Source: Prorocentrum cordatum
Taxonomy: Eukaryota
Direction of reading: 5' to 3'
Length of the DNA stretch: 64,000 bases
Assembly (NCBI GenBank): GCA_963575745.1
Contig: CAUYUJ010000001.1
Coordinates: 806,001-870,000, forward strand
Shown: piece by piece, positions 1-64,000 of the stretch
Layout: the number at the start of each line of letters is the position of its first letter
Numbering within the stretch: position 1 is the first letter of the stretch
Notes under the pieces: model-generated
The model's input: only the letters and a program-made list of their open reading frames with translations
Told to the model about the DNA's origin: nothing
Database searches by the model: none
Program-made: the position numbers and the translations under genes

Positions 1-294
1 TGGGTCTGGGATCCTTGGAGCCACGGATTGAACAAATAACATTGGCGGATGTCTGGGAAGAGGGGGTTGGGGACTCGGGGGCTGCGAATATCATGCCCGG
101 GGCCATAAGATCTCCCTGATTTCGTGGCTAATTACTCTTCATCTTCAAGCGAATGCGCGTACAGAAATATAGGACTCCCCATTGGAGCAACAAAGTGTTT
201 CAACATGTCTGAAGAGATATCTTTCCGGTTGTGAAAACTACCCCGAGCAGTGCCTGCACTCAGGGGCGCCGTACTTCTGTTCGAAGTAACTGGG

Positions 295-690
295 CATTGG
301 TGTCGGTCTGGCGGCTCCATGCTCGCCGTCGCCGCCCCGACGCCGCCTCGTCGCCGCCCGTCGTCAGGGCATGGGTCTCGGTCTGTCGGCTCCGTGCTCG
401 CCGTCGCCGCCCCGTCGCCGCCCGTCGTCTGGGCCTGGGTGTCGGTCTGGCGGCTCCGTGCTCGCCGTCGCCGCCCCGTCGCCGCCCGTCGTCAGGGCCT
501 GGGTGTCGGTCTGGCGGCTCCATGCTCGCCGTCGCCGCCCCGACGCCCCCCCGTCGCCGCCCGTCGTCTGGGCCTGGGGGTCGGTCTGGCGGCTCCGTGC
601 TTGCCGTCGCCGTGCCGTCGCCGCCTCGTCGCCGCCCGTCGTCTGGGCGTGGTTGTCGGTCTGGCGGCTCCGTGCTTGCCGTCGCCGCCC
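295..690. repeat. GC-rich minisatellite, ~6 units of ~60-80 bp
   Basis: Recurrent unit GGGTGTCGGTCTGGCGGCTCCGTGCTCGCCGTCGCCGCCCCGTCGCCGCCCGTCGTC; it explains the overlapping repetitive ORFs here. Confidence 0.9.
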
Positions 691-1079
691 AATCGCCCTC
701 TAGATTGTACAACGTAGATATACTGCACAGCATAGATGCTCCTAGTATAAAAGAATTCGGATCTCGCCCCCCCGGGATGATCGGTACCTTCTTGGGGTGC
801 GCAATTTACAGATGGCCTTGCCCCATCGGTCATTCTAAATCTGAATCCATACTATCCCAGGCGAGCCAGTATCGAATCCCCCCTTGTCTTTCTGATAAAC
901 ATACCATCGGTGCACACTCTTTCGTATCCAAAGATATGTTCCAAGAATCGGTAGCCAAGAAAGTGCGCGCGCGTCGTCGCACGCGCATGCCTTAAACAAA
1001 TAATTTTTGAATAAAAAACCAGTCAGAAATTCAAAACCGAGTGCCTCGACTAGCTTGCCGAAGGACCCACCTATATGAA

Positions 1080-1937
1080 GTTGTGCGTACCGCAATCGAC
1101 AATATCTTTTTCGTTGGCACTCCCTATGGGGCCACGAAACGTGTGAGGGGTGTGCCGAAATGGGTGCAGGGGACGCATGTGGACGGTAGCACTGGGGCCT
1201 TCGGTAGAGCTCCCTATGTGGCCACGAAACGTGCGAGGGGTGTGCCGAAATTGATGCGGGAGATGCATGTGAACGGTGGCACTGGGGCTTTCGGTGTCCC
1301 TATCAGGCCACGAAACGTGTGAGGGGTGTGCCGGAATGGGTGCGGGGGACGCATGTGGACGGTGACGCTGGTGCCTTCGGTAAAGCTCCCTGGGTGTGGG
1401 TGGCGCATGTGGACGGTGGCACGGGGCCTTCGGTGGAGCTCCCAATGGGGCCACGAAACGTGCGAGGGGTGTGCCGAAATGGGTGCGGAGGACGCATGTG
1501 GACGGTAGCACTGGGGCCTTCGGTGGAGCTCCCGATGGGGCCACGAAATTTGTGAGGGGTGTGCCGAAATTGATGCGGGGGACGCACGCGGACGATGACA
1601 TGTGGGCCTTCGGTGGAGCTCCCGATGGGGCCGCGACTCGTGTGAGGGGTGTGCCGGAAGGGGTGCAGAGGACGCATGTGGACGGTGGCACGGGGGCGTT
1701 CGGTGGACCTCTCTATGGGGCCACGAAACGTTTGAGGGGTGTGCCGAAGTGGGTGCGGGGGACGCCTGTGGACGGTGGCACTGGGGCCTTCGGTGGAGCT
1801 CCTTGTGTGGCCACGAAACATATGAGGGGTGGCCCGAAATGGGTGCGAGGGACGCATGTGGAAGGTAGCATGTGGGCCTTCGGTGGAGCTCCCTACGGTG
1901 CCACGAAACGTGTGAGGGGTGTGACGAAGACGATGGC

Positions 1938-1990
<53 letters not shown>

Positions 1991-2019
1991 GAATGTTAAT
2001 GGTGATGGTGATGGTGATG
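1080..2019 (+). repeat. ~90-bp satellite array (about 10 units) with 5' leader and (GAT)n tail
   Basis: Core GGCCACGAAACGTGTGAGGGGTGTGCCG recurs at ~1130, 1220, 1306, 1449, 1539, 1629, 1719, 1809, 1899 and is followed directly by (GAT)n at 1931-2019. Same family as 43775-45105 and 57710-57900. Confidence 0.92.
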
Positions 2020-2288
2020 GAGGAGGGAGGCGGGCAGCGGGAAAAGGAGTGATGACGTGGGGCGCTGTCTCTTCAAAACGAGGACCCATCACCACAGGAT
2101 GGTTGGGACAAGCACATAGAAACGAATGGCTTCGCACCAGGAATGTTCGAAACAACCTGCGCTCGCGCTTTTGCGAATCCTTAACCGAACCATAGGCGTT
2201 CAACCATTCTAATCATATGGTACCAAGCGGACCCCTCGCGCGCGCGCATGTCGAAATCTTCGAAAGAGCGTGTTCTACCGCTGCTGGC

Positions 2289-3222
2289 GGAAAACCGGGG
2301 GGGGTCACTACCGGTTCGAACCCCTCCCCCCCCCCCCTCCGGAAAACCGGGGGGGGTCACTACCGGTTCGAACCCCTCCCCCCCCCCCAGCTCATCATGA
2401 AAAGGGGGGGGGTCACTACCGGTTCGAACCCCCCCCCCCCTCGAAAACCGAGTGGGGGTGCGGACAGAGGTGGGGACGGTGTTGGTGGGACAGTGGTGAG
2501 GGGACAGCGGGACAGTGGTGGGGACAGTGGGACAGTGGGACAGTAGAGGGCCGGTAGTGGTGGGGACAGTGGTGGGGACAATGGTGGGAACAGGGGGGAC
2601 AGTGGACAGTGGTGGGGACGGTGGTGGTGGGGACAGTGGTGTGGGCACAGTGGGAATGAGGTGGAAACAGTGGGACAGTGGAGGGTACAATGGTGGTGGG
2701 GACAGTGGTGAAGGCGGTGGCGAGGACGGCGGTGGGACAATGGGACAGAGGTACAGTGGGGACAGTGGTGGGGACAGTGGGGACAGTGGTGGGAACAGTG
2801 GGACAGCTCAGTGGGACAGCGGCGGAGTCAGTGGGACAGTGGGGACAGTGGGGATAGTCGGGCAGTGGTTGGGGCCGTGGAGACAGTGGGGAGAGTGGAA
2901 CCGTGGTGGGAACAGTGGTGGGGACAGTGGGGACAGTGCGACAGTGGTGGGGGCACTGGTGGGGACACAGTGGGGACAGTGGTGGTGAGGACAGTGGTGC
3001 TGGGAACAACAGTGGAGGATGTGATGCGGACGGTGGTAGGGACCGGGAGTCGTTTGCTGGCGGTGAGTGGGGGGGTGGGAGGGGTTCGAACCGGTAGTGA
3101 TCCCCCTCCGGTTTTCGAGGGGGGTGGGGGGGTTCGAACCGGTAGTGACCCCCCCGGTTTTCCGGATCCGGAGGGGGGGGGGGGGGGGTTCGAACCGGTA
3201 GTGACCCCCCCCGGCTTTCGAG
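2289..3222. mobile_element. Foldback-like element: modular inverted arms around a GGGACAGT minisatellite
   Basis: Three direct copies of GGGGGTCACTACCGGTTCGAACCCC (~2300, 2352, 2408) and three reverse-complement copies (~3082, 3129, 3185). Interior 2466-3015 is (GGGACAGTG/GT)n. No coding capacity. Confidence 0.7.
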
Positions 3223-3639
3223 GGGGAGGGGGAGGGAGGGGGGGGGGGGAGGGTTACGGGGGGGAGGCTTTGCTGGGGAGGGGGGGGGGGAGGGGTTCCA
3301 GCAGGGGGGGGGGGATGTTCGGAGGGGAGGGGGGGGGGGGGCGACCCCCGGGCTCCGGAGGAAAAGGTGGGCAATTTTCCACAGTAAAGCGGCGGTGGGT
3401 CACGCTCTCTCAAATCTTCGAGAGCCCTTGCGCGCGTGCTGCCGCAAGAATCCTTTGCACAAAACGGGACGAAGTGCATACGCGCGCGCCGTCGCGCGCG
3501 CATGCTGATGTTGCTTTAACACCGCAAGTTCCGTAAGGATCGCAGAACCGAAAATCCCGAAAATACAAGACAACGAATGGTTTCGAAACTGCAATGTTCA
3601 AAAAGCCTGCGCTTGCACTCTTGCGATTTCTCAACAAAA

Positions 3640-3910
3640 CCATCGGTATTGAACATGTTCACCACATGCTACCGAACGTGCCCCGCGCGCACGCACGTCG
3701 AAATCATTCGAACGCCTTCGCGCGCGTGCTGGGGTGCACGACCCCTGTCAACGAATATTTTGCGGGCCACTCACGCGCGCCGACCGCACGCGCACGTCGA
3801 AACCCTCCTAAGCCATTGTCATCGACGCGAGGACACCAAGATCGCCATCGGCATGATCAGCATCGGCGCCGTCATTGCTTTTGCCGTCGTCATCGTCATC
3901 ATCGTCACCA
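3640..3910 (-). repeat. Inverted partial copy of the dispersed repeat found at 4283-4770, 5519-6000 and 7751-8260
   Basis: CATTCGAACGCCTT...CCCCTGTCAA...CGCGCGCCGACCGCACG...ATCGGCGCCGTCATTGC is the reverse complement of motifs at ~5775-5950. Confidence 0.75.
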
Positions 3911-4282
3911 CTATTGCAGTTCATCACCATCATCATCAGTATGACCACGCATTGCACCACGCAGGGTGCACAACATAAATTTCACCACACAGGTTGCACT
4001 GCACAGATGGCAAAACATTGGTCAAGCTAGATTGCACCACGTATATTGCACTGCATAGTTTGCTAGATACGCAAACATTGTTTGGGGTCCACGCTAGATA
4101 ATATATGTGGTGCAGCGGATGTGTTTCAAGCTACGTGGTTCACCTCATCAGATGCCATTGATGCTGACGTCCTCGTGCGCGACCCCCCACCCAGGCTCGC
4201 GCAATCATCCCACCCACCAACCAGCAACTTGGTTTGCAAAACCCATGCGGCGGCGATTGCGATGACTGCTTGGCACTAGCGG

Positions 4283-4770
4283 GTGCGTCGCTGCGGCCGC
4301 GCCACCGCGCGCAGGTTTGCACGCAGAGCGGTCAGCCAGTCTGGCGCGTCCGACGCGGCCGCGGTGGTGATGACAGCTGGGAACTGCTCAGCGCGTCTCG
4401 CAGGCCGCGCTGGCGCTCGGGCACATCAGTGCGAGTCGGTGAATCGGGCGGGCGCGGTATCACGGCGACGCCGGCAAGGGCAGACACGATGATGATAGTT
4501 GTGATGTTGGTGACGATGATGACAATGTCGGCGGCAATAACAATGACGGCGCCAATACTGATCATGCCGATGCCGTTGATGTTGTCCGCGCCTCGGTGGT
4601 GCAAATTGCTGGGGGGTCCGAAATGCGCGCGGTCTACGCGCGCGAGTGGTCCGAATGGTAATATTTGAAAAAAGGGACGTGCCGATTTCCCCCGAGCACG
4701 CGCGCAAGGGCGTTCGATCGATTCCGACATGGGCGCGCGAGGGGCCCGTGTGGTAGCATTCGATGAACAT
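4283..4770 (+). repeat. Diverged partial copy of the head of the 2.2-kb duplicated unit
   Basis: GCGGCCGCGGTGG..TGACAGCTGGGAACT...CATCAGTGCGAGTCGGTGA..CGGGCGGGCGCGGTATCA matches 5590-5700 and 7823-7925. Confidence 0.8.
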
Positions 4771-5518
4771 GTTGAGAAAACATAATATTAAAAAAGAAAC
4801 ATAAAAACGGTGTCCTTAAGAATTCGCAACAGCGCGACCGCAGATTTGTATGACAGCTCCGGTTGCGAAGCTATTAGTTATCATATGTTTCTGGGGCTCT
4901 CGATGTTGAGATCCTCACTACGCCGAACGTTTTTGAACGGTGCCGGCATGCGCGCGCGACGACGAACGCGCGTTCGTCTCATTTTTCTTAAGGGGGTTCT
5001 GGCCACAGCGCGCGCGCAAGGGCTGTCACGTGCGCGCGCGAGAAGCCCATTTGGTCGCATGTGATGAACCTGTGGCGACTACAATGTTTTTTCTGTTGAG
5101 CCGGCAAGAGCGTGAGCGCAGGCCTTGTGAAACAACTGTTGCGAAAACATGTGTTTTGAACGTGTTGGGGACAAGCGATTTCGACATCGTTCCGTCAACT
5201 ACGGTTTCAAACAGATTTCGGGACGCGCGCGCATACTCGTCGTCCCGCGCTTTGAAAAAGGAGCGTCGAAACAAATATTTGAAAATGAATCGCGCGCGCT
5301 GAATATTTTTGCCAAAGATAGAAAAAGTGGAGTTGATACCGGCTTCCGGCTCGGTTGGGATGGTACGAGTTCACATTCAGAAGGAACATTTGGGACAGCA
5401 TCATGTTGCAGTTGCACATGCATCGGGGGGATACCCTTCGGGGGGTAGGCCCCATGTTTTTTTGTACAACGGAAGGTTCATGTTTGTTCCTGAGTTGTCA
5501 GCTCCATTGCTCGGCTGG

Positions 5519-8500
5519 CGCTTCGCTGCGACCGCGCTAGCGTGCGCAGGCTCGCGCGCAGAGCGGCCAGCTAGTCTGGCCCGACCGGCGCGGCCGCGGT
5601 GGCGCTGACAGCTGGGAACTCCCCAGCGCATTTCGCGCCGCGCTGGCGCACTGGCGCATCAGTGCGAGTCGGTGATTCGGGCGGGCGCGGTATCATGGCG
5701 ACGTCGGCAATGGCAGACATGATGATGATGATAGTAGCGATGTTGGTGGCGATGATGAGAATGACGACTGCGATGGCAATGACGGCGCCGACGCTGATCA
5801 CGCCGATAGTGGTGATCGTGCCCACAAGTCGGTGATGGAAGTTTTGGAAGGATTTCCAAACGCGCGCGTCCGACGGGTGCGAGTGGCCCGCATGGTCATA
5901 TTTGACAGGGGCCGCGACACCCCAACACGCGGGCAAAGGCGTTCGAATGGTTTCGGCATGCGCGCGCATGCGCATGCAAGGCATTATCAACAGCACGCCT
6001 GCGCGTGCAACTCAACTTTGCTCCAGGGCCAATGAGGACCCGACGGGCCGGACAAATCCTGCCCCCCCAAAAATATATTTGTTTGCAACACCTTTTTCCC
6101 GCGTCCTTTCGCACGCCGACGTCCACCATCCACCACTCAGCATTCCGACTCCCAGTCTCCAGCATGCGACTTTTCAGTCCCGCCTCGATTTGTCGATTTC
6201 TGAGTTTTCACCAGTCTCATACTTTAGTTCAATTTTTCCGACTGTCCTACCGATTCCGACTCCAGTTCAGCGTTTTTCCCGCGGCGCATAGGTGGAACGG
6301 CATTTTGATCACCATTTTGAGTTCACCATTTTTTCTTAGAGTGCATCCAAAGCCCAGGGGCCACTGACGACGACACACCAGAGAAGGTGTTAGTCAAGCA
6401 TGGCCGCGAGGAACGCTGACCAAGACAAGGACGCTCGTCTGACCATCCACGCGGCTTGGACATGCTAGCTCATCCTCCGTCTCATGGCGTAACCCCGCAA
6501 CACGGGTGATACAAAAAGACCCAACATCCGCATCGTTGGTTATCTTGGATGCGCTGGCTATGTTGGAACCGTAACGTTGGTGAAACCAAGCACCGACAGC
6601 AGCAGCAGCAGCAGCGGCAGCTACAGCAGCAGCAGCAGTAGCAGCACGCCAGCTTCGACGCCGTGCGACGAGCACCACGTCTCTGGGCAACGTCTCGACG
6701 GTCACGACGCCAGGTCCAGCTCGGACCATGCACCGGCTCCAGCGCCAGACATGACAACAAATCCAAGGACAGTGTTGCTTCGCGACCGCACCAACTCCGA
6801 CACTGACTCAAACGCCAGCTCCATGCTGCACGACGGGCACCACGAGCAGCACGACGGACACCAAGAAGTTTATGACCACCATGTGCAGCACGACGATTAC
6901 CATGAACAACACGGCGGATGCCACGGGGAGCACGTGGATACCACGCCGATTGCCATCAACCCCACCACCCGCAACACCACCACAACCACGACCATCAGCA
7001 CCACGATGCCGACCCCGCATTGGTGTGGCTCTCATTCCGACTGTCGCCACTGGTTCTTTCGCACCTACCGCCGCTCCGGCAGTGGACACCAGCTCCGACC
7101 TCCGCTTCGATTCCTCTTCCTGTGCCTGCTCCAGCTTCGGCCCGACCCCCGACTCCAGCTCCAACTCCGGCGTCGACTACGTCTCCCGGCTCCGACCCCA
7201 GCTCCAGAATTCAGTGCAAGACCCTGGCGTGGGACGCTGCGCAGCCGGGTTCCTGGACAGCCCGGTACCACGGTGCTCGTCGCCAGTCGCCCTTCGGCCT
7301 CCATCCACACATGGGGCGGCTGCCAGCACGTGTGCTGCATCTACTTGTACCTCTATTTGACCTTCAACTCGTGAGCCCCTTCGTCACCTTTTCGCCCTCC
7401 ACTTCCTCCTGCCCTTCCTCTCCCTCGCTCCAGCTCCGCACGCGGCGGCGATACGATGGTAGGGGGTTCGTATCGTTGTTGTTGCCCGCGTATCAGCCCC
7501 TCGGACGGTCTTTTCCTTGGCTTGTGCCGGAGCAATTCTTCATTCACGGGTTATTGATGGGGAGCGCGTGTTTGCCTTCCTCTTTCTCCTTGTCCTTCTT
7601 CTCCAATCGTGCATGTCCCCGATCAGCGGGAGGATTGCGCACTGCTTCCGTGCCAGACGCGCTTGCGTGTGCTCTGCAAGCGGGCAATTCGTGCGGGCCG
7701 CTTGGTGGAGACCATACAGGTTGCCATTCTATGAGACATCAGGCTCAATCCGCTTTCGTTGCGACCGCGCCAGCGTGCGCAGGCTCGCGCGCACAGCGGC
7801 CACCTAGTCTGGCCCGACCGACGCGGCCGCGGTGGCGCTGACAGCTGGGAACTCCCCGGCGCATCTCGCAGGCCGCGCTGGCGCACTGGCGCATCAGTGC
7901 GAGTGATTCGGGCGGGCGCGGTATCACGGCGACGTCGGCAATGGCAGACATGATGATGATAGTAGCGATGTTGGTGGCGATGATGAGAATGACGACTGCG
8001 ATGGCAATGACGGCGCCGACGCTGATCACGCCGATGGCGATGATCGTGCCCACGAGTCGGTGATGGAAGTTTTGGAAGGATTTCCACACGCGCGCGTCCA
8101 ACGGGTGCGTGTGACCCGCATGGTCATATTTGACAGGGGCCGCGTCACCCCAACACGCGGGCAAAGGCGTTCGAATGGTTTCGGCGTGCGCGCGCATTCG
8201 CATGCAAGGCATTTGCAACAACACAAATGCACGTGCAACGAAACTGAGCTCCAGGGCCAATGAGGACCCGACGGGCCAGACAAATCTTGCCCCCCCCCCC
8301 CCAAAAAAATATACTTGTGTCCAACACTTTTTCCGCTTCCTTTCGCACGCCAACGTCCAGCATCCACCACTCAGCATTCCGACCCCCAGTCTCCAGCATG
8401 CAATCCTCCCGCCTCGATTTGTCGATTTTTGAGTGTTCACAAGTTCGAGAATTTAGTTCAAACTTCTCCGACTGTCCTACCGATTCCGACTCCAGTTCAG

Positions 8501-9971
8501 CGTTTTTCTCCCGCAATTCATAGGTAGAACGACATTTTGATCACCATTTTGAGTTCACCATTTGTTCTTGGAGTGCATCCAAAGCCCTGGGGCCACTGAC
8601 GACGACACACCAGAGAATTTGTTAGTCAAGCATGGCCGCGAGGAAAGTTGACCAAGACAAGGGCGTTCGTCTGACCATCCATGCGGTTTGGACATTTTAA
8701 CTTATCCTCCGTCTCATGGCGTAACCCCGCAAAATGGATGATACAAAAGGGCCCTACATCTGTATCGTTGGCTATATTGGATGCGCGGGCTATTTTGGAA
8801 CCGTGACGTTGGCGAAGCCAAGCATCGACAGCAGCAGCGGCAGCTACAGCAGCAGCAGTAGCAGCACGCCAGCTCCGACGCCGTGCGACGAGCACCACGT
8901 CTCTGGGCAACGTCTCGACGGTCACGACGCCAGGTCCAGCTCGGACCATGCACTGGCTCCAGCGCCAGACATGACAACAGATCCGAGGACAGTGTTGCTT
9001 GGCGACCGCGCCAACTCCGACATTGACTCCGACGCCAGCTCCATTCTGCACGACGGGCACCACGATCAGCACGACGGACACCAAGAAGTTTATGACCACC
9101 ATGTGCAGCACGACGATTACCATGAACAACACGGCGGATGCCACGGGGAGCACGTGGATACCACGCCGATTGCCATCAACCCCACCACCCGCAACACCAC
9201 CACAACCACGACCATCAGCACCACGATGCCGACCCCGCATTGGTGTGGCTCTCATTCCGACTGTCGCCACTGGTTCTTTCGCGCCTACCGTTCCGGCGGT
9301 CGACACCAGCTCCGACATCTGCTTCGGCTCCTCTTATTGTGCCTGCTCCAGCTTCGGCCCGACCCCCGACTCCAGCACCAACTCTGGCGTCGACTACGTC
9401 TCCCGGCTCCGACCCCAGCTCCAGAATTCAGTGCAAGACCCTGGCGTGGGACGTTGCGCAGCCGGGTTCCTGGACAGCCCGGTACTACGGTGCTCGTCGC
9501 CAGTCGCCCTTCGGCCTCCACCCACACTTGGGACGGCTGCCAGCACGTGTGCTGCATCTACTTGTACCTCTACCTGACCTTCAACTCGTGAGCCCCTTCG
9601 TCACCTTTTCGCCCTCCACTTCCTCCTGCCCCTCCTCCCCCTCCCTCCAGCTCCGCACGCGGCGGCGATACGATGGTAGGGGGTTCGTATCGTTGTTGTT
9701 GCCCGCGTATCAGCCCCTCGGACGGTCTTTTCCTTGGCTTGTGCCGGAGCAATTCTTCATTCACGGGTTTTTGATGGGGAGCGCGTGTTTGCCTTCCTCT
9801 TTCTCCTTGTCCTTCTTCTCCAATCGTGCATGTCCCCGATCAGCAGGAGGATTGCGCACTGCTTCCGTGCCGGACGCGCTTGCGTGTGCTCTGCAAGCGG
9901 GCAATTCGCGTGGGCCGCTTGGTGGAGAGCACAAAGGTTGCCATTCTATGAGACATCAGGCTCAATCCGCC
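5519..9971 (+). repeat. Head-to-tail tandem duplication, unit ~2.2 kb (copy 1 ~5519-7753, copy 2 ~7751-9971)
   Basis: Both copies start CGCTT(T)CG.TGCGACCGCGC.AGCGTGCGCAGGCTCGCG and end ATGAGACATCAGGCTCAATCCGC. ORFs 6577..7374 and 8734..9591 translate to near-identical sequences. Confidence 0.95.
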
Positions 9972-10353
9972 CTGAGACTGCGGGGCTGTCCCTCTCGCTT
10001 CTCGGCCTCTTCGGCCTTCCCCGCCAACTATCCTCTCTCCCTTTTTTGCATGTCCTCCTGCTGTTTGGGTCTCTTCAAGTTTTCTCTGATCATTTGGTGC
10101 GCGCTGCTTGGGAACGCCCCGAGCGCCTTGTCAGTAGAACCATGACATTATGGCGTGGGGTTGCTTTGAAAGAGAAACGACATGCGCGCGCGAAAGGTCC
10201 GCTTGGTCGCATGCAATAACATGTGGACAACACAAATTGTTTTCGCGCGAATTCGCAAGAGCGCGCGCGCGCAGAACTTTCTCGAAAAGTCATGGTGCAC
10301 AACCATACGTGTTTTTCACACACACACACATATATATAGGTATATATATATAC

Positions 10354-10386
<33 letters not shown>

Positions 10387-11236
10387 GGTGTGTGTTTCCG
10401 GGCCATTCGAATTTTGAAATCCGTTCGAAGCCTAAGATTGCTGAAATATTCCGGCATGCGCTCGCGACGACGCGCACGTGTGGATGTCGTATTTTTCGGC
10501 GCAGCCAACTCTTGTAAATTAGCGATGTTTGGTATACGCGTGCGCGCGCATAATTTTTGCAAAAGGTAACGCGGCGAGTCGATATTGGCCTGGTTGGAGC
10601 GATATGAATCTTTGTTTCAGATGAACGATGAGGCAGCAGTATATGCCATATGTAAAGTGCACATCCCCAGACGGGGCGCATAATCCCACCCTCGGCGGTG
10701 TGATAGACCGTCATAATTTAGAATTGGATGGTCCGATTCTTTGAAAACAAAACCTCGGCTGGAGAGCAATCGCTTCAGCTTCGGCGGTGGGAGAGGGCCT
10801 CATGCCCCCACCCTCCGAGTGTGGCCCTGGTTCGACAATGTTGCCTGGCGAGGTATGTGACTTTCATGGCACGGGACACGCATCGTGTCATATTAACGCG
10901 TGCCGTCATTGCGCATGTTGTACGTGTTCGGTTTGTTCTTTAAGCGGCTTGGAAAGGTTTAGCGCGCGCATACACACATTTGTGTGTATATATATACACA
11001 TATATATATATACACATACATGTACGCCCTGAGCTAGGGAACCGTCCCAGAGGACCTCGCAGAAAACCCTGGGAACGCTTGGCACCGCCCGAGAGCTCCC
11101 CGGAAACAAGAAGTCCGGGCCCGGAAGACCGGAAAAACAACCTCATTTCTCAGGTCTGCATGAGCCTTGGGGCTTTCCTCTTCGTGCCAGAGGCACGGTG
11201 ATCTACAATTGTATATATGTACACCCATATACACAC

Positions 11237-11257
11237 CCGTAGCCATGTTCGTTCAAG
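11237..11257 (+). other. Degenerate dinoflagellate spliced-leader relic at the 5' end of LINE-A
   Basis: CCGTAGCCATGTTCGTTCAAG vs DinoSL core CCGTAGCCATTTTGGCTCAAG, 18/21 identical; lies 110 nt upstream of the ORF1 ATG at 11368. Confidence 0.8.
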
Positions 11258-11367
11258 GCTTACCACTAGGGAGTGGCCCCTGAGTTGAATGTAAGTCCAC
11301 ACCCCAACCCAGCCACACCAGCGTGTGTCTTCGCACTTTCATCCCATCGGGCGCTTGCTCAGCACCC

Positions 11368-12491
11368 ATGCCGGCATGGAGTGGTCCAGGGCACGCTGGC
11401 GGTGGCCAGGGCGCGGTGTGGTTTGCCGGCCATCCTGGTGCACATGCCTGCTCGTCGTGATCTTCGGGGCACTCCGCGGAGTGGAGGAAAGACCCCGACG
11501 GCCGCTGGCATTGGATCGGCCAGACTCCAGGCACCGCTCCGCCCCGAACGAGGCAGTGGACGTGCAAGGGGTGTGGGACCTCGCGCACCACCAATAGCGC
11601 CTGCGGCACGTGCGGCATAAAGCGGAGCTACGCGGAGGTGGCGGCGGCTCCTGGGCACCCGCCTGTTGCCCCGCACCCGCCCTCGACGAACGCGGTGCGG
11701 GCGTAGATCCAGCAAGTGGATGCGTCGCCGAGGCGGCGCCGGCGCCGGCGCTCCCTCCCGCGGATCCACTGGCAGCGACGGCGGACGCGAGCGTCAAGCA
11801 CATGAAGGACGTGAAGAAGCAGCTGGAGGACTCCATCGCGGCGCTCCCGTCGCTGGCGGAGTTCGAACCCGCCCGTGCTGCCATCCAGGCGCAGCTCGAC
11901 GGCGTGGTCGCCCGCATCAGCAGCGCGGCCCCCCCAGGCGCGCGCCTCGACAGCGCCAGGGCTGCGCCCGACCGCACTCGTGCGCGCAAAGCGGCAGCGG
12001 CGGAGGCGCTGTCCAAGGTTCGTGCGGCTTTGGAGGCCGCCGACGCCGAGTGCGCGCAGCTTTCCAACGAAGTCGAGGCCCTGAAGGCCGAGATGGCTCC
12101 TGCAGCGGCTGCCCCGCCGCGCACCTCCTCGCAGGTACAGCGGTTAGAGGAGGCGGCCACGGACATGCTATCGGAGCTGGCGGCGGTTGGGGGCGCGGAT
12201 CCCATGCACGCGCAGGTCGCGACAGAGCTTTCCCACCAGCTGGTGAAGGGCTTCCAGGAGTCGCTCGCCCAGGCGCGGGCGGCCGCAAGGGCGGCGGAAT
12301 TGAATCAGCCTCGGAGGCTGGTTGGTAAGCAGCCGCTGCCCGAGCCCTCTTCGGCCCAGATGGCCATCGACCAGCCCGCGCCCACCCGCTTGAACGGCAA
12401 GCAGGCGAAGAAGGTCACTCTGCAGGACTTCTGGCCAGGGGTATGGCGCAAGGTGCTCAAGTCGGCGGTCGGCAAAAAGTGTTCGACGTGA
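11368..12491 (+). pseudogene. LINE-A ORF1 (C4 zinc finger plus Ala-rich coiled coil), with a premature stop and a frameshift
   Basis: From ATG 11368: TGA at 11458, then WTCKGCGTSRTTNSACGTCGIKRSYAEVAA from 11557. Continues in the frame of ORF 11610..12491 (VKHMKDVKKQLEDSIAAL...LEAADAECAQLSNEVEALKAEM). Confidence 0.7.
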
Positions 12492-12939
12492 CCCCCTCGG
12501 CGCGATGAGGGGGCGGGGCCGACCAGGCCGATAACAGGATTCTGCCAGATCCTGTGGCTGGAATCCTCCATGGGCGCATTGTCACGGATTCCGCCGGCAC
12601 TTTGTTGCGCCACCTTCCAGCCTCCAGCCAACGGACAGCATGCCATCGGCCGCGCGGCGGGGGCACGAGGCCGACGTGGCCTCGGGCGTCGACATCGCGC
12701 TGGCGCCAGCGAGCGTTAAAATTTTGACGCTGCACCAGGCGGCGCCGCTGACACCGCTACGACAGCTCACTGCCGACCTCGGCACGACGTTGCCGTCGAC
12801 GCCGACACTGTCACGACAGACCGATGCCGACGCTCATGCGGCATCCATGTCGCCGCCGCCGCCGTCACGACAGTTCGGCGCTGGCACCGTTCCGACACCA
12901 GCCCCAGCCTCATCGTGTGAGGGGGGCAGCGGCTTTGAA

Positions 12940-15900
12940 CGGCAACGTCGGCCCGGTGATAGCCTCGGCGAACGTCCAGACTCTGAAGCCGCACCAGGAG
13001 GAGAGGAGCTACGCACGGAACAGCATCGACCCGCTCCTGGACAAGGTCGAGGCGCTGGAGTCGCAGTTCGACTCCCATGGGCACGACATCGCGGGCGTCC
13101 AAGAGGGCCGTTCGAAGAGCGAGGGCGTCTTCAACGGCCTGCGCTACCGTCAGTACGCGGCGACCGCCACCAACGATGGCGCCCTTGGCGCGCAGCTGTG
13201 GGTTCATCGACGCGTCCGCGGCCATGCGCTACACTGGACAGCCCTTACACCTCGTCTGCTGTTCGCTGCCTTCGGCGTGCGAACGGCGAGGCGCTGGCGC
13301 CGCTCGTCGTGCGCGTCCCGCCCTCTCTCGCCGACGAGGCCGCGCGTGGCGCGTTCTGGGGCGAGCCGGCCAGCACCTCGCACGGGCTGAAGGAGCGCCA
13401 CGCCCGAGCCCCCCTGCGCGCGGCCGTTGACGCCGACGGACGCCTGGGCTCTGCGCCGCCTCGCCACATCGGCCGCGAGGACGTCGCCCACGAGGGTGAG
13501 AACGGGGCGCGCCTGCGCCTGTACCTCGACGAGTTCGACTTGGCCGTCGTGAGCACGCTCTGGCCGAGTTGCCCGACATGGTGCTCGACACACGGCAAGT
13601 GGCACCGCATTGACTACGTACTCAGTGACTCGCTTGGGCGGGCCGCTGCCCGCCGCGTGGACCTCGACGTGGACCTGGCGCCCAACGCGCACGAGGACCA
13701 CCGCTCCGCCGTCGCGCAGGAGCGCGTCCGCGCTGCCCCGCAGCATCGACGCCCCCAGGCCCGTCGGCCCCTCAGCGCGAACAAGGCGAAGCTGAGCGAC
13801 CCTGGGGCGCGCGTGACACTCCAGCAGCTGGCGCGGGCCTTCGAACGCCCCGAGAGGGCACGGGCTGCGGGCAGCACCGCGCCCCCGGCGGCGCGGGGCG
13901 TGATCGCCCCGCGCCGTCGGAGCATGCACTCTGCCCACCTGGCCGCCCAGCCGCCCCACCTCTGCCGGGCCTTTCGCGCCCGGCAGGCGGCCGCGATGCG
14001 CGGCCAGCGGCGCGGGCGCCACGCGCGCGACGGATGGTTCGAGGCGGGCGACGCCGTGGACTGCACGCGGGCGAGCCCGGCCACCATTCTCTTCGCGCCC
14101 GCGCGGGCACAGGGCCCAGCGCCGTCTGGGGCGCCGACGGCCAGCTCACCGCCAGCGCCGACGCCGCGCTGCAGCGCTGATACGAGCATTACAACGGCGT
14201 GCACAGCGGCGTCGAGATGCCACGCGATGCTGCCGCGCGCCCGCCAGCGCCCCAGCCTCCCGAGCTGGGCCTCGACGCGGGCCCCGTCGCCACCGAGGTC
14301 GCTTTCGGCCTCCCTGGGCGCAACAAGGGCGTGGGCCCCGACCGCGTCGCCGGCGAAGTGCTGTGCGCTGGAGGCGGGGCCGTCGCGGCCAAGCGCGGCG
14401 AGTTGAACTTGGCTGTCGCCGCCTCGGGCCAGCGACCGCTCGAGCGGCAGGGTGGCGACAATGTCGGCGCCTGGAAGCGGAAGGGCGACGCCCGTTCGCG
14501 CGACGCGTTGCGGGGGCTGTTGTTCAGCGACCATGCCTCCAGGCGGGAGGCCCCGATGACCTCCACCATGCTCCTCCGCGCCCTCCACGCGGGCGCCTGG
14601 TTCCGCGCGTCGGGCGGAGAGCGTCGCTTCGGGCCCAGGACGGGCGGGCGCCAGGGCTGCAAGGTCGGCCTCCTCATCTTCAACAACGCGCACTCCGTTC
14701 CCCTCGACATCATCCAGCGGCGGATCCAGCGGGCGGGCTCTGAAGCTCCGCGCGCAGAGCGGGGCGTCCCGGCTGCCGCGGGACGACGCCAACGACGACA
14801 TTCAGCACGTGCTCGACGTCACCTTCGTCGATGACGAGTGCGCCGCGCGAGCCGCGCCTGGTGCGCAGACCCTTCGGGCCGCCGTCGACATCCCGATGGA
14901 GACGCTGACGGGCGTCTTCGCCAACTGCCCTGCAGCTGAGCTGGGAGGCCGGCAAGACGAAGCTCCAGGGCCATGGAGCGGTTGCCGCCCGCGAGACTTT
15001 CCGCCTCCCAAACGGCCAGCTGGGCATGCCGCTCGCGAAGTTCGGACACCTGGTCGTCCTCCGCTTCGTTCGCGAGCACAAGCACCTCGGCTTGCACATC
15101 GACCACGAGGGCGTGGCGACCACCGACATATCTGCCCACGCCCGCAACGCTTTGGCTGCGCACGCTCCTCTGGCACGCAAGCTCTTCGGCTCGAGTCTCG
15201 CGGGCCAGGCGCGCCGTTCTTCGGGGCGCTCGTGGCGTCGAGGGTGCTGCGCAACATGTACATATTCGTGCTGTCGCCTCGAGCTGCCCGGAAGCTGAAT
15301 GGCGCGCGGACGCGAGGCCTGGGTCGCATCGCAGGCCAGATGCGTTTCTCGAGCGATGTGGAGGCGTCTGATCTGAGCGTTCGCCTTTCCCTCGCCATGC
15401 CGTCGATTGACTGCTTGTTGACTGTAGCTAGACAGCAGTACTATGGCCGCGTTGGGCGCGAGCGCCCTCGTCATGAAATCGCCGCATTGCACGCTCTCCC
15501 GCGCGGCCATCCTACACCTTGGGTGGCGGCCGTGCGTCGCGACGTCATCATGATCAAGGCCTTAGGCGTTTTCTCCGACCGCCTTGACTTCGACGCTGGA
15601 GCCGAGGAGTGGGTCGCCAGGATGGCCCACAAGCCGGCTTGGAAGCGAGAAGTAGGCCGAATCTGTTTTTTCGGACTCGTCGCGCGATCGCGTCCTGGCC
15701 GCCGCCGGGTGAGCGGTGTCTTGAGCTCTGTCCTTTCGCTGCCCATCTTGCCCGTGCGCGCATGCCACGCAGAGAGCGCTGGATTCGCGCGTGCGCGCGA
15801 AGCACGGCGTCCGATTTCCTTGCAGGGAGCGGGTGCGGTCTTTCACGTGCCCGTGCTGCTGCGTCGAGTTTCGCACGAGGGTGCGGCTGCTGAGCCACCT

Positions 15901-16099
15901 CGGCGACAAGTGGCGTCCGAGGTGTGGGGGGTTCGTTCTGAAGTACTGCCCTCGCTTGCCTCCTGCCACCGTGGCTGAGCTAGACGCCCAGGACAGAGCT
16001 GAGAGGATGTCTGCACAGCGTGCAGGCCGAAAGCAGGTGCTAGCCGTTGAGCCCGCCCTCCGCGCTGACGGAATACCCGTCGGTGCGCCGCCGAGCTAA
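12940..16099 (+). pseudogene. LINE-A ORF2: APE endonuclease, reverse transcriptase and C-terminal zinc finger; multiple frameshifts and an internal deletion
   Basis: APE: IASANVQTL, DIAGVQEGR, VDADGRLG, GENGARL, PTW...HRIDYVL, DHRSAV. RT: KGVGPDRVAGE, WKRKGD...RGLLFSDHA, GGRQGCKVGLLIFN, TFVDDE (14824-14835), EHKHLG. C-term: CPCCCVEFRTRVRLLSHL. Stop at 16099. Confidence 0.88.
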
Positions 16100-17152
16100 G
16101 CTGTGCGCCGCGGCGTGTACAATCAAGTTTGAGTTTGCCAATTTTTGAGGAGATATATACATACATCTATATATATATAGAAGCTAGTCAGGGGACTGGC
16201 GGATCCTGAGTCGGCCGCGCGTTGTGGCCTCTTGTGGCCTTCCGTTGCTTCGCGTATTTCTCTTTAGAAAGTAGAAGGTCGATAACCGTATCCGGAATCG
16301 ATCGGGCGACGTGGCTTCCCGTGGTCTCTTATTGCCCTCCCTATCGTTCTGCCTCTATCCCGATTCCGTTTGCCGTTATCCTCTACCCCCATCCCTGTAT
16401 CCTTGCCCTCGTATTCCTACCTCTGTATCTCTAGCTCCCAGCCCCATACCCTTCTCCTGATCCCCCCATCGTGGCCCCCCACCGTGCCCCACCATCACGA
16501 CCCCTTCTCGTGACGTTCCCTCGTGGCCTTCCCTCGTGGTCCCCAACGTAATTGCGTAATGCTGTCTAGGATGTCTTTCGCACGGGTTCGCAAGGGTGCC
16601 ATGTGTCTTCATGGGCATGCGCATTCTCGCTACCACGGCTGGACCCGCTCTGAACTTCTGGCCACAACCCTTTCCACGAGAGGTCTGGGGCTAGATTTGA
16701 CACCGACGAGGACGAAGACGATGTGAAAGTCCAGAGAAGGGGGGGGGGCCGAGGAAGAGGAGGAGAAGGAGGAGGAGGAGGAGGAAAAGGACAGCGAGGG
16801 GGTGGTGGAGGACGGAGCGAAGAACAAGGAGGATGAAGACGGGAGGAGGGAGGGGTTGATGGAGGGGGGCGAGGGCTGGGGGGGAGGGGTACACAGGGGA
16901 GGCACGTCGAATTCGGTTCTGCTCTGAGCGTTACCCCGCGATGCAGTTGCGCGTGCTGGGGCACGCGCCTAGGGGACTCGCCTGGCCATTCGCTACGCCG
17001 CTACAGTGCATTATTGCTCTCTCGGAGGCGGCAAAAAGTAGCGTACCCCAGAACAGACATACTTTGGAGGGGGACCTTCGTGACCCACCTCGGGACACCT
17101 ATGGGCTAGATGGTCGTTTGGGGGTCTTCCTGGCGGCCACCGATCGGATCTG

Positions 17153-17260
17153 TTCGACTCTAGTTCGAATCCAGTTCGACTCTAGTTCGGCTTTAGCTCG
17201 GCTCATGTTCAACTCAAGGTCCACTCAAGTCGACGCACGGTCGACGCAGCTTCGACGCAT
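17153..17260. repeat. Short ~10-11 bp minisatellite (GTTCGACTCTA-like)
   Basis: gttcgactcta gttcgaatcca gttcgactcta gttcggcttta..., decaying to the right. Confidence 0.7.
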
Positions 17261-17742
17261 GATTGTAGCGAGTGGTTCCAGGAAGGTCCCCAGAACGAGA
17301 ATCTAACACGGGGCCAGGTCTCGGCGCGTGCCGTGGCTGGAGTCGTGGCCCCTGTGACGCCTCACTGGGGGTGCGTACGTCGGCGATTGGCGATCGATCC
17401 ATAACTCGTGCTGCTGCCCCCCACTCTGGGCGCCAGGAGGAGCAAGGATGGACGCAAAAACGTTGCTCCGGATGCCAGAACGTCACCCATGCCGCCGCTC
17501 TGGCCACCCCGAAAACCACCCCGACCCCAATACTTGGCGTTTACTCAGCTCCCCTTGGCGTTTACTGAACAGCACCGCCCTGTTCGATTCGTTCCTGGGG
17601 TGCGTTTACTAGACGTCTTCGCTTGTCGGGGTGCTTATTCTGGGGGTGGATGTTCTGCTCTCTGTCTCTGTCTTCGTCATTCCCGGGAGACGCGTGGCCA
17701 ATCCCAGCTCCTGCCCCCCCATTCTCAGGCGATCGCAAAAAT

Positions 17743-19075
17743 GGATCAAGGGGGCGTGGATTAGCGACGGGCCCCGTTCCCATTGGAAATCGCGGATCCC
17801 CGCCGCCGAGCGAGGCGGCACCGGCCGCCTTTTGGGGAGGGCACCTCCCCCGATCCATGGATTGCGAAGGCCTTACGGCTGGTGCCGCCGACCCTGAGAA
17901 CGACGAAGATGAAAACGAGGGGGTGGACAGGGGGAGGAGGATGAGTGGGAGGTGGAGGAAGGGTGGAGGAGGTGGATGAGGGAGGAGGAGGGGGGAGAAG
18001 CATGTTGAGGAGGAGAAGCAAGAGGAGGAGAAGGAGGCAGAGGAGAGCAGGAGGAGGGGGAGCAGAGGGGGGGAGAGGAAGAGGAGGAGGAGGAGGAGGA
18101 GGAAGAGAAGGAAGAGGAGGAAGCCAGAGGCTTTCTTGGGGCAGCCTGGGGCTCTCTTGAGGCCGTCTTGGGCCGTCCAGGGCTCCTCTTGCGCCGTCTC
18201 GAGGCACTCTTGGAGGCCTCCTGGGCAATTTGGGGCTACCCTGGGCTGTCTTGGGGCAGTTTGGGGGCGCCTTGGGAGCCTCTTGGGGCCCCTTGGGGCT
18301 TCTTCGGGGCCTCTTGGGGGCCTCTTGGGTTTGAGAGCTCGATGTCCGTTCGGGTCCCCCGTCTGGGCTCTCTCCTGGAGCCGTCTTGGGGGCCTCTTGG
18401 AGGCGTCTTTGGCCGTCTTGGGGCCCTCTTCGGCCGTTAGGGGGCCCTCTTGGTGGCCTCTTGGGCCGTCTCGGGGAGATCTTGGGGGCCTCTTGGGCCG
18501 TCTTGGCGCGTCGGGAAGCGGAAGAGGCAAGAACGCCAAAAAATGTTAAACACGTATGGGAAATTCATGAATTTTGCCTCTTGGGGCTCTCGTGGGAAAG
18601 CTCCTGGAGGCCTCTTGGGGCACTATGCAGGCCTCTGGGGCCGTCTAGAGGCCGTCAAGGCGTCTTGGAAAGATCGTTCGGCGATTCGGGGTTCTCTTGG
18701 ACTGTCTTTGGGGCCTCTTGGAGCACTCTTGGCCCGTCTTGGGGCTCTTTTGGGCTCCGGGACTCCCAGGGGGGGCGTCGTATCTGACGACAGAGACGAC
18801 GATCAACGAATGACAGAGATGACGACTTGAACGGACAAGCCCCTTCACACACGCCGACAGGGTCGGCGGATTTGGCGACCGCACGCCAAATCCACGGATC
18901 GGTAATCCATGTTTGCGCGCCCCCGGGTCGTGTCTTCGTGACTGTCTCAATACGTCGGGCGGGCCCACGACCAGGCATAGAGGGCGCTCCGAGACGCTCC
19001 AGGAGAGTTCTGGAGCGCACCGGAGGGCCCGATGCGTCCCCCATGGCCACCTCTGGATCTCAGAGACCCCCCGGA
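17743..19075 (+). repeat. Copy of the ~300-bp dispersed repeat at 38636-38930, split by a ~1-kb insertion
   Basis: 17743-17863 matches 38636-38755 (GGATCAAGGGGGCGTG...CGATCCATGGATT). 18868-19075 matches 38751-38930 (GGATTTGGCGACCGC...CCCGATGCGTCC). Confidence 0.85.
17864..18871 (+). mobile_element. Non-autonomous element, copy 1: asymmetric inverted repeats, 3' hairpin, GGCGGAT end (Helentron/HINE-like)
   Basis: 5' subterminal CCGCCGACCCTG (17885-17896) is the reverse complement of CAGGGTCGGCGG (18858-18869). Hairpin CGCCGAC-AGG-GTCGGCG at 18852-18868. Body of GGCCTCTTGGG repeats. Boundaries are fixed by the uninterrupted host repeat at 38636-38930. Confidence 0.7.
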
Positions 19076-20737
19076 GATCCGGATCGCTGATCCGTGCATT
19101 GCGCGCCCCCTCCCCCTCTCGCGCCCCGCTGCCGTGCGCGGCAGGGAGCTCGGGCCGCCTCTCGGCGCGGCGGCCGCGCACGCGCGGGCGCGGGCGTCTC
19201 GGGGTCGAGCACCCTGCCCCCTGGGCCCGCGTCGAGGCCCCAAGACGGGGCCCCAAGAAGGATGCGTGCGGGCATCTTCCAGGGATGGACGCCCGACACT
19301 GGTGCACACCTGTGGTTGGAAGTAGGTATTTTTGGATCCCCGGAGGTCGTAATCTGCCTCTAGCGCCTTCCTACGTCAAGAGTCGACCTGCGTTTGTTGC
19401 GTTCTTGTTATTCTCCGGGCGGGCCCGCACCCAATGTACCTGATCCGCCTTCCTACGTCATGTTATTACCTACTTGTTCCGACGGACGTGTACATATGTT
19501 TCTGTCCTAGGTCAGGCCGTACTGGTAAAACACATGTTGCTTGTCGCAAGTCTCGGTTCGACTGGTCCCACGATCCGCCGAGAGCGGAGCTCGTTCAACA
19601 CTGTACTAATCACTCGGTGTCGGAAATTTTGGCCCAAGTCCCCAAGGAACGATGCTGCCGCATCCGCTTCTCTAAGCCGTGTGCTCGCGCGCTTGGGAGT
19701 CGAGCGGATGATGGGTGCGGGTACGTGCAGACAGGGCGCTGAAGTTAGGACCACGTTGGGCCTCGGGATCCGGAGTGGACCCGGCCTTCGGACGGTTCTG
19801 CCTGTCCAGGTCGGAGAGCTTGACCGAGGCCCGTCGCGGCCAGAGAGCCCCTTCGCTCCTCGCTCGGCACTCCCCATGGCATCACGATGGCCGTATGGTT
19901 TGGCAGAGCTGGCGTGTGTCCTCCCCTAGGCGTCTTGTCCTTTTTCCCCCCCCCCCGCTCTCGTCCCCCCTCCCCCTCCAATCCCTCCTCCTGCTGCTGC
20001 CCCTGCTGCTCTTGGACCTGGACTCTGCCCCTGCTACTCTTGGGCCTGGACTCCGCCCTTTTGCGTTCGGCCGCCCACGGGTCCCTTCTCTCTTCCAGGC
20101 GGCGCGCCGAGGGGGGAAGCGGGCGGGGCTTCTCAGAAGCCCTCGGGCCTTCTGGGGAGCCTTCCATGTCTCCGGCGAAAGCTCAGAAGGAATCTTTGTC
20201 TTGGGGTCCGCCCAGGGATGGCCTGCCCTTGTCGGCTGCGCGGGTCCGAAGGGGGTGCGCAGCACTGGTGCGCGCGGGCATGCGCGGGGCTGCCTAAAGC
20301 GAAAAGGTTAGCTCATCCGACGGCACCGCTCGCTCCCCCCCTTCGACCGGATAACGCAGGGCTACCGCCGAATTGAGCGTCGCGTAATGGGGGGGGCGAT
20401 GGATGGGGGGACAGCAAGGGCTGCAGAAAAGGAGCCCTGCAAGGCCTCTAAAGGGGCTCTTTAGGGCTCACAAGGGGGCCTTTTCGGGCCCGAGAGGTGT
20501 ACCTGCCTCCCTACCCCCACCCCCACCCACCTGTCGCCCCGCCACTGAGCCGAAGAATGACGCACAGCCTCCCGAGAGGAGGCCCGCCCTCCACGCCTTC
20601 CCGCGGGTACTCACGCCGATGCCGTCCAGGACGACCTGCATTACTGCGTGGCAGCTCTGCGGCGCGAGCGGGGCTCCCGAGGGCGGGGGCCCTGGCGGCA
20701 GCGCCGCGGCAAAAGGCCTGTGTTTCGTTGCCCTCCC

Positions 20738-21964
20738 CACTCCTCCTCCTCCTCCTCCTCCTCCTCCTCCTCCTCCTCCTCCTCCTCCTCCTCCTCCTCC
20801 TCCTCCTCCTCCTCCTCCACCCTTCTCACTCCTCCTTTCTCACTCCTTTCACCTCACTCCTCCTCCTCCTCCTTCTCCTCCTCCGCCTCCTCCGCCTCCT
20901 CGTCCTCCTATCGACGTGTACGTATTGTGACCGGCGGTCGAACGACGGTCATCGCTCTACGGACGAGCACGCGCCAACTTGTTGCCCTTTCCGTGGCGTT
21001 CCGCCTTACTGTGGAGAAGGCTTTCCTCTGTCACCCGCAGGCCGGCGATCAGTCCCTTGACCGTCACCCGTAGAGTGGCGATGATCCGCACTGCCGTTGA
21101 GCAGGTCCCTCGGCCACCTGTGGGCCAGCGATCAGTCCTGCTGGGGAGCCAAGCAACCGTCACCCCAACCATCACCCCTAGAGTGCCGATGAGCCCGCGT
21201 TGGAGCAGGGGCCCCTTGTCATCCCTCATGTGGAAGGGTGCCCAGCTGTGGGCTGGCTTCCCCCAGAAACCGCCAGGGTGGCGGTCGGCTATCCTGTGGA
21301 ACAGGTCCCTCTGCTCACCCCACAGCGGAGACTTCGGCGGCAGTGGAGGGGGTCCGCCCCGACCATCCATGGGGGGGTCGACCCGTGTCACCCCTGGGGT
21401 GGCGATCCGACTTGCAATGGCGCAGGTCTTCCCTTGTCAACCCCACGGTGGCGTCCTGGCCTGCTGCAGACCAGATCTCCATGCTGCCCTGCTGCGGAGC
21501 GGGCCCCCCCCCGTCATTTCTAGGATGGCGTTCCTCCCTGCGGTGCAGCAAGCCACCTTGCCGTGTGGCCCCCGGTGAGATGCCCTGGGCCCCCATACAA
21601 GGTTAGGGAACCAGCGTCTGACGCTATTCTGGGGGATGTCAGCCCATCCTCTGATGAGGTGGTGAAACGCGCATCATGACGTATCACTTGCACGGTAGGA
21701 GGCGATAGGGGCCACAGTGAAACACCCCCCGCAAAACCGAATGTGTCGAACAGGGGTGGTTGTCTCGGGGTATGTTGAACACGCATACCATCCACCAACA
21801 GGTGCCAGTGCCAACAACAGTCCTTGCACAGGCTCTGGGACCAGAAGGTTTATAATTCAACCTTCATGAACACCTCTACATTGTTATGCCTACCGTCAAG
21901 GACATTAGCACTACACTGAAATATTACTCCTCCTCTTCTCCTCCACCTCCTCCACCTCCTCCTC

Positions 21965-22028
<64 letters not shown>

Positions 22029-22320
22029 CTCCTCATCCTCCTCCTCCTCCTCCTCCTCCTCCTCCGTCCTCTTCCTGTGACGCTCGAGCTCCCGCTGCGC
22101 CACCAAAGCCAGCACTGCGGAATCACATATCCTGCTGCCTGCGGCAAGCCCCGCCACCGTGCCAGCCCAGCATTCTGGGTGACGACCTTTCAAGGGGGCA
22201 CGGGACGCCATGTGACACCTCGTTTTTCCAGGCTTGGGAGAGCCGTGCTGATGATGATGGCTGATCGATGATGGATGGTGGATGGTGGCTGTAGGTGATG
22301 GTGATGATGATGATGATGAC

Positions 22321-22391
<71 letters not shown>

Positions 22392-22600
22392 GTATGATGA
22401 TTATGATGATGCTGCTGATGATGTCGATGACGATGACGAAGCCGATGATGATGATGGTGATGATGGTAATAGTAATGATGACGATGATGATGACGATGAT
22501 GATGATTATGATGATGCTCATGATGCTGATGCTGATGATTATGATGATAATGATGATGGTAATGGCGATGTGATGGTGATGATGATGATGATGATGTCGT
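20738..22600. repeat. Microsatellite cluster: (CCT)n 20738-20900, (CCT)n 21926-22065, (GAT)n 22250-22600
   Basis: Directly visible trinucleotide tracts. Confidence 0.95.
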
Positions 22601-23185
22601 CGACAAAATGATTTGGGATGAGAGATGTCGGTCTCATGTTATTGATAGGGGCCCGATAGCCCACCCCGCCCAGGAACGCTGCGGTTTCGCCGATGCATCG
22701 TCGATGTGTCGTCGATGTATCGCCGATTCCAGCTCGAGGTTTCTCCCCGTGAGCCAGCCCCCCACCCAAAAAAAACATCGTGCCAGTCAGAGACGTGATC
22801 ATCATGTGCGCGTCTCCAGGTTGAGGCGCTTCGTTTCCCCTCGCGCCGCTGCTAATTGGCCCGATCGGAGACGATGTCCCCCGCTCCCACAACTAGCCGG
22901 AGGTTCCGAGAATGTCATCATAAAAGAGGACTTCGCGACAAAAAGCATGGCGACAACCCTCGGCTCATCTTTCTGCGGCATGGGGCGAGCCCAATATCGA
23001 CCCGCAAAGGGCCCTCGTGGACTGAGGAGGGGGCCGAGAACGCCGGTCCCGTTTCCTTCACGCCCAGATCTAGGAGAAGTTCAGGCAAGGATTTCAGATG
23101 TCCGCCGACATGATCATAATGAGGGGGCCGAATGGTCATTCGCTGTCCCTGGGCGCATAACTGAAGTGAGGTTCCGCGCTGCGGA

Positions 23186-23194
23186 TTGTTGCTG

Positions 23195-23226
<32 letters not shown>

Positions 23227-23585
23227 GGTGGTGGTGGTGGTGGTGGTGGTGGTGGTGGTGGTGGTGGTGGTGGTGGTGGTGGTGGTGGTGGTGGTGGTGG
23301 TGGTCGTGGTGGTCGTGGTGGTCGTGGTGGTGGTGTTGTTGTTGCGTTGTTTGTTCTCGCCGTCTGACCCGCGACCTGGCCCGCGACCCACCCGCGACCC
23401 ATCCCGCGACCCACCCGCGACCCATCCGCGACCCATCCCGCGACCCACCCCGCGAACCACCCGCGACCCACCCGCGACCCACCCGCCACCCCACCCGCCA
23501 CCCCACCCGCGACCCGACCGCGACCCACCCGCGACCCGGCCCGCAACCCACCCGCGACCCACCCGATCCACCCGCGATCCACCCA
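23186..23585. repeat. (GTT)/(GGT)n microsatellite followed by a ~12-bp CCCGCGACCCAC minisatellite
   Basis: (GGT)n at 23211-23335; CCCGCGACCCA(C/T) units at 23368-23585. Confidence 0.92.
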
Positions 23586-24461
23586 CATTGTTTGAACGAG
23601 AAATCGGCGCCGGCGCCGGGCCTGCTGTATAATCTTAAACAGAAAATAAACGCTTGCGGCTGGCTTTTTCAGAGCCTCGCAGGCCGCCGAGTCCTCGCCG
23701 CCACTTCACTCTTATCCGCAATTGCGGTGTGCTACGTAGCAATGACATGCCAGAGTGAGGGGCGCAGCAGCGTGTTACTGCTCAAGAACCACGAAGCCTG
23801 CGGTCCAGAACGAAGGAGTGACATGCTGACGAGCTCGCAACGGCGGCGTGCCATTGATCATCTTGTCCCTCCCGACTTTGTCAATCCGCAGGCCCCGAAG
23901 GCCACGGCCCCTTGACCGGGGGGCGGCTCTTCTCCCCAGATCTCTTCTTGATGGCCCCCAGGGGGCCAAGAGGCCGAAGCATTGAGAAAGAGCGGCGGGA
24001 CTTGAAGATCGAGCCCGCCCGAAGGCCATGAGCGACGGAAGGGAACGGAGTCGACAGCGCCGACATTCGCGCGTAAGCAAGGTCGCGTGTGAGCGCCTTC
24101 GTTTCCAACGTAGCCTGCCGCGCTGGCGGCCCGCAGAAGACCCTCTCGCTGCCCAAATGGGATCCGAGTGGATGGGCTCGGAGGGTCGCGCCGCACCGCC
24201 GATGCCTCGGCGATGCGGCTCGTTTTGGAGCCCGATGTACTGCGCGCCGACGGCGCCGATGCGTCGATGACGTCGCCGATGCGTCGCCGATGCATCGGCG
24301 ATGCGGCGCGATCCTCCGACGGCCTCCGCGGCGCGGCGGCCACCAGCGCCGCGGGAGCCGGCGCGCCCCGCAGGCCATCGAGCGGCAGACGGGGGGCGGC
24401 TGCACGGCGGCGGCGCAGAAGCTGTGCGGCCGCGCGGGGGGGGCGATTCGGCCACGACGTG

Positions 24462-24464
<3 letters not shown>

Positions 24465-24531
<67 letters not shown>

Positions 24532-24538
24532 GCGGCGA

Positions 24539-24570
<32 letters not shown>

Positions 24571-24598
24571 GCGGCGGCGGCGGTGGCGACGATGACGA

Positions 24599-24633
<35 letters not shown>

Positions 24634-25260
24634 ATGCCTTCATCAACGACGTTGGCGACGACAGCAGCGGCGGCGGCGACGACGACGACGACGACGCCGC
24701 CGCCGACGACGCGACGTTTCGGCGGTTCATAGATGGGGCCCTGAGGGATGGGGCCCCCAAGGGCGAGGGGCTCAAGCAGTGTAAATTCAGTTTGGGGTCC
24801 CTTCTATGCTCGGTGTCCCATCCCTCGCAGGGAAGCACCTCTGAACCGTCACACGGTGGCAGCCGCCGCGAGCTCGGCTTCGTGAGGTGCCGCGAGTCAG
24901 CCGAGGTTTCGCCGAGGTGGGTCAGCCGAGGTTTCGTCTGGTGCCCGCCCGTGGGCGTCTCGTGGACGCCTCGTGCGCTGGGCGGCCACATAGCTTACAC
25001 CACACTGCTCGCACCACACAGCTTACACTACACGGCTTGCACCGCATACCTTAAGCCACATAGTTCGCACCACAAAGTTTGTACGACGGAGTTGGCACCA
25101 CGCACCGCGTAGTTTACATCACATAGCTTGCACCACACACCTGACACCACGTAGCTTACACCACATACATTGCACCGCATAACTTACTTCGCATAGCTTG
25201 CACCACAAAGCTTGCACCGCATGGCTTGCACCGCATATCTTACACCGCACCGATTGCGCC
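24465..25260. repeat. (GAC/GGC)n tract (24465-24710) and AGCTTGCACCACA-like minisatellite (24990-25260)
   Basis: Visible tracts; a similar TTGCACCAC unit occurs at 3945-4075. Confidence 0.8.
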
Positions 25261-27329
25261 ACTAAGATTGAATCACATGGCCTTCACATCTACAGTGCAA
25301 TACTTTACGTCTGGGGCCCACGCTGGCAAACATACTCATGCCTCATCATGCATGATCGCATTGGGGAGAAGTGGGGGTCGAGGTCGTGGGCCGAGGCTCC
25401 TGGATGCTCTTGTCTCTATGTGCGCCACACGCTGCCCGCTCTCGTGGCCTCGAACAGATTCTGCAAGAGCGTGCTCCGGGGCAAGTCCAGGGGCCAATTC
25501 TGAGGGGCGGGGAGGGGAGGGAGAAGGGAGAGATGAGGAGTGGGGAGGCGTTTCTTGGGCAGATCTCGAGGCCCCCTGCCTTTTCTGGGCTCGAGAACCG
25601 CCGGCCGAGATAGGAGCCCGTCGACGGCGTTTCGCCATGGGAGGGAGCGGGTCCTGATGGAAACGGGTCCCGAGTTTTTTCCCCATTGTCGGGCTCTCGG
25701 GGCCTTCCACGGGTCTGGTGCTGTCAGAAAACTGCTCAGGAGATGAAGATCTCGTGCTAGGGGAAGGCCCCAGGGTCCAGGACCCGCTTCCCTCAGGACC
25801 CGTTTCCCCCATGCTAAGCGTTTTTTGCCCAAGTGAAGAAACAGCAGCTACGGGGCTCACAAATAATACATCACCACCACCGCATCCCTCACCTTCTCCC
25901 GCCCCCAAGTAAAAGAAGAGGAAGAAGAGATTGGAGGAGGAGAGGGTGGATGAAGGTGGTGGTGGGGGTGTTGATTCCTGGCGCCCGCAGCAGCACCAGA
26001 TCATCACAGGTGCCCGCCGCATTCTGTTATTGTGGTGTGTCACCCAGACGCCCACGAGGAGCCCGAGGGAGACCGCCAGCACAGTCCCAGAGGCCTCCAG
26101 ACTGCGCGGGCCTCCAGGACGCGCGCGAGAGACTCCAACCCCGATCTGTCCAAAACAAATAAATATGTGACTGATGCTTCCCTCTCCCGCATTTTGTCTT
26201 ACGACGGCCCGTCGAAGCTCTTCGGAGAAGCCGTTGAGCAGGAGGAGAAGTAAAGGGCAGAGGGAGGAGTCGTCTGTGCTCGTCGCGCAAAACTCGGGAG
26301 ACCCCTCCGTCGAACATGTCTTCAGGTGTGTCGTGGTGCGTAATTCGCATGTTCTCGCTGATGTAGGCGCAGAGTATCGACATTGTTTGTCGGCTGGGCG
26401 GGAATAAGGGGGGTGTTTGGGGCGTTCCTTGTTTTACTTTTTTCACATCGAGACATAGGGGGCAAGGGAGGCGATGCAGCCGCGGGCGCGACACGTGGTG
26501 CTGTAGAGTGTTGTGGCGTTGTGTGCCTGTACCGCATCAGCGGCACTCAAGGATTTCACGCCGCAGGTTTTTATCGTTGCTTTACAGTTGACGCTGCAAG
26601 GAGGAAAGAGAAAAGGAACGATGACGGCGAGGTGGCAGAACGAACGCCCACACCCAACACAATGTCAGTGCAACCCTGGGGCCCAACCCCGCCGATAACC
26701 GCAATGGCAGTTGCAGCTGAGGTTCATCAACAGCTTTCCGCTACAACCCCCGTAGATGAATTCGATGTTCCACATTGGCAGAAAGGCCCCCGACCTCTAG
26801 AAGTATGCTTACGCCTCCCTGCGTCATGCGCTACAGATTCGAACAGCGAAGAGCAGCGAGACGGTAACACATTGCGTTCGTATATCAGAGGATGGGCACA
26901 TGCACACGTAGGTATACACATATGCGTACGTGAGCTATGCATATACATACATAGAGCACGGCCCGCGGTTGTTAGTGACGCGACCCGTTGGCTGTTAGAA
27001 TGCGTCACGGCCGCGTGAACCCAGACCCGCTCCAGTTCAACAAGTACCGTGCGGAACAAGCGCCCAGCATGTCTTCAGAGCGGGAGCGGCGGCGGGAGCG
27101 CAAACGTGTCTGCACTTCATCAGCGGCCATTGCCGTGTGAGCGAGGAACGGTCTGTCTTCGTGGGTCGCAGGGGTCCCAGAAGTTGAGCGAGAACGGTTC
27201 ATGGGTGGCGAATAAAATACAGCGGTTGGGACATTGGGGTCGTGCGCGTGAGTGGGGAATTAGCGAGCGCAGACAATCGCAAACAGGAAGTGGTTGGGTT
27301 CCGGGGGAATTCCGCACAAGTTCTATTCC

Positions 27330-27946
27330 AAGTTGATGTTGCGAAGGTGCGTTGCCAGCATTTGCTTCTTAAGTTGAGTGGAACTCTCTGGTGCGGCAGC
27401 CTGGTGGTCCCCGCAAACGTGGGCTGGCGGATCACAAGCGTGGATTCGTGGTACAACAGTATCGTAGAAAAGCGGGCGAATCGCAACAAGGACGTGGGTG
27501 TCGCGGAATTTTTGGTGGTAGCCTTCGACTTCAAAGTAGCAGAGGTGGCTAGAAGACTTGGTTATCCTGCCATTGCCGCGGACGGGGCATTCGTCCTTCC
27601 CCAGGCAGGGAATAAATCTCGACGGTTCCAGGAGTGGACGCTCCCAACGCTCCCACGTTTTTGTTCCACTACCAAGTTTCTCGTTCCAGGGTTGTTGATG
27701 CAAGTTGGGTTTTGCCGAGTTGTTTTCAGCGAGATGGACGTGTTTTTCGCTGCTAACCCGTTCGACGCAATTGCTATGTATGAGGGGCGATGTTTGGCAT
27801 TGCAATGTCCATGCTGCCCCAACTGCGTGAACATCGGCTTCATGGAGTTCCGCGCGTACCACCAGTCTGAACGCAGCGAGTCTGACTGCGACCTGGAGTC
27901 CAAGCTGGCCCATTTGGAGGTGTCATATGCGCACCCGAGTAATTGA
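27330..27946 (+). CDS. Nucleotide-diphospho-sugar transferase-like (GT77 / Nucleotid_trans-type) exon or gene fragment
   Basis: ORF 27242..27946 contains FLVVAFD...RRLGYP, TKF...LLMQVGFCRVVFSEMDVFFAANPF (DxD-equivalent ExD followed by NPF) and VNIGFMEFR. The order and spacing fit GT77-type enzymes. The sequence is non-repetitive with lower GC. Exon boundaries are unresolved. Confidence 0.6.
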
Positions 27947-28979
27947 TGAGGCAATCGCACTGGGAAAAATACCCTAGCCAAGCACCCTAACAGCAGCAAA
28001 GGTGAAGAGGCAGGTCGAGGAGCAGGTGATCGAGACACGGTCATTTGCACCGTATTCCAAGGATCGTGACCGTCCGGATCGTGGACGTGTGGCACCGCAT
28101 TTTGAAAGCGCCGCCCACAAGTTTCGCATTGGCTGACCTGTTCAGCCTGCGCACCTGTGCGCCCGGACCCCCTACTCGCCGCACTGCTGCCTGCTGCTTG
28201 GGCTGCCACGTGGCGCACAGCCAACGCAACGCTCTCGTCATGAAGGGCTTTCGGTGACGCCCAGCTTGAGCGAGCGTGAGACGGCCTCCCGGGCCTCCGT
28301 CCGGCGTCACACAGACATACTAATGCTATGTGTGCGTCGCCCCCCGGGGGCGACGCGCGCCCCAAGAAGTCTTCTGGTGTACGTAAGCTCCGTGGCGGGC
28401 GCTTGCTGGCCATACTGCTCGGGAACCGATATACTACAAGATGGTCATGCTACATCTTTGGGTCGGACGCGCGCCTCCAAGGAGAACATATAGTGCCAGT
28501 ATGTCCCCGTGCGTCCCATCCGTCGTCAGTTCAGGCAGCAGGAATGCCCCGCAGTTGGCCCAAGACCGAATCCATGCTGCGGTGCCTCGTGCCAGTGGAC
28601 TCTGCCACGGCCTCAGCACCCAGAGGGCCGCCCCGAGCACGGCCCAGCGCCGTGGCGCGACGCGAGCTCTCGGCTCGGCCGACGCCTCTCTCGCCGCAAG
28701 GCCCGCCTGCAGCGAGCCCACGCGGACGCCGCCGCCCAGTCGGCCTCCCCAGAAGGCCGTCAGAACTCCCTCCCCGGAGATCTTGGCGTGGCAATCGGTT
28801 CACAACGGGCTTTTTCGCCCGACTTCGGTCCCCAGGACCCTCACAGATCAGCCTGGGTCGAACAATGAGGCAGAATGATGGGGTCCCGAGCTCGGGCGAT
28901 GATTTTTTGTGGTGTTGCATTTTTTCCCAACGTCGGATCTCAGGATCCGCCGCCGTCTCCGCGCACGGCCGGACCCGGC

Positions 28980-28994
28980 GGTCCCTGCCGACCT
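28980..28994 (+). repeat. Left target-site duplication of LINE-B (15 bp)
   Basis: GGTCCCTGCCGACCT, identical to 35587-35601. Confidence 0.95.
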
Positions 28995-29030
28995 CCGTAG
29001 CCATTTTGGCTCAAGCTGTTTTGGCACGAG
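28994..29030 (+). other. Perfect DinoSL (28994-29015) followed by a 15-nt relict SL (29016-29030)
   Basis: TCCGTAGCCATTTTGGCTCAAG matches DCCGTAGCCATTTTGGCTCAAG at 22/22. The next 15 nt, CTGTTTTGGCACGAG, match CCATTTTGGCTCAAG at 11/15. Confidence 0.95.
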
Positions 29031-29170
29031 GCCTGACCTTACTGGCGTGGGGGAGTCTGCGGCCCCATCTGTGACGCCTCACTGCCTGGTCAGGGAGGCA
29101 TGTTGCTTTGCAGAGCTGGTTTTCCCCAGCTACTGCTGCTTTCTTCTCTCACGGGTTGCGCGCACGGCTG

Positions 29171-30445
29171 ATGGTCCCAGATCCGCCCAAGGGGCCTCCT
29201 CGTCAAGCACGTGACCGCCAGCATTCGCAAAGTGGTTACAAGACGTGCTATGGCAAGAACTCGTGCGGCTACCAGTACAATCTGGTGGAGTGGAGCAGGT
29301 GCTTTCGCTGTAAGAAGTGGATTCGTGATATTGTTGTTCGCGACACCGTCCAGGCTCCCCCGAGACCCTGGTGGAGGACGGGCGAGCAGCAAACACAAGA
29401 TGCATGGCAGCTGGTGGGCAAGAGTGGCAGAGGCCGTAAGGGTGCTTCCGTGCCCGATCAAGATGCTGCTGAGTCCCCAGGCGGAGACGGTGATGAACCT
29501 TCGAGGCCTGGCCCGTGGAATGGCAAGGGTGGCTCGGCCGCTCGGGCCAAAGGGAAAGGCGTTGACAACAGGGCAGCCAAGCAGGAGCACCTGTCGGCCG
29601 CAATCGAGCAGCTCACACTGGCGGGCCTTGGGCCCGAACACCCGCTGGTTGTGGCTGCAAAGGCCCAGATCCCCATCGTATCGGCCACACCCGACGACAA
29701 CCAGGGCCAGATGCCTTGGATGCGGGTGCGGTCACATCAAGACAAGTTGGCTCACTACCAGGGCCAGCTTCAGTCAGCAAAGTCCACCGAGGCCTCGATC
29801 ACGCAGAAGATGGAGGAGCTCGAGCAGGATTTGGCGGAGTGCGTGGAGTCTCAGCAGAAGACGGCCGAGTCCATCAAGCGGGAGGAGGAGGAGCTGCAGC
29901 GGCTACATCGCCGTGCTGTCCTTCAACCTGTGGGCGCTGATGGAAAGTCGGCCATCTCTGGCTTGGTTGAGACGCTGTTTGGCCATCTTCCTGCTGGGTT
30001 CAAGTCGGCCAAGGCGGCCCAGTTCCAGTCCGTGGTCGACCTCCTGGGCGACCTGTCCGCGGCGGGGCCGCAGTTTCAGCGGGAACAGGAGGAGCGCCAA
30101 CGGCAGGCGGCCGAGGCAGCGGCTCAGAGGGCGGCTGCTGGAGGCGATGCAGGCGATATTGGGGCGACTTCGACGGCCGTCGATTCCAGGGTGGCCGAGG
30201 ACTGCAAGCAGCAGCTCACCGAGCTCATGCAGGGCGGCAAGGCGGGGCAGTACGAGGGCCTCTTCAAGACGATGCTCGAGTTCCTGGAGAACCCCACGGC
30301 CCTGGCTAAGCGACCCAGACGTGACCCCCCAGCCGCTGCGGCGGCTGCCGCGCATGATGTTCATCAGGTTCCAGGCGCTGTGGCTGGCCAAGGCGTGGAC
30401 GTGGATATCTCCGCAGCAGCTAGGGCTGGACCACAGGGGGGGTAA
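29171..30445 (+). CDS. LINE-B ORF1: intact frame with N-terminal C4 zinc finger and central coiled coil
   Basis: ATG 29171 to TAA 30445, uninterrupted. Contains KTCYGKNSCGYQYNLVEWSRCFRCKKW and a heptad-like stretch ITQKMEELEQDLAECVESQQKTAESIKREEEELQRL. Confidence 0.8.
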   Translation: MVPDPPKGPPRQARDRQHSQSGYKTCYGKNSCGYQYNLVEWSRCFRCKKWIRDIVVRDTVQAPPRPWWRTGEQQTQDAWQLVGKSGRGRKGASVPDQDAAESPGGDGDEPSRPGPWNGKGGSAARAKGKGVDNRAAKQEHLSAAIEQLTLAGLGPEHPLVVAAKAQIPIVSATPDDNQGQMPWMRVRSHQDKLAHYQGQLQSAKSTEASITQKMEELEQDLAECVESQQKTAESIKREEEELQRLHRRAVLQPVGADGKSAISGLVETLFGHLPAGFKSAKAAQFQSVVDLLGDLSAAGPQFQREQEERQRQAAEAAAQRAAAGGDAGDIGATSTAVDSRVAEDCKQQLTELMQGGKAGQYEGLFKTMLEFLENPTALAKRPRRDPPAAAAAAAHDVHQVPGAVAGQGVDVDISAAARAGPQGG

Positions 30446-33400
30446 CCTGATCAGCCAGAAGTCTGAGACGACGCGGCGCTGTCCTTCGAGATCCTGTGCT
30501 GAGTCGTTTCCAAGTTCACGTTCACCTGTTGCTTTGGCGGGCACGGGAGGCAGGTCCGCCAGGACCGCGACCGCTTGGGAGGAGGTCGTGGGGAAGCAGG
30601 GTGTCCAGATTTGCAGCGAAGCTGGTCCCTTGCGAGGGGGACTGGGGACTCGTGCTCGCCAGCCTGGCGTTTCTCCCCAGGTTGATTCTCTCGGTTCGGC
30701 ACCTCCAGCGGAGGGCCATGTTTCTGCCAAGCCTGTTCGTCATAGGCGTCCTGAGGTCTGCAGGATCTGTTCGTCTAATATTACTTCGTGGGGAGTGGAG
30801 TGCGACAAGGGCTCCAGAGTCCCCCGCAGGCCGCTCCTTGAGGTCATTGACGCCGTGGAGGCAGACCTGTCCTTGTTCCAGGAGCATCACCAGTCAGAGT
30901 TTCAGCTGGCAGGCGTCCAGCACGCTTTGCAGAAGGCAGGGCTGAACTCGTTACTCTCCCCAGCGGCGCCGCCGGGCCGTTCAGAGTCTGGCACGTCGGG
31001 AGGAGTTGGCTTGGCTACACCGAAGCTCTGGGGCCTCAGGGGCCTTGACGCCCTTTCTCCTGGGGTCGCTTTACCTCCTGATCATCGGTTTCGGTTAGGG
31101 CTCTGGAGCGGTCTGTGCACAGGGGGAGTTGTGGTCGGGTCGGTGTAATTGCACACGGGGACCGGCTGCAGGGGTCAGAACCTCACCCTCCTCCACAACA
31201 TTGGGGAAGCTCTTCGTGCGTATGGGATGCCGTTCATACTGGGTGGAGATGTTCAGTTCCCTGGCGAGCAGCTTATTGAGTCTGGGTGGCTAGGGGACCT
31301 CCAGGCTGACGTTGTGTTCGATGGTTCTCAGTGGACGTGCCAACTTGGAACGTCTCGATCATCTATTGATTACTTTGTTGTGTCGAATGTACTGAAGCCT
31401 TTCGTTGACCGTTGCTGCGTGGCGACATGGTCGACTTGCACGAGGCCGCACCGCCCAGTTGTGCTCACAGTCAGTGGCAGCCCCAGGCAGGTGGCGGCAC
31501 CCAGGCTGAAGAAACCATCGGCGCTCCCGCTATTTCGTCCTATCGGATGCGACCCCAGGCCACTGGATTGGGATGATCTCTTGGAGGTTGTCAAAGAAGG
31601 CAAGTGTTCAAAGGATATGTTGGATACTGTCACCTCCCAGTGGGCTCAGAGGGCTGAACTCACGTTAACCCGAGTTCCCCAAGTGGAAGGCGATCCACGT
31701 TACCGAGGACGAGGAAGCCCCCCCAAGGTGGTCCAGGCCCCCCTCCTAGGCCCGCCTGCGTCCACTCACCCTCGCGCCATCGGCGAAGGTAGGATGTGGC
31801 GGGTTTTTGAGAGGCGGCTCCAGGACATTCTGTTTCTCTGGCATGGGCCACGGCCCACCTGGGGGGGGTTGCGTCAAGCTGGGCGGATTCTCAGGAAGTT
31901 GGTGAACTATGCGTCCCCGTTCATTGATTGCAAGCACTGGGAGTCCTGGAGGCTTAGGACTTTGGCCGTCAACCCTGCAGCGGCCTCGGAGCTTATCGAG
32001 TTGATTTGGCAGGTCCGCAAGCGGGCCCAGGAGCATGAGCATCACGCGGCCTCGGAGAGGGCCAGGGCTTGGAGGAGCTGGGTATCTGAGGCTCTTACTG
32101 GAGGGGCCCGACTTGGACACGGGCATTCTAAAGAGGTTCCCAAATGGGCTACGTGTGGGTTATCACAGCTCTCAGGGCCCAACGGTGTTCCTTTGGGTGT
32201 CTTGGGAGAAGCTGAAGCTCGAGCTCAAAGTTGGCACAAACACTGGGGAGTTGGTCAAGTTTTTCCTGGTCCCGATTTCAGCTGGTGCGAAGATGAACCC
32301 GAGCTCGAACCGCCGTCTCACGAGGAGCTGGCTGCCCTGATCCGTTCGTACAGTACGCACACGGCAGTTGGGGCATGTGGGTTTCATCCTCGTCATTGGT
32401 CGTGTCTTGATGAAGGTGCCGTCGCTGTATTCCTGTGCATCTGGGAGCAGATGCAGCGCCTTTTCCATGTGCCCAGGTGCTGGGCACTGCTGCTCATCGC
32501 TCTGCTGCCCAAGCCACCGCCAGACGGATGGGGATCGGCCTATTGGTATCTTCCCGTCCCCCCTCAGGATGTGGCCCAGATGGGCCCGCTGGAAAGTCGC
32601 TGGCCCCTGGGAGATCGTTCACCCTCGGAGTTTTTGGTTTGGCGATTCGGGTGCGTCCTGTGATATTTGCGTGTGGAAGCAGAGTTTCAAGGCGGAGCTG
32701 GCTCGAGACCAGGGCAAGGCAGCAGGGTCTAAGCTCTTAGACCTGGTCAAGGCATATGAGCATGTACCTCATCATGTGCTCGCTGCTGCCGCCCGTAGAC
32801 ATCAGCTCTCTGGGAAAACGTTACCTTTCCTCCTGGCCACTTACAGCTTGGACAGGATGGTGTTATTTGAGAGGATTGCGACCGATGTGGTATCGACCAA
32901 GCGGACGATCGTCGCAGGTTGCAGTTGTGCTACGTCGTTGTTGCGTATCGTGCTCCTTTCCCCTGCTGGTGTCGTTGTTCAGCGGCATGCGTCCGTCGAT
33001 CTAGCGATTGTGGCTGATGACTTGCAACTTCAGAGGGTTTGGGATGCTTGGGAAGTTGCTCGTGATCTAAAAGGTGCTGAGGACCTCCTCACCTCTGAGC
33101 TGCGTCAGATCGGGCTCAGTATTTCGCTCCCTAAGAAGCACCAGACGGTCGTCGGCCAGAAACTTCGGTGCGTCGCTCGCAAGGTGGACCCGTCTTCGGC
33201 CAAGTTCTTGACCAGATCGGTGCGTAACTTGGGACTAGATTTCGGGGGTGGCCATCGCGTGTTGCACGCTGTTCGTGCTAAGCGCTTGGGCAAGATGGCT
33301 TACAGGATCCCTAGGTATAAGCGGTTGGCTAAAGCTGGGGGGCAAAACGATCAAACTGGTCCAGGCGGGCCTCAAGCCTGGCATGCTGTGGGGTGTCGGA

Positions 33401-35509
33401 GTGCATGGCATCAGTCATACTCATCTATTGCGGGCTCGGCAGCTTGCACGTGCTGGTTTTTGTGCACAGGCACACTGGCAGATCTCTGTCGCTCGATCTC
33501 ATGATCGCAGGCCGCCAGGTCGACCCAGCCTATGAGTGCAATCGTGTGCCTATTTTCTTCTGGATGCGTGCTCTCTGGGATGCATGGGCGGTGAGATCCG
33601 ACATGGCGCGTCTTCTGAGCGGGGCTTGGGCTCGTCTGCCGGCGCTTCCCGAGAATAAGGTTTGGTCCGACATCCGTGGACCTGCCTCGGCCCTTGCGGG
33701 CACGACGATGAGGATCGGTTGGAAGTTTTAAAACCCGTTCCGCTGGATGACCCATAGGGGTCCCGTGTTTATCGAGAAAATGTCGCCGAGGGATGTTGGT
33801 CGGTTGGCTGATGAGGCCACCGAGCGTTGGATTTGGCAACAGGTTCTGGCGAAGCATGCGTCATGGGCCTCGTTGTGTCCCCATCCTCCTCTCCTCGAGC
33901 CTCTGAGGGCCCTCGTCCTTCCTGCCTCGCTCAAAGGCCCCGACTGGACCCCCAAGCATCAAGGGCTCCCCAAGTGCCTTTTGCGGGAGGTGTTTGGTCT
34001 CAAGAGAGGCTATATGAAGCTGGTGGAGCTATCAATCCAGAGTGCCTGGCGTGCAGGAGCGCAGGCTCCACCTGGCATCGTTTCTACGACTGCCCTGTGC
34101 ACGCCGAGTATCGTCGGGATTTCAAGGCAGGTTTTGAGCTGGCCAGTCAGATGCTGGTGTTAGCTAAGACGGCTGCTGACCGCTCACTGCTTTGGACCCG
34201 CTTTCTTGTACCTGATCCGTCCTGGCTGTTTCCGAGCCCCTGCCTCGAGGAGCGTGCGGTGTGGACCCTGCGTCCGCCCGATCTGCTGCTCGACGTGCAT
34301 GTGTTTGGAGATGGCTCGGGAGTGCATGGGCAGTTCGGCCGTCTCAGGAGATGTGGGTGGGGGCTGCGCCCTCTCGACTCCCAGTGGAAAGAGGTTGCGA
34401 GATTGCACGGGCCGCTGCCTAGTTTATGCCAAACAGTGCCCGCAGCGGAGCTTTTCAGTTTCCTCATGGCTCTCCGCTACATGGGGGCGCAGATGATTTT
34501 TTTTACTGACTGCAAGCCTCTCGTAGATGTTTGGCGCCAGGGGTCTGGAGCTGGCGCTGATGCCAACGACCCCATGGCCTACCTATGGAGGGAGGTCTGG
34601 AGGTTGGTGGCTGTCCGTGGGGTGGAGGCGGCGGAGGTGACTCATGTCAAGGCACACTCGCCTGTCTCCGTCATCGCGGATGGTGCGATCACGGCTTGGC
34701 AGCGTTTTGGCAACGCTCAGGCCGACCAGTCAGCTAAGCGAGGGGCTGCGTTGTATCCTGATGCGAAGATGTTGCGCGAAGCTCACCGTGCCTCGCGTCG
34801 CGCTGCCCAGATGGTTGCCCAGTTTTGTACGCGTGTCGCGGCGAGGATTGGTGTTGTCACCCCGCTGGACGCGCAGGCTCAGGCCCTGGGTAGGGCCATC
34901 GGCACCATCGAGGGTGGTTTCGGACCGCCGAGGCCGCACTCGCGGTATGATCCTGCGGTCACGTTTTGTGGCCGACGCTATCGATGCATGGTGTGTCTTC
35001 GCTCGGCTAAAGGCCGTCTCACACTGCGCAAGCTCAAGTGCCAGGACAGAGCTGGGATGCACTCGCTGCATAGGGCGGGGCCAGTGTTGTTCTGTTATTT
35101 GTGCGAAGCCTACTCCGAAAAACGCAGCCAGGGTCTCTCGGACGAGTGCCTGACGAGTCGGCGCAGGCTTGGCACGCAAGTGAGGGACTCTCGGTTTTAT
35201 CGCCTTCAGAATTTGCTGAAGGGTCGCCACCCCAACAAGGCGAGCTTGTTTCTGGGGCCTCCAATTTTGTTGAGGAAGAGGAGGCTCGCAGAGATGGCTA
35301 GCATGCCGCCACTTCCCTCGCTCCCTCTGACCTCTGGGGTTGGGTGTGGGTCGGACGTGGGGGTGGGGTGGTCGGGGCAGGAGCATCTCTCTCCTCCTGT
35401 GTCCCAGGCTGTTTCGGCCTTGTGGGAGGACTTTCAGGGCCTCCCTTTTGCCAGCGACTCGGATGACGACGACGACCTTTCCCGCGATCTCCGGGGCTGG
35501 GTCGAATAG
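30430..35509 (+). pseudogene. LINE-B ORF2: APE endonuclease, RT, CCHC knuckle, RNase H and Cys-rich tail; two in-frame stops and about four frameshifts
   Basis: APE: SSNITSW, LFQEHH, GSV*LHTG (stop 31146-48), ILGGDVQ, SSIDYFVV, PHRPVVL. RT: GACGFHP, LLPKP..DRPIGIF, LLDLVKAYEHV, IVAGCSCAT, IVADDL (33007-33024), RNLGLD. CCHC: CLACRSAGSTWHRFYDCP. RNase H: VFGDGSG, TVPAAEL, FFTDCK, HVKAH, GNAQADQSAKRG. Frameshifts near 32525, 33340, 33460 and 33980; stop at 33729. The 5' start is approximate. Confidence 0.92.
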
Positions 35510-35586
35510 CGTCTCCATCGCTGGCCGACAATTTTTTTCAAACAGGCTAGTACGCGTGCGGCTGGTCTTTGTCAGTGCAAAAAAAA

Positions 35587-35601
35587 GGTCCCTGCCGACC
35601 T
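35587..35601 (+). repeat. Right target-site duplication of LINE-B
   Basis: GGTCCCTGCCGACCT immediately follows the A8 tail. Confidence 0.95.
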
Positions 35602-36631
35602 TCGCCAGAGGCGGCTTCGCCTCTGGGATCAGCTCGCGGTCGCCGCCCCGGGCACGTGCCGGACGGCCCTGCGCACCCTCGCCGGCGCCTGCCCACGTCC
35701 TGCCGCATGCGCACGGGACACCCCGACCTTGCGTGCCGTTGGAGCGGCGAGGCCGGCACGGACCAGATTTCGCACCACATGCAATGTCGCGGCGGCTGGT
35801 GGTGCGTCCGCGTTGCTTCGCGCACCGTCGCCCGTGCGTGCCTCCTGCATGCACCGCCTGGGGCTGGGCTTGCTGGAGGACTACGTCGAGGATCCGCGCG
35901 AGAACGGCCTTCGCCCTCGCGATTCGCTGCGGCAGGTTCGCGCGGCGTTAGCGCGCCCGCGACGCCGGCGAAGGCGGTCAAGGTTGAATTCCGCGACGCG
36001 GAAGCACCGATGGACACAGTAATGCCAGTGGACACGACTGAATTCAACCTTGAACGATCGGGGCCGCGATCGATTCCAGATGACAGGATCGACGCGGTGT
36101 CGAAAACTTGTGCGCGCGACGACGCCGCACGAACCTACCGCACCACACGCACAACCGCATGCGGCACCGCCCCGGGCCGCCGCAGCCAGGCCCAGCGGTG
36201 GCCCAGGCACTGGCGCGCGCTGCTGCCCCCCACGTCCAGGTGCCCCCGCTCCCCACGCGGGCCCTGCGCGAGCCGCCCGTCCAACCGGGGCCGCGGCGCA
36301 TGACCCGCTTCCGGCGCGAGCCGCCCAGCTCGCCCGACAATCCCCACGAAGAGTTCCTAATCCGGGCGGCGCCCGCGGAGACCTGCAGTCATAATGCCCG
36401 ACTCTTGCGGAGCCACGGTAGCTCGGTTCTGCCCCTTCCGTCCATCATCCTTCCTGTCATTCCTTCCCCTCCACCCCTTCATGCCGCGTTCCTCTTCCTC
36501 CTCCTTCTCCTCCTCCTCCTCCTCCTCATCCTTCTGGTACTCCTCCTCCTCCTCCTCCTCCTCCTCCTCCTCCTCCTCCTCCTCTCGTCGTCCTCCTCCT
36601 CCTCCTCCTCTTCCTCCTCTCTTCCTCCTCC

Positions 36632-36666
<35 letters not shown>

Positions 36667-36769
36667 CTCCTCCTCCTCTTTCTCCTCCTCTTCCTCCTCC
36701 TATCCCCACATCCTTTCTCCTTATAGATAGCTCCTCCTTCTCGCACCCCGAGGCGCGTCGGTAGGGCGG

Positions 36770-37200
36770 ACCGGCCGTTTCGCTTGAGACATCTCTAGAC
36801 CCACCATGTATGATAGTTACGCTGAAAATTAGAGACAGTTTCACGGATGAAGGGCGGGATGGTTCGAAAAGTGTGACTATCTCTTTAGCGTTGCGCACAT
36901 TCGTTGTTAAATGTTGCAAGAGTTTCACGGATGGAGGGCGGGCCGTTTTCAGCATGTGGTGTTCACATTGGCGTCGCGCGCATTTGTCTTAAAAGTTCGT
37001 ATGGGTTTCACGGATGGGGGGCGGATTGCTTTCAAAATGCGGTTATCGCCTTAACGCCGCGCACAGTCGTCTCAAAAATTTGCAAGAGTTCACGGTTGGA
37101 GGGCGGTGTTCAACATATGATTATCGCCCTCGCCGCGGCGCATATTCGTTTTAAAAGGTTGCAAAGGTCGCACGATGTAGGGTTGCCAGGGCGCAACACT
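36770..37200 (+). repeat. Dispersed repeat with internal ~80-bp units (TTCACGGATGGAGGGCGG); reverse copy at ~60340-60660
   Basis: Units at ~36840, 36924, 37007 and 37089. Reverse-complement CCCTCCATC(C/T)GTGAA at ~60405 and ~60580. The end motif GTTTCGCTTGAGACATC recurs inverted as GATGTCTCAGGCGAAA at 60633 and 62795. Confidence 0.7.
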
Positions 37201-37600
37201 CATGTTGGTTCGCGGTGAAGTTCCAGGAACGGCGGTCTGATACGATGCATCATCGTCAGGACGTAACAGTAACGTTGATTCGCGGCGTTGGAGTCCCAGT
37301 AATGGTGTCTTGGCACGGTTTAGGATGTGCAAACGGTTGTATTCCAACAGGACCTTTCCCCCAGTGGAAATGAAGCCTCGCCCCTCCTTCCTTGCCTCCT
37401 TCGTTCCCTGCTCCTCCCTCCCTCCTCCTCTGGCGGCGCCAGGCCGCCGCCTCGGACCCCTCTGCGCGGAGGCCCGGCCGCCCACACCCCACGCCCCGCT
37501 CGACCCAAGGGCAGGGTTGGCGGGCTCCCGGCTGCGGCCGAGCGCGGGCCCGGGCTCGGGCCCGGGCGGGCTCGGGGTTGGGCTTCTCAGAGGAGGAGGA

Positions 37601-37740
37601 GGTACCGATGCCGCTGGCCTTGCTTCGTTTGGCCTTGTGGGGCATCCTGGGAGGCTCTCCGTCCCCACCGCTGGATTCGCTTCGGATTTCTAGTCGGGAC
37701 GCACCCCGGGAGAGTTCCGCGGAGTAGCGGTATGGATGCC
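37601..37740. mobile_element. MITE family M1 (~100-140 bp); other copies at 51922-52048, 52461-52562 and 56546-56683
   Basis: Imperfect TIR consensus GGTACCGATACCGCTAC...GTAGCGGTATCGGTACC, and a shared core GCTGGATTC...GAACGCACCCC..GAGAGGTC in four copies. Confidence 0.7.
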
Positions 37741-38635
37741 GCTTAGTTTCCCAGTTTGAGCTCGGGCGCGGACCATCTTGGGCTCGGGCTCAGGCTTCGG
37801 CTCAGGCTCGGCCTCGGCCTCGGGCTGAGCTCGAGCTCGGGCTGAGGCTCAGGAAGCGGACCAAGATCTCCGACGATGTGATTTCTCCGATGGCAAATCA
37901 TGGGAGCCTTCTGTTTCCTTGTAACTTCGTCTTAGGAACGCACTGGCCTGCGCCAGCGTTTGGTAACCGATGGGACAGCGCCGGCTTAGCGTCGATTTAG
38001 CGCTGGCTAGCGTCAAGCAGCGTGTCTTCGGGTTGGGCAGCGCTGATTCGCAAAAGCCAGCAAGATGAGATGAGAGGCTCCTTTGAGTTGCCACAGCAGT
38101 TGTTCGTTTTCCGATACGGGTGTTCTCCCTCGATTTCGGAAGGGCGCGGGAGGCGTGCGCAGGGCGAGAGTTCGTCGGAGACGAAGGGCGAGGGGGGCGT
38201 GCGGGGGGCGGGTGAGCGGCTGGCCCCCTTCCCAGATCTCCGACCATGTAGTTGTTGGTTCCGTCTGGGCGTTCTTCCTCGACTTCGGCCTCTGCAAGTT
38301 GGCGGCGCGCAGAGGGGGGCAGGAGGAGGGGGAAGGCGTCTTAGAAGGGGGCTGCTTCTTAGAAGCCGCCAGCCTTACATGTAAAGAGAAGGCCCGTGCC
38401 TTCCAAGAAGCAGGGGTGCTTCTAAGAAGCCTTCCACCCTCCTCCTACCCCCCTCCGCGCGCCGCAAAGCAAGGTCCCCGTGGCCATCCGGAGTGCTGCG
38501 ACGACGGTGCGCTGGTCCGCGGCGAGCAGCGCGTGGCGCGACGGTGTCCGCGATGGCGCGCGCCGCGCGGCGCGAACCTCAAGCTCGGAAGGGGGAGCCG
38601 CCTCAACCTAGCGTCGTTCAGGCGATCGCACACGT

Positions 38636-38930
38636 GGATCAAGGGGGCGTGAATAAGCGACGGGGCCCATTTCCATGGGAAATCGCGGAATTCCGCCGCC
38701 GAACGAGGCCGCACTGGCCGCATTTGGGGAAGGGCGCCTCCCTCGATCCATGGATTTGGCGACCGCGCGCCAAATCCATGGATCGTTAATCCATGTTTGC
38801 GCGCCCCGGAGTCGTGTCGTCGTGACTGTCTCAACACGTCGGGCGTTCCCACGACCAGGCACAGTAGCGCACTGAAGAGCCCGATGCGTCCTCCATAGCC
38901 ACCCCCGGGGCTCAGAGATCCCTGGAGTAT
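38636..38930 (+). repeat. Uninterrupted copy of the dispersed repeat that is split at 17743-19075
   Basis: Contiguous ...CGATCCATGGATTTGGCGACCGC...; serves as a paralogous empty site. Confidence 0.85.
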
Positions 38931-40053
38931 CCCAGTCCGACTGTGATCTTGCCTGGGCTTCGTATTCCATGTGCGGCCCCCAGAGTTCTCGACCCTCGCT
39001 CCGGCCCGTCCCGGGCTGTTCTTGTCGACGGGTCCGTGGCCCAGAATCGGAGGGCGCCAGCTATACACAGATACCGGTCTTGGGGCAGATCCACCCTGGG
39101 CACAGGATCGGTGTGCACAGGACACGGGGCTCCAGGAGGCCGATGCCTGTGTCAAGCAGCCTCAACCTACCACGCTTTTCCAAGTCGTGGGAGGTCCGTG
39201 GGTCTCCCAGCGCTCTGCCGCCCTCTGGCGACCCGTCCGCCCCTCCATCTGCAATAATGCCAGCGGGTGGATCGCCCATTGATCGAGCGTCACCAGACAT
39301 GCTCACGACCTGGAAAAATATGGACGGGCGGTTTTCGGCCGTTATCGACCCCTTGGGGCCCTTACCAGGCCCCGGGACCGTCAAAAAACGATTCAGTATG
39401 AAAAACCGGCCCTGGAGAAATGGTCGGGACTTCTATGGACCCCGTATTGGAAACATCAGGACATCGCATGTCTGGATCCAGAGCCCCCTCGATCCTCGAT
39501 CCTCCCCCGTCCGCGGTCTTCGATTTTCAGGAGACGAAAGTGACCCCCTGAATGGTGACTGGAAAGTTTTGCTACCGCCCCGGTGGCTCCGGAGGCCCCT
39601 GGGAGGCTTCCCGAGGCAAAATCCGAAAACCTCCCGCCACGACCCTCAACAGGCACGCTGTTACAGGAAGGTCTGTCCACCAGGTGACATTGTGAGCACA
39701 GGGGTGTAGCGGACACATCGCGTAACGTAGTTGGTTCCATGTGGGTGTACAGGCCCCCAACCGCACGCTGAAGAGCCAACGGCCCCGTTGATTGTTACTC
39801 GCTTGTCGTATCCCGCCTCGACCCTCGATGGTCGAGGGCAAACTTGGGCAGTGGCGACCCCCCTCTGCATCAGGCTCGCATCGGCGACCCCCCTCTGCAT
39901 CAGGGTCGATGCATCCCCGCCCATGAGCCAATCCTCGTCGTCGGGTTTTCGAGTCATACCTCGGGTCTCTGGGACGTTCCAGGCACCCCAGGACGCTTCT
40001 CAGCGAGAAGCAGCCGCTGGAGAACATCCCGAAGCGGGGAAACTTGCGGGAAC

Positions 40054-40268
40054 CTTCGAGTCGGCGGCGCGCCTGGGGGGGAAGTGAGAAGGGGCGGGCC
40101 TTCTCAGAAGGCTCGGAAGTCCCCCCGCCTCCTGAGAAGTTTCCTAGCCCGCCCCCGAAGACACAGAAAACTTCTCAGAAGGCGCGAGGGCTTCTGAGAA
40201 GTCCCGCCGCCTTTGAGAGAGCCCTCTCCTTCTCACTTCCCCCCCGCCTCGCCCGCTGCCGATCGAAG
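40054..40268. mobile_element. MITE family M2 (~200 bp); second copy 50163-50365, fragments at ~20110-20190 and ~57095-57550
   Basis: TIR TCGGCGGCG..GGGGGAAGTGAGAAGG / CCTTCTCACTTCCCCC..CGCTGCCGA, with internal CTTCTCAGAAG / CTTCTGAGAAG near-palindromes. Confidence 0.75.
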
Positions 40269-42119
40269 ACTTCCAAAGCCCTTGAGAAAGAGAACTGCCA
40301 CACCGCCCCTCCCCCGCCCCCCGCGCGCATGCTCGGCCGCCGAGCCACACCGCGCCACCCCAACCGCGCGCCCGGAGGTCATCGCGGAGTTCTTCGAGGC
40401 TCGCCCCCCGCGCGCGCGGCGGGGAGGGAGAGCGGTGCGGTCAGGAAGCGCGGGCTGACAGTCAGAGCGCAGGGCAGGGAGGAGCAGCTTTCGAAGGTTG
40501 CCCATGCATCCTTGCCCCTTCGGTCCATCCTTGGCCACGTTCGCTGTCCGCGCTCCGCTCGAAAAATGTGGGCATGGCCTTCCAAGCCCCGTGCACCCTT
40601 GTCGTGCATCCTGGTGACACGCGTTTGCCGTACGATGAGGAAGCTTTTTTTGGCTCAGCGTGTCGCGCCGCCGACCGTGCCGTGAATGTGAGCCTGCTCC
40701 CAGGCGCATTCTAAAGAACTACACGACTTGAGGGTTGCCTGGCTGTCCCGCGGCCCTCCCTCTCCTCGCCCCATCGCCCGCCTGCACCCCGGCGCCTCGA
40801 TTCACAACGCACGCGTCCCGCCGTCAGCCTGACCGTCTTGTGGGGCCCCCTTCGCCGCAGACCAGAGAGATGTCGCGCCGCCAGTCCTGGCCCACCACGC
40901 TGCGGCGCGACACGCTGACCGGGGCCTGGTCCCCGAGCGTCCACGTCCCGAGCTCTTCCACGCCCCCCGCCCCGCGGGGCAGAGCGACACGCTGTCCGCC
41001 TGCAGGGCGCAGCACGTCGCTGGGGCCGCAGCCGCGACGCGCGAAGCAGGCGTGCCCGACCGCAGAGAGGGAGAGACCCGCTGCGCTCTTGCCCCCTCGG
41101 GCGCCTTCGTGCGGTTGTGCGCGGCCGCCAGGGGGCAGAAGGAAAGGAGTCTCAGGACGCTGGAGTTCGGGCCACTTCGGGCTCAGGAGGGGCCCTGGTT
41201 TTTCGGGCCGTTCTCTCAGGTCTTTGTCGGGGGGCCCATCCGTGGCCGAGGCTTGCCGTGGCCAGACAAGGCGCTTCGCTCATCATTCTGCGTGAGCTGT
41301 GGCAGCTCGATTGGTGCACGCCTGTTGTGTGAGAGCGCGAGCAGTGCAGGAAGCAGCCGTGCAAAGCAACGGGAGGCGAATGAAGCCACCCTGCTGCTGC
41401 AGAGGCCCAGGAGGTGAAGCGCGAGGAAGGCATGCGTGGGGCCGCGGGGTCTTGCGCTGGGGGGAGAGCGGCCCCTCCTTCGGCCACCAGAGCCTGCCCT
41501 GCTGAAAGTAGGACGGCTGCGACGCACGCCGCGCGAGGCGGCTCAAGCATTTTGGCCCGTGAGCCGCCTCGCGCGGCGTGAGTCGCAGCCACCGTACTTG
41601 TAGCTTTGATCCTGAGAAAAAAAAAACAGTGTATGTTTTTCCCCCCCCCGAGCCAGTCACCCCATGTCACCCCCACGAAGTCTCACTCGCGTGACTTGGC
41701 ATTGCCCTTCGTGCGGGATGTGCGCTGGCAGCGTGCGCAGTGCCGTCGCGCCAGCAGTGTACGGAGTCTGCGCCGGCAATCGCACCACGACCAGCACGGG
41801 CGGCCCAAGTGCCAGTGGGAAGGCCAACGTGCGAGGTGCAGCAGAAGATGCCAGGACCTCTGCCAAAGACCTCTGCAAGCGCCCAAGGCTTCAGGTGTGA
41901 AGCATCGGAGGTGAGGGAGTGAGATCGAAATGGAACGGAGAGCCCCCCTACCGGGAAGTCGGTTTCGGTTTCGGTTTCGGTTTGGTGTTCGTGCGTGTCG
42001 TGCGTGCGGGCGAGGCGAAGCTGCATGGGCGGGCGAGAAGTGTCCCGCCTCTGGCTGAGGCGCGGCCGGACCAAATGTTTCCTGTCCGGGGCCTGGTGGC
42101 GCGCGGTGTCCCGCCGGTG

Positions 42120-42145
42120 TCCCGCAGGTGTCCCGTCGGTGTCCC

Positions 42146-42186
<41 letters not shown>

Positions 42187-42393
42187 GGAGGAGGATGAGG
42201 ATGAGGATGAGGGAGGATGAGGATGAGGATGAGGATGAGGATGAGGATGAGGATGAGGATGAGGATGAGGATGAGGATGAGGATGAGGATGAGGATGAGG
42301 ATGAGGATGAGGATGAGGATGAGGATGAGGATGAGGATGAGGATGACGATGACGATGTTGATGATGATGGTGATGATGATGATGATGAGGATG

Positions 42394-42424
<31 letters not shown>

Positions 42425-42607
42425 GGACGGTGGTGTTCCGATGATGATGGTGTCCCGATGATGCTGATGTTGATGATTATGATGGTGACGATGACGGTGT
42501 CCCGATGATGATTGTGATGATGATGATGATGATGGCCATGGTGGTGATGATGATGGCACCCCGATGATGATGATGATGATGATCCTGATGATGTTGATGA
42601 TACTGAT

Positions 42608-42661
<54 letters not shown>

Positions 42662-42913
42662 GTGCCCTGGTGATGATGATGATGATGATGATGATGATGA
42701 GGTTGATGATGCTGTTGATGATGATGGTGATGATGATGGTGTCCCGATGATGATGATGATGTTGATGCTGATGATGACGATGATGGTGTCCCGATGATGA
42801 TGATGACGATGATAATGATGTTGATGACGAGGATGATGACGAGGTGATGATGATGATTATGATGATGGTGGTCCGATGATGATGATGCTGATGTTGATCA
42901 TGATGGTGTCCCC

Positions 42914-42949
<36 letters not shown>

Positions 42950-43610
42950 GTGGTGACGATGATGATGATGGTGAAAACGATGATGGTGTCCCGATGGTGA
43001 TGATGTTGATGATGTTGCTGATGATGATGATGATGATGATGGTGTCCCGATGACGATGATGTTGATGATGCTGTTCATGATGATGGTGATGATGAGATGG
43101 TGAGGATGATGATGGTGGTGGTGTTCCGATGATGATGATGGTGTGCCGATGATGATGATGATGTTGATGATGATGATGGTGACGATGATGGTGTCCCGAT
43201 GATGATGGTGATGCTGGTGATGATGATGATGGTGATGAGGTGATGATGATGATGATGGTGTCCCGATGATGATGATGATGACGATGACGATGATGATGAT
43301 GATGATGCTGATGATGATGATGCTGATGACGTTGATGACGATGCTGTTGATGATGATGACGTTGATTGTGAGATCGATTGTGATACCGATAGTGAGATTC
43401 ATAGTGGGACCGAATGTGAGATAGATTGTGAGATCGATTGTGCGATCGATGGTGAGATCGATTGCGAGATCGATAGTCAGATCGATTGTGGGATCGATCG
43501 AATGAAATAGATCGAGTGCGATCGATTGTGAGATCGATCGGGTGAGATCGATCGAGCGAGACCGATAGTGGTATCGATAGTGAGATCGATAGTCAGACCG
43601 ATCGAGTGAG
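42120..43610. repeat. Compound (GAT)/(GAGGAT)n tract punctuated by GGTGTCCCGAT, followed by a GATCGATTGTGA-type ~12-bp repeat (43365-43610)
   Basis: Directly visible. Confidence 0.92.
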
Positions 43611-43774
43611 ACGTTGGTTCTCCCCCCCCCGAACCTCCTTATCGCCCGAAGGGTGGTCGTATAGGTAGCCGTATAGGGCTGTGGGCCAGGGCCCAGGCGA
43701 AGTCAGGGCGCGGACTACAAGCGGGACCCGCAGCGCGCGGGAGAAATTATCATGACGAAGGACTCAACAATGTG

Positions 43775-45322
43775 CAGTTGTGCGAACCGCGATGTGGCCA
43801 TCGCTTTCGGTGTGGCATCCTATGGGGCCACGAAACGAGTCAGGAGTGTGCCGAAATGGGTTGGGGACCGCATGCGAACTGCGCCACGGAGGCACTCGGT
43901 GGAGCTCCCTCGTGTGGCACGAAGCGTGTGAGGGGCGTGCCGAAACGGGCGTGAAGCCCACATGCGAAATGCGCCACGGAGGCACTCGGTGGAGGTCCCT
44001 ATGGGGCCACAAAACGTGTGAGGAGCGTGCTGGAATGAGTGGGGAACCGCATGCGAACTGCGCGACGGAGGCACTCGGTGGAGCTCCCTATCGGGCCACG
44101 AAACGTATGAGGAGTGTGCCGAAACGAGTGCGACGCCCACATGCGAACTGCGCTACGGCACTCGGTGGAGCTGCTTATGGGGCCACGAAACGCGTAAGGG
44201 GTGTGCCGAAACAGGCGTGACGCACACATGCGGAATGCGCAACGGGGGCCTTAGATGGAGCGCCCGATGGGGCCACGAAACGTGTGAGGGGTGTGCCGAC
44301 ACGGGAGTGACGCCCACATGCGAATTGCGCCACGGAGGCACTCGGTGCAGCTCCCTATGGGGCCACGAAACGTGTGAGGGGTGTGCCGACACGGGAGTGA
44401 CGCCCACATGCGAATTGCGCCACGAGGGCACTCCGTGCAGGCACCCTGCGGAGCTCCTTATGGGACCATGAAACGCATGAGGAGTGTGCCGAAACAGGCG
44501 GGACGCCCACATTCGAACCGCGCCACGGAGGCACCCTGCGGAGCTCTGTATGGGGCCACGAAACGAGTCAGGTGTGTGCCGGAGTGGGTGGGGAGCCGCA
44601 TGCGAATTGCGCCACGGAGGCACTCGGTGGCCACAAAACGTGTCAGGAATGTGCCGGAGTGGGTGGGCAACCGCATGCGAACTGCGCCACGGAGACACTC
44701 GGTGGAGCTCCCTATGAGGCCACGAAACGCGTGAGGGGTGCGCCGAAACGGGGGTGACACTCACATGCGTACTGCGCCAGGGCGCTCGGTGCAGCTCCCG
44801 ATTGTGCCACGAAGCGTGTGAGGGGCGCGCCGGCACGCGAGTGACGCCCACATGCGAACTGCGCCACGGAGGCACTCGGTGCAGCTCCCTCTGGGGCCAC
44901 GAAACGTGTGAGGGGTGTGCCGAAACAGGCGTGACGCTCACATGCGTACTGCGCCAGGGCGCTCGGTGCAGCTCCCGATTGTGCCACGAAGCGTGTGAGT
45001 GGTGTGCCGAAACTGGCGCGACGCACACATTCGAACTGCGCCACGGAGGCACTCGGTGGAGCTGCCTATGGGGCCACGAAACGTGTGAGGGGTGTGCCGA
45101 CATGGGCGATGATGGTGGTGATGATGATGTTGAAGAAGAAGAAGAAAAAGAAGAAGAAGAAGAAGAAGGTGATGATGAAGATGATAATGCTGGTGCTGCT
45201 AACGATGATGATGAAGATGCTGATGATAACGATGCTTGTGACGATAGCGGTGATGATGGTGATGGTGATGGTGATGTAGATGATAATGACAGTGTTGATG
45301 ATGATGATGATGACGATGATGG

Positions 45323-45366
<44 letters not shown>

Positions 45367-45620
45367 ATGATGAGGAGGAGGATGAGGATGAGGATGAGGA
45401 TGAGGACAAGGATGATGATGAGGATGAGGATGATGATGCTGATGATGATGTTGATGGTGCTCATGATGATGGTGGTGGTAATGGTGATGGCGATGAGGAT
45501 GAGGATGAGGATGAGGGTGATGCTGCTTATGCTGAAGACGATGAAGATGACGACCACTCTAACGATGACGATAGTTATGATGGAGAAGACGACGACGATG
45601 ATGATGACGATGATGATGAC

Positions 45621-45681
<61 letters not shown>

Positions 45682-45952
45682 GTGATGGTGATGGTGATGC
45701 TGATGATCGTCGAGATGGTCATGATGGTAATGATGATAGTGATGATGATGACCATGCTGATGCTGATGATGAGGGTGCCGGTGCTGATGGTGATGCTGCT
45801 TATGATGATGACGGCGTGGCGACGACGACGACGATGGTCATGATGTTGATGATGGTGTTGTTGATGTTGATGACGACGACGACGACGACGATGATGATGA
45901 TAATGATGATAATGATGATCGTGATCGCGATGATCATGATGGTCATGCTGAT

Positions 45953-45983
<31 letters not shown>

Positions 45984-46035
45984 AGCAGAATCATCACCAT
46001 CATCTTCATCATCATGAGCATGATGATCATGATGA
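43775..46035 (+). repeat. Second ~90-bp satellite array (43775-45105) with a long (GAT)n-derived tail (45109-46035)
   Basis: Same conserved block GGTGGAGCTCCCTATGGGGCCACGAAACGTGTGAGGGGTGTGCCGA as 1080-1925. The variable block differs between the two arrays. Confidence 0.92.
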
Positions 46036-49000
46036 TGGGAGGAGGGAGGAGGGGGCGAAGAGCAGGCAGGGGCGAGGAGGAGGAGGAGGAGGAACAGTTG
46101 TTCCCCACCCAGCAGGTCGGGGTTCTCAGATTCAGAGGAAAGAGCTCCGGACCCGCCTTGTCCACCATGTCCACAGTGGCCGCCAGACCCTAAGGATGCT
46201 GGTTTTCCCTGGGTTTTCCGCCTCCCGTCTTCAACGAATGACGATTGCATACCGCGCCCGCCAGGCCCTAAGGGTCCCGGCTCTACCTGTGGATCTTGCC
46301 TCGCGTTCTCGGTTGGGGATCGATCGAAGCAACCGAAGTTTTAGTCTGAAAGCTTCCTGTGGGACCATCGTCGCCACGGTTGGGTCCGCCTCGGGATCCC
46401 TGTCAGAGCGCGCCCCAGGTCAGCTCCCGGGGTCGACTTTGTGAAGTGGGGGGGCTGCTCGGGAAGCCCACGGCGGCGGAAAGGAACAGCACCATAAGTT
46501 TTAGCCGAGCGAAAGATGGCCTGGATGCTCCTTGTCCTTCTCCTCCTCCGTCGCGTGGCTTTGCCCCCCCATCCCACCCTGCCTTCCGCCCCCTGCCTTG
46601 CTTAGTCAGTTCGCGCGCGCAGCGTCTGCGAATACCAGGACTCCGCCGTTCCCCGCTCATGCGCTGGACGACGTACGTATGGCTTTCTGTTCCGTTCAGT
46701 TCCTCCGTGCTCCTTCCGCCAGACGTTCCTCCTAACCCTCCTCCTCCGTCTTCGGAGGGTCTCGAAGTCTGTCTCGCCGTCTGGATGGGGCCTCCAGCAG
46801 CCCCCCCCCGACAGGCCCAGAAGGTCAAATCCGGGAGAACACCTCCGGCTGTGGCTCATCTCTCTCTCTCTCTCTCCTCACGCTCGACGTGGCCTTGGGG
46901 GGCGGAGAGCGCATCGGAATCCACGGGCCTTCCTCCTCCTCCTCCTCCTCCTCCTCCTCCTCCTCCTCCTCCTCCTCCTCCTCCTCCTCCTCCTCCTCGC
47001 GGCCTGGCCTCCTCGGCCGCAGCCTCGTGCCTGCGGGGCGGCTCTGCGAGGAGTGCCTACCCCCTCCCGCGCGGGGCGCAGCCACGCCCTCGCGCCCTCG
47101 GTGGCCAGGCCGCGAGGGCGCGGAAGAGGCCCTTCAACAAAACAGCGATCGGGTCGGGAGGATTCGGAGGTGGATTGATGGACCTCCTACCCTGACACGT
47201 CGATTAGCGATTTTCACTAAAGGGTGGTGTGCTAAAGGGAGGTTTGTCCACCGCCGAGAGGGCGTGGATGAGACCATTCAGCAAGACAGCGACCGGGTTG
47301 GGAGGATGGTGCTGGGAGGGATGGTCCGACCATTCGCGTTGTCGTGTGTGTCGGGCTGACCCAAAAGTGGGTCCAGCGACATGGGATGGTGCAATAGATT
47401 TGGTGCAATGTATTTGTGGGGTTGCAATACATTTGGGGCGTGCAACATTTTCCGGGGCGCAATATGTATTGCTGGATTCTCGCGTGCAATACATGAGTTG
47501 CAATACAATGCAATACAAATCTCGGGTGCTATACATTTGCAATACAATTGCCCCAAATATGTTGCGCCACCCCCTTGCAGCTGGACCCCCTTTTTGGGTT
47601 ACCCAAAGTATGTCGAGTGTGCGTATGTTTCACAGTCGTGCCATCCTTCCAAACCCAGCCTCCCAATAAGATCCGAGCATGTTCTTTGGGTGGAGGGCAA
47701 ACGGTGGAGTCTGTAATGCCGTTTCGATGGATGTTCGAGGTGCAAACGCCCATATGGATTTCACCCTGAGCCCTCCACCCGAAGAACATGCTCAGAAGAT
47801 GACCGTCTTGCTGGATCACGGGCCCGGCTCGTCGCTCGCGAGCGCGCCCCCGCCACGCCCTGCAGTTCCACGGCCTCCGACACACGCTGGCGGTCTTCCG
47901 TGCCGAGGCCCAGCGCCCAGCACGCTCGGCGCTGGGGGGGGGAGTGCTTTTTTTGGGGGGGGAGAGGAGTGTGCAGGCGGGCAGCGGACACAGACGGACG
48001 TGCACCGTGCTGCCTCCTGGGGCTCCAGCGAGCCAGGTAGACGACTCCTCCTCCGCCGCCTCCTCCTCCTCCTCTTCTCCTCCTCCTCCTCCTCCTCCTC
48101 CTCCTCCTCCTCCTCCCCCTGTTCCCCCGCCCTCCCTGGGCTTCTCCTCTTCCTCTCCCCACCCTCTGGGATTATGTCCTCGTCGCGATCCTCTGCCCCC
48201 TCCTCTGCTCTCTCTGTTGCTGCTTGCTCTGGGTCGACCCGCTGTCTGGAGCATGGGCGCGTCCCTCACCTGAGCCCAAATGAAATGAGAATCCCTAACC
48301 TCCCTTCTCCTGCTCCCCCTCCTCCCCTTGGTATTTGTCATATAATGACCCCTCTTGCCGGAGCGTCGGAGACGGCATGCTTCCAGGGAAGGGGGAGGCG
48401 TCTGCGCGAGATCAAGGAGGAGGGGGGGAGTCAAGCGACCGACGACTTCAAGAGTCTTCTGTTCAGGGCGCTTGTCTCAGCAGCCACTCCAGCTGGAGTG
48501 CTTCCTTCTCGTGCGTGCTTTCTCGCAGTTGTGCACGCATGACCGTGTCTCACCAGCTCACCCGTTCAGCATCGGCGCAAGGGGGGGGGAAGCCGAGGAC
48601 CCAGACCTCTGGGGACCCCATCGCTCCGCAGGCTTGTTGCTCAGTGCTCCGCATCCGGATGCCGCCTCTGGGCCACGAGGCCGTCAAAGATCGGTTCGGG
48701 GAGAAGAGCCGGCAGGGGGGCCGAAGTGCCCAAAGGCTTCCAGGGTTCCGACGGCGTGGCTGCCTGGAAGCTGCCGCTTCTCCAGAACGTTCGGTCTCCG
48801 CGGGCCTTCTTTGGGCACCGGGGCCAGCAGGAAAGCAGCTCGGGACGAAGCGACGACCCTCGGCGAGGGCCCTGGGGGGCCACGCACCGAGAACACACGA
48901 CGTCGGAGGGCTGCCTGCTGGGGAAAGGGGTGAAGGATGACGCAGGGGCCTGGGCGAATGAATATGGAGGGACGGGGGGAGAGATGGACAAGAAGCGTGA

Positions 49001-50368
49001 AGAGGGCAGTTGGGAGGAGAAGGAGGAGGAGGAGGAGGAGGAGATGAAGGAGGTGGAGGAGCCAGCTGCAGTACCTTCAGCACGAGGATGAGCGGGAGAG
49101 TTAAGCAACGCGCGCGCACACACACACACGTGAGGGTGGGGCAGCACGGGCGCTGAGGAGATAGGACGGCATGGGACAAAGCGAGCAGAGAGCACGCAGG
49201 GTGATGGGCGCTGGTCGCTACACCTGTCCATGCCAGCCATCTTGGGCATGCCGTTGTCGACGTGTTGTGAGAATGTCGCCGACTTCGCCTTGGGCTGTAG
49301 GTCCCAGAGCCAAGGAGACGCAAGCGTGGATTACGTGGTGCGCGGACTGGAGACGGGTCCCGCTTCTGTGCAAAACCAGCGCGCTCCGTCGCCAGATCAG
49401 CCGGCTTGGCCTCATGTGTCGAGGGGTACATTTGCCCCCGCCGCCGCTGGCCCCCCAGCCTCGCTGCTGCTGCTGGCCCCGCGGCGGTGACGGCCGCGCC
49501 ACGCGCCCTTGGGAACGACCCGTTCCCCTGAGCGGCCCCGGCCCGATTCCTCCTCCTCTCCGCCGTCGCTTCGACGTCTTCTCCTCCCCTCTTGCATGGT
49601 GGCACAGTTCGCTCAACGGCCGTTTCGCTTCCTCGCCAGCGCAGTGACTCTGCCCAGCCGCCGACGTAAAAAGTGTCGGGGGGGTACCCTCCCCAACACA
49701 TGGAGCTTGTCGGGGGGTACCCTCCCCCAGGGCTCCCTTCTCTGAGTCCGCACGGCGTCTGGGCCCGCTCGGCCGCCGACTGGGCAGGCGAACGGGCCCA
49801 GCTCCGACAACACACCGGAGAAGCGGTGCTGGCTCGGCCGCCGATGGGGCTCGATCCTGCGTCCGCTCAGCGGCCGCATGGGCTTCGGCGCCGATTGGGC
49901 TCAGAAGGGAGCCCCGGAGGCAGATCCACAGATCTGTACTTCGCAGGTGTTTTCTTTGTTGCCCCAACCCTCCCGAGTTTGCCATGACGAATCAAACCGT
50001 TCAGAAAAGAAGGGAATTCGGACATACACCCCCGGGGGCTCTTCGGACGCATCCCTCCCGAGGATGGGCGCCCCCGTACCGTATGTTCCCGGGTCGGGCC
50101 CCAAGTTTTAGGCCCATTCGAAAACCCCACAAAGTCTGGGATAGGGGTCGACATATCCCCTGTCGGCGGCGAGCGACGGGGGGGTGAAGTGAGAAGGGGC
50201 GGACCTTCTCAGAAGGCTCGGAAGACCTGATGCATTCTGACAAGTTGGTTAAGCCCTCCCCGAAGACACAGAGGAAAATTTTCAGAAGGCGCAAGGCTTC
50301 TGAGAAGTGCCGCCGCCTTCTGAAAAGGCCTTCTCCTCCCACTTCCCCCCCTCGCTCACCGCCGAGTA

Positions 50369-51249
50369 TCGAAGACGCCTACGGCGAATCACCGCCGCCC
50401 CCTGCCTTTTTGGAAGCGCCTATGTGGCCGAACGTTGAGGCCAGACCTGCCAAGCTATCGGACCACGTGTTCCCCGAATCGGTTTGGAAAGCCTTCGGGG
50501 AACACGTGGGCATCTTGAAGGTCATCTTGGCCGTCTCGGGCCAGCTTCGAGCCAACTTCGGCCATCTTGGTGGGTTCCTGGCACGTCTGAAGCCGTCGGA
50601 AGCCGTTTGGGGGGCCTCTATGGGCCGACTTGGGGCCCGCTTGGAATGCTCCAGGGCCGTCTTGGAGGCCATCTTGGGCGTCTGGGAGGCCATCTTGGGC
50701 GTGTTGGAGGCCTCTTGGGCCCTCTTGGGGCCCTCTAGGGGCCATCTTGGAGGCCACTTGGGCCATCATGGGGCTCTCTTGGGGGCCTCTTGGGCGATCT
50801 TGGGGGCTTCTTGGGCCGTCTTGAGCCGTCGGAGAGCCGAAAAGGCGCAAATGCCAAAATCCTTCAAAAACCAAGGGAAAATCAATGATTTTGGCCTCTT
50901 CGGACTCTCCTGGAGGACCTCTTGGAGGCCTCTTGGGCCGTCTGGGAGGCCTCTGGGGGGCCTCTTGGGCCGTCTTGGGCCGTCTTGGACTCTCTTGGGC
51001 CGTTTTGGAGGCCGTCTTGGACCATCTCGGGCGGACTTGGAGGCCATCTTGGGCCATCTTCGCGATTTTTTGAGGACGTCCCGAGCGAAACGGCCGTTTT
51101 GGGGCATTGACAGATGGATTTTGGGAAAATTGCGGGTGGCCGGCGGGACGGGCCGAAGCCCATTGGGGAGTTCTTTTAGAAAAAGAACCAAAACCAAAAC
51201 GTGAATCATCCAGCACGCCGTGCACCCCTGCAAGCAGGGGGCGGCGGAT
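50369..51249 (+). mobile_element. Non-autonomous element, copy 2 (same architecture as 17864-18871)
   Basis: CCGCCGCCCCCTGC (50392-50405) is the reverse complement of GCAGGGGGCGGCGG (51234-51247). Hairpin CCCCTGC-AA-GCAGGGG at 51225-51240; ends GGCGGAT. Shares the GGCCTCTTGGG body and the AAT(C/T)(A/C)ATGA.TTT.GCCTCTT block with copy 1. Confidence 0.7.
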
Positions 51250-53922
51250 CTAATGGCATTCGGCCCATCCCGCCGCCGTGCCTGGGTTGTGGGCATGAAG
51301 CCTACTGGATGTTCGTTGGGATCTCGGCCTCTTCGGGGGCCTCTTGGAGGCAGCTTGGAAGCCTCTTGGGGGCCGTTTGGTGGCCTCCTGGGGGCCTCCT
51401 GGGGGCCTTCCTGGGGGCCTCCCGGGGGGCCTGCCTGGGGCCTTCCTGGGGGCCTTCCGGGGGCCTCCTGAGCGCCTCTCTGGGCCTCCTCGCTCGCCGC
51501 CGGCCATCCCCTGTCGGCAAGCCACGTCGGCGAGCGCCCGGCGCACGGGGCCCCGAGGGCCCCCGGGCCCTCGCCGCCCTCGCCTCTCTCCGGGCGGCCT
51601 CGCCCTCCCCGCCTCTCGGGCCCCTCCCCCGCTCGAGCACACCTGGCGGCCTCGAGGAACGGCGCAAGATGAACTCTTCCGCCGTCGGGCAAGCCCGTCC
51701 CAGGGCGGCCGGAAGGTTTACGCCCCCACGGTGGCACCTCGGGGTGTCAAGTTTCCAGCCGCCCTGGGGGCAGGCGCCCCCGGTGACGGAAAAGTTTCTA
51801 TCATACCGTTCGTCGCCCACTAACACACGGAAGGACACCCGGAGTGAGCGAGAGCAATATGCTCGAGAGGCTGGTCGCCAGAGGAGGAGGAGGAGGAGGA
51901 GGAGGAGGAGGAGGAGGAGAAGGTACCCCATACCGCTCCCCTTCTGGGGGGCCTCCTGGGAGGCCCTCGTCGCCACCGCTGGATTCGCATCAAAATTCTG
52001 GTCAGAACGCACGCCCGGCGAGGTCCGGGAAGCAGTGGTACAGGTACCTTTTGGTTTCCCTAATGATCGTGGGGGTGGTCGAGGATTGAAGGAGTGGCCC
52101 GAGAGGGCCCCTGAGGGGCCTGGCACGGGAGGTGCACGTTTCTCCAACCCGCGCTTACCGCACCCCCGTGAACTAACACCCGAGCGAGGGAGGAGATGTC
52201 CAGAGCGAGAGAGAGAGAGAGAGATGGAGAGAGAGATTGAGGGAGGCAGTGGATCAGAGGAGGGAGATACATACGATAGGTTCGTGTCGTGCCGACGCGG
52301 CGGCGGTCCCAGCGCGGGTGTTCACGGCCGAACGCCACCAGTGGCCCGCAATAGGCGGATATCGAAAGATCCTGCGCGACCAGACAGCCGCGACCGTTCG
52401 AGGTTGAACGATCCACGCTGTCCGAAACCACCGCGCAAGTCATCACGACACGAAACCACTGTACCGATACCGCTACCCTTCCCTCCTCTCCGCGACTGGA
52501 TTCGCCTCCACCCGTTTGTCAGAACGCACCCCTGGTAGGTCCAGGGAGTGACGGTGTCGGTTTCATGTTGCTCCCCTGGTGAGGCCGCATTTCCGACCAG
52601 CGAGGCGAGCGAGCAGGCTTGGACCAGGGCCCCCATAACATGGAGACTATGACCAACCAGGAAAGTGGCGCGCCCGAGAAAATTGCAGCTGCCGGTCGAC
52701 ACATTCTCCATTCGTCGTTCCCCCCAGGTGAAATGTTCAAAAGTTCTGGTTAGCAGTGTCCTGGCTTTGGGAGGCCCTGAATGGAGGCAGGGTGGCAGGC
52801 AGGGATGGAGATGCCCCCCACCATCACCGGCGCGCGCGAGCCCCCATACAAGGCGGCGCTCGCAGCGGTCACGGCTGGACAAGCAGGCGGGGCCTCTGCT
52901 GGTTTCGTTGGCTCGAGAGTTCGTGAGGGTTCGTTCGGCGCAGGCGCAAGATGCATGTAGAAGCTACGTGCCATTCGGATGAACAGAAGGCTTAGGGAGC
53001 GAGCACAGGTTTCGGTCTGCGGCAGGCCTCCGTTGGGCTGACAATCTGACTGGTATATTTACGTAGCTAGTTCCTGACTGCCATGGGTCAGCAAATTTAG
53101 TTACTGCGCTACAACTACCCAGTGTTCTTAGGCCAGCCTCGCCACCGTGCCCGGGTTTAGACCAGGGGCCCTTCGGAGGCCTGTCGGGGTCCTTTTGGGC
53201 GTCAGAAGCATTTGGAGTTTCTTCACTCCTCGAGGCCCCTCGTATGCCTTTGTGGGCTCTGGGGACATTCTCAGGGGTCTTGGGTCCATCAAGTTGCAGC
53301 TCGCTGCTCTCTCGATGTGGCACACGCGTCATTGACGCCGCCCGTACAGGCGATAGTATGCCCCAACATGGGCACCGTGGCGACCCTCAGGAGGAGCACG
53401 TTGGTGGCTGTGAAGGGGGATTCAGGAGGGGGTGGAGCATGAGTGCTCAGGAGCAGGTTGAAGCAGAGGGGTGACGCAGAGGTGGAGGAGGTGGGGGAGG
53501 AGGAGAAGTGAGGATGCGGGGGAGGAGGGTGATGTGAGGGCGGAGGAGGAGGAGGAGGCGGAGGAAGCGGAGGAGGAGGAGGAGGACGACGAACAGAAAG
53601 GTCAGAGGCCTCCTGGATGTTCCTCGGAGTCTATTCGGATATCTTTCGCGAGCTTCTCGGAGTCCTCCTGGGGCGTCTTAGGGGGACTTCTCGGAGGAGG
53701 CGGGCGGAGGAGGAGTGCTGGAGGCGGGCAGCACAGCAGACCGGAGCCACCCGCCGCCTCGCGCAGAGGCACAGGCCCGACAGCACCCACGCCGCTCGAC
53801 GGCGGCGTCTCCCCGGGGCGTGCAGCACGCGCGGCAGCCCTCGCGCTCGGCATCGGAGTCATCGAGGAGCAGAGGATGCCGCAATCAGAAGCTGTCGGAC
53901 TTTCTCGGATCGGCGCCTCCGA

Positions 53923-55490
<1,568 letters not shown>

Positions 55491-56965
55491 GTCCTCTGTT
55501 GTTTCCCGGAGTCTGGCGCCAGGAGCTCACGCATGGCCATGCCTGATCAGATGGCGCCGTGCACAAAAGCAAGATGGCCAAGACGGGAGCGCGAGTCTAG
55601 CTGGACTGGGCACCACTGTCAGCTGCACGCTTCAAATACAAATATGATCGGCAGCACGCTTCAAGAAAGTGTCATCGGCTGTACGCTTTATGGAGCAAGC
55701 TCAGGGACAGCACGCTTGCTTGTTTGAGTTGCGTCGTCGTTGTTGCGGAATTGTTGGCCCCACGGACTCGTGCGTCGCAGCCGCAGTTCGGAGCAGCTTG
55801 CTCGAAGTCCAAAGCGCACCGCCTCTCTTGCTCCTGAGCTGACTGACATGATCACTGCAAGGATTATCTGAGTCACTCCGCTTGCCCAACCCGTGAACTT
55901 GGCAAAGAGGATGAGCGCCTCTTTATTGTTTGCACGGTTGCCTGTCTCGCTGCTGCCCCAGAGTTTGCCCAGTGAAAGGTTGGAGAAACAAAAGGTTGAG
56001 CCAGGCCCTGCGGCAGCCGCGAGACTGGCGACCGCTGCGTGGGGCGAGCCAAGAAGTGAATCGTGCGCTGATCCTCTCTTGTCCAGCTCAAGTTTTCTCG
56101 TGGTCACTCCATTTGGGATGCAACTCCAAGGGGTAAATTCAGCATCGCGGCTTGTATACCCGCGGGCTGGCCTAATCCGGCATTATCCCGCTGATCTCGG
56201 CTGGATCCCGTTGAATTCGGCTTCATCCTGTGCTTAATCCAGGCTGGTCGGGCTCAATCGTCTTCTCAATCAGGCCCAGCAGCCCCTATGGGGATTGCCC
56301 ACGAGTTGCCTCCTAGTCGTGCTCATTCCGTCTGCCTCCCCCCCCGATGCCCCTTTCCCCCCCGTCGCCCAGAACACAGCCAGAAGCCGTGGCGCCTCAG
56401 GTGCGACGTGGCCACGGATGCCGGCCTGAGGTCCTTGGCTCGACTCTGGGGAGCCATCGGTTGCGCGCAACAGGAGTGATTCTTTGCTGGAGTGGCCTCT
56501 GGTACGGGCTTCACCTGCGCGCTTGGATATCGGAGGGGGAAAGGGGACCGACACTGCTACGTTTCCCTCGTTTTCGCTTTTTAGTGGTTTTTGAGTGGCC
56601 CTTGTCGCCATGGCTGGATTCTCCTCGACATTCTGATCCGAACGCACCCCAGGAGAGGTCTGCGGAGTAGCGGTATCGATATCTTTCGGTTTCTCCAGGA
56701 GTTGGTCTCCCCGCGGCCCTCTGAAGCCGCGCACCACAGGTCACTCTTGCCCAGCGCCTTCAGATCCGCATTGAAAAGAAGCATGCGGCATCGTAGAAGA
56801 CCATAGTTGGAGCTCCAGCCCTTTCTCTATGCGCCATTTTGTCGAGCCAGATCGATCTGTGAGGGTCCAAGGGCCCGAAAGCAAGCGAATACGCCCGGTG
56901 CGAACAACAATGCAGCGCCCTGATCTGAGGGCAGGGCGGGGGAGCAGAGGCGGGAGAACCGAGAG

Positions 56966-56996
<31 letters not shown>

Positions 56997-57709
56997 CGAG
57001 CAGGGACTTCCAGCGGCGCACGGCGCATGCCCTCGCGGGCTGCTCCACATCCGGCCGCGCGCGGAGGAGGGCAGTGGCACGAAGCAGAACGCTCGCGGCC
57101 TTCTGAGCAGACGCGGGGGCTTCTCAGAGGCCCTTTCCTTCGAGGACTACTTAGCAACAACTGTACAAACATGAACTGTCGGAGGCCCTCGCGGAGTTCT
57201 TGGATCTGCGCTGGGGCCCCCTAGCGGCGCCTCCAGCGCCGCCTCTGGCACGCTCCGCGCGCCAGGGAGGGGGTCTCAGCGCAGATCCGAGAAATCCGCG
57301 CTGGCCTCCAACAGTTATGTTTCTGTCGTTTCTGGGTCCTGTCAGGAGCGTTTGCTCAGCGTGTCGCGCCGCCAGTTCTGGACAACCACGCTTCGGCGCG
57401 ACCGCGGAGTGGAGCCAGACGCTATCAGCCTGCTATCGCTTGTCGTCGGGGCCGCCGCCGCGGCCTTCTGAGCAAAAGGCTCCTGCCCGTCGAGGCTGGG
57501 GGGGCCTGTGAGAAGCCCCTGACCTGCTGAGGCTCAGCGGGCTTCGAAGGCGCAGTCTTGAGCCGCTCCGCCCTCTGAGACTTGGAGGGCGCGAGGGCTG
57601 CCAAAGGCTGAGAGGCCGTCTTAGCATGGCATCGCTCGGACGTGTGCATTTTTTCTCGGCGAGTACCATCGAGGAGCATCTTGGCTGATTTTTCTTGGAC
57701 CCAACCAGA

Positions 57710-57905
57710 TGCAGTCGTGAGCACCGCGTTGTGGCCATCGCTTTCTTTGGAGCTCTCGACGGGACCACGAAGCGTGCGAGGGGTCTGCTGACATGGGTGA
57801 GAAACCGCGTGCGAATTGCGCCGCGGAGGCACTCGGTGGAGCTCCCTATGGAGCCGCGAAACGTGTGATGGGTGTGCCGAACTGGCTGGGGATCTGCCTG
57901 CGAAT
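57710..57905 (+). repeat. Short (leader plus ~2 units) copy of the 90-bp satellite family
   Basis: Leader GCAGTCGTGAGCACCGCGTTGTGGCCATCGCTTTC matches GCAGTTGTGCGAACCGCGATGTGGCCATCGCTTTC at 43774. Confidence 0.8.
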
Positions 57906-58384
57906 TGCGCCGCAGAGGCCGAGCGCCACGCGCGCCAGCACCTCCTCGTCCACCACCTCCGCTGAGAACCTGGCGCTGCTTCTTGCTGTTGGCAAGGGGC
58001 GTGTTCGCCCAGTTTCGCCCACCGGGGGCCCCACCGCCACCGAGAACCCATCGGGGGGGGGGCCCCTGGGCGGTGGCACGCCTGAGCGTCGTCCGGTACC
58101 GGGTCGGCATACGCTGCGCTGGGACAGCGGCTCGAGGACGTCGGGGTGTCTGCGCGCGCCAGGGCACCCGGGTCGCCCAGCCTCGCGCGCGCAAGGCGCC
58201 CTGTGCGCGCGAGGCGCGCGCTCGCATCGGCGTTGTCGGGGGGGCTTCCCCTTAAACGAGGCGTACAAGAAGAGGAAGGAAGAGAAGGATTGGGGTGGAT
58301 TCGTATCGCTGGGCACCCGCACGGCATTGCTTGGAGAACGTTCTCCTGAGCAGTGGTGGAGTGTTGGCTCCATTTGTGCAGTGT

Positions 58385-60779
58385 TCCTCCTTCCTTCCCT
58401 CCTCCTTCCTCCCTCCTCGTCCTCCTTCTCCTCCTCCTCCTCCTCGTTCTCCTCCTCCTCCTCCTCCTCCTGCACCTCCACCTCCTCGTCCTCCTCATCC
58501 TCCTCCTCCACCTCCTCGTTCTCGTCCTCATCCTTCTCCTCCTTCTCCTCCTCCTCCTCCTCCTCCTCCTCCTCCTCCTCCTCCTCCTCCTGCTCCTCCT
58601 TCTGCTGCTGGCGGTTGATGAAGGTAGTCCTGCAACCGCCTTCCTCCTCCTGCTCCTCCTGCTCCTCCTGCTCCTCCTCCTCCACCTCCGCACGCTCGAC
58701 TCCTCCTCCTCCTCCTCCTCCCGCCCCGTCCGAGGCCGAGTCTGGAGCGACCATGTTTCTGCTCCCGCCACGTTGGGCTCTGCGATTGTCAGTGATTGTA
58801 CGTATCATACGAACGGTTGGACGCCGTCGGGGGTCCGCACACAATGAATTCTGCCCAGTGTTGATGGCGCTGCGAGTGATTGTGAATGCTGTCCTGTTCT
58901 GTGGAAAAGAGAGGGATGGAAAGAAGGAAGGCGCCGATAGGAGGAGCAGGAGGCAGAGCAGAACGGGCACGGGGGCGTCTCTCTGACTCGCCCCGCATGC
59001 CTGCCTCGTGAGGGCCTCATGTGAGCCCGTCCCCGACTGGATCCCACTGGCCTGTGGAGGCCTTCTGAGGCCTGGGGTCGGGCGCCAGTCAGTTCGCAGA
59101 GAACTGCAGGCCATGGAGCTGGCTGCCAGGCGCCGAACATAACGAAAACAAGACTCCAACGCGAGGCTCGCCGAGCCGCCAGAGGTCTAGTGGCGGGAAG
59201 TTTGGCTTAGCGTGTCGTTCCGACGGTTCTGGCCCAACACGCCTCGGTGCGACACGCTATCCACGTACCCACTCCCAAACGTCCCGAGCCTGTACCCGCA
59301 TCCCGCCCTGCGGAGCGGGGCGACACGCTGTCCGCTCGCAAGGCATAGCGTGTCGCCGGGGCCGCCGCCGCGACTCGGCATGCAAAGGTTCCCGGCCGTA
59401 GATCCATCCCCCTCAGAAAGCGGCCGCTGGGCCTGTCCCGGGGTGCCTGCGGACCAGAATCCCGCGGCGGATTCGGCCGCAGCAGCGAGTCCGAGTCGGC
59501 AAAGGCAGCCTGGGGGATCGGTCTTCGGGGACCTCGGCGGGCGGGGGATGTGGATAGACGCGGGCCCCGGAGGCCAGATCTGGACGCACTCCACCACCAG
59601 CAGCGGAGGTCCCATCTCCCATGCGGCAACGGTTCATGGGCAGATGCCCGCCTCGCAGGAGCAGGGGCAGGGGGAGTCGCGACACACACGACCGCGGCCT
59701 CTCCTTCGAGCACGCCGGCCATGACCGGGTCGGACCTCTCACGGCCACGGGTCGGCGGCGAGGTCCGAGTTTCTTCTGCTTGCCGAGCGGCACCGTGCCC
59801 TCGGGCCGTGGCGACGAGGACACCCGAGAGCATCCCCCCAGCCAAAAGACCTGTATTCGAGCCTCCGATCCTCGGAGGCCTCCCCGCGGGTGCCTTCTCC
59901 CGCCCCCAGGTCGCTAGCGGAGGACGGGGGCTCCTTGCTCGAGCAGGCGCGCGGGCAGAGGGGGAGCGTGGGGGAGGACGGGGGAGCGAGGAGGAGGAGG
60001 AGGGAGGAGGGATGAGGGAGGAAGAGCGATGGGGAAGAGAAGGAGGAGGAGGAGGAGGAGGAGGAGTGTAAACTCAAGATGCGTCAACGATGTTGCAATT
60101 AACCCTCCCTGCAAGTTCCTTCTACAAGTATCCCTAAACTTGTTCTCATTGCGGGAAGTGGCCCATCAGAAGACAATCGTCTGAGAATCTTCCATCGTGC
60201 GAAAACACAGTTCCTGCGTCTTCGACGCCGCGAATCAACGTGACTGTTGGGGCTTCACCACTGCGAGTCAGTGTGACCGTTGAGCTCTGAGCGCCAGAAC
60301 ACCACTCCTGGGACTTCGACTATACGAATGTTTGAAACGGCTGTAGGCATGTAAGACGAATGCTCGCGGCGCTAAGGCGAGAGCCACAGTTTGAATACGG
60401 CCTGCCCTCCATCTGTGAAGCTGTGCCAAACGTTTAAAACGAACGTGCGCGGCGCAGAAGCGAGAGCCACATTTTGAAAACCGCCCGCCCCCCCCCCCCA
60501 ATCCAGAAGTTTGCTGCACACTGTTCAAATTAATGTACGCGGTGCCTAAACGAAAGCCACATGTTGAAAACAACCTGCTCTCCATCCGTGAAGCAATTGC
60601 AAATGGAAAGTTTCAGGATCACAGATGGCGATGATGTCTCAGGCGAAAAACCTGGCCTGTCCTACCCACACGCAGAAGTTACTTAGAAGGAAACTGGACT
60701 GAGGAGGGGGACGCTAGACGAAGCAAGGTACTTCTTCGGAGGAAGAACATCCGAGACGTCTTATGGAACACGGAGGGAG

Positions 60780-60810
<31 letters not shown>

Positions 60811-61075
60811 GGAGGAGGAAGAGGAGGAGGAGGAGGAGGAGGAGGAGGAGAAGAAGGACGAGGAGGAGGAGGACGACAACGACGAGGAGGAGCGAGGAGA
60901 AAGGAGGGAGGAGGGAGGAGGGAGGAGGGAAGAGGCCGAGTGAGGGAGGGAGGGCGGGAGAAGCAGGGAGGGAGGAGGAGGAGAAGAAGGAGGAGGAGGA
61001 GGAGGAGCGAGAAGCGAGGAGCGAGGAGCGAGGAGGGATGAGGAGAGCGAGGGAGGGAGGGAGGAGGGAGGAGGA
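58385..61075. repeat. (CCT)n 58385-58720 and (GGA)n 59990-60065 and 60775-61075 microsatellites
   Basis: Directly visible. Similar tracts occur at 36490-36700, 46930-46997 and 48045-48120. Confidence 0.9.
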
Positions 61076-61184
61076 TGTTGGATCGTGGATCTGATTCAAC
61101 CGCTGGCTGGTCAGAAGTAGGAGCGGCACCCAACTTGCAAAATGAGGCCGGAGCTGGACCCCAAACAGTGCACACACGTGCCAC

Positions 61185-61219
<35 letters not shown>

Positions 61220-61329
61220 CCTCTTCCTATATTTTTATAAGCCCGGGCGGGGGGGCCCAAAACCGGACTCCCGGGATCTGTGGCTTTGGGACCCTCCAGA
61301 CGGGCCTCGAAGCGGCCCCCGGGCCTCAC

Positions 61330-61930
61330 ATGGCGCTTTGCCAAGCCTTCCCAGAACACCTAGGGCGATCAGGGGGGACATCGGAGACGTCCCAGAGACC
61401 CCCAAGACAGCACAAGAGCGCTCCAAGAGTGACCGACGTGACCTCAAGATGGCCCAAGAGGCCTCCAGGACGGCCCCAAAGAGGCCTCCAAGAGCACTCC
61501 CAAGAAGGCCCCCCGAGGCAAAAATCATTGATCTTTTATTGGTTTTTGGTGAATTTTAGGGTGTTCCTCTTTTCGGCTTCCCGACGCTCCAAGACGGCGG
61601 TCTTCTGGGCGTCCGAAGCCGCCTGGGAGGCTCCACAATCGCCCCACAACCATCCGAAAGGGTTTCCAGGCAGTCCAAGAGAGCCCCAAAACGGCACAAC
61701 ACGGGTCCAAGATGGCCTTCAGAGCGCCCCATGGCGGCCCAAGATGGCCCAAAGACACCCTCCGAAGAATTCCAAATCGTGATTCGGTCGTTCAGGGAGA
61801 CCGCGAGGCAGGGTGGCCCGAGGAAGCCCCCGGAGGCCCCCAGAATACGCCCAGGAGGTCTCCAGAAGGCCTTAAGAAAGCCTGAAACAACTTTTGTGAG
61901 GCCCCTAGAGGCTCTCCAAAGAGGAGCCTC
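61330..61930 (-). repeat. Reverse-oriented body of the GGCCTCTTGGG (CCAAGAGGCC) repeat family; termini not found
   Basis: CCAAGATGGCC / CCAAGAGGCC units, and CCGAGGCAAAAATCATTGAT, the reverse complement of the block at ~50878. Confidence 0.7.
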
Positions 61931-63696
61931 CGCAAAAAAGAGCTGCGGAGGATGGGGAGAATGCGCAGGGCATGGCGAAAATAAGGAACAAGAAACATGG
62001 AGGAAGGATAACGAATAACATTATTATAGCGGCGATGCCAGAAAAGGCAACCAGGAGTTATCGCTAAATTGCCGGCTTGACCTTCCTGCTATTCCGCCTG
62101 CATACCAAACTTCAAGGACCAAGGTGCAGGGCGCGAAGCGCCACTGCAGTCTTGTATATATATATATATGTATATGTATACAAGTGGCACGTGTGTGCCC
62201 AGGCTCATAGAAGTGATGCAAGATGGGCTGGCGGAGTGAGCGAAGCGATTAACAAGAGAAGTGTAAGCACGATTTCCACCAGCCGATCTGTTTCACTAGA
62301 CAACTTGTGGAGGGAAAAAGAAGGAGGAGAAGAGGAGGAGGATAGCTGCTGGGAGTGAAATGCAATAGCGAGGTCGCACTCGAGCGCAAGTGGGGTTGCC
62401 ACACCTTGCGATGTGTGTACTAGGGCCCCCCAGGAAGCCTCAGGAGGCCCGACTTGGATACCGGAAGAGACTCCAGGAGGCCCCAGGATTGTGAGTGTTG
62501 TGTGGGTGTGTGTGTGTGTGATGTGTGCTCTGTGTTGAGCGTGTCTTCTGTGCGTTGTATGTGTGTGTGTGTTATGTGTTTCTAGCGTGTGATGTGTTGG
62601 GTGTGATTTGTGTAAGAGGCTCCAGGAGGCCCCAGGAGGCCCCAGGAGTTTCCAGGAGACCCCCAGGAGGCTCCAAGGCGGGGTCTGGGGCACCAGAAGG
62701 TACAGAAAGCCCCAGGAGGTTCGAGGAGGCCCCCAAGAGGTTCCGAGGCAGGGTCTTGGGTACCAGAAGGTACGTCGGGGCTCGATGTTGGGAGGATGTC
62801 TCAGGCGAAACCGCCATGTTTTGAGAATCGGGATAAAAATCATTGACATTGCCATGTGTTTGAAGGTTTTATGTTAACATGTTGAAATTCCTATGTGTGT
62901 TTGGACCCTGACGTCACGATCTCTGTGAGGGGTGCCACCGATTTTCCGAATTTCGAGGATGTCCCTAGCGAAACGGCTAGAAAAATCGCGAACGACGCGG
63001 CGCGTATGCATTAATCGCCTCTGAGCCCTTCTCCCTCGGAGAGGTGCGTATGAGAGCGTGTGTATATATATATATATATAGATATACATGTATATATAAA
63101 TATATATAGAATCGATTCGCATATTATATAATAGAATCAAATGAGCTACAATACAGTACAATATATACATATGTATATAGATTCAACCATCCATAATTGC
63201 ATGCATATCTGCATACATACATACATGCATGCATACATACATACATGCATACATACGTCTATATATACACAGATATAGCTATACATAGAAAGAGAAGGAG
63301 CTAATCCAACCCAGATCCACCAATCCCAAATGCACCCACACCTCACTACCCCTCATCACTCATCATTCTTCGCGGTCCACTGTAGCGGCCCAAGAGCGGC
63401 GGCATGCTAGCATAGAGGATGGCGGTCGGGCGTGTCCACCGCTAGCGTCAACGGCTATCCAGACCTGGGGGGGAGGAACGCGGGGAAGAGGGGGGAACAA
63501 CGAGAGGGCGGAAGAAAGACGGGACACAGACCCAGAACCTCCAGAACGTTTCGACCTCGGACCTCCTACCTGCACGGGCGACCGGCGACGCGACACATCA
63601 ACATGCACGGCACATGTTGCCTGAGATTGACGAAGCACACCTCAGGCATTGGAGGAGGGAGGCAGGTGGAAGGGAGGAAGGTGGAAGGGAGGGAGG

Positions 63697-64000
63697 CTCC
63701 TGGCGGACGGGTGGCTGCTGCCGCGGGTCCACCCCGCTGCCATGTGCATTTTCGATTGGATACACGTGGTCTTCGTCAACGGCATCTTCGGCACTGCCGT
63801 TGGCCAGCTCACGCAGTTTGCCCAGAAGAAGGTCGTTGGCTTCAAAGCGCGCGGCTTCAGCTACGCGGCCATCCACGCGGCCGTGGCGGGATTCCAGTGG
63901 CCAAAGCTCGTTGGCACAGGGCCCACTGATGTCTTCAGTCCCAAGAGAGCTGCCTCGCACTGGAATGACGCCAACTTCAAGGTGATCGCCAGCGAAGGCC
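63697..64000 (+). mobile_element. CACTA/EnSpm-like (CMC) transposase fragment, running off the window end
   Basis: An open frame absent from the ORF track because it has no stop in the window: LLADGWLLPRVHPAAMCIFDWIHVVFVNG...FQWPK...NFKVIASEG. DxxH....G followed ~70 aa later by K..ASE resembles the D(Y/W)MH...G and KA(T/S)E motifs of EnSpm-type transposases. Confidence 0.55.

What the first reader, a model, noticed from the sequence alone, without database searches (positions are those of the whole stretch)
28980..35601. Full-length LINE whose inserted cDNA begins with a perfect dinoflagellate spliced leader: a trans-splicing-dependent retrotransposon
Seen: a 15-bp TSD (GGTCCCTGCCGACCT at 28980-28994 and 35587-35601) brackets a unit that starts CCGTAGCCATTTTGGCTCAAG and ends in A8. 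The rebuilt empty site (…GGTCCCTGCCGACCT TCGCCAGAGG…) has no SL, so the SL arrived with the element. Established: DinoSL is added to mRNA 5' ends by trans-splicing, and LINEs must regenerate their 5' end (internal promoter in L1, HDV-like ribozyme in R2). SL-associated elements such as SLACS/CZAR/CRE and NeSL insert INTO SL RNA genes, which is not the layout here. Inference: the LINE RNA was SL-capped and reverse-transcribed to the cap. The genomic SL copy ends in AG and could be a portable trans-splice acceptor, cutting the element out of read-through host transcripts and recapping it each cycle without a promoter (only ~155 nt separate SL and ATG). Such an RT is also a candidate engine for SL-bearing retrogenes. 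I do not know of a description of this strategy, but I cannot search the literature.
Basis: partly seen in the sequence, partly recalled or inferred. Interest (0 to 1): 0.92.

Follow-up and report, generated by a model that had tools for sequence, protein, structure and literature searches.

The report
Dinoflagellate LINE headed by spliced leader
A jumping gene (LINE) in a dinoflagellate genome was copied from a messenger RNA carrying the host's trans-spliced 22-base leader, and related LINEs elsewhere have the same head, so these elements may use host trans-splicing to make and cap their RNA.

Summary
An exact 15-bp duplication (28980-28994, 35587-35601) brackets a 6.6-kb unit that starts with a perfect DinoSL (28995-29015, preceded by T) and ends in A8. 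The unit is an APE-endonuclease/RT/RNase H LINE. ORF1 is open. ORF2 is broken by two stops and about four frameshifts, two of them in G runs.

New here:
- The 15 nt after the SL match a truncated relic SL at 11 of 15 positions.
- A second, older LINE-like element in the window (11237-~16150) also starts with an SL (18/21).
- Among 70 metagenome loci encoding related RTs, 23 have at least 3 kb upstream. Five start with a full SL, two of them followed by relics. Eight start with a fixed 13-nt SL remnant, and one has a degenerate relic.
- Full-SL heads occur in several deeply diverged lineages, and the neighbouring UTRs are unalignable.

An SL-capped LINE mRNA as the insertion template is well supported, and it is general for this LINE group. 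Still inferred: renewal of the SL each cycle, use of the inherited SL's AG as acceptor, and lack of a promoter. No RNA data could be obtained. Eight literature searches found no description of SL-headed LINEs. SL-tagged retrogenes are well known, so this is a new variant of a known kind.

The parts
28980..28994 (+). 5' target-site duplication GGTCCCTGCCGACCT (the last T may instead be SL base 1)
28995..29015 (+). perfect 21-nt DinoSL core; with T28994 it is the full 22-nt leader. It contains AG at 28999-29000 and 29014-29015
29016..29030 (+). degenerate relic SL CTGTTTTGGCACGAG, 11 of 15 identical to the truncated relic CCATTTTGGCTCAAG
   Evidence: 20 of 127,972 window positions on both strands reach 11/15 (1.6e-4); contigs of run X3 with SL-plus-relic-like sequence align across 28994-29030 with 3-5 differences
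29016..29170 (+). 5' UTR, 155 nt. No exceptional fold and no Rfam family
   Evidence: (z = -0.61)
29171..30445 (+). ORF1, 424 codons, open. It has a Cys4 zinc-finger-like motif near the N-terminus and a coiled-coil-like middle (both read by eye). No Pfam family below E 0.01
30840..31475 (+). ORF2 endonuclease region (APE/Exo_endo_phos type), with an in-frame TAA at 31146-31148
   Evidence: family HMM positions 667-765 and 767 onward; collinear with intact relatives; Exo_endo_phos in relatives; TAA. Pfam finds nothing in E1 itself
32530..33351 (+). ORF2 reverse transcriptase region. A frameshift lies just upstream, at the G run near 32529-32534
   Evidence: searches (E 2.6e-53 to the family HMM; RVT_1 E 0.0031, 17.7 bits, below the 29.6 cutoff)
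33337..34000 (+). decayed linker with further frameshifts (G6 run at 33337-33342, near 33530, and between 33815 and 34000) and an in-frame stop at 33729-33731
34295..34747 (+). ORF2 RNase H region
   Evidence: (RNase_H E 9e-5, 23.1 bits, below the 25.8 cutoff)
34748..35509 (+). ORF2 C-terminal Cys/His-rich region, shared with P0001-P0003, and the stop codon
35510..35578 (+). 3' UTR
35579..35586 (+). A8 tail
35587..35601 (+). 3' target-site duplication GGTCCCTGCCGACCT

Best explanation
E1 (28995-35586) is a now-decayed copy of an APE-type LINE. It was inserted by target-primed reverse transcription of a LINE mRNA that had been trans-spliced to the host spliced leader and polyadenylated. The reverse transcriptase copied the RNA to its first base, so the new DNA copy begins with the 22-nt leader just inside a 14-15-bp target duplication. 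This is the normal state of this group of dinoflagellate LINEs, not an accident. The inferred cycle runs as follows. A resident copy is transcribed from outside, as part of the long host transcription units. Host trans-splicing joins a fresh capped SL to an AG inside the inherited SL (GTAG|CC, which leaves a 15-nt relic) or at its end (CAAG|, which replaces the SL exactly). This defines and caps the 5' end without an element-borne upstream promoter. Shown: the SL inside the TSD; the LINE domains; SL or SL-derived heads in many related LINEs; relic arrays. Inferred: renewal of the SL in every cycle, the acceptor used, dependence on read-through transcription, and that this RT also makes the SL-tagged retrogenes.
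For: (1) The SL lies inside an exact 15-bp TSD, with an A8 tail at the other end.

(2) E1 is a LINE. The family HMM built from 22 long ORF2s of related loci matches the E1 pieces in collinear order: 2.6e-53, 3.1e-46, 2.4e-38, 5.2e-17. blastp is collinear too. Intact relatives hit Exo_endo_phos (L011 25.2 and L030 27.2 bits, cutoff 24.5) and RVT_1 (L034 40.9 bits, cutoff 29.6).

(3) The family is multicopy in run X1: 1485 pieces were laid across the whole element, 107 of them at 99% identity or more. One X1 contig of depth 79.5 joins the SL 21-mer to ORF1-like sequence (joint 29015>29237; the intervening letters are not known).

(4) Generality. Of 70 related metagenome loci, 23 have at least 3 kb upstream of the RT.
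- 5 carry a full SL on the RT strand 3.2-4.4 kb upstream of the RT: L008, L011 and L034 perfect, L020 with 1 mismatch, L064 with a 1-nt insertion.
- 8 begin at an invariant AGGTTGGCTC, an SL 3' remnant, with unalignable upstream sequence.
- 1 (L047) has a degenerate relic.
- 6 contigs start inside the ORF.
- 3 show none.
Exact TTGGCTCAAG occurs 11 times on the RT strand and 0 times on the other strand in 320,507 nt.

(5) L008, L011 and L034 have an open ORF1 and an ORF2 frame of 2261-2348 codons behind the SL.

(6) Repeated cycles: SL plus relic in E1 (11/15), L034 (13/15) and L020 (perfect relic plus a further degenerate one).

(7) Renewal: full-SL heads sit in at least 4 separate RT lineages separated by long branches. 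The 100 nt after the SL are no more alike than shuffled sequence (0.53 against 0.54).

(8) A second SL-headed LINE-like element lies in the same window.

(9) No ribozyme or other Rfam family is found at the heads.
Against: - There is no RNA evidence at all. No RNA run holds the stretch, so trans-splicing of this LINE, the acceptor used and read-through precursors are all unobserved.
- No second copy of E1's own family could be read with its flanks. No genome is held, an exact search for the junction in metagenomes found 0, and X1 gave only tabulated contig pieces.
- E1 itself is defective: 2 in-frame stops and about 4 frameshifts.
- 3 of the 23 informative-length loci show no SL.
- The 8 clade-B heads keep only 13 nt of the SL together with a conserved UTR. 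That fits a fixed, inherited 5' end (internal promoter or RNA element) better than renewal.
- No TSD was found in the 4 SL-headed metagenome contigs tested.
- A runs of 6 or more lie behind the long ORF in only 7 of 21 loci.
- No host gene could be recognised near E1 (1 weak Pfam hit among 46 ORFs), so its orientation relative to host transcription is unknown.
- The metagenome loci are assigned to dinoflagellates only because they carry the DinoSL.
Confidence: 0.6

Rival explanations
1. Passive tag. The LINE has its own promoter activity: downstream of +1, or supplied by the TTTT box of the SL relic, as Song et al. 2017 proposed for retrogenes. Its pre-mRNA is trans-spliced simply because every dinoflagellate mRNA is. 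The SL in the DNA copies is a by-product with no special role as an acceptor.
For: All nuclear mRNAs of dinoflagellates are reported to be SL trans-spliced (passages in PMC5585692, PMC6050394 and PMC7245778). Song et al. propose that the TTT(T/G) of the relic acts as a promoter motif. The clade-B heads, with a 13-nt remnant and a conserved UTR, look like a fixed, inherited 5' end.
Against: A promoter upstream of the acceptor cannot be carried along in the mRNA. An acceptor downstream of the inherited SL would shorten the element in every cycle. Steady-state families with exactly one perfect SL (L008, L011) therefore require splicing at, or transcription from, the inherited SL itself. Relic arrays show that the AG inside the inherited SL has been used.
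Confidence: 0.25
2. Inherited SL without renewal. An ancestor captured the SL once. Since then transcription starts at the first base of the genomic SL, and the leader is copied as ordinary element sequence.
For: E2 (18/21) and L064 (1-nt insertion) show that genomic SL copies do decay like ordinary sequence once inserted. The clade-B remnant is inherited together with its UTR.
Against: The SL is perfect, 21 of 21, in E1, L008, L011 and L034, although their RTs are separated by long branches and their UTRs are at the shuffled baseline. SL-plus-relic arrays need a second addition. Purifying selection on the SL could mimic renewal, but that would itself imply a function.
Confidence: 0.08
3. Template switch. 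At the end of reverse transcription the RT jumped from the LINE RNA onto an SL RNA or another SL-bearing mRNA, as in U6/L1 chimeras, and so added the SL.
For: Template jumping is established for LINE RTs (recalled, not from a call).
Against: The junction is exact, with the 22-nt exon only, in E1 and 4 metagenome heads. The sequence after the SL differs in every lineage, so no shared SL-RNA intron is present. The relics begin where the known internal AG lies, which is the signature of splicing. The pattern recurs in many lineages.
Confidence: 0.04
4. Site-specific insertion next to an existing SL sequence (SLACS/CZAR/CRE/NeSL-like), or an assembly chimera.
Against: The SL lies inside the TSD, and the rebuilt empty site has no SL. 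The flanks upstream of all SL heads differ. Both junctions agree with one 15-bp duplication, which an assembly chimera would not create.
Confidence: 0.02

Closest known systems
SL-tagged retrogenes / 'mRNA recycling' in dinoflagellates (Slamovits & Keeling 2008, recalled and cited in papers read; Song et al. 2017, PMC5585692; PMC6050394; PMC12014239)
   Same: A DNA copy of a mature mRNA retains the DinoSL. Re-expression adds a new SL and leaves a 5'-truncated relic (CCATTTTGGCTCAAG). E1, L034 and L020 show exactly this SL-plus-relic layout.
   Different: Here the recycled mRNA is that of the retrotransposon itself, and the copy shows TPRT hallmarks (14-15-bp TSD, A tail). The papers read say the enzyme behind retroposition is unknown and lean towards Ty1/copia, or call retroposition and retrotransposition independent processes (preprint 10.1101/783902). 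Song et al. noted only a GO enrichment of 'RNA-dependent DNA replication' among SL-relict genes.
LINEs that cut their 5' end out of co-transcripts with an HDV-like ribozyme (R2, RTE, L1Tc; recalled)
   Same: No upstream promoter is carried along. The 5' end is made by RNA processing of a longer host-driven transcript.
   Different: No ribozyme is detected here (Rfam). The processing would be done by host SL trans-splicing, which also supplies a cap. The processing site, an AG of the inherited SL, is regenerated by the process itself.
L1-type LINEs with an internal 5' UTR promoter (recalled), and Pr77 of trypanosomatid L1Tc/ingi (PMC1874656 and PMC8190864, search listing and abstracts only)
   Same: Two ORFs, APE endonuclease plus RT, TSD, A tail. 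L1Tc also lives in a genome with polycistronic transcription and SL trans-splicing.
   Different: By its abstract, Pr77 gives unspliced transcripts, so L1Tc avoids the SL. The elements here carry it. An internal promoter has been neither shown nor excluded here.
SL-gene-specific LINEs: SLACS, CZAR, CRE, NeSL (recalled)
   Same: LINEs associated with spliced-leader sequence.
   Different: Those elements insert into SL RNA genes at a fixed site. E1 sits in an unrelated target, with the SL inside its TSD and no SL in the empty site.
DinoSL at the 5' end of a dinoflagellate +ssRNA virus transcript (Levin et al. 2017, as described in PMC9651163, passages read)
   Same: A selfish genetic element that bears the host leader, discussed there as mimicry or a translation aid.
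   Different: That is an RNA virus, not a retrotransposon, and no DNA-level cycle is involved.

Membership tests
Non-LTR retrotransposon (LINE), APE-endonuclease type | Reverse transcriptase domain of LINE type | tested here: met
   The E1 RT piece matches the family HMM at E 2.6e-53. It is 30-34% identical to the ORF2 of relatives. Pfam RVT_1 in E1 reaches only E 0.0031 and 17.7 bits, below the 29.6 cutoff. Relative L034 scores 40.9 bits, above the cutoff.
Non-LTR retrotransposon (LINE), APE-endonuclease type | N-terminal apurinic/apyrimidinic-like endonuclease (Exo_endo_phos) | tested here: inconclusive
   Pfam finds no family in the E1 endonuclease piece, and PDB phmmer finds nothing relevant. 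That piece is nevertheless collinear with the part of its relatives' ORF2 that hits Exo_endo_phos: L011 25.2 and L030 27.2 bits are above the 24.5 cutoff, L008 24.2 and L034 22.6 are below. The catalytic motifs were read by eye only.
Non-LTR retrotransposon (LINE), APE-endonuclease type | Target-site duplication and 3' A tail, without terminal repeats | tested here: met
   15-bp exact TSD and A8 tail. No other direct repeat was found in 28900-35700.
Non-LTR retrotransposon (LINE), APE-endonuclease type | Intact coding capacity (autonomy of this copy) | tested here: not met
   ORF2 has 2 in-frame stops and about 4 frameshifts. Two of the frameshifts lie in G runs where X1 contigs have one base fewer, so these could be assembly errors.
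SL-tagged processed retrocopy ('recycled' mRNA) of dinoflagellates | DNA-encoded DinoSL at the 5' end of the retrocopy | tested here: met
   21 of 21 match at 28995-29015, preceded by T, inside the TSD.
SL-tagged processed retrocopy ('recycled' mRNA) of dinoflagellates | Relic SL truncated at the internal AG, directly behind the SL | tested here: inconclusive
   E1 matches at 11 of 15 positions at the exact expected offset. The background frequency of 11/15 or better is 1.6e-4 per position. Clear relics are seen in relatives L020 (15/15) and L034 (13/15).
SL-tagged processed retrocopy ('recycled' mRNA) of dinoflagellates | The transcript of the copy receives a new SL | not testable with these tools
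   No RNA holder was listed.
SL-gene-specific LINEs (SLACS/CZAR/CRE/NeSL) | Insertion at a fixed site inside SL RNA genes | tested here: not met
   The empty site rebuilt from the TSD has no SL. The flanks of 14 SL-derived heads in relatives all differ.
Ribozyme-processed LINEs (R2/RTE/L1Tc type) | HDV-like self-cleaving ribozyme at the 5' end | tested here: not met
   No Rfam match up to E 1 lies at the heads of E1 or E2 (window 10500-36500) or of 8 clade-B loci. An undescribed ribozyme cannot be excluded.

The most novel reading that the evidence does not exclude
A whole group of dinoflagellate LINEs has replaced the usual solutions to the LINE 5'-end problem (internal promoter, or self-cleaving ribozyme) with host SL trans-splicing. 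The SL copied into each new insertion carries the AG at which the next SL is added. Any copy lying in sense orientation inside a host transcription unit is therefore excised, capped and made translatable without a promoter. The same RT, which demonstrably copies SL-capped RNA to its first base, would be the long-sought engine of the SL-tagged retrogenes that make up about a fifth of dinoflagellate genes.
Probability: 0.4. Interest if true: 0.85.

Novelty: new variant of a known kind. Interest (0 to 1): 0.7.

Why it matters
How a LINE regenerates its 5' end is a classic problem, because the promoter cannot lie upstream of the transcript that is copied. Two general answers are known: internal promoters and 5' ribozymes. 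An SL-based answer would be a third, and it would fit genomes that have few promoters and long co-transcribed gene arrays.

For dinoflagellate biology, the papers read here call the enzyme behind the massive SL-tagged retroposition unknown. They lean towards LTR elements or treat retrotransposition as a separate process. A LINE with TPRT hallmarks and the full SL inside its TSD is direct DNA-level evidence that a LINE RT copies SL-capped mRNA end to end, and it names a concrete candidate.

There is also a practical point. Screens that call 'retrogenes' by an upstream DinoSL will pick up LINE copies; both SL hits in this 64-kb window are of that kind.

Tried and rejected
**Searches that found nothing**
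- The whole genome of the window is not held.
- Earlier scan notes held nothing relevant.
- No second copy of E1 was found in the window by tblastn or blastn or by the repeat finder.
- Viral contigs: ORF1 gave one 14-residue zinc-finger match only (L001), and the RT gave none.
- An exact 26-nt SL/relic junction pattern in metagenome contigs found 0.

**Sequencing runs**
- No RNA holder was listed. There was one DNA holder with 0.24 of the words, plus two runs of the same study.
- Read laying on contigs could not show whether any contig bridges 28994/28995 or 35586/35587.

**E1 structure and neighbourhood**
- Pfam and PDB phmmer on the E1 endonuclease piece found nothing useful.
- Rfam found no known RNA at the heads.
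- The E1 5' UTR fold is not exceptional.
- Host-gene orientation around E1 could not be set: 46 long ORFs gave 1 weak hit, Nop14 at 22.6 bits, probably low complexity.

**E2 as a LINE**
- There was no match by BLAST to E1, Pfam RT or EN, homologue search, PDB or the family HMM.
- The only support is motifs read by eye and an ESM-Atlas lead (Exo_endo_phos_2 clusters, score 0.93).

**Relatives**
- TSDs in 4 SL-headed metagenome contigs: none found. These contigs may be collapsed from several copies.
- A tails in relatives: 7 of 21 loci have an A run of 6 or more behind the ORF. This is inconclusive.
- Clade-B UTR structure: 30 predicted pairs, of which only 1 shows a double change, so there is no case for a structured RNA yet.

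**Papers**
- The supplements of PMC12014239 and PMC5585692 could not be read. They may list RT-encoding retrogenes.
- The paper cap stopped me from reading the 2026 preprint 10.64898/2026.05.21.726589. I saw the listing only: it holds 'trans-splicing' 3 times, 'dinoflagellates' 3 times and 'spliced leader' 0 times.

Full report
**1. The observation**

GGTCCCTGCCGACCT at 28980-28994 is followed at once by CCGTAGCCATTTTGGCTCAAG (28995-29015). At the far end, A8 (35579-35586) is followed at once by the same 15-mer (35587-35601) and then by TCGCCAGAGG.

- The 15-mer has only these two exact copies in the window.
- The 21-nt leader has one exact copy, plus one with three mismatches at 11237-11257. 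Shuffled windows gave none.
- With a 12-nt seed, the duplication is the only direct repeat in 28900-35700, so there are no LTRs.
- T28994 can be read either as the last base of the duplication or as base 1 of the 22-nt leader. The TSD is therefore 14 or 15 bp.
- The window has 60.9% G+C and no N.

**2. What the unit is**

ORF1 (29171-30445, 424 codons) is open. It has a Cys4 motif and a coiled-coil-like middle, both read by eye, and no Pfam family below E 0.01.

Downstream, the coding sequence is spread over several frames. Pfam gives only sub-threshold RVT_1 (E 0.0031) and RNase_H (E 9e-5) hits, and nothing for the endonuclease part.

The identity became clear through relatives.
- A homologue search returned three long proteins, P0001-P0003, at 38, 30 and 25% identity. 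Their alignment shares an endonuclease C-terminus, RT, RNase H and a C-terminal Cys/His motif with E1.
- With that alignment, 70 metagenome loci were found.
- Several of them have an uninterrupted ORF1 and an ORF2 frame of 2261-2348 codons.
- These hit Exo_endo_phos (L011 and L030 above the cutoff; L008 and L034 just below) and RVT_1 (L034 above the cutoff).
- A profile built from 22 long ORF2s matches the E1 pieces in collinear order: 29172-frame end, 31149-frame, 32341-frame, 33239-frame, 33333-frame, 33732-frame, 33815-frame. E-values go down to 2.6e-53. blastp agrees.

E1 is therefore a decayed member of an APE-type LINE group with an RNase H domain. Its lesions are:
- an in-frame TAA at 31146-31148;
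- an in-frame stop at 33729-33731;
- about four frame changes.

Two of the frame changes lie in G runs where contigs of run X1 have one base fewer. They may be copy-specific slippage or assembly error.

The family is multicopy in X1: 1485 contig pieces lie across the whole element, 107 at 99% or more, 318 at 95-99%, 453 at 90-95% and 607 below 90%.

**3. The head of E1**

The 15 nt after the leader (CTGTTTTGGCACGAG) match the classical truncated relic CCATTTTGGCTCAAG at 11 of 15 positions and at exactly the expected offset. In the window, only 20 of 127,972 positions on both strands reach 11 of 15. Contigs of run X3 that look like SL plus relic align across 28994-29030 with 3-5 differences.

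This suggests that the lineage leading to E1 passed through at least two rounds of leader addition and reverse transcription. The 5' UTR has no exceptional fold (z = -0.61), and no Rfam family, ribozymes included, is found there.

**4. Is it a one-off?**

No. There are two lines of evidence.

*A second element in the window.* The only other SL-like sequence in the window (11237-11257, 18 of 21) also heads a LINE-like element on the same strand, here called E2.
- An ATG lies 119 nt downstream.
- A zinc-finger region follows (Vps36-NZF-N, E 0.011), then a coiled coil.
- Frames further on carry endonuclease-like and RT-like motifs, read by eye.
- A C2H2 finger follows.

E2 could not be confirmed by BLAST, Pfam, PDB, homologue search or the family profile. 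An ESM-Atlas look-up of its endonuclease-like stretch gave Exo_endo_phos_2 clusters (0.93), which is a lead only.

*The metagenome relatives.* Of the 70 loci, 23 have at least 3 kb upstream of the RT match. The SL-to-RT distance in the positive cases is 3.2-4.4 kb.

| Head type | Loci | Count |
|---|---|---|
| Full leader on the RT strand | L008, L011, L034 (perfect); L020 (1 mismatch); L064 (1-nt insertion) | 5 |
| Invariant AGGTTGGCTC, then A/G-A-G/A (13 nt; 11 of 13 identical to the 3' part of the leader in the AGGTTGGCTCAAG form) | L005, L010, L015, L021, L025, L030, L036, L045 | 8 |
| Degenerate relic at nt 17-31, behind a (CA)n flank | L047 | 1 |
| Contig starts inside the long ORF, so the end is not reached | L006, L012, L016, L026, L029, L044 | 6 |
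| No SL-like sequence | L051, L065, L069 | 3 |

- Of the full heads, four are preceded by T and one by A.
- L034 has a 13/15 relic behind the leader. L020 has a perfect relic plus a further degenerate one.
- In the eight remnant heads, the upstream sequence is unalignable and the downstream UTR is conserved.
- As a strand control, exact TTGGCTCAAG occurs 11 times on the RT strand and never on the other strand in 320,507 nt. Ten of the 11 lie within the first 310 nt of a contig.

**5. Renewal or inheritance?**

On an RT tree (42 rows; L041 and L059 were dropped for stops, and loci with short matches were not included), the full-leader heads fall in at least four separate lineages: L008 with L011, L034, L020, and the long branches L064 and E1. 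The remnant heads need only one change. Long branches make placement uncertain.

The 100 nt after the leader are no more alike among the seven full heads (mean 0.53) than shuffled sequence (0.54). Yet the leader itself is perfect in four of them.

Either the leader is re-added from the host SL RNA in each generation, or it is under strong selection. The relic arrays are direct traces of re-addition at the AG inside an inherited leader. Families with exactly one leader and no relic (L008, L011) are what precise replacement at the terminal AG would give.

The eight remnant heads, with their conserved UTR, look more like a fixed inherited 5' end. No covariation-supported structure and no Rfam family was found there.

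**6. What is not shown**

- There is no RNA evidence: no RNA holder was listed.
- No flanked second copy of E1's own family is available.
- No TSDs were found in the four SL-headed metagenome contigs tested.
- A runs behind the ORF occur in only 7 of 21 relatives.
- No host gene near E1 could be recognised to set its orientation.
- The metagenome loci are taken to be dinoflagellate only because they carry the DinoSL.

**7. Literature**

Eight searches were run, and passages of 15 papers were read. Well established in them:
- DinoSL trans-splicing;
- relic leaders as marks of mRNA recycling;
- retrogenes at about 22-23% of genes in two Symbiodiniaceae (PMC5585692, PMC6050394, PMC12014239, PMC7245778).

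Nearest to the present finding:
- Song et al. 2017 report 'RNA-dependent DNA replication' enriched among genes with DinoSL relicts and suggest that retrotransposons drive retroposition.
- Song et al. 2018 state that the type of element is unknown and favour Ty1/copia.
- PMC9651163 describes a DinoSL on viral transcripts.

I found no description of LINE copies that begin with the leader inside a TSD, nor of trans-splicing as a LINE 5'-end strategy. Limits of this search:
- Subscription papers are not searched.
- The supplements of two key papers could not be read.
- One 2026 preprint on retrotransposons that mentions trans-splicing and dinoflagellates could not be opened.

**8. Verdict**

The core inference, an SL-capped LINE mRNA copied to its end, is well supported, and it extends to many related LINEs. 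The proposed life cycle is plausible and partly supported, but it is untested at the RNA level. This is a new variant of known kinds (LINEs and SL-tagged retrocopies) and is of real interest for transposon biology and dinoflagellate genome evolution.

Noticed in passing
window 11237-~16150 (+): A second, older SL-headed LINE-like element (E2). It has a degenerate DinoSL (18/21) at 11237-11257, an ATG at 11377, a zinc finger plus coiled-coil ORF1 with a frameshift, endonuclease-like and RT-like motifs in several frames, and a C2H2 finger at 15725-16099. There is no A tail. Both flanks are TA/CA-rich simple sequence, with a possible short TSD ATATACA(C/T)A.
   Followed up: partly
L005:100, L010:307, L015:143, L021:72, L025:78, L030:127, L036:267, L045:182: Eight related LINEs (one clade on the RT tree) all begin at an invariant AGGTTGGCTC, part of a 13-nt remnant of the 3' part of the leader. 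A conserved GC-rich UTR of about 150 nt follows, and the upstream sequence is unalignable. This could be a fixed 5' end (internal promoter or an unknown RNA element), or a leader that the RT does not copy fully. No Rfam hit, and only 1 of 30 predicted pairs shows a double change.
   Followed up: partly
L008, L011, L034 (first 76-77 nt): Three contigs of one metagenome assembly each stop 75-76 nt upstream of the leader, and their flanks are unrelated. This may be an assembly overhang at the boundary of a collapsed repeat, which would place the repeat boundary exactly at the leader. It remains unexplained.
   Followed up: no
L030:1-126, L047:1-16, L064:1-127; window 11207-11236: The heads of several elements abut (CA)n, (CG/CA)n or TA/CA-rich microsatellite sequence. 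This hints at a target preference of the endonuclease. E1's own target is not of this kind.
   Followed up: no
window 28287-28573: A stretch about 500 bp upstream of E1 has very high summed contig depth in run X1 (2093, against 2.5-17 in the neighbouring bins). It is therefore another high-copy repeat.
   Followed up: no
window 29015>29237 and 29293>30007 (joints in run X1): One X1 contig of depth 79.5 carries the leader 21-mer joined to sequence like the ORF1 zinc-finger region, and then to sequence like 30007 onward. It may be an abundant shorter or diverged SL-headed relative. The letters between the joints are not known.
   Followed up: no
window 32529-32534 and 33337-33342: Two of E1's frameshifts sit in G4 and G6 runs, and part of the X1 contigs lack one base there. 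This is either slippage specific to this copy or a homopolymer error of the assembly.
   Followed up: partly
window 1900-2050, 20700-22650, 42200-43300, 45000-45700, 53700-55700, 58350-61100: The window is rich in long tri-nucleotide and di-nucleotide arrays: (GAT)n, (CCT)n/(GGA)n, (GAGGAT)n, and about 2 kb of (TG)n. No Pfam-recognisable host gene was found among 46 long ORFs.
   Followed up: no
L002:3598-3617, L035:5145-5159: Partial leader-like motifs (AGTTTGGCTCAAG; CCATTTTGGCGCAAG) lie on the RT strand downstream of the LINE coding region. They may be heads of neighbouring SL-tagged insertions.
   Followed up: no
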